Positions 1-64,000 of a DNA stretch of 64,000 nt are shown one piece after another. The DNA is from Schmidtea polychroa. Lineage: Eukaryota. The notes beneath the pieces were generated by a model. That model searched no databases. It worked only from the letters and a program-made list of their open reading frames with translations, and was not told the origin of the DNA. How positions within the stretch are numbered: the first letter of the stretch is position 1; each line of letters starts with the position of its first letter. Position numbers and translations under genes: made by a program. The stretch is from NCBI GenBank assembly GCA_044892525.1, contig CM097885.1, forward strand, positions 25,918,001 to 25,982,000. The letters run 5' to 3'.

Positions 1-720
1 TTTTTCCACACGCATACTAACGGCGTATTCCAAGGTGAATTACATCTTCTTATGATATCATTATTTTCTAAATTTTTTATAGCAGCATTTATTTCTTCCC
101 TTAATTGATGGGTTGTCTTCTGGGTTTTATCATAATTGGCCCTTCTTTTGTTATGATTTTATGTGCAATTAAATCAGTACATCCGATATCCCAGTTATTA
201 GCCATAAAAACACTTATTGTTTTTAACAATTTCTAACAGTCTTTTATTTTCGTTTAATCTTAGAATTTCTATTACTTTTTGACATCTCTCGTTATCTGTA
301 ATCTTTTCCCCAAATCTAGCTTCTATTTCACACACAAATTCATTATATCCTTCTTCATTTTGATTGATGTAATTTAATTCAATTCTAAACTCTTTCTGCA
401 ATTCCACTCCGCCTATTATAGCTGGAACAATATTTTTAACTATTATAAATGTTATTTTCCTTTCCATATTACCAATTCTAACATCAATATATGTATTTTT
501 CAGATTGTCTCTAATTTACTATCATTTGCACATCTTGACCTCTCATCTGTTTTTATGATTTTCACATTCACTAATTTGTCCACCACTGCTTCTGCCATTA
601 CATTTACTCTTGCTCCTGTATCTAGTAAGCATTCCATTCTATAGCCCTGAATTTCAAGAGTTGTACTCGGTCTACCTTGCATTTTGTCATAACTCAGTAT
701 CGGTCGTTTACATTGATCTT
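1..720 (-). pseudogene. Gypsy protease and start of RT, disrupted
   Basis: CLLDTGARVNV in ORF 500-682; ORF 198-467 matches the C-terminal half of ORF 14377-14928. Confidence 0.85.
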
Positions 721-1070
721 TAGTGAAAATATTTTGCTCCTCTGATATTTCATTAATCCACCCAATTTCCTCTCTCTCTAATTTATCTTCTGCCTTTTTA
801 ATAAATTTATAAACTTTTTCATTTACTATTTTATTATTATATTCTGCTTCTTTAATTTCATTATACTCTTCTTGATTCTTAGGCTTATTATTATTATTTA
901 TTAAAAATCGATCAACATTAAAATAACTATAACATTTAAAATTATTTAAAAGAAACTTTTTAAAATTACAAATTTTATTACATAAAGGTTCTACATTATT
1001 ATATATATATACGGATTATTTACATTATCAAAATTTTTATGACTAATATTTACACCAATATCAAAATTAC

Positions 1071-2111
1071 CTAGTATATTGCTCCGATCATTGCCTCACG
1101 TGTCGAAGAATGTACTTTTGGGTGCTGGATATCCTCATATTTGTCTTCTGCATCATCTGAATACTCCAGTGGCATCGTCTCATCATTAGCTTCAATTGTT
1201 GCAATTGTTCTTCCTGGATTGTTGATCTGTTGTTTAATGCTTGTGGTTCAATGGGCATAATAATTATTGTTTCTCATGTTTGAATTAGTTTGAAACTTCC
1301 TTCTTTCCAAATTTGTATAGCAGTCAATCTCCTTGTGTCCACGTAAGTGACATCTCTGGCATTGAATCGTTGAACATTCTCGCCTTACGTGGCCTCCAAC
1401 TTCGCATGAAAAACACGTCATTTTCTTTTTCATTTGGCATTCTCGACTAATATAACCAGTTTTCTTGCATGTCCAGCATTCCAATTGTCAGTTACTGACG
1501 TTTCGCTGCTTGAAATTATTATTTCCGTTTACCATTCCTCTTTGAGCAACATCTCTGTAGCTTCTGTAGTTTTGAACAGCTGGTGAAGTCTTCACAACAT
1601 TAATACAGCCCATTATTTTGTTTACCTTTTCTAATTTCTTTATTGTCGGTTTTATTTCTTCTGATGTTTTCAAATCTTTCATCTCGATCTCTTTTTTAAC
1701 TTCTCGATCTCTTACACAGTTTGTAAGCAGGCATTTTTCTATTTCTTCTTCATCCCATTTGTGCGCTATTAATTTCTTTGTCATCTTTTTAATTTTCTCT
1801 TTAAAAGTTTTTGCTGAATCTGATCCTTGTTCATAACTCAAAGCTTCTTTTAGATCATCCATTAATGACGTCGGTTTCGAAAATGCACATCGAAGTTTCT
1901 CTTCCATAGTTTTTCCTTCAGCTGCTTCATAATCTTCCATTAGCGATCTGTCAAGTAATGTTGTAGTTAATATTACTTGCATCCTAATTGTTGTTTTTGT
2001 CGCGCCAAAAAACCTTTGACAATCCTTGATAAAATTTTCTAGATCATCGCCTTTGTGAAATTTCTCAGGTAATAGTCTGCTTATCAATAAATCCGTGGTC
2101 GTGGTCGCCAT
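1071..2111 (-). pseudogene. Gypsy gag with three zinc knuckles, interrupted by a stop at ~1488
   Basis: ORFs 1488-2147 and 1248-1484 are in frame across one TGA; CX2CX4HX4C motifs. Confidence 0.85.
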
Positions 2112-2360
2112 GTTAGACGCAATTAAATTCAAATCTTCTGGAAGCATTTATTCTTTATAACAACTTCAAATCTGTCTCATTTACTAGCATATTTAAACAC
2201 CGAGGCGTGATAATTATTAATATTAATGTAATTATTGGTCATACATTTAATATAGAATTTAAATATAAAAATTTAACAGTAATAATTATTTCTACTAACT
2301 GATCTCACTTTTACCATTTAACCATAATAATTTTATATAGGGGTTTACTAACTCCTTACA
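2111..2360 (-). repeat. Putative 5' LTR (~250 bp)
   Basis: TG...CA ends on the minus strand, immediately followed by TGGCGACC (PBS-like). The outer boundary is less certain. Confidence 0.6.
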
Positions 2361-5300
2361 GTACTCACAATGATATCTCTAGTGATGTTCAAGTTCCTCA
2401 ACAATGTTAATATCAATAAATTATTTGTTCAAGTTAATTGTAATTGTCCCTACAGCATTTATTGATAATTTTTTATTGTTGATGGTTTTAGGAAATATTT
2501 AACCTAAAAACCTTGTGAATTTCATATTGATTGAAAAAATATATCAAATTTTAAGGTTTTAATAGTTATTTTAATTGAATTTCTTGATAATTTTCTGTAT
2601 TTTATTGAATTGTTTTTTCATTTTAAATAAAAATTATTTTTAATGACAGTTATGTTATCAAGTAATAAAGTGATAGGATAAATTTTGATGATGACTGTAA
2701 TGATATTGAATTTGACAGAATGATTTTTTCAATAACTATATATTTTCTAAGAATATTTCCATTTACACATTGATGAAATTTTAAATAATGAAAATATAAA
2801 TTTGAAACCAGCTAATTTTTATCATGATAGTAAGATATATTTACATGAAAATTAATGTAAAATATACTGAAATTTGTGATTTAGTTTGAAAGATATATCA
2901 TGCTAATTGCTTGAATATCATTAAGGGAATCATTGAAAAATTATGATCAAACAATGATATAATCTCTAGTCAAGTCTTTGATGCTAAATGGCTTGAAATA
3001 TATGTTGAAAATCTTGGTTTTAGTTAATTTTGGTCTTTTGGGATGCTATTATTATTATTGATTTAGCTACTATATTATTTCATAGATGTATGTTGGGTGG
3101 CGATAACAGTTAATGAAAATTCATGTTTTTGAAGAATTTTCTATGGGTTTTTAAAGAATTGATATATTAAAGGGGATATGACCTCAACTAAGTGAAATCT
3201 TGGATGAAATTAAGGGATATAGTCGGTTGGATATTGATGTTTAAAGGGGTAAAAATAATTGGTGAGAGATCTTTTAAGATGGGAATATATGATATTTTAA
3301 GAAGGATATAGTCGTTTGGATTTTGAAGCTTAAAAGGGTAAAATTATTTGGTGAGGGATTGGTTAATATGGGAAACTTTTGAATATTTAAATGAGTAATA
3401 TTGGTAAAATATCAATGTTTTAAGGGAAAATAAAATAGATTAGAGGAAATACTGAGCTATGAATCAATAATAGTTCCTGTGTGAAATTATATCGTTTTAG
3501 AGGTTTATTAGGTTGTGATGAGTGTTATTGCACAGTAAATTAATTTATAATTCTGGTTTACTTTTAAAACAATGTTTTATTAATTTTCTATTAATTATCC
3601 AGGGTTTTATTAAGTTGTTTAGGGTTAATGACAAATTTACTTGGTTTATTGTTTTGACAATGAAATCTTTAGAATTAATTGGGATTGATATTGATTAATA
3701 CTTTAAATTATTTTATCTTTATTTCAGATGTTATAGGTGAACAATAACAAAAGTTGAGAAATATTGACTTAAAAGAGTTGGACATTGACAACAACTAAAG
3801 AAACTTGATCTTTATTGGGGGAAATTTCTGATTTATCATGTGAGTTTTATTAGATTTTTAGAAATTAAATCGGTTGAATACCAGTAAAATATTATCATTT
3901 GAAGAAATATATTTTATTGGATGGATAAATTTAATTTTTCAATGCAACTACTCGATTAAATTGTACAGTAATATTTATTTTAAATTTCGAGCAGAGTGAT
4001 TTAGAACAAAAATTTAATTATAACTGGTTTTATCAAAAGATTTTATAAATTATGTAGGGTTAATGACCAAATTATTTTACATGTTTTAAAGGGAAATATT
4101 TGTGATAATAGGAATTAAGATAAAAGTTAAATTATAGTCATTTAAAGGGATTTTAAGGAATCTTCTTAGATGAGAAACGGCCACATCTATCTGCATTGTG
4201 GAATTCTGTAGTATTTTGCTGACAAAATTGACTTTTGATAATAAATCATACCAAATGGTGATGCTAACAAAAAATTCAAATTTGCTAAGTTTCTGTTCAA
4301 TGGAAATTATTTTACTTTTAATTATATTATCAGTTGCTGCATTTGAAATCTCAACATTAAGCAGTTTGGAAATATGAAATTTGATGCAATACTGCTTTTA
4401 CATTTTCTACACGACATTCCTAAAGTGTTTCTGATAAGCATTTTGGTAAAAAACGTTTAACATGTTTTTTCAATATATCCCAACGCGATGTCGATGCCAC
4501 AAATATATTGTAGATCATTTGTAAGGTGCCAAAAATTAACTGCAATGACTAAACATATATCCTAAGAGAAAATTCAGATTATGGCACCCACATGAAATGC
4601 AAAAAGCTTTTGGATTTTCACGTGAAATATATGTTTGCACTCCTTTATACAGTCCTTTCATATTGGCCACGTTGTCGTATCCTTGATGTCGGCAGTCAGA
4701 TAACTTTAGTCCTCTGGTATTTAAAACATTGGTACTTACGTGTTATCTTACCCCAAAAAATTAAATTATAAAATACAATTAAAATAACAATATAAAAAAT
4801 GAGAGAATACATTATTGATGACGTTATTGAACATTATTGAACATGAATTTATTAAGGCTATCAGTGATTTATGTGATTATGTGAGATTATGTGAGTTTAT
4901 GTGGCGCAAACGTGTTCTAAGCAACAGCGCCGATGTGTTCGACACTTTTCTCAACGGCATTGTGGTTTTCTGGCCACCTGGATGACCATTTACAAACTCT
5001 TTACAAACATTTGCTGAGTTTGTAACTGTGATTTAGAAAATAAATATAATAATTATATGTGTTCTTTTTTTATTTAATTTTTGGGGGTAAGATAATTGGA
5101 AGTACCAAAACATTTATTGTTTCAGATAAGACCTTTCCTGTAGTGTCGTACACTCTTACAAATGCTATAAAATATTCCACAATTTTTACTTCCCTATCAT
5201 TTATATCAACACAGCGTAAAACAACTGATAGTTGCTTCTGATGACTTATATCAGTAGTACAATCAAGTAATATAGAATAATACTTGTAGTGCTGGATCAA

Positions 5301-6069
5301 TTCTATTTTATTTGAATTAAATAGAACAAATGCCAGTTTCTCCTTTTTTTCTTGCCATTTTGAATGGTAGTACGATTAAATTGATCTTTTAAAACCGGAT
5401 CAAGTCTAGTAATCACTTCTAATAAACCTCAAAAAGGTGCCATTGTGCGGTGAATATAGCGTATCACTACTTCCTTGGAAAGGTAAATTATGTTCAGATA
5501 AATATAAAATTGCTCCGATTATACGTTCAAAAACCTTTTTTCAACGATGTGTTTCAATACCAATTATCCGTTCATGTTCTTGATTTCTCAGTTTGAAGCC
5601 TGTATAGATTTTATATGATGTACTGATCGCTCATACGCTTTAAGCCTTTGACTCAAATGAATCCAATCATTAAAACCATTATTGTATAATGATACATCCG
5701 TTTCGTTAACCATAAACAGTTTACATGGACAACACCATACTTTGTTCATATTTTTCGAATATATTAGCCATCGTCTTTTTATAGTTTGTCCGTTTGTAAC
5801 TTTTCTATTGTAATATTTTATAGAAAAAGATCTTTTATTCTTGTCTATAAGAAAATCAAAATTATTTATTTGAACAGGCCCATGCCGAACTTGGCCATGT
5901 ACCAGGTGTCTTCAAAATCTAATAGATTAATTTCTTCGGCGGTTTCAATATCGGATTTGTTTTGATGATTCAAAATCATTACATGATTTTCTTCTTGATG
6001 ATCACATTCTAAAATATTATTATTACTTTCTTCATTATTATTTTCTTCGAGTGTGTAACCATCATCACC

Positions 6070-8208
6070 CGTGGGCGTCTGCAAGAGTGAAAAGAGAAAG
6101 TACTTGCTCCCCCCTGGATTTCCCAAACCATTCTATTTTTTGCTTAATTGTTCCGCTATGCTTGGTTAAGTCAGTACTCACCCTGGCTGAGTTATTCAGT
6201 TAGTTTAAAAGGAGCAGTTTGCAAATTTTGCATACTTTTTCCCCAGCTAGTAAATCGTGGTTTTCAAGGTGCATTCATCACAGGGCCTTTTACAAAATAC
6301 AAAGATTTTCATAAAAGTGCTAAGAATCAAGTGCGTGGCATAAAAATGCGCTGGCTTGTGCTGCAAAGTTCTTACAATTAAGGGAAAAGCCAGAATTGAA
6401 CATTGAACATGAGCTAATCAGTTGACTGAAGAAGCCATAAGGGAAGAAATTGTTTCAATGGCCAATAAATCCATTGGATTTTCAATCATTGGAGATGAGA
6501 GTGCTGACATATCTGGAAAAGAACAAATTTCCGTAGGAGTTCGTTTTGTGAATTCTAGCAGCACAGAGACTGTTATTCATGAAGAATTCATTGGATTTGC
6601 AAAACTGGATCATTATGATGCTACATCAATAGCTGATAAAATCATTGGTCAGTGCATAAGGTTTGGATTAAACCTTGACAAAATGTATGGCCAAGGCTAT
6701 GATGGCTGCTCAACATTGGCTGGCAAAGAAGGTGGCGTTCAGGCAAAAATTAGGAGCAAATACCCTAAAGGTGTTTTGTGCATTGTGCATCACATCGACT
6801 TAATCTTGCGATCAATGATCTCAATGCTGTACCAGATGTTAGAAATACAATTCGAACAATTAAGAGCATTATTAGATTTTTTCGAGAAAACCCAAAGATA
6901 AGAAGACTGGTTTCAAATGTTCCCATGCCTTGTAAAACACGTTGGTCTGAAAAATACAAAAGCATAGGACTTTTTGCTGCAAGTTTTGAAGATATTTTTG
7001 ATCAGCTGAGTTGACTGGTAATCGAAGCAAATGGTAAAACACGACAGAATGCCAACTAGTTACAGTGTGCTTCAAGTACAACAAGTTTTCTAATTTGTCT
7101 TCAAATCAACACTTACTACTTCTTAAAATAAGAGTCAGTAGCACAAGCCCTACAATCAACACAATTAGACATCCTGAAAGTTTTTGACCACGTCCAAGAG
7201 CTCCTACACTCACAGACAAAGTGCCGAAGAGATTTTAAGACCATTATTTCTCAAAGTGAGAAATTGGCAGAACAATTAAACATCCAGTTGACAATTCCCA
7301 GACAATGTAAGAGCCAAACAAATCGTTCAAATAATGGTGATTCAACTGTTGAAAAATACTTTCGAAGATCTGTTTTTATACCATTTTTGGATTCAATTAT
7401 CTCATCGTTGGAGAGCAGATTCAATGACAATAACAAAATCAATTTTAGTCTATTTTCACTTCACCCAATGGAAATGTTGAAACTTTCAAAAGATGAACTC
7501 AAAACTCACACAGAAAACATCATAGTGGAGTATCAAATTTGATGCTAAGGCAAGCACTTGGTTTGAGATGTGGTCAAATAAAAAGTTGGATTTTGAAATC
7601 AAAGGTCGCGATGGAATGATGGATTTATTACAATTCACAGACCTTTTTCCAGCTATTAAGAAAGCAGTTCTTGTTGCTTTAACTTTTCCAGGGTCAACTT
7701 GCACGGTTGAAAGATCATTTTGCACACTTAGAAGAGTAAAAACGTGGCTAAGGTGAACAATGTGTGAAAATAGACTTTTTGGAATTTGCACGATGAGTGT
7801 TCATCGTGACAGAATGAATGACAGTAAAAGAAGCGAAAAATAATGGACAAAGTAATCAATAAATTTGGCCAAGATCACAGACGTTTGCAGTTTCTTTACA
7901 AAAAGTAATATTTATGAATAAGTCTGTAACTTTGTTTTATAATTGAATAAATATTTATGGAAAATATACAAAAAAGAACTTTTTTTACGTTTTTTGATTC
8001 TGCTTATTCACATTAATGTTTCAACCATAAAAATGAAATCAATATACTATTATTAATCTGATTACATGAGTAATCTGGTAAATGAGCATAACAAGAATTT
8101 AAATGATACTAATCGTTGTATGTTTAAGTATTACATTAATATGTAGAAGTTCTCTACTTTGTTTTTTTGCCCCCCCCCCCCCCGAAAAATTTCCTGCGGA
8201 CGCTCATG
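6070..8208 (+). mobile_element. hAT element (PRKRIR/ZMYM1-like transposase), internally deleted and frameshifted
   Basis: Imperfect TIRs CGTGGGCGTCTGCAAG / CCTGCGGACGCTCATG; 8-bp TSD TCATCACC/TCACCACC (7/8 match); motifs DESAD, GQGYDG, HCASHRLNL, TRW, VERSFCTLRRVKTWLR. Confidence 0.85.
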
Positions 8209-8429
8209 TCACCACCAGTATCTTCATATTGCGACTGTGAGCTTCTACTTCCACATTACTACTGTGAGCAAATGCAGTATTGGACACGTTGACGACATAT
8301 TTTAGCCTACTATTACTTTGTTTTTTTTCGCCAGTGTTCACGCTTTCATTTGTTCTTAAATTTTTCCCTTTCACTTAAATATTTTCTTCCTCGATCTCGA
8401 TCTCTTCCATTTTACCAACTTAAATGTAT

Positions 8430-8483
<54 letters not shown>

Positions 8484-8487
<4 letters not shown>

Positions 8488-10456
8488 GGTGGGTCGAATG
8501 TTGATAAATTTTGAGTTCAAGAAAGGAAACATGGTTAAAAAGTTGTATTTTGGTATAGAAAAATCGAATCAAACCATTTTACTTAGATTTATGGACATTT
8601 ACTGCTCCCAACTTTTCTCCGAAAATGCAGTTCAACATAAGTGTGAAAACAATGTAATTTGGCTAGTGTCGGAATGTGTTTTGCGCCTTTGTCCATATTT
8701 AGATGTAGCTTTCTTAAGAGCTTATAAGTATATTATTTACTCTCTTGGGCTGAGATAGTATATTCTGTGTCCTCATCCCGCATTGAAATATATCCTGACA
8801 ACGTCAGTGATTAGGAAGGGCCAAATTTGAATTATCCTTTTCAAAGACAAAAATCAACTTTCGAAATTATTTTTTATTAAAAACATCCAGCCAAAAGTTT
8901 AGAAATGTATTAGCGAGGGCATAAAAAGAAGTCACATGAAATCAGCTTTGCTTTGCACCTTGGGCAATTCCTTCCTTGATTTTTTACACAGTAGTACCAT
9001 ACCATGTCTGGACTTGTGACCAAACACTTTGCAACTGGCAGAAGAAACATCTTTGATGGCTCTTTCAACGGCTTGAGAATGACAGGAAAATTGTTCTAAT
9101 GTAATTTTCTTATTCATCTTCAATTCATGATCCAATATATGAGATAAAAGAGGGGGAGGCGTCAAATTACATTTTGTCCAGTCAATCATGTCAACATATG
9201 ATGTAGCAGACGACTGAAGAAAGACAGTATTCTTGTCCATAGTGCGAATCACTTCGGAAGGGAGAAAATTTTGTCTTGCAGTTATGATTTTTTCTGTTGC
9301 AAACTTTCTGATTTCTTCATCATCATCACCAGCAGCAGCTAGGAGTATATTTTCTGGATGTGAGAAGTAATTGTTGTTCTGAATGACAGGAAAGATGATT
9401 TCTTGGTCTGATGGATAAAAATCCTGCAGAAGTTGGAGCATATAAAAAATATTTCTTGCACCATCTTGGCATGACGAGTGAGTCTTTATATAAAACCATG
9501 ACGGTCCATAGAAATTGACAATAAATTTCACTATTCGCATGAGAGGTTCAGATGGAGCAGTTTCGGACATATATAGTCGCAGAATTCTATTAGCTTTCGT
9601 TAGCCAGCGACTGTGATTCAAATTTCCTGGTTGTGCCATTTGTAGAAAAGGGACATCCTTGTTGTTGTGGTACCCTTTCTGGACTGCCAAGCATACTCTG
9701 AGGAAATACAATTGATCAGTGTTCAATTCTTTCTTGACATTTTCACTAATATCTACGACCTTTCCAGGAAGGGACATAAAGGCTACTACGGGCTTGTCTT
9801 TTGGATCAAAATCAAGAACGCTTCCTATTTCACCACATGACGTTTTTGGACCTTTTGTTTCTCCACCATCGACGACTGAAAAATACTTCCTGAATGGCAA
9901 TTCATTTGCATGCAACAAGCATATCAGCCATTGTAGAGGTCGCCCTAGGCTTTTTTCGAGTCTTCTGATTATTCCATTATTTTTTCCGGTGTTTGTATTG
10001 GTTCCATCGCACACAATTGCTTGAAGGGTCAGTGAGGACTGCGTGCTAACGATGATTGACATGATTTCTTTGCCAATATCCACAGCTTTACTACTTTGAG
10101 GTACAACATGATCGATATATGTATCCCCTGGAAAGGCGACAATCACATAATGCTCCTCTTTTAGGATCCTTCTATGAAGTAAGGTGGAATCTTGTTTCCC
10201 GTCGAAACCGAGGCAAATCAAGTTTTTCGCTTCTGCTGAATGCTGTTCAATTTATCTCTCTGACTACTTGCAGGATGAATTTACAATGGCACGTGTGCGA
10301 GCATTTTTACTGGGATAGTACTAATACATACAAACAAAAGTTGGGACCTGTAAACCCTTTTAAACAGCAGTCTTTTGCAGGGATATTCGATTTTCTAGCA
10401 TAAGCACAACTTTTTAGGCATGTTTGGAGAAAAAAAAAATTTTCGACCCACCCTAA
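8484..10456 (-). mobile_element. DDE DNA transposon (hATm-like) inserted in a (TA)n tract
   Basis: Perfect 15-bp TIRs TTAGGGTGGGTCGAA / TTCGACCCACCCTAA flanked by TA repeats. Subfamily name is tentative. Confidence 0.8.
8932..10221 (-). CDS. Transposase catalytic region (429 aa), N-terminus apparently missing
   Basis: GFDGK, CDGTNTNTG, CLLHANEL, HSRWLT and HSQAVER motifs of hAT-like DDE enzymes. Confidence 0.8.
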   Translation of the reverse strand: MICLGFDGKQDSTLLHRRILKEEHYVIVAFPGDTYIDHVVPQSSKAVDIGKEIMSIIVSTQSSLTLQAIVCDGTNTNTGKNNGIIRRLEKSLGRPLQWLICLLHANELPFRKYFSVVDGGETKGPKTSCGEIGSVLDFDPKDKPVVAFMSLPGKVVDISENVKKELNTDQLYFLRVCLAVQKGYHNNKDVPFLQMAQPGNLNHSRWLTKANRILRLYMSETAPSEPLMRIVKFIVNFYGPSWFYIKTHSSCQDGARNIFYMLQLLQDFYPSDQEIIFPVIQNNNYFSHPENILLAAAGDDDEEIRKFATEKIITARQNFLPSEVIRTMDKNTVFLQSSATSYVDMIDWTKCNLTPPPLLSHILDHELKMNKKITLEQFSCHSQAVERAIKDVSSASCKVFGHKSRHGMVLLCKKSRKELPKVQSKADFM

Positions 10457-11251
10457 TATATATATATTTACATATTTACAAATTTATAAACATACAATAT
10501 AAACTATTAAATTATAAAAACAAACACTAGAAATAATACAAATTTAGCAAAAAAGTTAAATTTAAATATACAACGAAAGGACACCAAACAACAGGTCGAA
10601 TTTTCATACTATATTGCCAACAAAACAAAGTTCCAAAGTCTTTTGGTTTTCCAATATTTTTAAAAACAAAGCCAACTATGTGAATAAATTTGAATTTTCA
10701 CCAATCGGAAGCCATGAAATGTTTCCAATTTAAATTAACAAAAATAATAATGTAAACAATAATATTGTAAAGGCATTTTAAAAATTTAATGTTTGCGATT
10801 TTTTTAAAATACTTTTTTAGAAAAAAAACTTTTAAAGAAACTGTTTGAATTGAAGGAAATTTTAATATATTGTGTAAATTTCTAATTTCTTTCTTGTATT
10901 TAATAATAATATTATATAAACTTTCCAAAATGCGGGGCCAGGTGCGGTCGCGCCTTCGCACACCTTATCAAGCCGGCTTTGATTGGAAATAAACAACAAA
11001 ATTGTTAATTTTTATAAAATAGTTAAAAATATAAATAATAATAAATTAATGATTTAGTAAAACAAATCGTCATTTATTTAAATTTTATATTTCAGAGACT
11101 TTTGATTAAAACCTGATAATTATAAAGCATTTATAAGTGTTAAATTAAAAAGAAAAATTTTCAAGCATTAGATATTAACAAAAAAATATCATTAAACAAA
11201 ATAAACAAAAACATTGTTTAGTTTATTTTTATAAATACAGTTTACAAAAAT

Positions 11252-12382
11252 TCAAAAACATTTGCGATGAACGATTCCTGGACCAGATTCGTCATATTCT
11301 TGTTTTGAAATCCACATTTGTTGGAAAGTTGACAATGATGCCAAAGTTGAACCTCCGAGCCATGCAGAGTATTTTCTTTCTGGTGGCGCGAAAATCTTGA
11401 TTCTCATTGCTGGTGGAGCCAATGATAAAATTTCTTTCTCTATACGATCAGCAATGCCAGGATACATTGTTGATCCTCCTGAAAGAACTATGTTGGCGTA
11501 CAAATCTCTTCTGATATCAACATCGCATTTCATGATGCTGTTGTGTGTTGGTTCGTGAATTCCGACTGATTCTAATCCCAAGAAACTCGGTTGGAAGAGT
11601 GCTTCTGGGCATCTAAATCTTTCGTTACCAATAGTAATTACTTGACCGTCAGGTAATTTATAACTCTTTTCCAATGATGACGAGGCTGAAGCTGTTCTCA
11701 TTTCAGCGTCAAAATCAAGAGCCACATAACAAAGTTTTTCTTTGATATCTCTAACGATTTCTCTTTCAGCTGTAGTTGTGAAACTGTATCCTCTTTCTGT
11801 GAGAATTTCCAATAAATAATATGTTAGATCTCTTCCTGCAACATCTACTTTCAAGATAGCATGAGGAAGAGCGTATCCTTCGTAAATTGGTACAGGGTGA
11901 GTTACACCATCTCCGGAATCCAAAACGATACCAGTGATTCGACCAGACGAATACAATGACAATACTGCTTGAATGGCAACATACATGGTGGGTGCATTGA
12001 ATGTTTCAAACATGATTTGGGTCATCTTTTCTCTGTTGGCTTTTGGATTAAGAGGTGCTTCAGTCAATAAGACTGGGTGTTCTTCAGGAGCTACTTTTAA
12101 TTCATTGTAAAAGATGTGGTGCCAAATCTTTTCCATTGCATCCCAATTAGTAACAATACCGTGTTCAATAGGGTATATCAATGTTAAAATACCTCGTTTA
12201 GATTGGGCTTCATCTCCGACAAAACTATCTTTTTGTCCCATGCCAACCATGGAACCTTGATGTCTTGAACGAGCGACAATTGATGGAAAAACGGCTCGTG
12301 GAGCATCATCACCAGCGAATCCAACCTTACACATACCAGATCCATTATCAACAACCAAAGATGCTACATCTTCGTCTGACAT
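11252..12382 (-). CDS. Act: Actin, divergent intronless paralog (376 aa)
   Basis: Full-length actin from MSDEDVAS to HRKCF; ~35 aa differences from the copy at 46834; homologous upstream region. Confidence 0.95.
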
Positions 12383-13136
12383 TTTTGAAAATAATTTTGA
12401 TAAGTGCAATTTTATAAGGCATCAAAATCTCAAGGTCGAAATTGCATGATTGGTTAATTTAATTAGTGATCGAAGGTCTTATAAATACTTATTGACACGA
12501 ATATCTAGAGATATTTATTACAGAATGTATTTTTATTAAATGCTTTTGTTAATCATGGATTTTTACTTCACTCATCTTCATTTTTCATGCACTTAAATTT
12601 TATATGTCTGTGTTAGTCACGGGCTCTTATTACATACATGTCTCTTTTAATCATTTATGTACCAACAATTCATATTTATCCTTAGTTATTGTGCTTATGT
12701 TGTTTTGTCTTTGTATAAATACTGTAGTCTTGGCCATACTTCCATTTTAAAATGAGTCAATCAACGTTTGTTACAAATTTACTTAGTGAATTAGTATCAA
12801 ATCAACAAGATGATGATATTGTCTGTAGTTTAATAACTCTCATATCTTGCGTGGATAATATATTTGAAGACGACCCTAGTTGTAAGATGTGAGCTCGTCA
12901 CTTACAACCCCAGTGGTTAAATAATATTATATAAATAATATTCTCACTCATTATTTTCTAGGAGACTTGACTACATTATTCGTAAGTTTAAGGATGAAAG
13001 CAAAGAGGTTAGACATAGTAAATGGGTTTTCTTGTGCGCAATAATCTTTTAGGAAATAAATCGATTTGAGACCTAAGGCTGCAATTATGAAAAAAACGAT
13101 GATACTGCGCCAGTATATTTCGAAAAAATAGAAAAG

Positions 13137-13902
13137 ATGGTTGACCAAGTTATGAAGCACAAATGGGACAAGAAAGAATTAATGTCATATTTTTTGGTCC
13201 ATTGTATCAAAGACAAGGATACACAGAAAGAAATAAAGATGAGAGATGCGATGAGCGTCGACGAAATAAAAGAAGTGATAAAGAAGGTCGATGATATAAA
13301 CATTGAAGTATCCGGAATTTCAGTTTTGAATAGAAGGAAGGAAACGTTTGCGAGTATTGTCAAGACGAGACAAGGATTTGCCGATAAACAGAACTTTTAC
13401 AAATTCACAACAAAGTGAACACAGATATGATTCAACACCGAGGATGAAAGCCGATAATGTCCAGAACAGATTCCAACAAAGACAAATGCCGGTTAAAAGC
13501 AGACCAGTTATTACATGTTGGAATTGTCAGGAGGTGGGTCATATGAGTCGAGAATGTCGGAAACCAAGGGTTCAGAAATGCTTCCAATGTGGAAAAGAAG
13601 GGCACCAATCCAGAGAGTGCAATTAGAGAGCACAGAATGCAGAGATGAGATGTTTTGCGTTTAAAGATATTGGACACAACAGAAGAGAATGCCCATCAAT
13701 ATCGTGCTCAAAATGCGGTAGAAGAGGCCACCTACGATTTCAATGCTGGAATCAGACAGACAGAAGAAGATACGCAGACGAGCGGGGACCACCGAGATGG
13801 ACACAGGTAGCCGCGTTTCAGACTGATCAAGCCGAGAACGTCGAAAGGATTTCATGCCAAGAAGCTCCATCGTTAGGCGAGGTGATCGGAGCAATGAATT
13901 AA
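13137..13902 (+). pseudogene. Gypsy gag, frameshifted, four zinc knuckles
   Basis: CWNCQEVGHMSREC, CFQCGKEGHQSREC, CFAFKDIGHNRREC, CSKCGRRGHLRFQC. Confidence 0.85.
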
Positions 13903-14376
13903 TGGGTAATAATGACGATTGTGTATGCCAGTATAACTGTATAAGTAGATATAAATATATGAATAGTATTAGTAGTAAAGTGAATAGTATAATTCCTTTT
14001 GTAAATAATGTATATAATGTAGAAAATATTAATAATAACGTGAATAGTATAAGTCCTTTAGTAGATAATTTAAATAAAGTAAATAATAAAATGTTGGATG
14101 AGAATAATGTAATCAGAAATAATGGTAGCAGTAGAATTGTAGGAAATATCGATTTAGTTGAGCTAGAAACAAATTTTAAAAAAGCGAATCAATGTGATAT
14201 AATAGAAAGTTTAAAAAATAAAGTGACGGATATTCATGATGCAATTATTTTAAATATGCCGAATGAAAACAATTTTTAAAAAATAAAAATTGATGACGAT
14301 AATAAAAAAGAATGCAAAAATAATTGTACTCAGATTTTATCGATGATGACGTAAAAAAATTAAAAAACCAGAAAAT

Positions 14377-17300
14377 ATGATTTATGTACATAATGAAAAG
14401 GATAGAATATTTGATACATGTGACTGTAAAATACAATATAGAAGTGAAAAATATTTGAAGAAGGATGAGTATAATATTGTTTATGATAAAATGGGTGGAC
14501 GTCCAAGTGTAATAATAGGCATAAATAATTACTTTAAGAATTGTTTGTTGGATACAGGAGCTAGAATGAATGTGATTGATAGTTCGATTATAAAGGAGAT
14601 CAGAAATCCAGTTTTAAACGAACACGGAGACAAAATCTGGTGCTCAAATGGTAGTCCATTAAAAACTTTGGGAAGAATCAAGCTTAGAATAAATATAGGA
14701 AGTAGAGAAGAAAATATTGTTTTTGTAGTAGTTGAAAATGTATCTCCATCGATAATTGGAGGAATCGATTTATTACGTAGGTTTAACATAAAACTATTGA
14801 AAGTTATCGGAAATAACATCGAAAATGCAAGCGAATATAATAATATGGAAATATGCAACATTGAAGCCAAATTTGGGAAACGAACGAGCGATGAAATTCG
14901 ATTTAAAAGAGCAATAGAATTAATATGATTAAGGTGTGACAACAAACTTTATGGAGTAATAAAAAAATGCCGAAGTATTTATGATAGATAAGTGGGATAT
15001 AGGCAAAACCAATCTATTAAAGCATGATATTAAAACTGTTGAAGGACCAATCCATTTGAACCCAAGAAGACAGCCAGCATACCTAGAAGAAAAGATTGAA
15101 GAAGCTATTAAAAATTTGGAAGAAAACGGCATAATTACGAAGTGTGACTCACCGTGGAATACGCCGTTAGTATGTGTCTGGAAAAAAGAGAAAAATGATA
15201 TTCGATTATGTTTAGATTTTAGAAGTTTCAATAAAATGACAGAAAGACAAATCTTCCCAATGTCTAATATCGAACAGATGTTAGATTCATTAAATGGATC
15301 AATGTACTTTAGCACCATTGATCTGGGAAGCGCGTATTATCAGGTTGAATTGACAGCAAATTCGCAAGAAAAGACAGCGTTCGCAACAAGATCTGGGCAG
15401 TTCTGCTTTAATAGGATGCCATTCGGGATTGCTGCTGCTCCAGCTACATTCCAAAAATTAATGAATATGGTTTTAGGAAAATTATTATGGAAAATTGCTA
15501 TAGTGTATTTAGATGATATTTTAATATTCTCAAAAGACAAAGAAGATCATATAAAAAGAATAAATGAAGTATTAGAAAAAATAAAAGAAGCAGGATTGAC
15601 AATAAATCCTGAAAAATGCAAATTTTTGGTGAAGGAAACAAAATTTCTTGGTCACATTATAACTTGCGAAGGTGTTAAAGTTGATGAAGCTAAAATAGAA
15701 GCAATACAAGGGTTTCAAAGACCAAAATGTTTAAAGCAATTGAGGAGTTTCTTAGGACTGTGTAATTATTACAGAAAATTTATAAAAAATTATTCAAAAT
15801 TCGCAAGAATATTAGAATCGATGTGCGGAAACAATAAAGACAAGTTAGTTTGGTCACAAGAATCTCAAGAAAGTTTTGAGGAATTGAAGAAAGCACTATC
15901 AACTACACCAGTTCTAATATATCCTGATTATGAGAAAGAATTTATTTTGGACACGGATGCTAGTTTCGACACCATATGAGCTGTTTTGTCACAGATTGAT
16001 AATCTAGGTAATGAACGTGTTATTGCCTATGGTTCACATACGATGAGTAAACATGAAATAGGATACTGTATCACGAGAAAGGAACTTTTAGCAATTTATT
16101 ACTTTGCACAGCATTTTAAGCACTATCTTTACGGCAAGCGATTCCAGCTAAGAACGGATCACAAGGCTATAACATTTATGATGACAACAAAAAAACCTAT
16201 AACGGCACAATTTCAGACATGGATAAACTTATTGAGTAGTTTAGATATGGATATTAAATATCGAAAAGAAATTGACCATTCGAACGCTGACGCATTATCG
16301 AGAGATAAATGTGGGAAATGTACACAGTGTATGGAAATCCATGAAGATGCCAAGACAGAGAAAGTAAAAACCAGATTGTTGGCAATGACAGCTACTAAAC
16401 ATGGATTGCAATGGCAAAGGGGTAATGAAGAGATAGAACATATGAGAAAAGCAATTGATAAAAATGAGACTACAAGATTTAAAATCATCGAAGATTTATT
16501 TTTAACAAGAGAAAAAAAAATTTTGATTCCAAAAGTAAATAGAATAAAATTTGTCAAAGAAATGCACAAAATGTTGTGTCACGCTGGATGCAAGAAGGTA
16601 ATCGATTATATAAAAGTTAATTACGATATGGAGGAATTAAATACAATCGCGACTCAATATATTCAAAGTTGTGAAATATGCCAGAAACGAAAAACATTGA
16701 CAACAAAAAACAAAAGAACTAATTGTAAAAACAAAATTGGCGGAAACGTTTGAGGTTATAGCGATAGATTTTTGTGGACCTTTACAGGCAAACATTCATG
16801 GAAAGAAATATATTTTGGGAATTATAGATATGTGTAGTCGATACATTTCGTTGACAGCAGTAGCAAAGCAGGACGAAAAAACTACAGCGGATACTATTGT
16901 GAAATTCTAGATATTGAAATACGGGGCACCGAGAATTATTCATGTTGATTGTGGAAGAACATTTGAGTCTAACTTGATAAAAGAGTTGGCTAAGAATCAC
17001 AATATACAGCTACAATTTTCTAGCCCTTATCATCATAACACTAATGGTTTGATTGAAGGACAATTTCGAACAATACAAGATTTTATCAGTACATCATTAA
17101 GAGATAAACTTAAGAGAAATTGGGTTGAAGTGTTACCTGAAATTGAGTTTACTTTAAATGCTACCATTCAAAGCACAACTGGAAAGAGTCCATCAGAAGC
17201 AGTATTTGGTTTTCGGATATCTAGAGAATGGAACAATAATAAAAGAATATACAACGATAGAAGTAAAAAAGTGGAGGAAGTGCAATCAAAACAAAGAAAT

Positions 17301-17516
17301 TTAAATTATAAAAATGAGAACCGAATACACCGAGAATTCGATATAAATGAAGAAGTTTTAGTTAAAGTAGATTTGAGAAAAAAAGAGGAGGACCAATATA
17401 CAGGACCTTTTGTAATTGTTAGAAAGATCCATGCAAATAGTTATTAATTACGAGACAGAGATGGGAAAATTATAATTCGCAACGTTGAATGGCTAAAACC
17501 TTTTAAACATGGGAGA
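14377..17516 (+). pseudogene. Gypsy pol (PR-RT-RH-IN) with several stops and frameshifts
   Basis: ORFs 14377-14928, 14981-15979, 15986-16753 and 16914-17447 carry the domains in Gypsy order. Confidence 0.92.
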
Positions 17517-17744
17517 TGTTAGAGATATTTAAATAATTAATTTATAAATAAAATATATATTATATTATAAGTAAAAGTATAATAAGTATAAAAGCTGGCA
17601 CGCATAATTAGCATTATTATTTAATTAATTAATTCGCCATTTAAATCGGGTGTTTTAATAATACCAGATTTAGGCAATAATTTATATTTTGTATTTTGTA
17701 TTAAAAATAAATATTTGTAGATTATTAACTGGTTATTATTAACA
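17517..17744 (+). repeat. 3' LTR (~228 bp)
   Basis: Begins TGTTA after the purine tract and ends TAACA; Polinton coding sequence resumes immediately after it. Confidence 0.75.
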
Positions 17745-18716
17745 GTATTAATGCAGCAATAAACCCTCCTTGTTGTTTATATATAATGTTTCTCATTTAC
17801 GATTTTTATTATTTAATAATGATAAAAAAGGTTTATTGTGCGTTTTTAAAATAATTAATCAGATTTACTAATTTTAATCTTGCCTTTGACTACTTTAAGT
17901 ATAATATCAATTAAATCATCGACAGCAAAATTTGGAAATGAATGCAAAATAATTATTCTTTTCATGTTCAGTGCCTTTAACAATGCATTAAAAAACGGAA
18001 AACTGCGATGATTTTTTACGGCTTTTACTTGTTTAAGCTTTTCAGATGGTTTAGGTTTTGGAATTTTTGAAATGAGATTCATTGATGAAAAATATTTTGT
18101 AACAAGTTTTTTAGGGGGCGTATAACTCGTTTTTGATGGAACTTTGATTTGTTCTTTTAAAATTCTTTTAATACCTTTTATAGGTTTCCTAGGATTTTTA
18201 ACTCGCGCTTTCAGAAACATGTTCAATCATAAATGGTTACAACTTTTTTTATAAACCATTGACCCTTCTTTATTGAAAATATCGGTTCTCACTCGTAAAT
18301 CATCATGACATTGTTGTGTGAAATCAAGAAATATATATCCATGATGTTGTATTGTTACATCTTAAAATGCATTTATCGGAAAATTACAATTATTTGCATA
18401 CGCCTGTCTTGCAAGGAAATCAATAACTGTTCAATCTCTATGGTTTTTAAAAACAACCAAATATTAAAAACTTAAATTACGAATTCTATGTGGACCTGCT
18501 TGACGAAACAAATTTTGAGTTATAAAAATAACCGTTACACCAACATGTCTACTAATTTTAGAGAATAAATAATTGAAATTCCTTTCTTTATTAGTTTTTT
18601 GATACAAATCATCAATAATTATGATATACCCTTCTTTTGTATACTTGACCAGTTTTTTATCAAACCCCTTTACTAATTTCATATTTTTCAATTTACAGAA
18701 TTTATCTTGAGTCAAT
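17745..18716 (-). pseudogene. Polinton remnant: packaging ATPase and basic core protein
   Basis: IIIDDLYQ, SRHVGVTVIFITQNLF, HRSFPFFNALLKA and YKQQGGFI; homologous to 61303-62475. Confidence 0.88.
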
Positions 18717-19289
18717 TTTTGATTTTCTCCTCTAAATTCCCTAGTGTTTTTATGTAGGTCAACACAGGTGAGGGAACTACCGTTTCAGGCTCAAACACCA
18801 GACGCCCGTGACCTTTGAATTCCCTCTAACACTCACTAACGTTCAGTTGTCAGATATTCATAGCCGCAGGTCTCTGAAATTTGAGCCTAAAATGATAGTT
18901 CCCTCACTATTCTATAAAACTATAAAATCTGTAAATTTTAAAACCAAAAAAACTTTAAAGAGTAAAAAACAAGAAAATTCCACAAACGAGATTTATCTAT
19001 TAAACAAAAATTAAGAGTAGACAATGTTTTTATTCTCAAGAATGACTGTTTTATTTATAAACTTATTTAATTGTTTCTATTTTTAATATAACAACTATTT
19101 TATATATTATAAAATAAATAGTGTGTGTATAATATATTTTGTATGTATAAGAGTTTTGTATTTTTTAAGCACCTTTAAACATTGACGACATTGAATTCTA
19201 ACAGAATTTATATCCAATTCACTTAAATTAGTAGCATATTTTTTAATAATATTTGATAAACTTTTAATAAATTTTTAATAAATTTTATT

Positions 19290-22200
19290 TTATTATTTCC
19301 ATAAGGTAAGGAATTTTTTCATCAGATAAAATCCATCTTTTAACATCATAATTATCCAATGAAGTTTTAAAACATTTTTCTAAATAAATATTATGAGATG
19401 ATGATTTAATATTATGAATTATATATACTCGGTTTCCTGAATCTTTATAGAGACAATTTTCATAATCTTCAAATTTTTTTTATTTACTTACACATTTTTT
19501 AATTCCCTTATTTCTATTTTCTTAACCCACAAGAAATTCCATTGCATATTTTTTAGCTCTAATACAACATAAATCTAATATTGGGTTATTTGGTTTTTCA
19601 TCGTTAAATGAAAATCGTTTCCCAGAATTATTTAAGACTTCAGTCTCTTCGATTTCTTTGAATAAATTCTCAATTCTTTCACTTCTTTTAACTTCCAAAA
19701 ATATCGAGTCAGTATCCATGTAATATAAAGATAATCTATCCCCAAAATGTGGTTGTAAAATATTATAATATTATAAGTTTCATACATTTGAAGTTTTGAT
19801 AATTCAATACTAAATCCTATATACATTGGTTTATTATATTGTTATATAATTCCCCATTGTAGTGCCTCTGACTAGCACTTTTATCAATTTAATATTTGAA
19901 CTAAAAATATATTATTAAATTAATAAAATTAAAATAAAATTATAAACGATTGTTTAAATAATCCTGTCTTTTTCCAAAAAAATCATCAAATTCAATTTAA
20001 AAAGAAACAATGAATTATTTAATTTCGCAATCATCAAATCGAGTCTAAAATTAATAAATCAAATATGCCAGAAATTCAAGAAACAGAAACCTTCGTCTTA
20101 TAGCAATGATCTCTCTAATGATGGTCAAGATCTTCAACAATCTCCAGATCAAGTGTTCGTGCTTTGGTCGGAATATATTGATTATTGGAGAAGATATGAC
20201 AATTATTTATTGCAATGTTAATTTGAATAAATTCTTTATTCGAATTAATTGTATGTCTCTACAACCATTTCCACAGCAATTAATTCACTTGAAAATTTAT
20301 TACAATCTTTAAATGTTGGTTTTGTTATCATTCTACCAAATATTTTAACATCTTTTTTATTATTGGTTAATAAATGTATATTTACATATTTATCAATATT
20401 TTTCATAGTTTTACAAACACTGAATTATTTAATAATTTATACATCATATCCCCAAAACCATCTTGCTTCATTTCTCATTTCAATAATATTTTCAATATAA
20501 TCTTTCATAAAAGGTTTTTGTTCAAAACTTATAATAGTATGAAGCTTTTCAAGTTTCATTCCTTGATTCAAATAAAATTGTAATAGTCTATAATGGCATA
20601 AATATTTTTCTTTATTATTCTGACCACATACAATTTTAATTGTTAAATTTTTTCCTTCAAAGTTTTTATTTTTTTGCCAGGGTGATAATTCTTCATAATC
20701 TCTTTTTCTTGTTATAGGAGCAAAAGGGAAATTAATAGATTTTTCATGAATCTTCTCAGTGTGTAAAATATCACATTCTATAAAATATCCAATACTTGAA
20801 TACTTATCAGTAGTTAAAACTAGTTCAATTATATCTATATTTTTGTATTTAAAAATGCTCCAAGGTAAAAACTGTGTTATGATTCCTAAATATAAAACTG
20901 TTGCATCCAGGGCCGGCACTAGAGCATGCGGGGCCCAAGGTAGCAGACGAGGAGCGAGATCCATGCAAAAATTTTTATTTATACATATATTAAAATAATG
21001 AGAAACAAAAATTTAAATTACTTAAATTTTTACTCTATAACACATCAATAATTACAGTTTTATTCATTTAACTGAAGATCATAAAACTCAAAAAAAATTA
21101 ATAATTAAAATGTTTTGTTTTGGCATGCTAATTGGCAGTTCATATATAACTCTACATTATAAACTATATATACTATAGCGTTGGTTTGGTTGTATCTTCT
21201 ACTTCCACCTTGTTTTTACAACTTACAAGCAAATCTTGCGAGCTTTGACGGCTGCAGAATCTGTAATAATTTCATTACTGGCAAGATTATTGAGCCGATC
21301 TTGAATCATTGTTGATCGCATATAGGTTTTAATAAATTTTAGTTTCGAAAAGCTTCTTTCTCAGGAACCAATAGTGACAGGAATAGTTAGAAGTATTCGA
21401 AAGGCAATGTGTGTATTACAAAAGTCACTATAACGCATGTTTACTAACAGAAACTGCAAAATCTTAAAATGAATGTTGTAGGTGGCTGGAGGAATTATGG
21501 AACTCAATGATTGCAACTCTTCAGCAAGCATAAAACCATCAAGATCCTTACTTTCGCGCCTGTGAGCTTTTTCTCCAGATTCATACCGCAATTCAGTGGA
21601 TCATTTTTTTGTAATTGATGAAATTTATAAAGAAATCCAAACGAGTTATGGTGCATTCGTAGTTGTTCAAATCGACTGTCCATCGACATCAACTGCAACA
21701 TCAACAATCTGGTTAAAAAATCAGTGCGAAAAATTTTCTTGTGGATCTACAAACCCTTCATCTTCTTCATATTTAAATTGTTTCCTTCTTTTTCGCCCTC
21801 TCGTCTCTTTGAAAATGGGTTCAATTTCCAAGCCCTTGGCAATTTCTTTTTTTTGTTTCAAAACCGCCATCTATGTAAGATTTCATCCATTTGCAAGTAT
21901 GTTTTATGCTATCAATTGCAGTTGCTAAATCGACAGAAATATTTTGTAATTCTTTGCTGATGTAATTAAACTGGAACAATATGTCATACCAAAGGGCAAT
22001 GGAAACAATGAAATTGAAGTTCTTAATTGAAGTTTGAAATTGAAGTTCAAAAATAGAAGTTCGAAATTGAAGTTTCCACAATGACTCTGCTTCACTTCGA
22101 GCTTTTGGATCACTACTTTGCCCTGCAACTTCGAAAGCGCATCATAGATTTCGCCTGCTTGATATCCCACTGCCTTTACACTTTCCATACGGCTTCCCAT

Positions 22201-25200
22201 CTTGTTTCACAAACTGGTTTTACTGAAATATTTCAAACATGATTGAAGCAGAAAATAAAACATAGATTTGTTGAATTATACCAACAAACGTCATTGCATC
22301 AGGACAAGTTTTTGCTATATTACATAGCAGCAAGTTGCAGCTGTTACAGGTACAAGAGGTAAAAAATGCACTAGGATTTAATTGTAAAACACGAGCCTGT
22401 ACGCTTGACTTATGCCCTTTCATATTCGCACCGTTGTCGTATCCTTTACCGTGATATCAGAAACATATATTCTCAATCTTGTCAGTTCCAATAGTAAGAC
22501 ATCAAGCAAGTGTTGTTTAGTACTTTCTTCTACTTCTAGAAAACGAATGAAGTGCTCGTGAATTCCTTCAGAATATCCTCTCTTGAGCTTACATAACAAA
22601 TTTTCAATGACATCTGTTCTTGGTGACTTTGGTCTGGTGTGCAATCAAATATTACTGAAAAGTATTTAGCAGATTTTACTTTTCCTACAATAATTTCCCT
22701 TACCTTATTTCCCATAAGCGAAATGAACTCGTGTTGATTTCGCTTTCCCAAGTAGTGATCATGAATTTCATCAGTTTGTATTCTTTGTATATGTTCTGCA
22801 AAACCGGATCAAATTTTGCCAGCAATTCAACGATACCCAAAAGGTTTCCATTGTGTGCCTTATGTAGGTTATCGACTGAACTACGAAAAGCCATGTTGTG
22901 CTCGGAAAGAAATTGGAAAATGGCCATTAGACGTGAAAATACACTTTTTGACTCGGTTTTTCAACTGTGCATCGTTTTGTTAGCCTATTTTCCAGCTCAA
23001 ACCATTCCAAAGTAGATGTCATATGTCCCTTTAATTTCTCATGATCAGAGTCTCACACTGGAATTTTTTCAGTCCCAAATCCCATCGGATCCCAGAGAAG
23101 ACAAAGTGTTGCCAAAAAGTTTGCGACGTATACAAAACATTTTGTTCTTAGCTGCTGAATATATAAGCCATTTTCGGTTGAGAACTTCACCATTTTCCAT
23201 ATGTCGTTTGCAGTAGGTTGTAGAAAATTTCCGTATGTTGCTATCTGCTCAAAAATCTTTTTCTTCAATTTTTTTTGGCCCCATGCAAACAATTGTAGAA
23301 CAAGTATCTGCATTCAAATGTTCTGGCCAAGTTGCTGGATCATTAAAATCATCATTTACATTTATCAGACCAACCAACTCTTATGTTTCCATTCGCAGTT
23401 GCAGATATCCGTGTCCCTGCAATCTGAGAGGTATCAACAATCCTAACATCAGAACTATCAATACTAGGCTCTGTGTTAATTTTATAAGTTCCTGCACCTT
23501 TGTATTCTTCAGAAGTTGACGATGTTGACGAACTTTGATGTTGTTCTACAAGAACTTTAATGAGAGATTGTGTTAATGCCGTAATTTGGCTTTCTTGCGT
23601 TGCTTTTTTTTTCTTTTTATTGCCACTTTTATATTTTCTGCCAAAATCGCGATCTCGTTTTGGTGGCATATCCCTCAGGTCTGAAATCAATAATCATTGA
23701 CCACATAAGGGCCGATATGGATAAAGTGCTACGCCAGTACGCCCCATGCTTATATTCTTAATATTAATGGTAATATTTCTAAATAAATGTCATAATTGTC
23801 AGTGACAGATCGCAGATAATTCATTTTATATTAGTACGCTATTTTTCTAATTATTTTATCCTTAAAATTAAATATAAAATTTTCTTGATACTGTTGTTAT
23901 ATAAAAGACAAGTATCATATAATAGTATTAAAATTGTAAAAAGTAGTAAAAAATGTTTAGTCAAAGCGCGGGGCCCAAAACGGTTGCCTTGTTCACCTTG
24001 CCCTAAGGCCGGGCCAGGTTGCATCGATATAAAGTATATCAGATTTGTTATTCATACTTCGTTATTTTTATTCATTATTATTTTTTAAAATTCTTTTTCA
24101 TTTTCAATTTCTGTAGTATATTCTGGATACATCTTCTCGAGATATTTCTCATTAAATGCTGTAACATGTCTATTTCCCATTACAAAACTAATTCCACCTC
24201 AAACATTATTCTTTATAGGATTAAACATGTCAATATCAGTTAATAAATCTAAATTAATTTTACTTTTATACAACATCAAGTACAAGACATTGAGGGTAAT
24301 GAAATATAATTACAAGGATTCAAACGGAATCCTTTTATAAGATTTTCAAAACAATAAGTTAATATATAAACATCAAATCTCCTTAATTTTTACAATTAAA
24401 TAATTTATACATTTCCAAATATCTTTTATAGTCTTGATCATTAATATTTGAATCATTCAAGATTGAAAAGAATTTAGTTGAAAGAATCAGTTAAATTATC
24501 TTTTTCAAAAGAGTCTATAAAATCATATGGATAGATAGAACCTTTTATTAAACATAAATCATATTTGTCCTCGGGGATACTAAATCTCTTCAAAACATTT
24601 ATTTTTGTAAGTAGGGGAAGTGAATGTATTTGTTTAAAAATGATGATTCATATGTACTTTAATGACCTTGATGAGTTATATGACCTTGTTACTAAAAGTA
24701 GAATGACCTTGATATAGTTACTAAAAATAGAATGACCTTGGTGAGTCATGACGATGAGTCATCGGGTATGTGATGAGCCATGGAGCACACGTCCACATTC
24801 TAATGTATATTCAAATTCATTTAATTTTAAATTCCTCGAGATCGAATCTAAACTCATTGAAATAAAATTCATTGAATCAATAAATTTTAAACATCCATAT
24901 TCATCACATTTATATTTTTCTTTTGTTTTCCCTAGAACTTTGTTTCATAAAGAGATGAATGTCATAATTAAAAGATTATGAAATAAACTGGGGTTAATTT
25001 TGGTTTTTTACAATTAATATAACAAGTTTCATGAGCTGCACCTCGGTAATTATTTAATTTTATAAAGTGATCATAGCCACGTACTTTGTTGTTATTATCA
25101 TCAAATAATTTATGGCACATCCAACATTTTTTTGCTTTTTGAAATTCTAATTCTCGTTTTCTTGAAATATTTAATTCATAAAATATTTTTTTTTCTAGTT

Positions 25201-25640
25201 TATTGATGTCATTCACAAAATTTTCCAAAATATCTTCTCCCCTATAAAATAATTCTTTAGATAATTACTTTTTATATATACACAATAAGCTGATGGGAGC
25301 TGTTGTGTTGAAGGAATTGTAAAAGATTTTTTAATTGAAATCAAAAAGTTAATAATCTTTTCAGTTTCTACTTCTTGTTGATTATAAACATAATTGAAAT
25401 TATTAAATAAATTCATTAAATTATATTTACTCAAAATATTTGTATATTCATTTTTTAAATCCTGCATATATTGTAACAAGAGGCTTTAAAATATTTGAAA
25501 ATTTTTTAAAATACATTTCAGCATTATTTTTAGGCATTCTAATCAATGTGGGTTTATTTTCTTTACAAAGTCTTGAGTGTTTTTCAGTCAAGTTTTCTGA
25601 GGTTGTATAAGTTAAACATCTTTCACAAGTAACACCATTC
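19290..25640 (-). pseudogene. Decayed protein-primed DNA polymerase B of another Polinton lineage, split by insertions
   Basis: CWMC..YDHF..YRGAAH..C, motif A LYIDATVLY, MYIGFSIELSKLQMY, YMDTDS and KKYA fragments in the expected order. Confidence 0.82.
20908..24017 (-). mobile_element. hAT element (ZMYM1-like transposase, heavily frameshifted)
   Basis: Ends CAGGGCCGGC / GCCGGGCCAG; exact 8-bp TSD GTTGCATC (20900-20907, 24018-24025); YFSVIFDCTPDQSHQEQMS and ERSFSKL motifs. Confidence 0.92.
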
Positions 25641-26139
25641 TTAACATTAGAATTTATAACTCTTTCTTATAAAAATTTCTCATAAAACCTACATGTTTGT
25701 CTCATATTAGTATTTATGGACTGACGGATTGAGCAAGTCAGTGCAAGTACGAGTCTTCCTGTCCTGTTGTCACGAGACAATAATGGACAAGAACTTCTAC
25801 TGCGCGTATGGATGTAACATGATGATACTGGTATATCATTATGTGCAAGTTTTTACATGTTCAAATTATATTGCAGCCATAAAGTGAATGCCTACAATTT
25901 ACACAATTTTATGAAATATACTAATACAATTTAATTACTATATAAATAGAATAAAATAGTGCACTATAAAATCCATACTTCGCTAGTAATATTACAGTGG
26001 CGAAAATAAGTTTGTATACAAGAAGAGATTTCACTACAGACCATTCGACAAGTTGTTGATATCGATCTGTGCAGCAGTTGATATGTTAAAGATTTTAAAT
26101 AATAAACATTTTGTTTTAAACAAATTTCAACCTATCAGA

Positions 26140-28910
26140 TATTGGCCAGTAGAATGATTTCATTTAAAATGTTAGCAACAAAATCTTTGTTCTCCAAATT
26201 TCTCAACTCTAACACAACTACTTTACCACTGGCAAACACGTTAACACACATGGTATTATATTTTAAGAAGTCTCAAAGCAGAAATAGTTCTTATTCAAAC
26301 ATACAATAACATTTTCTTGACATGTTGTGAAAATTGATACTATAACCGATACCCATAGAAGTTTACTATGGATATTGAATTTTAATATTATTTAATCGAT
26401 AATTTAACTTGTAAAGAATAAGAATAACTTGAGAAATTCCAAAATACTTTATTTAAGAAATTGTGGTACTATTTATAGTACTCTGTTTGCCGACACCAAC
26501 ACAATCAGCAATAAATTATTGGAAAATAATAATCGGTGACATAATTTGAGGACCCAGACAATCAAAAATAATCAACAACACATGCAGGCTTTACATAATA
26601 TAGAGTAGAGGTTAAAGAGATCAAATATCCCATTATAATTATGTCGAGGTTTTAAAAGTAAATTATTAAATTATATCAAATCGAATAGTTTAAAATAAAA
26701 GGAAAACCGAAATGGAAGGGCGGTCAAGCAGAGAAGTAATAGCAAAGAAAGATATGATAAAAACAGAACTATAAAACGGTACAATCAGACACGAAATGGA
26801 GAAATGAGCAAATTTGAGGAAGTGCAATAAATTGAAATGTTATAGAAATTGACGCTGAAAAACGGGAGAGGAGTAGATTAAGGGATGGTGAAGAAGATAG
26901 TGAGCAAACATTTTTAGAAAATGTTTAGAAAGGGTCGTGAAACAGGCATATATGAAAAAACGCAAAATATTAATTAATTAATTGGCTAATGGGAAATCCG
27001 AGATAATGGGAATGGCGAGCGAAAGGAGAACCCGAGCGATGAAGAAACCCCGAGTGCAGAAATTTGGAAGGATAAACAAACGGGGAATTCAGAGGGCATT
27101 TATCCAAACAGCCGGATAAACGAGGGTAAACAAATAAAGGAATTACAAAGAGGGTCAACTGAAATAACTAATTAGAGAATGATAACTAAGAAAGTGAAAA
27201 CCAAATAGATCAAAAATGGGGCAATTACAACGATTATGAGAGTATATAAGGAAATTCCAAATTCAGATAATCGGCAGTAGCCTTAGATAGGGAAGAAGAA
27301 ACCGACAATAGGACTTTGAGGAAAAAAGACAAGAAAACTGCATTATAAGAGGAACTGGAGAGTTAGAAAAGGAGTATTAAAAGAGTTCGGATCAGAGGGT
27401 GGAATCCAATAAAAAACGAGAACTTATTTTTAAATCGCACAAGGTCGAAACGTTCCAGAGTAAAGTTCGATCGGAGATTTGGAGCAAAATCGTGGTTAAC
27501 TAAAAGTTGTTATTATTTATCGAGAATTGTAAATTTGCTATAAAACAAATATACATTGGGAGTTGTGTTTATTAATTTTTGGAACACATGGAGTCAAAAT
27601 AACCAACGGTTGATTTTTAGTATCATAAAACCCAACAATTACATCACACAGAAAATCAAAATTGACTGAAAACGTAATTTGAATGTTCAATATTTAGGTG
27701 TTTTCAAGAATCCTAGAGATGCAACTGTTATTAATTTTCTTGCAAGAAAAGCCTATCCGAATAATCTTAATTTTCTAATTAGTGCATTTCAAGATCCTTC
27801 AAAATTGCCACGCGGATATGTATTTCTTGATTTCACTCAACAATTTCCTGATTATTTACGGGTAAAAATAGATATTTTCAAGAACAAAGAAGGGGTCATG
27901 ATTTATAAACAAAGTTCCAAACATATTTAGTAATAATGATTTTAGAAGCACGAGTTAAATACCTTAGAAAACATAGAAAAAGTATTAGAAAGAATATTAA
28001 AATCATAGTTTCATCAAAAACTAGTATACTCTATCTAAAAAACTAGTAATTCAAATTTTCGCCTGCAATGAATTTTTCTCCAAAAAATCTTAAATCTAAT
28101 AATAAGAAGAATAAGAAAAAGAAACATGTCAAAACTCATACAAAACTCATCGTAGTTTCCATTTTTTCAATACATTGTTAAAGGCCTCGAGCATGAAAAG
28201 AATGACTATTTTGCATTCATTTCCTAATTTTGCTGTCGATGATTTGCATGAAATTAAACTCAAAGTAGTCAAAGGCAAGATTAAAATCAGTAAATCCAAA
28301 AAATATTTGTTGAAAAACACAAGAAACCTTTGCTATCGTTAGTAAATAATACAAATCGTAAACAAATGAAAAAAATTATATATAAACAACATGGGGGATT
28401 TATTGGGGTATCGATATTTTTGGCAATATCATTATTAAGTGAATAATAGGAAATCAATTCTAAATAATGGGTTCTAACCCCCCCCCATTACCTAATTTTA
28501 AATTAAAAATTAAATCTCTTGTTGTAATAGAGAAGATTTGGACGAACCCCGAAGACAAGGCAGGTTTCGGTGGAGTGGCAAAGTTAAATAAACGAGTTCC
28601 GAATTCTTGATCAGAAACCCACAAAAGGTTAGCAGGACAGCTCGCGTACATTTGAACAACACAATGTTAAAAAGATTTCTGAAAAGAGATATATAGAAAA
28701 TACGGTATTGATGATTTATGGCAAATGGATTTGATGGACATGATACCGAATTCGAAAATTAACAAGGCGTATAAATATATTTTGACCTGTATTGATGATT
28801 TCAGTTGCTTTGTCCAGTCAAGGCAAAATCTGCAGATGAAAGGTCTAAAGCAATTATTAATTTATTTGAAAATGGACATCCTAACAATATACAAACCGAT
28901 TTAGGTATTA

Positions 28911-28977
<67 letters not shown>

Positions 28978-30010
28978 GTGAAGGAGTTTTAAAATAGAAA
29001 AGTTAAGTCAATCCTGAATTGTCTCAAAATAAATCATAACTCGGCACATCCTCAATCTTCTATAAAGAGATTTAATCGGACATTGAGAGATAGATTGAAG
29101 TAATATTTAGTATACCAAAGTAATAAAATATGGATACATGCTTTGCCTAAAATTATAAATAGTTATAATCATTCATCACATCGAGGTCTGAATGGATTGA
29201 GAAAGATGTGGAGATTAAAGATAATTTTTTCTCAAATAGTGCTGCTGTATTTTCCGATAACTTTCTTATTGATGGACATAAGTAGGTTAATATGTAGGTT
29301 AAATGAAAAAATAGAAAAACTTACATATATGGGCAGTGGATGGCAGTTGCTAAAATTAGGATAATAGATTTTATTTTGACAAAATATTATCCAATAAATA
29401 GTATAACTGGCCATAGTTATATAAAAACACCGGCTTCATTAATTGTAAAAAAGGCCATAGTTAAAGTTAAAAACACTGATTACATGTGTTTCATTTACAG
29501 TGTTTTAGCAAAATTAAAATGGGATATTGTAACAAGAAATAGTGAGCGTGTCAGTTCTTACACTCCATACTTATCAGAAATAAAATGTGATACCATTAAG
29601 GATAGTCCCATAAAGTTACGTAATATATCCAAATTTGAGCGAAAGAATATAAATTTAAAACTTGGTATAAATTTTTTTTCTTAATAAACAAACGATATAT
29701 ATAATTAATAACATTAATTACGTACCCATCACTCCCAATTAGTTATAATTCAGCAATCGAAGGTTATTGATGGTGAACCCTTATATTTATTACTTTTAGA
29801 AGACGGTAGTAATTATCATTACACCGCAGTTTTTAACCTACAAAAATTAATGAATGGCGATTCTAGCAGTGAACGCAGCGTTAGAATTATAGTGAACTGG
29901 TGTCCCCATTGCCTTAATGACTTTCAATACGAAAAAGCATTTAATGTGTATGTTACACTTTGTATATAAAACCAGGTAGGCACCACATTGTACACGCTCC
30001 CTGAAAATAA
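26140..30010. mobile_element. Polinton remnant: TBP-like (-), then ATPase, core protein, integrase and pPolB N-terminal fragment (+)
   Basis: CMFE*ELF..KYNTMCVNVFASGKVVVL at ~26200-26310; ORF 27679-27930 is an ATPase C-terminus; DDLWQMDLMD and QTDLG integrase motifs; ORF 29340-29684 has CFIYSVLA. About 1.2 kb of unrelated sequence is inserted at ~26400-27660. Confidence 0.85.
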
Positions 30011-31226
30011 GTTATAACATTTTAAAAATTAAAAAAATATTAGACCCATCTACATCGATCAATCAGCGCTGGATTTATCTCAATTTTTATCTAAGCTGTG
30101 AGATGTTTAAAAATAATCTAAAGACTTCTAAAACATAATTGTAATAAAAGAATTATTTTGTAAAGGAAGCACTTCTTTTAAAGTAAAAATAATTATCAAG
30201 TAACACTTTTAATAATTAGAATATTTAAATTCAAATTTAATATTAAAATAAATAATTTAATAAAGTTTTATTAAATAAATAGGTTTATTAAAATATAACT
30301 GAAATTAATTTAAAAAATAAATCACAATAAAAAATACAGTAATTAAAAATCGTATGTTGAAAGTATGTATGAATATTTTAAAAAACTCTGTCAAGAAAAA
30401 CTGTATAGTTTGGATTCTCCTAACTTTGTTTAAATGTTGTGTAATAAAAAAATATTTTTTATTGAAAGCGTGAATTTACTTGTACGCAACCCCCTACCCA
30501 CGGCTATATTTCCAATTACCCAATATGGCCAAGTAGTTTCATTTTCATTTTTTTGAATTTTGAAGAAATTTTGTTTTAAATTTTTTTTAAAATTATATTT
30601 AAATTGTTAGAATGCAGTTAAAACGAAATTAGAAGATAAATGTATCATATTAAAATTAAATTTTAAATTTTTTAATTTTTAGAACGCTCTCAAAACAATT
30701 AATATTTGAAATTAGAACGCGTTTGTTTTATTATATAGTAAATCAATTACAATAAAACTTTTGTAATTAAGTGAGTATTTAATAAAAATTTGAAAAAAAT
30801 TAAAAGCAAATTATATTAAATTATTAATATTTTTACAACCATATTAGGAATGGAACAGAAATCCAAAAAATTGAAAAGTCTTTCATGTTCATAGGAGGAA
30901 ACATGGGTATGTAAAAATAAGTACAAGTGCTGTATTTACCTTATGCAACGAACCTGTTACTGCAAGAACATATAATAATGAAATTGATAATAATTATGTC
31001 CGTAATATAAAAGATTTTTCATCCAGATTTGATAAACTGAAGTCCAATGTTTTCATTTATTTTATGTCCCGATGGAATTGATGAAAAAGATATAAATTTG
31101 AATTATTTTAAATTTCTTGAAATTGGTAAATTTTCACTTGCATTAATTGATTTTAAAAACTGAAGTATCTGGCAAGAAAAATTTAAAGAATTAAGTGCAG
31201 AACTTGAGAAAATTGAAGCCAATAAT

Positions 31227-32403
31227 AGTAGTGAGAAGTGAGGAGTATAAACCAAGCCAAATATGCAGTATTACGTAATATTTGTATGGGTACCCTAGGG
31301 GTGTGGTATGGTGTTACTTAATTTTGTGAAATTACGTAATCATATATAAAATGACGTAATTATGACGTAATTGACCTTTGACCTCTTATGTAATAATTAT
31401 ACTTCATTAGAGTAGTGAGGAGTATAAACCAAGCCAAATATCCCTGGAAAAAATTCAATACATTTTGATAGAGTAGTGAGAAGTGAGGAGTATAAACCAA
31501 GCCAAATATACAGTATTACGTAATATTTGTATGTGTACCCTAGGGGTGGCATGATGTTACACAATTTTGTAAAATTACGTAATCGCATATAAAATGACGT
31601 AATTATATTTTTGATTATATAATAACTTATTTTTAAATTTGCGTCATAATTGACCCCCTTATGTAATAATTGACCTTTGACTTCTGACATCATAATTAAC
31701 CTTTGACCCCTTATATAGCAATTGACCTTTGACCTCTTATGTAATAATTATACTTCATTAGAGTAGTGAGGAGTATAAACCAAGCCAAATATCCCTGGAA
31801 AAAATTCAATACATTTTGATAGAGTAGTGAGAAGTGAGGAGTATAAACCAAGCCAAATATACAGTATTGCGTAATATTTGTATGGGTACCCTAGGGTGGC
31901 TTGGTATTACATAATTTTGTAAAATTACGTAATCACATATAAAATGACATAATTATATTTTTGATTATGTAATACCTTATTTTTAAATTTACGCCATAAT
32001 TGACCCCCTTATGTAATAATTGACCTTTGACTTCTGACATCATAATTAACCTTTGACCCCTTACATAACAATTGACCTTTGACCTCTTATGTAATAATTA
32101 TACTTCATTAGAGTAGTGAGGAGTATAAACCAAGCCAAATATCCCTGGAAAAAATTCAATACATTTTGATAGAGTAGTGAGAAGTGAGGAGTATAAACCA
32201 AGCCAAATATACAGTATTACGTAATATTTGTATGGGTACCCTGGGGTGTTATGGTGTTACATAATTCTGTATAATTTTATTATAGATATATATTTATTGA
32301 ATTATAAACATATATAAAAAAAAGTCATACATACATTTTTGAACCCGAGTACTGTAATGATGACAATGAATGTGATAAACACTCGGTTATAATTCACACA
32401 TAG

Positions 32404-32483
<80 letters not shown>

Positions 32484-32557
32484 CTTTTAATAACTAAATT
32501 GTTCACAACAATAAAAATTTGACTATTTCACAATAACAACGTAAAAGGCAAATGATA
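31227..32557 (+). repeat. Left TIR (~1.3 kb) built from ~350-bp tandem units plus (AAT)n
   Basis: Terminal motif recurs at 31227, 31472, 31823 and 32173; inverted match to ~43977-44934. Confidence 0.9.
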
Positions 32558-32560
32558 TTG

Positions 32561-32639
<79 letters not shown>

Positions 32640-32643
32640 CATT

Positions 32644-33029
32644 TTATTTCAAGTTAAATACATCTGTGTAGTAGGCGTTACGCATTTCAGCTAATAAGAT
32701 ATGGACTGATTGATCCTTTTAAAGTCGTGACAGCATGGACACCCATTGGGGCATGACAATCTCATAGAATCTTTGCAAACAATGCAATTTTCGATGCATC
32801 TAGTGTCAGACCTTAGAACCATATCATAGTGCAACTCTAAAAGTTGTTCTATATTAATACCTGTTAAACGAAATATATTATTTATAAGTAACTTTGGTGC
32901 ACAATAATCTATGGTATTTCTTATTCCTGGGTATAATTCTTGAAAGTTCTTTAAAATTACTTCAAATAAGTAAACTAGATATAAAGATTATTAATTATAA
33001 ATAAAAATATATTCTTTACCTTTTGACAT
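32644..33029 (-). pseudogene. Spliced Cys-rich accessory protein (~113 aa), 1-nt frameshift near 32718
   Basis: Exon ATGTCAAAAG, GT-AG intron 32975-33019, then YPG..YCAP..TGIN..ENCIVCK..CPNGCPC; homologous to ORF 60311-60631. Confidence 0.7.
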
Positions 33030-33072
33030 TTTTTCTAACTACTAAAAACAAAATCAATACAAACAAAATTAA

Positions 33073-33519
33073 TTAATTAATTAACATTTTAATTTCTGAG
33101 ATAATATTCTCTACATAGTGATTATAGTCTAGAGTTTTTATTCCAAGTAATACAACCTTCCCGCTTGAAAATACATTAACACAAACTGGATTATACTTTT
33201 GAAGACGTAAGGCAGGAAATATTTCCGGTTCAAACATACATTTAGCTTTATGTTGTAATTCATATAAATTTATAAATTTACCGATATCAGCAGTTACTGT
33301 AATGGACTGAATTTGTAAATCTTGTATCTTATATTTCAAATCAACTAATTTAAGAGGTTGCTTGCATCCCATTATCCGACATCTACCTGACTTGAAAAAT
33401 ATAATTGGATACTTCCCACTTCTATCCACAACTTGTTGGGGTTTACCTAATGGGAATTTCATGTTTTTGACTAAACACTTACCTTTATAATTAATGTTGC
33501 TCAATAATAATGAAGTCAT
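33073..33519 (-). CDS. TATA-binding-protein-like protein (148 aa), element-encoded
   Basis: Two TBP half-repeats: IIFFKSGRCRIMGCK and FEPEIFPAL..VNVFSSGKVVLLG (compare TBP YEPELFPGL..LIFVSGKVVLTG). Confidence 0.88.
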   Translation of the reverse strand: MTSLLLSNINYKGKCLVKNMKFPLGKPQQVVDRSGKYPIIFFKSGRCRIMGCKQPLKLVDLKYKIQDLQIQSITVTADIGKFINLYELQHKAKCMFEPEIFPALRLQKYNPVCVNVFSSGKVVLLGIKTLDYNHYVENIISEIKMLIN

Positions 33520-33608
33520 GTAATAAAATTTAAATAATTTTTATATACTTATAATAATAAATTTAAACAAATATAAACAATAATATTAATGAAATGAGAT
33601 TAATTAAG

Positions 33609-34232
33609 ATGGAATTAAGAAATGATGCCGTTTATCAAATTGTAGGTCCCAGTGGTAGTTGAAAAACTTTATTTGTTTGTAAATTATTACAATCGAATAT
33701 GTTCAAATCAAAATTTAATAAAATATACTGGAATAAGGGAGCTGATGACGAGCATGGTATGACACAAGATCAGTTTTGTAAATTAAAAATGAATATAATG
33801 AAGGGATTTGATAAAAATTGGTCATCTAGATTACATCAAGGTGATGCTATAATTATTGATGATTTATATCAGGAAGCAAATAAAGAGAAAGATTTTAATA
33901 ATTTATTTACAAAAACCAGTAGACATATCGGAGTAACGGTTATTTTTATAACACAAAATTTATTTCATCAAGGCGGAAGTCATCGAACGCGTAATTTGAA
34001 TGTACAATATTTAGTTATTTTCAAAAATCCTCGAGACGCAACTATAATTGATTTTCTCGCAAGACAGGCTTATCCTAATGATAGAAGATATTTAATTGAA
34101 TCGTTCCAAGATGCAACAAAGATAGCACATGGGTATTTATTTTTCGATTTTACTCAACAATGTCCAGATGATTTACGTGTTAGAACAGATATTTTCAATG
34201 AAAAAGGTGTTACGATTTATAAACAAAAATGA
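33609..34232 (+). pseudogene. A32/FtsK-like packaging ATPase with a TGA in Walker A
   Basis: GPSGS*KT (stop at 33660-33662), Walker B IIIDD, SRH, ITQ; intact homolog at 61303. Confidence 0.92.
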
Positions 34233-34254
34233 AATACATTATTATTATTTAAAA

Positions 34255-34392
34255 ATGTCATTTAAAAAAGTTATAGTTCAACGTGAAAAAGTTACAAAGC
34301 AGAAAGAAAACAAAAGAAATACTAAACGGAAAGAAAAAACTATAAATAAGACTAAAAAATCAATGAAAAATAAGAGTTGGATTAAATTATAA
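34255..34392 (+). CDS. Small Lys/Arg-rich (core-like) protein
   Basis: MSFKKVIVQREK..., 45 aa and very basic; occupies the position of the basic N-terminal part of ORF 61948-62475. Confidence 0.45.
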   Translation: MSFKKVIVQREKVTKQKENKRNTKRKEKTINKTKKSMKNKSWIKL

Positions 34393-34423
34393 ACAAATTA
34401 ATTAATAAAATACATCATTGACA

Positions 34424-34750
34424 ATGAAATTACAACGTAGCTTACCATATTTTAATGCCTTGCTAAAGGCGCCAAATAATAAAAGGACGAGTATATTACA
34501 AGCTTTTCCATCATTTGTTATTGATGATTTACTCGAAGCTATTGTTAACATAGTTCATGGTAATGTAAATATTAGTAAAGCTAAAAGGTTTGTATTAAAA
34601 AGACATAAGAAATCTCTTTTATCATTAGTTAACACAAAAAATCGAAACCCAATGAGAAAAATAATGTATAAACAACAAGGCGGATTTTTAGGTACATTAA
34701 TTCCAATTGTATTATCGGCTATAAGCACAATTTCGTCATTAAATTCATAA
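34424..34750 (+). CDS. Basic virion core-like protein with a QxGG-F hydrophobic tail
   Basis: YKQQGGFLGTLIPIVLS resembles an adenain cleavage site followed by a hydrophobic peptide; conserved in the other copies. Confidence 0.75.
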   Translation: MKLQRSLPYFNALLKAPNNKRTSILQAFPSFVIDDLLEAIVNIVHGNVNISKAKRFVLKRHKKSLLSLVNTKNRNPMRKIMYKQQGGFLGTLIPIVLSAISTISSLNS

Positions 34751-34764
34751 AATATAATATCATA

Positions 34765-35344
34765 ATGGGTGCTAAGAATTCATTACCGGATAAACGTGGA
34801 AAGATTCAATCGTACTTTAAGAGATCGTTTGAAAAAATATTTTGTATATCAAGGCAATAAAACGTGGATAAATGTATTGTCGAAAATAATTTACAGTTAC
34901 AATTTTTCACCTCATAGAGGAATAAATGGAATGAGACCAATCGATATTTATTCAACAAATAATATTGATACTTGGATATCACAACAAGATAAATCAAAAA
35001 CAAAAAAGCCGAAATATAAAGTAGGAGACCATGTTAGAATAAGTAAAATCAGTGCTTCTCCATTCATCAAGAATTTTGATAACAATTGGAGTGATGAAGT
35101 TTTTAAAATATCGAAAATAGATACTAATCAAAATCCGGTCATGTACTTTATTACAGATAATGAAAACGATCAAGTCAGTGGCAAATTCTACGAACCAGAA
35201 CTACAAGTCATTCCATCACCCACAATCTTCAGAATTCAAAGGATTTTAAAAACTAAATCGGACGGGAAATATAAACAATACTATGTGAAATGGCATGGTT
35301 ATAAACATCCTAGCTGGATATCTGAAAACCAATTGATTAAATAA
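34765..35344 (+). pseudogene. RVE integrase C-terminal half with chromodomain; N-terminal ~600 nt deleted
   Basis: VERFNRTL..YN..H..YKVGDHVRI..YYVKWHGY. Compared with 62479-63656, sequence is lost at ~34793. Confidence 0.9.
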
Positions 35345-35349
35345 ATATT

Positions 35350-36381
35350 ATGAAGGAAAACCAGTTTTATATGATTTTACCTAGTAATAGTTGTCCTCTT
35401 ATTTATCCTGATAATAATGCTAGTAATTTTAAAGTTGAATTTCAAAACCCAATTTATTTGAATGGGAAGTGGGAAGTAGCTTTGATTGATTTTACATTTG
35501 TGTATAATCATTTTCCGTATTACAGTAATTCATGGGTACAATACGAATTTAAAATATCATGCGAAGAAACTAAATACTTGAAAATTGATAATCAAAACAA
35601 AATCTTAGAAATTTTAAATTCTACATATAATCCAGATGTTGATGTGTTCTTGGAAAGATATGAAAACTTAGTGATAGTTTGTCCACATGTTCCATTTAAA
35701 ATATCATTTCTTGACACCAAACATGCATCTAAGATTGAATTAAAAACCATATCAATCATTAGCAAAACTGACCATTGTCGAATTAAATTACCTAAATTTA
35801 CTGAAAATAATATCATTGAACAAATTGCGATAACTATAAATTACGATATCAAGACAAAATTCGAACATTATTTTGAAGATGAATTATTCTTAACTACTTT
35901 ATCAGAGTTGCGAGGGTATTTAATGACAATTAATCCATCTCCATTTAAAGAAATAAATCTTCAAAATCAAGAATTGGTAAAAATAACACTTGTAGATGAT
36001 ATTTCAAATATCACCTTTGATCAAAAATTAACAAAAGCTTTAGGATTAAAGAATCAAACTTATAATGAAAAAGACTTTGTTGGTGTGAAAATTCCAAAAA
36101 TATTTAAAATTCATCAACAAATGTTTATTTATTCTAATATCATTGAACCAATAAATGTTGGTGATGTAAGAGTTCCTCTATTAAAATCGATATGGATTAA
36201 AAGATATGAACAGGGAGAGGTAGTACAGTTAGAAATAAAGAACCCAATGTACCTTCCAATTTCATCTTCATATATAAACAACATTGAAATTAATATTCGC
36301 AACGATAGTGGAAATTTAGTTAAATTTTCAAAAGACACCAAAACACATTTAACACTACATTTTCGTAAAATAAATGAATAA
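35350..36381 (+). CDS. Minor capsid protein (penton)
   Basis: FYMILPSNS..YPDN..F...PIYLNGKWEVAL N-terminus and FIYSNIIEP..VGD..PLL..LHFR C-terminus, typical of Polinton pentons. Confidence 0.88.
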   Translation: MKENQFYMILPSNSCPLIYPDNNASNFKVEFQNPIYLNGKWEVALIDFTFVYNHFPYYSNSWVQYEFKISCEETKYLKIDNQNKILEILNSTYNPDVDVFLERYENLVIVCPHVPFKISFLDTKHASKIELKTISIISKTDHCRIKLPKFTENNIIEQIAITINYDIKTKFEHYFEDELFLTTLSELRGYLMTINPSPFKEINLQNQELVKITLVDDISNITFDQKLTKALGLKNQTYNEKDFVGVKIPKIFKIHQQMFIYSNIIEPINVGDVRVPLLKSIWIKRYEQGEVVQLEIKNPMYLPISSSYINNIEINIRNDSGNLVKFSKDTKTHLTLHFRKINE

Positions 36382-36697
36382 TCCTGATATTGTAAACTTT
36401 TATAGTAATAATCAATCTGGTGGAGATTTACCATATTTTGTTGGTAAACAATATGGAACAGGTTGGTTAAAAACAATAGGTCGATTTGCTTTACCAATTC
36501 TTAGACGCATAGGTAATTTTGGTATGAAAACTGCACATGATGTAATAAATAACAATTCAAAAATTCTACCTGCTTTAAAATCAAATGTTTTATCTGAAAT
36601 TAAACATTCACTACCTGATGTAATTCAACATTTGCCTACTGTAATTAATAAAGTATCTGATGTTTTTAATAAACAAGAGAATGAGCAAAAAGGTTAA
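36374..36697 (+). CDS. Small membrane-active/core protein (pVI-like position and features)
   Basis: QSGG and QYGTG motifs followed by an amphipathic WLKTIGRFALPILRRIG segment; lies between penton and hexon. Confidence 0.65.
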   Translation: MNNPDIVNFYSNNQSGGDLPYFVGKQYGTGWLKTIGRFALPILRRIGNFGMKTAHDVINNNSKILPALKSNVLSEIKHSLPDVIQHLPTVINKVSDVFNKQENEQKG

Positions 36698-36763
36698 ACG
36701 CAGAAAAACATTAAAGAAGCATATAAACAAAAGAATGAAAGGCTTTGGAACTATATTCGAAAA

Positions 36764-37990
36764 ATGATTAGTGCAAAATCTGAATTATGTATTTTTGATA
36801 GACCATCACCTCAAGCAGTAATTGAACATGGTTCATTTGAAGATATTTATCCAACGAATTCAATTACGGATACTGGTACCTCTTCAATTCAATTTTACAT
36901 TAACGGATCTCAAACCGAATATTTAGATTTGAATGATATTTTACTTTATCTTCAGTTGAAAGTTGTAAATAATGTAGGTGAAAATATTTCTGATGATTCT
37001 GTTGTAACTGCAAACAATTTCTTTTTCCAAACTCTTTTTAAAGAAGCTGAATTAATTTTTAATTCTATTAAAGTTGAAGGAGGAAATAATACATTTGCTC
37101 ATAAAGCATTAATCGAAACCATATTAGATTACAATCATGATACAAAACGTACATGTTTAGAAGGTATGGGGTACAGTGAAGATGATAATATAAGAAAAGC
37201 GTGGATTGCAAAATCTAAACCATTTTCATGATGTTCACCAATACAATTTGATTTTATGGATCAACCAAAATATTTATTACCTGGTGTTAGTGTCCAAATT
37301 AAATTGACGAGATCAAGTCCATCACATAGTTTAACATGTACAAAAGTAGAACCTAAAATTGAATTATTAGATGCAAAATTAATGGTAAGAAAAGTTCGAG
37401 TTGAACCATCCGTTTTAGCTGGTCATCAAATTGGACTTGCTTCAAGAAATGCAATTTATCCTTTGAGAAGCAAGGAAGTTGTCGAATTTTCGTTACCTAC
37501 TGGATCTTCTTCTTTTTATAAAGAACAAATCTTTGGTGATCGGCGATTACCAAATTTTATCCTTGTAACATTTCAAAGAAATAAAAGAAATAATGGATCA
37601 CTAACAAATTCTTATTCAATGTACGACCACAATAATGTAAAATCAATAACTTTATTGAAAGGAAGCGACTATCGTGAAAAATATAGTCAAGATTTTGAAA
37701 ATGATAATTATAGTACAAGTTATATGCAGTCAATAATTAGAAACATGGGTTACCTTAATAAGAATATTAATTGTGGAATTAGTATGTCTGACTTTAAAGA
37801 AAAGTATCCATTCTTTACATTTGTATTGGCTCCAGACTTTGATCTTAATCAAAGTCAATTGCCACAGCAAGGAAATTTAAGACTTGATATTAAATTTGGA
37901 ACACCTCTAACAGAATCAATTTCTGTAATAGTCTATGGCGTCTTTGAAAAAGAGATTCAAATTACATCCAATCGTACAGTACTAGTGTAA
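36764..37990 (+). pseudogene. Major capsid protein (double jelly roll), one in-frame TGA at 37229-37231
   Basis: KSELCIF, EYLDLN, QPKYLLPGV..IKLTRS and GNLRLDIKF motifs; both ORF halves share a frame. Confidence 0.88.
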
Positions 37991-38003
37991 ATAAAGTTTG
38001 AAA

Positions 38004-38438
38004 ATGATTGGCTTGAACTATAAACCAAATTAGGAAACAATAATTATTAAAAATGAAGTAAGAATTTCATTTTTATTACTTTAATTTATTGATAATAGTT
38101 CTATTCAGATTGAATACATAGGTCGAAGATTGATCGGAGCTGAATTTCTTGGAGTTTTTCCATTAGATAAAATACCATATATTGATGTAAACAAGGCTTT
38201 AATTGTAAATACTCAATCTTTTAATCTCAAGGGAGAGCATTGGCTCGCAGTTTATGTGAAACCGGAAAAAATATATGCATTTGATCCCATGGGGTTTTAT
38301 TATCCTCCTCTATTAATATCAAAACTTCAATCATTGTTAATGCCAATTGAATATAATAAAATTCGCTATCAAAGTCCATTGACAAAAACATGTGGGCAAC
38401 ATTGTTTAGCGTGGTTGAAGTCAATGAAAGATCTTTGA
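38004..38438 (+). pseudogene. Adenain-like cysteine protease, spliced; first exon damaged
   Basis: IVNT..GEHW, FDPMG, Q....TCGQHC catalytic motifs; GT-AG intron 38058-38108 joins NE|IEYIG in frame. Confidence 0.85.
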
Positions 38439-39088
38439 ATATAAGAAAATTTAATCAAATAAATATTATCTTGTTAGTTTGTAATTTTTTATGTCATCCT
38501 ACTAGTAAATATAATTTAATGGTATGTGATTACGTGTTTGGTTTCTTGAATTTTATTGGTTACTATTTTATTGAATCATTGTTGTGTAATATGTAGTATA
38601 TAAATGAAAACAATTCATTTAAAAGTCACCTTTATCAATACCCAAACTTTTGTAAGTTTTATGTAATTAATTAATTAATAATTCTCTTATAATGTTTTCT
38701 AGGTAATGAATTGCAACAACAACAACAATTACAACAACTCAAATAACATGAACAACATCAATAGCAAGATTTGCAACCACTCAAATAACATGAACAACAA
38801 AAACTTAAACACCAACAATGATGAAATGGTTCGAAATAATTCCAAGAAAATTAATGCAAACATGATAAAATGTAAGTATTATATATATTTTTCAGTATTT
38901 AAAGATATTTTCATTTTAATTAAATTAATATTAATTTAAATATTATATTTCATTTTAATTTATTTTACAAATTTGAATTTAATTTAATTTACTCAAAGTA
39001 AAAATTAAAACAATTTTGAATTTATTAGATAATAATAATAATTTATGATTTTATTTAAATTTAATTATTTTAAATCAATTTAAATTTA

Positions 39089-39730
39089 TCAATAAAAAAA
39101 AATTTTTTTAAATGCAATATTTTTAATTAAATTATAATGTATACCATAACATAAGAAACAAATAAAGACTTCTAATATATTAGTATCAATTATTTTCCAT
39201 ATAGGGCTGATTGTTTCTTTTCCTTCTTTAAAACCCTGAATTTGAATTTTTATCATAAAATGTGAATTTTCATTTTCTTTTTTAATATTTTCTAAAGCAT
39301 AATCTTTATCACAATTCATAAATGTAAAGTTTTCATTGAATTGAATATTTTTATTGATAGCCAACAATAATTCTAAAATATTTTTTTATCGATATCTCCA
39401 ATTTTACCTACTTGTATATTATATAAACTCTGTTTCAAAGTTACAGGTTCCTAATAAAAAATTTAATTAATATTTGATTAAATGATATAAATATATTTAC
39501 TTTAAATGAATAAGTTATTGGGTATTTTAAATATTCCATAGAATATTGTAGGAACTGAACAGGAGATTTTCTAATAAGATTAACTGCCGATGTTGAATTT
39601 TCCTGTAGAATTAACTTTATTATATCTGAATTTACTTGTTTCTCCATCTTTTTCACTGAACTTTCTAGAATAATGATTAAGCAATACTAGATAATGATAA
39701 TAAAATTATTTTATATTGTTGCATCATTAA
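39089..39730 (-). pseudogene. Spliced accessory gene, homolog of 59517-60108, 1-nt frameshift in an A-run
   Basis: QFLQY..YPITYSFK|EPVTL..IQIQGF..PIWKII, with the same intron position as the intact copy. Confidence 0.75.
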
Positions 39731-40030
39731 ATATAATAATTTTATGCACTCAGTATATATATATTAATTTCAAAAATCGAGTTGACCAATTAGATTCTTT
39801 TTAACAAATCATTTTAATTTTATTGGATAAAAGATTTTATGTGTGTGTATAGTATTTTTGATTTTTTAAATATTTATTTCTAATAATCAATTTGTGATGT
39901 TCATATATTCATTTTCATATATTCATTTTTATTTATAATGCAATCCTTTGATAATTTCTTTTGAAACTTAGGTATCTTATATCCAAAGTTTTGTAATTCT
40001 TCCTTTCATGACAAAGATTGTCATAAAACT

Positions 40031-43000
40031 ATGGAAAAATACTATGGCCAACCCCATAACCGTGTTATTTATTTTGTTTGCCCCATTTGTAATTCCACTG
40101 AAAAATTAAATTATTCTAACTTTTATGATCAACATAAAGATCATTTAAATCGATTTAATCTTTTAAAGAAAAAACAAATTTTTAAATTACCAATTAATTT
40201 TTCAATTAATAAAAGGAAATCTGATTTGCCTATAAGTAACCCTCGTCCATCTAAAATTAAAAATTTAAATAATAATGATCAAATTATTATTCTCTCGGAT
40301 TCTGAAGACGATGATGTAGTTTTAAATAATATGGTAACTCTTCCTGATTTTGAAAATGATGTGGATATAGATTTTCTATCTGACTCTCAAAATGGAGTTG
40401 ATATAATAACTCTTTCTGACTCTGATGCCGAAATAATTAATGATAGTACGATACAACATGGTGGATCATTAGAACCGGTTGTAAATTATGATTTACGTAA
40501 ATCACATGCCATAGTTAAAATGATGGTTGAAAATTTAAATTTAAATTCTTTAACCGTACCCACGCCCTTAATTAATAAATTTAATAACGTTACCAGAGAA
40601 ATGGGTTCTGTAAAGATTCAATTTTGTATAGAAGTGGAATTTGAAAAAGATGGAGAATTTCAATCTTTCGTCATTTCAAATTCTGCAAGACCCATGAGTG
40701 ATACCTTTTTAGATGAAGGTATTGCTATTCTCAATGAGAAAATTACTTTAATTAATGAAAAGGGAAGTAATTGGATTATTAATAAAGTTAAAGAAATACA
40801 TTTTGTTATTACAAAATTTTCTCAAATAAGTAGATTGAGTGGGAGGGGTTCTCTTCCAACTCCTAAATCATTATTAAATAAACATTGCGTAATAAATATT
40901 AACAATACGGATGATTTGTGTTTCATCTATAGCATTTTGGCTATTTTGAAATACGATGACGTTGATGGCAATCATAGAAATCGAATTAGTAATTATAATC
41001 TGTCTGATCTAGTCTTTGATCCTTCTGGCTTACCGATGCGTCTCTGTAATATACCTAAATTTGAAGATAAAAATCCAGGGCTTTCGATTAATGTTCTTGC
41101 ATACGATGAGGATGCTTTAGTGAATATTTTAAATAATTCTGAAGTATTAAAACATCCTTATGTTGACATCATACATAGATCGAAAGTTGTAGGCGGAAGA
41201 CCGATTAATTTAATTTTGTTGGAAAGCAGTGATTCTTTTCATTATATAAGAGTCACTAATCTTGATAGACTTTTAAAATGTCGTAATTCTACTGTTACTA
41301 GTACTCGAATTCAAAGTCTGTGGTGTAATCGCTGTTTAAATGGCTTCCGTACAATTGATTCTTTAGATAAACATAAAGGTTTATGTGAGAAAAATCAATT
41401 AGGAACAACTTTATATACTTTACCATTAAATAAGAATTTATATTTTAATGATTGGTCTAAAACAGTTACTCCCCCTTTTGTGGTTTACGCTGACTTTGAG
41501 GCTATCTTACCTACTGATAATAGATACTTTCAAAGGCACTTGCCGATTTCTGCAGGTCTTTTGCTAATAAATAATTTCACAGGGACTAAATTATATAAAA
41601 GTTTTTTAAGGTTAGATTGTATTGTTAGTTTCCTTAAAGAGATTGAAAAAATTGGTATGAAAACAGTTTTACCTTATTTTTATAAAAATTCGAAAAAGAA
41701 AATTATTTTTACAGATGCTGACCTTATTTCTTTTTCTTCCGCAGTTATGTGTTATCTTTGCAAGAAAACTTTAGTAAACCCGACTAAAGATCATGATCAC
41801 TTTACTGGTAAATATTTGGGAGCAGCTTGTTCAACTTGTTATAATTCTCGTCAAATAAGATATGAATTTCCAATTGTTTTCCATAACTTGCGAGGGTATG
41901 ATCTTCATCATATCCTCAAATACGGATTGAGTAGCTTTAAATCTTGGAATATTTCATGCATTCCAACGACAACTGAAAAGTTCTTAACATTATCTGCGAG
42001 AATAGGTGGTTTAAATATTAAATTTATCGTTTCCTGCCAATTTAATAATAGTTCGTTAAATGACGCTGTTAAAACTCTTACTAATTTACCGATAACATGA
42101 TCAGAATTTAAGGGAACCATTGTTAATAGTAAAGGAATTTTCCCATATAATTTTGTCACTAGTCTTAAAGTGCTTCGGTCAACTCCCCAATTACCACCAA
42201 TTTGGGATGGTGTTACTGAAGACGAATATTCTATGGCTGAAATTATATGGAGGGAAACCAACTGTAATAACCTTTGTGAATATATGATGGTCTATCTAAA
42301 ACTAGATGTCTTTCTTTTAGCTGACTTTTTCCAGCAGTTTCGAAATAAATCTTTAGCTCATAATCGTCTTGAACCTTTAAACTTCTTGGGCATTCCCGGT
42401 ATGTCTTGGAATTCAGCTCTGATGACTTTAGACGAACCCATCGAGTTGATTCAAGACATGGAGATGTTTAATTTCTTTGAGGGTGGTATAAGAGGGGGGT
42501 TGACATTTGTAAACAAACATTATGTTAATACAAATGAAAATACTGAACTTCTATATATCGATATTAATAATTTGTACGGCTGGGCTCTTAGCCAAAAACT
42601 ACCTAGGGGTGAATTTTCTTGGGTGACGGATGAGCCTGAATTAATTAATTTATTAAAAGACTGTGAATCTATTGATCTAGATTCACTTTCATATGGGTAT
42701 ACTATGGAAGTGGATCTAGATATTCCAACATCTATTCACGATAAACTTAATGATTTTCCGGTTGCAGCTGAAAAAATGTGTGCTCCAGGATCTAAAGTGG
42801 AGAAGTTGATGCTTACACATTTACCCAAGAAGAACTATGTTCTTCATTGGAAACTTCTACAACTTTATCTTTCTCTTGGAGTAAAAGTTACTCAAATTCA
42901 CAGGGCTATCAAATTTCATCAGTCTACTATATTCAAAAATTACATTGACACAAACACCCAACTTCGAGCTGTGTCAACAAATACTCTTGATAAAAACTAT

Positions 43001-43921
43001 TTTAAGCTTCTTAACAATAGTTTATATGGAAAGACAGTCGAAAATTTGAAGAAACGATTGAACTTGAGATTGTGTAACTCAGCTTCTAAACTGATTACTT
43101 ATTCCTCTAAACCCACATTTAAAAAGACTTATAAAATAGATCATGACTTAATAGCCGTTCTATTAAATAAGGATTCTGTGTGTTTGGATAGACCTAGTTA
43201 CATTGGTCAATCTGTGCTGGATCTATCCAAATTACGTATGTATCAGTTGCAATATATTGATTTACAAAAATATCGAGATGATTTTAGCTGTGAAATCAAT
43301 ATTATTGCAGGTGACACTGATTCCTTCTTTTTAGAGGTTAAAGGATGCAAAATAGATGTGCTTTTACCAGCTATGGTAAGAGATAACATGCTGGATACAT
43401 CGAATTATGATTCATCTCATGAATTATATTCAAGAGCTCTTGATTCCGTCATTGGTAAATTCAAAGATGAAAATAAAGGGGGTAGATATAAGGAATGGGT
43501 GTTTTTAAGGCCTAAATGCTATAGCCTTTTGGGTGATAAAGAGAGCAACAAGGCTAAGGGAATAACATTGAAGGGTACCGACTTAAAACATCAATCGTAC
43601 CTTGATTGTTATCATAATAATTCGATGATTTCAGTACCACAATCTCGAATAGTAAGTAAAAATCATCAGTTATTTACAATAAAAAATATAAAATTAGCTC
43701 TAACTAATAATGATGATAAGAGGCATTGGGTAAATAAAAATGAAAGTGTAGCATATGGTCATTATAAAATAGTTAACACGGTTATGGGTCATAGTAACAA
43801 TGCTGAAGTTAGTGATCCGGACGAAGAAAATGATCAATACGTTCAACCATATTTCCCAAATGATGATTATGGTCACCCACACTTTCCATATGAAAGGGAA
43901 CATCAATATGTTCTTGAATAA
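40031..43921 (+). pseudogene. Protein-primed DNA polymerase B, one in-frame TGA at 42098-42100
   Basis: Exo motifs YADFE and FHNLRGYD; DHDHFTG zinc module; YIDINNLYG, KLLNNSLYGK, GDTDS, PKCY. Confidence 0.95.
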
Positions 43922-43976
43922 ATTTTGTATTGAAATAAAATTTATTTAACATAATTATTGTTTTAGTTCTTATTTG

Positions 43977-44934
<958 letters not shown>

Positions 44935-45340
44935 AATAATTTAATAGCAAATTGTTCATCATCACTTCCACCAAGATTTTCATTCATAAAAAAACTTGGA
45001 TTTGCTTTGCTATCGGCTTTCGGGTCCAGCTATGTTTTTGAGCAAATATTTTCACAACTTAAATTTGTTTTTAACTCAATGAGGAACAGATTGACGTTGG
45101 AAAATTCAGATGCCTCTATCAGATTAAAAACAACAACATACCAACCTAAGGAATTTCAACATCCAGGAAATCATTAATTATTAAACTTTCCTTTCAATAT
45201 TATTAATAAAAAATTTAATTTAATAAAAAATGAGTTAATTTTTTACCCAGTTGCACAATAGAGAATCGAAAGTATTGTAATTTACCCGCTCTCAAAAAAT
45301 GTTGCCTATCAATGATTTAGGCTATATAAGGTTTGAAATA

Positions 45341-46002
45341 CACTCATACCTCGCTATACTACTGCTCTTTATACGGATTTTCGCTATAACGGCCTACTTT
45401 AATTACGGCACTTTTTCGATTTACGGCCTAAAATGTTTCGTTATACGGCCAAAAAAGTGTGAAAAAAAGCGCTAACGTTTTTTGCGGAATTAACTCAGCG
45501 ATTAACTGTTATGTAGAACTGCAAAAAGAAGCAAGAACCAAGGCAAGACAAACAACGTTGAATAAATTTCTTAAAAAATCATCTAAATCTACAACAGCGG
45601 AAAATGATGATGATATTATATTGCAGCTTACCGATTCTTCATGTTCGTCTTCAGATTAGAACTCTGTCTTTAAAAATTTTAATTTATGTATTTTATTATG
45701 TATCAATTTATTAATTTCGATTTTATTATTGAATTTGTATTTGTTTTTTTTTTATTTCAGTTTATTGTTATATATAATATGTACTTGTTATTTATTTTTA
45801 TTTTATATGTAAGCATTTTTAAATGAAATAAAAAGAAAAAAACGCATTTTAAACTAAAAACTACGTTATTTTATAAAAAATTGGAACCAATCCTATTGAA
45901 TTTATATGGAATTGTATCAAAATATTTGATTCGTTATGCGGCGTTTCGCTTTGCGGCCAACTTTCCTGGAACGTATCTAGGACGTAAAGCGAGTTATGAG
46001 TG
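45341..46002 (+). mobile_element. pogo/Tigger-like non-autonomous element
   Basis: TIRs CACTCATACCTCGCTATAC / GTAAAGCGAGTTATGAGTG flanked by TA; C-terminal remnant RQTTLNKFLKK. Confidence 0.75.
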
Positions 46003-46791
46003 TATATAAAAATTGGAATTTTAATACCTTTTTCAATATATATGACAATATATTGATTAATATGTCATTCGATAGATATCATTGTCCACTTTTATCTGAT
46101 ACATAAATTCTTATTTTAGAACACATTCTTAAAATTGGCGCGGGAGGTTAATTCTGAGTTAGACAGCTCACCTCTATTTACTGACAATTGTGCTATTATT
46201 CTAATAAGCCCTGTAATATTGGATCATAATTTGGTGCTGCAATTATTATTCATCAGATTTGTAAAATCGCAATATCAATTTTAATTTTAATTTTTAACTT
46301 AATTTGTGGTAATTGGCATTAATAAGGTGAGGGCTTCTTTGGTATATTCAGATGAGGTGGGGTTGACTAAGTGATAACTTTTAGCTCATTTAAACAATTT
46401 TAGAGGTTGAATACTCAAAAATTGATATGTATAAAAAAGTAAAAATTGTAACAAAATTCTGTGAAAAAACAGCCCTTATATGAATAGATATGCAGGAAAA
46501 CTATTTTAGCTCAGTGCAAAGTCGAAAACAATTAAGTAAATTCCGGTTTGTTTAGATTAGATTTTGTAAATAATCATATTTTCATACCGAATTTAGTCAT
46601 TTTCATCACTATCGATTTTTTCAGATAATTTCGTTACCTATATTAGATTCTGTGAAAAAAAATACATTCTGTATAAAATATATCTAGATATTCATGTCAA
46701 CGAGCAATTATAAGACCTTTGATCAGTAACTAAACAACCTAATCATGCCATTTCGAACTTCGGATTGCAACATTTCATTATAAATAAATAA

Positions 46792-47964
<1,173 letters not shown>

Positions 47965-48199
47965 ACAAAAATATTTTTAATTTAAATAATATGATTAATT
48001 AATAGACAATTATTAATTTTATTTTTTTTGTATGTGCAAAAAATACAATGAATTCAACTTTTGGAATAAATGTTGACAATGGTTTTTATTATTTTATCAT
48101 AAATAATTATAATTATTTAAATTATAAAAATATAAAAAAGTATCAAAAATTATTCACATTTAATTCCATTTAAAAATTATTTTTCAGTAAAATATTTTT

Positions 48200-50477
48200 A
48201 TATTTTCATCACTGATATATTTTCAATTTCCTTTATCTTCATTTGTTTTTATATAATCAAACGATATTTCATGTTAAATGTAAAACAAAATATTGATCAA
48301 TAGTCTAATATTTATAAAGACAACGGAAGAATTTCCATAAATTAAATATAGCCGTTGTCACTAAATTAATTAGGACTGAATATTTACAATGGTCCAGATA
48401 ATATAATTCATCTAGATAATATAACGTAAATTATTATTATTATTAGGAAAAGTTAATTATTCAATGTCTAAAATAACTATAAATATTTAAAATTGTAAAT
48501 ATCGCATAATTATAAATTTTAGTATAGGGGCCCATCGAAGATTGACAAAAACTGAACCCTTACATTAGGTGTACAAGAACATTACAAGAGTAAATTACTA
48601 TAATTTATTTTGTATAACTCATGCGTTATGTGAAATATTACATTTCTGCAGCTTTTAATAGTAAAAGATTCTACAAATATTTTATTAAAGAAAATTGATT
48701 TGTAAATAGAAATGAATGTTCAACGTTTTTATTAAAAGTGACCCTCGGTGAGGATCGCAATAAACAATAAAAAACTGTTATTAAATAATTATAAGATTAG
48801 TTAAAACAAACTGGGTAAACAAATGGAACATAAAATAAACATTTTTTATGTGGAATCTTTCATATTTCGAATGGTTCCTAATTGTACAAAGGTGATAATT
48901 ATCGACATTATTAGTAATTATTAATCTTTCGTTTCCGAACGGTGTATAAAGATTATATTGCTACAACGGATGTTATTTAAAAATACTGATAAGCGATACT
49001 ATAAAAAGGAACGTACAGAAAGTAATGTACATACTTTTTTCTCAATATTTTCTGATTCTTATTATTTACAAGAGATAATAGAGTTTTCTTGCGATTTTTC
49101 AAAACAAGTTTATATATTTACTGATTCTCATTTTCCATTTCATAACTTTAACTAAAATATCCAGTAAATCATCAATAACGAAATTAGGGAATTCTTGTAA
49201 AATATTCATTCTTTTCATGTTCGGAGCTTTCAGAAATGTACTAAAAAATGGGAAACTTCGGTGATAATTGACCGTTTTAACAGATTTGGCATGTTTTTGA
49301 CCGTTTTTGGTTTTAAATTATGTGAAATGAAATTTGAGGTTGGAAAGTCTTTGATAATATGTTTTTTGAAGGAGTATAACTGGTTTTGGGAAGAATTGAG
49401 TTTTTTTTTCAATATTCTTTTAAGTTTTCTCAAGTTGGATTTTGATATTGTCAACTTTGTTTTAACTTGCGCTTTTGAAAACATGGTAACTTATTTAGTC
49501 TATTTCAGTTTTCTTTAAAAACCATGACTCCTTCGCTGTTTAAAATATTTGTTCTAACTCTTAATTCATCTGGTTATTTTTGAGTGAAATTGAGAAAAAT
49601 ATAGCCATGTGGGTTATTATTTGCATCTAAAAATACACTGATTAGAAAATTTCTATTATTTGAATATGCTTGTCTTAAAAGAAAATCAATCACAGTAGTA
49701 TCCCTCAGATTTTTGAAGATTACTAAATATTGTACATTCAAATTACGAGTTTTTTTATTACCGCTTTGATGAAAAAAATTTTGAGTTATAAAAATCACAA
49801 TGACACCACCATGCTTACTAATCTTTGTGAATAAATTATTGAAATCCTTTCTTTTATTAGTTTATTGATATAAAACATCAATTCGAGTAACTTTAATTTT
49901 AATAACTTCCGAATAAATACAGTTTTTCCACTACCTCTAAAACCAACAATTTGATAAACAGTATCATGTCTTAATTCCATTCTCAAATATAAATTAATTA
50001 GTATTGTTTATATTAATCACTCGAATGAACTCTTATATCAAAGAAATCAGTTATAAAATTTTTCTAAACATGTTATCAAATATAAATTATATATGAAAGA
50101 CTGATGTGAGCAATATGATATTCCCTCCTGAAAAGCTTCAGCAAATTGTTGACTAAAGTGGAAAATACCCTATTATATTTTTCAAATATGGAAAATGTAG
50201 AATAATGGAGTGTAAAGAACGTCTAAGTGAGTTGAATGGAATCACGGATATTTTCATCACTGATATATTTTCAATTTCCTTTATCTTCATTTGTTTTTAT
50301 ATAATCAAACGATATTTCATGTTAAATGTAAAACAAAATATTGATCAATAGTCTAATATTTATAAAGACAACGGAAGAATTTCCATAGATTAAATATAGC
50401 CGTTGTCACTAAATTAATTAGGACTGAATATTTACAATGGTCCAGATAATATAATTCATCTAGATAATATAACGTAA

Positions 50478-50517
<40 letters not shown>

Positions 50518-50659
50518 GGAAAAGTTAATTATTCAATGATTTAAATGACTATAAATATTTAAAATTGTAAATATCGTAGAATTATAAATTTTAGTATAGG
50601 GGCCCATCGAAGATTGACAACAACTGAACCCTTACATTTGGTGTACAAGAACATTACAA
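48200..50659 (+). repeat. Near-identical ~400-bp direct repeats (48200-48587 and 50248-50659)
   Basis: Same sequence apart from a few substitutions and (ATT)n length. Confidence 0.9.
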
Positions 50660-51824
50660 TGCACTACTGTAGATTTAATTTTGCTTAGCTATGGTTATAC
50701 TATAGAAGTAGATTTAGAAATACGGCATCTGTTCACGACTTACTGAATGATTTGCCAGTAGCCACTGAAAAGATGTGTGCACTGGGTTCGAAGGTGTAAA
50801 AGTTGCTTTTAACGCATTATTCAAAAAAGAATTATGTTCTTAATTGGTGACTTTTGCAGATGTGTTTGAAATTAGGTGTAGTTGGATCGAAAATACACCG
50901 TGCTATAAAATTTTCTCAAAACACACTTTTTAAGAAATATGTAGACATAAACACAGTTTTGAGAGCTTCTTCCACCACTAAGCTCGATAAAAACTACTTT
51001 AAATTATTAAACAACCGTCTTTACGGAAAGACTATTGAAAATTTAAAGAAAAGAATAAATTTAAGGTTATGCAATTCATCTAAAGCTTTCATCGCATATT
51101 GCACTAGTCATCATCGTCGACGCTCTCAAGATTAATAATAAATGGATTACGAATCCATGCAGCTGGTTTCAACTCTTCTACTACAAAATAATTTTGAAAC
51201 GAATTTTCAAGGGTGGTCAAATGTTCAAATGGTCATTTTTTCTTGAATGTTTGTACTTGCTAGGAGTAGCTCGTCTAGATTTATGAAGTTTGCATAATTA
51301 TTATTTTCAAACCGCCTTTTCCAAAGGAGTATCTTTTCTATAAATGATCTCAATTTTTCTCCGGCATCCATAAGTGTCATATTAAGTCCCTGAATAGAAT
51401 GATTTAAGTAATTTAAATGAGAAAAGATGTCTGCCAAGTAGGTGAGACCCATCACGAATTGGGTTTTCTGAAAGGTTTCATAGAGAACACTCTTTTTTTT
51501 TAGATATATAGAAACTTCCACTCGAAGTTCATGCATTCGAGATAAAACTAGCCCCGGGTTAAAAGCATCAAATTATTAGATAAATATCGTAATGAGTTTA
51601 ATTGTAAGATCAATATTGTAGCTGGGGATACTGATTCCTTCATTTTCGAAATAATAAATGTTAAGCTTTCTGTTATAACAACATTAAAATTTACACAGTT
51701 CCGCAGTTCAGAATAACAAGCAAAATTCACCAATTATATAGTATTAAAAATTATAAAACAGCACTCAATTGCAACGATGACAAACGCAATTGGGTAGCGA
51801 AAAACAAAAGTTATGCATATGGAC
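49100..51824. mobile_element. Polinton remnant: core and ATPase (-), TBP-like N-terminus (+, from 50070), pPolB C-terminal fragments (+)
   Basis: ORFs 49230-49986; MLSNINY..SGKYPIIFFKYGKCRIM; KLLNNRLYGK, AGDTDS and DDKR..AYG. Confidence 0.85.
51110..51550 (-). pseudogene. hAT (Buster/ZBED5-like) transposase fragment inside the pPolB remnant
   Basis: LTYLADIFSHLNYLNHSIQG..KILLWK; no TIRs seen. Confidence 0.75.
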
Positions 51825-54738
51825 TAGAGTTTGCAAAAAAACCGGTTTTTGCAAACCGCGGTTTTCGGTTTTTCAAATTTGAGAAACCGCGGTTTTCGGT
51901 TCGGTTTTCGGTTCGGTTTTCGGTTTCTAAAAAAGTAAAAGGAAATAAAAAGGCATAAGTATATTTATTGCTTTTTCAATAATATATTTCTATTTAAAAG
52001 TATAATGTATTTCATACAAGAAATATATATAATAAAATCATAGCTGCAACATATAAAATAGTAATAATGTTGTTTAATAAATAATATAACAATATTCCTA
52101 TTCTGTCGACAATGCAGATATGAATTTCTAATTCACTTACATTGTTCACAGAGAATATAAAATAACACAGATAATTAATAGTATTTTGTTTATACATATA
52201 CTATAGTTCAGTAATATTAGTATATGTATGTAATCGTACATTTGTACAACTAATATAAATAAAAATTAAAATAAATAAAATAGAAAATTTCATTTAGCTG
52301 TTATTGGAATACAATAATCAAAATTATATTGCATTATTGCAGATTTTTGTTATTTAGTTAATTAAGAACTATTATTTATTCGATAATGTTTCAAAAATAC
52401 TAAAGAATTAAGCGAATAATCACTAAGGCGTGATCTTAATTTTCTACTAAAGTTCGAAGACGTGGAAAATACCCGCTCCGATTCTGTAGACGTTGGGCGT
52501 ACTGTTAAAATAGCATCGTATAGTTGTTGAAGAACTGTTGTTCTTTTGCCTGTTTTCTTATATATAGCAAATTCATCTTTAGGAGAACTAAATGGCTTTG
52601 CAGCTACTTCTTTTGCAGCAGAATTAATAGCAGCATTTATTTCATCTGATAAAGATGTAAATGTAATATTCTGATCAGTTGGAGAATTGGTTTCACACAG
52701 AAATTCTTCACAATTATCGATTTGGTTTGGATACAACCTATTCAATAAACGAGTGCCAAAACTTAAATTTTCTTTTGTGGGTACAACTTGTTGAAGAAGG
52801 CATGACAACAAAGAACTCAATTCCCGATTCTGTCTTGAATTTAAGCGTGTTTTTATATTTTCTCGTAATTGGGTTATAATTATGTATGTATCTCCCGCAC
52901 AATTCGATTCGATACCATCGAGCTTCTTTAACAGAAATATAATTGCACCTTTTGCTGTTGTTAGATTAGCATCTTTTCTTCCTAATGCAAGTACAGTTAG
53001 TTCTAGTGGGTTCAATATACTACACAACAGCTTAACTACATCAAAGTCTATCAATGAAATTAAATTTGTGGCGTTTAAATCATTTAACACTTCCCTTATC
53101 GATTCGCTAATTTTTAGAAATTTTTCTAGCATGGGATGGATAGAGTTCCATCTGTGTTGAACATCTAATTCTAAATAAAGTTCATGACCTAGCTTATCCA
53201 TAACGTTTTTTTGCAAAAGATCATTACGGACTGAGGAAAATTTAAAAAAGCGAACGATAGCTCGTACTTTTTTTAGAGTTTCAGTTATTGAAATTCTCTC
53301 TCTAACTTCTTCAATGGTATTATCTTCGCTCAAAATAAAATCACAACTATCGCTACTAAATTCGTTTTCAGTATTATCATCGTCCTCAGTATAGGATTCT
53401 TGATTTTTTTCACTATTTTGATTATCGTCAATTTTGGAGTAAAATGTGTCGCACACTGCAAGGTGAAGACCATGATTCAAGCATAATTGGACTTCTGCTG
53501 GACATTCTCTTGCATATTTCACCATGACACTAGCCCCGTCATTGGACGTTGCAACAATGTCTTGCTCAAACGAAAGATGAAACATTTTTAAATGGTCAGA
53601 CATAGTTGATATAATCTTGGCTGCGCTACAAGATCCAAAAATCCTGACTAATCCAAGATTCATTACTTTTCCTTCTTTATTATGGGCATTGATGTTCATA
53701 TAATGACGCTGTCGTGAGCTAACCCATTCGTCCAAAGTGATACTAAATTTCTCTCCCTTTTGTTTTTCTTGGTCAAAAAAGTTTATATACATTTTTTTCT
53801 TTTTCTCATATTCAAAATGAATAAGCGCCATTGTCCAATTTTCGCTTTTTGGTAATTGAAACCCCTTATCACTAACAGCCTTTCGAATAAAATTAGAATT
53901 TGTTATTCCACGAATAGTAAAACCATCTTTTGTGGCCAACTCGTCCACAATCTCACCAAGTGTTAGCTTTGGAACATAATTGAAAATTGTTTTTTGTATT
54001 AACGCACTTGTGCTCGCAACAGCTGTTCTTTTGCAAGAAATTTTGTGGATATTTCGCATGTGGTTTATCATATCAGAAGTCGATCCGTTCGAATTAGTTA
54101 TTTCTACTCCACATTTATTACATTTTGCTTTATTGTCGGATATATTTGATGCTGGTATTTTTATAAAATATTCCCAAACCGTTGATGACATCATTTGAGC
54201 GTTTGTTTGGCCACTGAAAGTGTTTCAAAAATTTGTTTAGTAATACAAATCTACGTATTATCTTAAAAGAATTATATAAGTACATATTCAAAATTTTAAT
54301 TACCTACTCACCTATAGTTTTAAAACAATATATAATACGTATAAACAACCTATAATTTACATCAAATCATTCAATAAATTCAACAAGAATCAAAATAGTT
54401 ATCCAATTATACAATCCAAGAAAGTAAATTAATGAATTATAAATTTTAATTTGTAATCAATTTTAAAGTTTTTACAAATTTATTTGACAGCTATAATTTT
54501 ATAGTGGGCATGGATTCTGACTGGTGGGCATGGATTCCGACTTACTATAAAGTATGAAAAATTGTATACAATCAGGCAAAATTAATATTTTGAGAGAATT
54601 TTTTTATTTTACGTAGCTTTAAATGAAATATTTTTTGAAAACCGAAAACCGCGGTTTCTGCAGACGGTTTCCGGTTACGGTTTTTTGAGACAAAAACCGC
54701 AGTTTCGGTTTCCGGTTAACCGAACCGTGCAAACTCTA
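51825..54738 (-). mobile_element. Complete hAT (Ac-like) transposon, 2,914 bp
   Basis: Perfect TIRs TAGAGTTTGCA / TGCAAACTCTA, exact 8-bp TSD ATATGGAC, subterminal AACCG/CGGTT arrays. Confidence 0.96.
52362..54194 (-). CDS. hAT transposase with BED zinc finger (610 aa, uninterrupted)
   Basis: VWEYF..CNKC..HMRNIH, LDEW, DGA, CLNH, RWNS and SERVFS motifs. Confidence 0.93.
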   Translation of the reverse strand: MMSSTVWEYFIKIPASNISDNKAKCNKCGVEITNSNGSTSDMINHMRNIHKISCKRTAVASTSALIQKTIFNYVPKLTLGEIVDELATKDGFTIRGITNSNFIRKAVSDKGFQLPKSENWTMALIHFEYEKKKKMYINFFDQEKQKGEKFSITLDEWVSSRQRHYMNINAHNKEGKVMNLGLVRIFGSCSAAKIISTMSDHLKMFHLSFEQDIVATSNDGASVMVKYARECPAEVQLCLNHGLHLAVCDTFYSKIDDNQNSEKNQESYTEDDDNTENEFSSDSCDFILSEDNTIEEVRERISITETLKKVRAIVRFFKFSSVRNDLLQKNVMDKLGHELYLELDVQHRWNSIHPMLEKFLKISESIREVLNDLNATNLISLIDFDVVKLLCSILNPLELTVLALGRKDANLTTAKGAIIFLLKKLDGIESNCAGDTYIIITQLRENIKTRLNSRQNRELSSLLSCLLQQVVPTKENLSFGTRLLNRLYPNQIDNCEEFLCETNSPTDQNITFTSLSDEINAAINSAAKEVAAKPFSSPKDEFAIYKKTGKRTTVLQQLYDAILTVRPTSTESERVFSTSSNFSRKLRSRLSDYSLNSLVFLKHYRINNSS

Positions 54739-54811
54739 ATATGGACACTATTGGGAGGGGGCTGGAAATGAAAGATCAATCATCCAAATCATAGAAATAA
54801 ATATCAGGTAA

Positions 54812-54890
<79 letters not shown>

Positions 54891-54999
54891 ATTGATATTA
54901 TTATTATTATTATCATTGTTATTATTATTATTATTAATAATCAAAAAACGAAGTCCAAGTTTTTATAATAGAAAATCGCCAACAAAGTATATTAAAATA

Positions 55000-55720
55000 T
55001 AACATTGCTATATATTTCGACCGTTTAACAATCTTCTTCAGGCTAGGAATCGAATTAATCACAACTAAATGAACATAATAATATTCAAACAAATTAATAA
55101 CTAATAATCGTATTAATACTGTATCATAAAATAATTTTAAAAAAACATTTTTTTAATCATACAAAAATCAATATAATTTTAAAAACACGCAAAATTGTTA
55201 AAATTGTCATATAAAATAATTTTGTTTGTAAAATTAATATCAAAAATTAATCTAGATTTAAAATTAAAAATTAAAAATTTACAAAAAATTTAACAAACAA
55301 TATCATCCAAATATTCAATATACAAGTTCAATTATTTAAAAACATTCGAAATCCCTATATACGGGTTACTTTGAATATTAATTAAATGATACAACGATCT
55401 AATTAACAACACCTCGCACGTTAATCGTTCCCAGTAATTGCTCAAACTCCTCGATGTTTTTACTGGTACACTTCTTAAAATGATCACTAATATGGGTCGA
55501 TCCATTCCATCGGCAATGTTCAAGAGTGCAGAGATGACGGACAATCTCTCCACCTATTACATGAAAATTGATACAAGAGTTCTGAACACAGAAACAATCC
55601 TAAAAATAGTCTATCTACATGTTTAACGATCTTATTCAAGCATTTTAAGATTTGAAGATATTGTCGAAGAGTTAATTACTAAGAACGTACATCCTAACTT
55701 TTACTAAAATCATTATTTTA
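55000..55720 (-). mobile_element. Probable Penelope-like retroelement remnant (GIY-YIG end)
   Basis: LLYQFSCN and RLTCEVLLIRSLYHLINIQ resemble the termini of GIY-YIG domains; heavily decayed. Confidence 0.45.
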
Positions 55721-56883
55721 TCAATAAAGTAAAAAATATGACATTAAAAAATTAAAATTTACTAAAAAGTACCAACTGATCATTTACAAAGTTGTTAATT
55801 ATTGGGTGCAATTAGTGAATACGGGTCTTTCTATTAGTATCACATTTATGCAATCCAAATGTTCCCAAAATCTAAAAATCTTTTACCATTAATAATTATT
55901 AATAGATATGAACAACTTTTACTGCAAGTTTCAAGTTTATTCAAAAAAAAATATGAGCATTTTTATCCATTTTAAACAAAAATAATTTCCTCAAACAATA
56001 TCAACGCAACAAAATATATTTCAGTTACTTTTTCAATATATCTGGAAAATGGCTTCAAAGTGAGATTCGACATGGTAAAAAATTATTTATTTGCTTATAA
56101 TTATTTTGTTATCAATGAAATGCTTTTTTGTTTATATTTACCGATTTATTATTTTTAAGTTTATCCTTATTTATAGTGTTTATAAAACATTTAATGAAAT
56201 TATGAAATTTTATTTCGCCACTCACCAAAAAAAAACGAAATAATTTGCTCAATTCACAGACTGAGGAAAATAAATCAGAATTGGAAATAATTACTAAAAT
56301 TTTTATATTTTATAAAATAATTAAAAATATAAATAATTGTTAATGATTTTTTAATGATTGTTAATAAAACAAATCGTTATTTATTTTAATTTTATATTTC
56401 GAAGACTTTTGAATAAAAAATTATGATAATTATAAAACATTTATTAAGTGTTAAATAACAGAGAAAAATAAAATCATTAATAAAATAAACATAAGTAGTA
56501 GGATGTGTCACCTCCAGGACATGTCACATCCAGGACAGGTCAAGGTCAAATTTTAAGGTCAAGGTCATTTTTAAAGGTCAAGGTCAAATTTTTAAGGTCA
56601 AGGTCAAGTTTTTTAAGGTCAAGGCCAATTTTTTTCCCCTCGAATACATCAACTCAAATTTAACAAGGTTAGTCACACAAATCGAATTCTGAAATCAAAC
56701 AAATGCATTTAATAAAAATTAAAATCATCAACATACACAACCGCCGTTCGCCCGCCCGCCCCGAAGGGGCTGGCGCGGTAGTTTGTAAATTTGGTTTAGT
56801 TTGAATATTATTATTATTTGAAACATAGTTTAAAACATGATATTATTACCTGTATTTCTGTTCACTATACAAAACAATTCAAC

Positions 56884-57892
56884 ACATGATATTATTACCT
56901 GTATTTCCGTTCACTATACAAAACTATTCAACAAAAAAAAAAAAAAAAATATTTGAAATAAAAGTTGAGAATGAAGGTTAAATTTCACAAAACAAGGTTA
57001 AATGAATTTCTACATCTAAGCTCTTATTTGTCTGCGGTAGAAAAATATGGAAAGTAATTATTTTGTAAATACCAACTTAGGAAAATTAAAACAAACCGAA
57101 ATAAAAATGCATTATTCAAAACGATAAAATAGAAAATAATTATTTTCTGTATTTTTATTCCCATCTTTTCACTTTAACACGATTGCAGATCTGATATGGC
57201 GAGGGTCATTGATGACTACCTACAATCTTGGCCATCGATGGACATCTATTTAAATTTTGGTGGCCAACTGTAAACGGGTTCTTATTTTTAAAAATTTTTT
57301 TAAAAAATGCTCTAAAAATAAAATATTTTATTCTCATACAAATAAATTCATTATTTTAAAAGAATTTTTGTCAAATATCAATAAATTAAACATGATATTA
57401 ATACCTGTATTTCCGTTTACTATACAACACAATTCAACAAAAAAAAATAAATATTTGAAATAAAAGTTGAGAATGAAGGTTAAATTTCACAAAACAAGGT
57501 TAAATGAATTTCTACATCTAAGCTCTAATTTGTCTGCGGTAGAAAAATATGGAAAGTAATTATTTTGTAAATACCAACTTAGGAAAATTAAAACAAACCG
57601 AAATAAAAATGCATTATTCAAAACGATAAAATAGAAAATAATTATTTTCTGTATTTTTATTCCCATCTTTTCACTTTAACACGATTGCAGATCTGATATG
57701 GCGAGGGTCATTGATGACTACCTACAATCTTGGCCATCGATGGACATCTATTTAAATTTTGGTGGCCAACTGTAAACGGGTTCTTATTTTTAAAAATTTT
57801 TTTTAAAAAATGCTCTAAAAATAAAATATTTTATTCTCATACAAATAAATTCATTATTTTAAAAGAATTTTTGTCAAATATCAATAAATTAA
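56884..57892 (+). repeat. Tandem duplication of a ~505-bp unit
   Basis: ~56884-57390 and ~57389-57892 are nearly identical; a short extra copy of the unit start lies at ~56834. Confidence 0.92.
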
Positions 57893-57959
57893 AGATAAAA
57901 TATAATTTCTCATAATTTTATTTGAATAATAATCAAAAGATCCAAAAAGTGAAAAATTG

Positions 57960-58475
57960 TTAATGATGCAAAGGTGGCACAATAATGACTGGCTTATCGG
58001 CATGATGAAGAACGTAATCACTTACACTGCCCAGAAATGTTCGCCTTAATAAACCTTCTACTCGATTTGCCATTAGTATGACATCAGCCCGATGGTCGTG
58101 ACAGACAGAGATTATGCATTCTCCAACTCTTGAATCCACCCGGATGAAGCCTTTGCATTTCCAACCCTTTTCAGTTAATTTATGTATATAATCTATCACT
58201 AACGCTTTGCCTTTGTCAATTTGCTTTTGAATTTTCGCATCCAACTCTTCCATCGGCAGCCAGCCAGCCTCCATTCCGATTCCTACAGCAATCGTGTTAT
58301 ATATGGGCTCAACTATGTGAATCAAATGAACGACATCATATTTTCTCATCATATTGTTTGAATACTAGTCCAATGCTCATCGGCTGACTTCACTTTTGTC
58401 CATCGGAATGATTATTATTCTTTCTGATTCATTCTTCATTTCCACCGAGGTTTTTGCTCGTTCCGAATCGGTCAT
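57960..58475 (-). pseudogene. Universal stress protein (UspA domain), intronless, two in-frame stops
   Basis: RIIIIPMDKSEVSR*ALD*Y..VHLIHIVE..ADVILMANR..RRTFLGSVSDYVLHHADKPVIIVPP; 172 codons in one frame. Confidence 0.9.
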
Positions 58476-59057
58476 TTTTAAATTTCGTTGGTAAAATATT
58501 TCTTATATATCAAATGGACTTGATTGTGGTGTTAGATAATCTCTGACGTAATATTTTAACTAATCACAATTTAAAGTCTATTTGCACATGTAATGTAAAC
58601 ATTTCAATTTTACAGCAAATAAAAATTATTGAAATTAAAATTAATAAAATAAATTCACAAAAAATAAAAAAGAAATTATTGAATTAAGCCGACAATGGGC
58701 TTTAGGTTATGAACTATTCTTTATACAATTCCTTTTTAACTCTGATTCCAATTTTCTTACATTTCTATTCGACTATTTCTGTTTTTTTTTTTTGGATTTT
58801 TGTGAAAAGTTGTGGGTTAGGCTGAAAATTAATTAGTAAAAAATTGGCACTTTTTGTGTTGTCGAAATAATTGAAATAAATATTTTAAAAAATGTAAAAA
58901 CTGAAACGTTAAATATCATTGCAAGTTTGCTTGTCTTTTTATTATATGTATCGTGTTGAAATATCTAATTTTTCTTATAATCTATCTATCGATCATCTTG
59001 TTGCTTTTGAATAATAGTATAAACATAATTATTTTTTCATTTTAATTATTTTCAACC

Positions 59058-59444
59058 ATGTCGGAAAAAGGTAAAATATGAATTTTATGTTTATTAATTT
59101 TTTTTTTTTATTTAGCATATATAATCAACTTTTTGATTGAAAAATTAGAAGAAATATCTAATGTAAAAATTAGAGAATTTATGAATGTTTCAGAGAAATT
59201 AAAATGGCCGTATTCAGACGATGAAATTAATGAAGATGATATGTCATATGAATCTGAAAATATTTCCCAGCAAGAAGATGAATATACTGATTTGCCTAGT
59301 GAAGAACTTAAGTCATGTATTGAGAATTCTACAACAAATAAATTTCCAAATGAATCTAAACAAGAAGATGAATCTATTGTTTCTACTAATTGTATTGATC
59401 ATATTGTTGAAAATATAATGAAAAGAGATTGTATTGAAGATTAA
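59058..59444 (+). CDS. Spliced acidic accessory protein, unknown function
   Basis: 13-nt first exon (MSEK); GT-AG intron 59071-59115 splices in frame to ORF 59133-59444; TATAAACAT 40 nt upstream. Confidence 0.65.
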
Positions 59445-59516
59445 TAAATCTAAAACTTTAGTTATTTTCAATGATTTAAAAACACCAAAACACTAATAAA
59501 GATGTATTAAATAAAT

Positions 59517-60108
59517 TTAACATGAACAATGTTCCTCTTCAAACTTATCTTCGGCTTTTATAATTTTCCAAATTGGTTTGATTCGGTCTCTGCTTACATT
59601 ATACCCTTGAATTAATATGGTAACCATGCAGGTTATTTTGCTCATCTTACCACCATTGGAAATCATATCCAAATCGTTTCTAATGAACATATCTTCATCA
59701 TCAAATTCAATATTTTCATTGATCCTCTGAAATAATTGTCCCAATAGCATCTTGTCGTGAAACTTGATTTTGGAAAGTCTCACATTGTAGAAACATTTTT
59801 CCAGAGTTACTGGTTCCTAACAATAAATAATAATAATAAAATCCAAAATAATTTATAAAAACTTACCTTAAATGTATAGGAAATTGGACAATACAAATAA
59901 TTTAGTTTGTATTGTATGAATTCGACTGGCTTTTTTGTATCCACTCGAACATTGACCAAGGTTTCCGTGGATAATGCGGCTTCTTTAAATTTCCTTTTTC
60001 CGAATTCCTGAGCGGCATCTGCATTTTTTCTCTTCAAAACTCCTAGATTAAAAAACTAATAAATGGAATATGTGTAAACGACAACAAACCTGTAATTTGA
60101 TTATCCAT
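59517..60108 (-). CDS. Three-exon accessory protein (164 aa), unknown function
   Basis: Introns 60043-60089 and 59817-59866 give an uninterrupted 495-nt frame; homolog at 39089-39730. Confidence 0.8.
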
Positions 60109-60310
60109 TTGTAGTTATAATATTTAATAATTTGAACCAGATATTTTATACTAATTTCATTGTAAACAAGTTTCAAGTGAAAGGCATGATCAAAACGTGA
60201 TCAACTAGTTCATTTTATGCTAAATAACAAAGTCTGAAATGATTTATTGTACACAAAGAAATATTATAGGTTAATTAAGGTTATCACAAAACAAATATAA
60301 TTATATTTTA

Positions 60311-60678
60311 TTACAACAATACATTTTTTCGCAATTCCACAAGTAATGCATGAATTATTTCTCGTTTCTGTAGATTTACAAAACATGTACAACTATCATC
60401 CCCACAAGTATTCTGCATATTATTTTTACAAAAATCACAATTTTCAACATCATCGGTATAACATGTAATCGTAGCATGATCCATATGAATTAAATCTATT
60501 ACATTTATTCCAGTTATTTCATAAATTTTGTAAAACACAACTTCTGGAGCACAATACATTAAGGAATTGTTCAAATTCGGATAAAAATCTTCAATTTTAT
60601 CAATCAAATTTTTAGTATAGTTTCTAAACAAAAATCAGTAAATTTAAAATAAAAACAGTTACCTTCATGTTCAATCAT
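60311..60678 (-). CDS. Cys-rich accessory protein; 5' splice needs a 1-nt correction
   Basis: YPN..YCAP..TGIN..ENCDFCK..CGDDSCTC..HALLVELR; homolog at 32644-33029. Confidence 0.65.
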
Positions 60679-61183
60679 TGTTGAATAAATATTCAAGCAA
60701 ATCCTCGTTACTTATATTTGAAGAAATTGTTAAAGATCCAATCAAATCCTTTACATCGTTTATAATTCCTTCAACAATAGTATGAAAATTTAAATTTTTA
60801 ATACCTAGTACAACTATTTTACCACTCGAAAATATATTTACACATAGTGGATTATATTTTGTATAACGCAGAGCGGGAAATAATTCAGGCTCATATATAC
60901 AATCTCCATCTAATAACTTTGCTAAATTATTCAAATTAATAGATTGTTCAACCTTGGTAGCTATAGTAAGACTTTGAACTTGAATATCTTTGATATTATA
61001 TTGCAAATTCTCGAATTCGATAGGCTTCTTACAACCCATTATACGACATTTACCATTTTTGAAAAATATAATAGTATATTTTCCAGTTTTGTCAACATAT
61101 TGTTGTGGTTTACACTTGGGGAAATTCATCATACCAACAGTTTCCAAAGACACACGACCTCTATAATTAATATTTGTCAACAT
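60671..61183 (-). CDS. TATA-binding-protein-like protein (170 aa), element-encoded
   Basis: IIFFKNGKCRIMGCK and YEPELFPAL..VNIFSSGKIVVLG TBP half-repeats. Confidence 0.9.
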   Translation of the reverse strand: MLTNINYRGRVSLETVGMMNFPKCKPQQYVDKTGKYTIIFFKNGKCRIMGCKKPIEFENLQYNIKDIQVQSLTIATKVEQSINLNNLAKLLDGDCIYEPELFPALRYTKYNPLCVNIFSSGKIVVLGIKNLNFHTIVEGIINDVKDLIGSLTISSNISNEDLLEYLFNND

Positions 61184-61302
61184 TTCTACTGAATATTTAT
61201 AAAAATCAAGTATATATATATATATATGTTATATTATAGAGTAATTAAATCAATTTATTCTTTACGATATAAACAAAATTAATTTTTAAATAAATATTAA
61301 AA

Positions 61303-61929
61303 ATGGAACTAAAAAATGATGCTGTATATCAAATAGTCGGACCAAGTGGTAGCGGCAAAACTTTGTTTGTTTGCAAATTACTAAAATCACATTTATTTAA
61401 ATCAAAATTTAACAAAATTTATTGGCATCGAGGTGCTGATCAAGAACACGGATTGACTCAATCAAGTTTCTGTAAATTGAAAAATATGAAAATAGTAGAG
61501 GGATTTGATAAAAATTGGTCCAGTAGACTAAAGAAGGGGGATGTCATAATTATTGATGACTTGTATCAAGAAGCTAATAAAGAAAAGAATTTTAATAATT
61601 TATTTACCAAAATCAGTAGACACGTTGGTGTAACTGTTATTTTTATAACTCAAAATCTATTTCATCAAGGTGGTGCACATCGAACACGTAATTTAAATGT
61701 ACAATATTTAGTTATTTTCAAGAATCCTAGAGATGTAACAGTGATTGATTTTCTTGCACGTCAACCATACCCTAACAATCGTAATTTTCTTATCAGTGCA
61801 TTTCAAGATGCTACAAAAATACCTCATGGATATATATTTCTTGATTTCACACAACAATGTCCCGATGATTTACGAGTAAAAACAGATATTTTCAACCCAA
61901 AAGGTGCCATGGTTTATAAACAAAGTTGA
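61303..61929 (+). CDS. A32/FtsK-like packaging ATPase, intact
   Basis: GPSGSGKT, IIIDD, SRH, ITQN. Confidence 0.95.
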   Translation: MELKNDAVYQIVGPSGSGKTLFVCKLLKSHLFKSKFNKIYWHRGADQEHGLTQSSFCKLKNMKIVEGFDKNWSSRLKKGDVIIIDDLYQEANKEKNFNNLFTKISRHVGVTVIFITQNLFHQGGAHRTRNLNVQYLVIFKNPRDVTVIDFLARQPYPNNRNFLISAFQDATKIPHGYIFLDFTQQCPDDLRVKTDIFNPKGAMVYKQS

Positions 61930-61947
61930 AAACCTCTATGAATAATA

Positions 61948-62475
61948 ATGTTTCTAAAAGCAAGGGTGAAAAATATTAGGAAATTAAGAAAAAGTATTAA
62001 AAAGAGTATTAAAGTTCCAAAAGTTCCACCAACAACTAGTTATACACCATCTAAAATACTTGTAACTGAAAATTTCTCTGCAATGAATCTTATTTCGAAA
62101 AATCCTAAACCTAAACGTGAAACCCGTAAAACCCGTAAAGCCGGTAAAAAAGTAATTAAAAATCATCGCAGTTTTCCATTTTTTAATGCATTGTTAAAGG
62201 CCCCGAGTATGAAAAGAATGAATATATTGCAATCATTCCCAAATTTTGTTGTCGATGATTTACTCAATATTATACTTAAAGTAGTCAAAGGCAAAATTAA
62301 AATCAGTAAATCAAAAAAGCATTTATTGAGCAAACATAGGAAACCTTTGTTATCATTAGTAAATAATAAAAATCGTAAGCAAATGAGGAAAATTATATAT
62401 AAACAACAAGGTGGATTTATTGGTGCATTGATACCTCTGGCATTATCATTATTAGGTGGAGTTACACAGTCATAA
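61948..62475 (+). CDS. Basic virion core-like protein
   Basis: K/R-rich; ends YKQQGGFIGALIPLALSLLGG. Confidence 0.78.
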   Translation: MFLKARVKNIRKLRKSIKKSIKVPKVPPTTSYTPSKILVTENFSAMNLISKNPKPKRETRKTRKAGKKVIKNHRSFPFFNALLKAPSMKRMNILQSFPNFVVDDLLNIILKVVKGKIKISKSKKHLLSKHRKPLLSLVNNKNRKQMRKIIYKQQGGFIGALIPLALSLLGGVTQS

Positions 62476-62537
62476 ACAATGGGTGCTAATCCTTCATTGC
62501 CCGACATTAAATTTTAATTTTAAATCTTCTTGCTGTA

Positions 62538-63656
<1,119 letters not shown>

Positions 63657-64000
63657 ATTTTTATACTATTTTACCGAGCAATAGTTGCCCATTAATTCAT
63701 CCAGACAATCAAGCCAGTAAATTTATGGTCAATCTCCAGAATCCGATTTCTTTAAATGGTGACTGGGAAGTTGCACTGCAAGATTTTACATTCGTGTACA
63801 ACACATTCCCATTTTATAGTCAATGTAAGATTGATTTCAAAAGGAATATTGTGAAAACATGTAGCGGTATCTTTATTATCAGTAATTATGATAAAACATA
63901 TCATATTCCGAACCAAATATTAGATTCGCATTGCTATATATTTTACAAGGATGGATTAAATATCAGTTGTGATTTTAAACCATTTACAATAACATTCGAA

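Follow-up and report, generated by a model that had tools for sequence, protein, structure and literature searches.

A USP (UspA-domain) pseudogene lies between a terminus of Maverick/Polinton type and the first accessory gene of such an element in the window, by which the whole analysed stretch of 64,000 nucleotides of flatworm DNA is meant. The best explanation, held with moderate confidence, is that a host USP gene was captured as DNA together with its promoter, and that it is now dead and hitchhikes in a minor subfamily of the element. The features of the second Polinton and its surroundings are collected in Table 1.

Table 1. Features at the left side of the second Polinton (positions in the window)
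Feature	Position	Strand	Evidence or remark
Interrupted host DNA, paralogous to the 3' flank of an actin gene in the window (11252-12382)	56280..56493		81% over 190 nt to 10982-11158
Candidate 6-nt TSD AACATA, left copy only	56488..56493	+	Sequence
Left end of the second Polinton, presumed to be a TIR	56494..56833	+	AGTAGTAG, with five repeats of AGGTCAAGG type and a hairpin rich in GC
Non-coding DNA downstream of the USP	56835..57906		Contains two 50-mers that are nearly identical, and a 502-nt unit duplicated in tandem
USP (UspA-domain) pseudogene, 171 codons	57960..58475	-	Stops at codons 33 and 37; decayed ATP motif
TATA-like word TATATAAG	58502..58509	-	27-34 nt before the USP start
T12 run	58782..58793	+	Near the transition from the shallow USP stretch to the deep body of the element
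Accessory genes, no Pfam match	59058..60634		Sister element has homologues of three
TBP-like gene of the element	60671..61183	-	Pfam TBP, E 6.4e-17; 167 relatives among 244 candidates
A32-type packaging ATPase	61303..61929	+	Pfam Pox_A32, 31 bits (cut-off 22.8)
Integrase with chromodomain, split by a GT..AG stretch with a TTA repeat inside	62538..63656	+	Pfam rve, Chromo

Termini of Mavericks/Polintons start with AG (AGTAGT type). Inspection of the sequence shows that AGTAGTAG begins at 56494 immediately after AACATA, so the start follows this rule, as does the terminus of the complete sister element in the same window. The inner edge of the terminus is approximate (56810-56900). There is no further AGTAGT between 56494 and 62280, and neither an inverted copy of the terminus nor ACTACT with AACATA was found in the window, which ends at 64000. 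The likeness of the preceding DNA to the actin 3' flank extends to 56491 (equal to 11207), inside the candidate TSD, and then stops. The continuation of this flank is absent from 56494-64000, where the sole match is 22 nt long and to a different part; the cut flank does not resume there, and the USP therefore does not represent the second half of the target. Position 56494 is a true insertion edge. The hairpin at 56759-56782 recalls the 3' end of a Helitron, but this candidate was rejected: read depth is still high at 56806, and the hairpin is therefore read as part of the terminus.

Contigs from 4 of 24 listed sequencing runs were compared with the window: X1 and X5, which look like DNA and have the same species label, X7, which is guessed to be RNA, and X13, which has another species label. 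X1 record 1 has 0 differences and extends 26 letters into the terminus (the bridging rule is 31 letters), and X5 record 17 aligns over 55612-56494 with 50 letters left over, as expected from an empty site. The insertion at 56493/56494 looks polymorphic, present in X1 and apparently absent in X5.

The gene body on the other side of the USP starts with the first accessory ATG at 59058, followed by the TBP-like gene, the A32-type ATPase and the integrase with its chromodomain (rve E 1.7e-5, below its cut-off; Chromo E 3.3e-4). The element thus has both a packaging ATPase and a retroviral-type integrase, with 81% and 68% identity respectively to the corresponding genes of the sister element. This sister is a complete 13.7-kb Polinton at 31227-44934 with a 6-nt TSD (AATAAT) and TIRs of tandem repeats. 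Several of its genes are broken, a Peptidase_C5 is recognised by Pfam, and PolB motifs can be seen by eye without a Pfam match. Its order of left TIR, accessory gene, TBP-like gene, ATPase and integrase is the same as in the second Polinton, and because of this match the left end was assigned to this side. The terminus at 56494 and the gene body are probably one element. The competing view, that the end at 56494 belongs to a solo TIR or to a satellite that has Maverick ends but no genes and that the USP is host DNA in front of a left-truncated Maverick, could draw on a right end outside the window and on the truncated Maverick pieces that are common in it (17745-18716, 27668-29202 and 49036-50241). 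It is nevertheless quite improbable, since the cut actin flank does not resume, no closing terminus appears before 64000, and a satellite present in hundreds of copies would be expected to have a deep interior, whereas 56899-58697 is shallower than the body by bin medians, 19 times in X1 and 65 times in X5. The earlier note had claimed an AGTAGT terminus of Polinton type at 56494, an intronless USP pseudogene between it and the first accessory gene, and a location of this gene inside the element. The terminus and the pseudogene are borne out, the former by the cut copy of the actin 3' flank and the latter by the frame on the minus strand with its two stops, and the location inside the element is supported by the true insertion edge, the host flank that does not resume and the gene order.

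Other observations concern the element family and its neighbourhood. The GT..AG stretch in the integrase (62927-63031) is mostly TTA repeat and has the look of a spliceosomal intron, here within a core gene of a Maverick; a second copy has a TTA tract at the matching place, near 28903-28980, and splicing also seems to occur in the accessory genes at 59058-60690. Related families have left at least three further Maverick fragments (17745-18716, 25019-30011 and 49036-51823). The region is a graveyard of Mavericks that also contains a Gypsy element (13077-17447) and a hAT element with an open frame of 620 codons (52362-54224). Two intronless actin genes, 94% alike, at 11252-12382 (minus strand) and 46834-47964 (plus strand), are interleaved with the Maverick pieces, and the flank cut by the second Polinton is the 3' flank of a third actin. 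Records 9-12 of X13 match the element body at 59158-60545 with about 99% identity (1/171, 4/477, 1/240 and 1/324 letters differ), which may reflect a close relative, a mixed sample or a recent transfer of the element. Searches of viral contigs gave 0 matches for the terminus pattern and 0 of 4 for the ATPase of the element.

The USP frame runs from an ATG at 58475 to a TAA at 57960. Two in-frame stops interrupt it, one being codon 33 (58379-58377) and the other codon 37 (58367-58365). With the stops read as X it matches the Pfam Usp profile with 62.9 bits against a cut-off of 24 (E 6.3e-17), and PDB 1mjh with E 4.4e-8; the alignment to homologues has no gap where an intron could lie. An alternative genetic code was rejected: TGA closes the frames of both the ATPase and the integrase, and the stops in the USP are therefore read as stops. 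An alternative frame from the ATG at codon 42 starts at profile position 33 of 141, and a working product from it is unlikely because positions 1-32, which comprise the first strand and helix of the fold, are missing. The USP also departs from the ATP-binding motif Gx2Gx9G(S/T), as given in passages of PMC5793430, by changes in the first two glycines, though these are kept in 12 of 12 aligned homologues. GC content is 0.40 in the USP and 0.26-0.31 in the genes of the element. At third codon positions the USP value (0.40) exceeds both those of the element genes (0.16-0.27, leaving out the integrase, which was probably read out of frame) and those of the host actins (0.28-0.30). Codon bias was therefore rejected as a host signature, and the comparison shows only that the USP is unlike the element.

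Between the terminus and the USP, the tandem duplication consists of units at 56884-57389 and 57390-57893, in which 496 of 502 aligned letters are identical; the earlier note does not mention it. Rfam gave nothing near its gathering score in 55000-60000, only one match far below it. On the other side of the USP, 315 nt of upstream DNA are kept, including the TATA word. The element's own TATAAAC, which stands before 59058, the ATPase and 61948 and differs from TATATAAG, is absent upstream of the USP. No A-tail follows the USP in its own sense, and the A-runs are on the opposite strand. Neither an A-tail nor the loss of the promoter, the marks of a processed retrocopy, was thus seen. The kept TATA word and the missing A-tail fit uptake as DNA without wiring into the programme of the element. 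Flatworm USPs are mostly intronless according to passages of PMC5793430, and a missing intron is therefore no sign of capture by reverse transcription. The suggestion of the earlier note that the USP is captured host cargo is likely with regard to its flatworm matches and tree, set out below, and its kept promoter, while the intronless state is no evidence for capture.

The ancestry of the USP was followed by several searches. Its seven best matches are from Schistosoma and Clonorchis with 40-47% identity, and in a profile-free search the four named among the eight top matches that were looked up are from Macrostomum, Paragonimus and Clonorchis. A tree places the USP on a long branch (0.93) within a group (SH-aLRT 93) that holds 10 USPs named as neodermatan as well as 23 unnamed rows, and from which sponge and oyster stand apart; this tree was made with a quick method without bootstrap on 60 rows, 43 of them unnamed and none named as triclad, with two-domain and fragmentary matches left out. 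The USP is of flatworm ancestry. The actin of the window is likewise of flatworm type, with 97.1% identity to Clonorchis and at most 95.2% to others among 74 near-full alignments. The USP and the host agree in this, and nothing points to transfer: neither a conflict between gene tree and species nor near-identity across species, as known from nematode cargo, was seen. The parent gene was not found, the best identity being 47%, and no near relative was detected at E 1e-30 or better among 1.84 billion representatives.

The USP was also sought elsewhere in the Maverick lineage. Its profile was found in 0 of 81 loci (315 kb) around related TBP-like genes, comprising the best 80 of 128 from metagenomes and 1 viral locus, a result of little weight because the loci are mostly short and about 30-50% identical. 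It is absent from the rest of the window including the complete sister element. In viral contigs 6 stretches matched, of which 3 were confirmed, giving 0 loci, and with the USP alignment 32 matched and 0 were confirmed.

These results bear on the proposal that the USP is or was useful cargo and that a Maverick lineage carries USP genes between animal species. Nematode Mavericks carry other cargo across species at the same position (10.1101/2022.07.12.499685), the match of X13 to the body suggests that the family may cross species lines, and there are contigs over the USP in X7. However, the gene tree agrees with the host, the gene has two stops, also found in a deep contig of X5, and a decayed ATP motif, and the USP lacks both a near relative among the representatives searched and a counterpart in the related loci, mostly short and distant, or in the sister element. 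Such traffic is highly improbable. The claim of the earlier note that the element might be a vehicle for the spread of USP genes is accordingly not supported: the gene belongs to the host lineage and is broken also in the deep contig of a second study, no USP was found in the 81 related loci or in the complete sister element, and the phylogeny gave a flatworm grouping with no foreign origin seen.

Read depth gives an impression of how often the USP stretch occurs, although summed contig depth is not a copy number and the estimates are rough. The bins of the terminus have depths of 513k-882k in X1 and 45k-55k in X5, compared with 310 and 37 for the flank contigs, and are about 2.5-3.6 times as deep as the median body bin, a depth that may include gene-less satellites. 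The depth of the USP as a share of seven body positions is 0.7-8.6% in X1 and 2.1-11.6% in X5, and most of the Maverick family is therefore without a USP. Compared with the flank contig the USP contigs are 12-36 times deeper in X1 and 22 times in X5, so the USP is not single-copy. Record 18 of X5 (58196-58790, depth 807) has three differences, all listed and none in a stop codon; both stops are kept, which indicates that the multiplied form was already broken. A stop-free copy may exist, because contigs drop rare variants. The edge between shallow and deep DNA is estimated at 58746-58764, uncertain by tens of bases, and record 18 extends 26-44 letters beyond it into the deep body. Its end falls within a T-run whose length varies and at which a contig would stop in any context. 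The other copies of the USP are suggested to be located in Mavericks as well. No contig bridging the TIR and the USP stretch, or the USP stretch and the body, by 31 letters to either side was seen in the part of the listing covered, which comprised 32 of 45432 records along with 15 of 244 joints, and no direct joint of terminus and body among those 15 joints. In X13 the terminus and the body are covered and the bin depth over 56899-58440 is 0-5, a hole that proves nothing. X7 has contigs over 57390-58098 and 58370-58793, the one over the first stop with five differences of which two are listed, and almost nothing on the terminus and the flank, unlike the DNA runs; this coverage is a weak hint that the USP stretch is transcribed.

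The elevated depth might also be read as that of a multi-copy unit of its own, either a host tandem or segmental family or the passenger of another mobile element, of which one copy landed in a Maverick and was never moved by it. In passages of PMC5793430, flatworm USPs occur in clusters with pseudogenes. Record 18 of X5 and record 26 of X7 both end at the T-run at 58790-58793, which could be the edge of such a unit; record 18, on the other hand, aligned along its full 595 letters and left no loose end. A 10-nt direct repeat near both edges of the stretch (56853 and 58774) was considered as the TSD of an insert and rejected as chance level, since a repeat as good or better occurs in 135 of 1713 random AT-rich pairs (7.9%). 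Inverted ends of at least 8 nt are lacking between the two edge zones, as is an A-tail in the sense of the gene. A separate unit is thus considered rather unlikely, less so than the other alternatives discussed here.

Under the preferred explanation of a captured host gene, a Maverick/Polinton of an abundant family would have landed in a flatworm genome, within the 3' flank of an actin paralogue. This copy would belong to a minor subfamily with about 1.9 kb of extra DNA placed after the left TIR and before the first gene, and the extra DNA would be a piece of host chromosome with a USP gene and its own promoter. Recombination or template switching, and not reverse transcription, presumably brought it in as DNA. 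After its decay the USP would have been multiplied passively along with the element, reaching roughly 5-35 places as a hitchhiker that gives the element nothing obvious. A further, doubtful step would be that the subfamily has multiplied a transcribed USP pseudogene beyond the copy number of its parent and reshaped the USP family from within, either through small or antisense RNA directed at host USP genes or, before the decay, through new intronless paralogues. If true, the expansions of USPs in flatworms would have in Mavericks a route that has gone unrecognised.

The USP resembles the paralogues described for flatworms (PF00582; passages of PMC5793430) in having a single domain, no intron, a decayed ATP motif and a pseudogenised frame, and also in that the exact promoter word CCAATCA is absent; unlike them, it sits in a DNA element. 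Flatworm USPs are there described as mostly intronless, clustered and often pseudogenes, with the copies put down to tandem duplication and retrotransposition, and the main text has no words starting with 'transpos' or 'horizontal'. No literature joining USPs with Polinton/Maverick cargo was found among open-licence papers. The present case would offer a third route for many intronless flatworm USP copies, while the patchy spread of USP genes in animals is not explained by it.

Host cargo in Mavericks is already well shown in nematodes, where wasp proteases and krma kinases occupy a stretch of 2-5 kb that lies after the left TIR and before the integrase, and where the cargo is intact, has introns, shows more than 95% identity across species and gave rise to a toxin (10.1101/2022.07.12.499685). 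The flatworm USP is found at the same position, with the left TIR to one side and the integrase to the other, and has a composition distinct from the element. In contrast to the nematode cargo it is broken, comes from the host lineage, is carried by a minority of the copies and shows no sign of transfer. The flatworm case would widen the known range of such cargo and would catch the common, neutral outcome, in which a gene is captured at the same position, decays and is copied passively. Pack-MULEs and Helitrons capture fragments of host genes at the DNA level, and these are mostly dead and passively multiplied. The outcome for the USP is closer to these dead passengers than to the nematode Maverick cargo, with the difference that its carrier is a virus-like self-synthesising element and that the whole coding region is carried along with its promoter.
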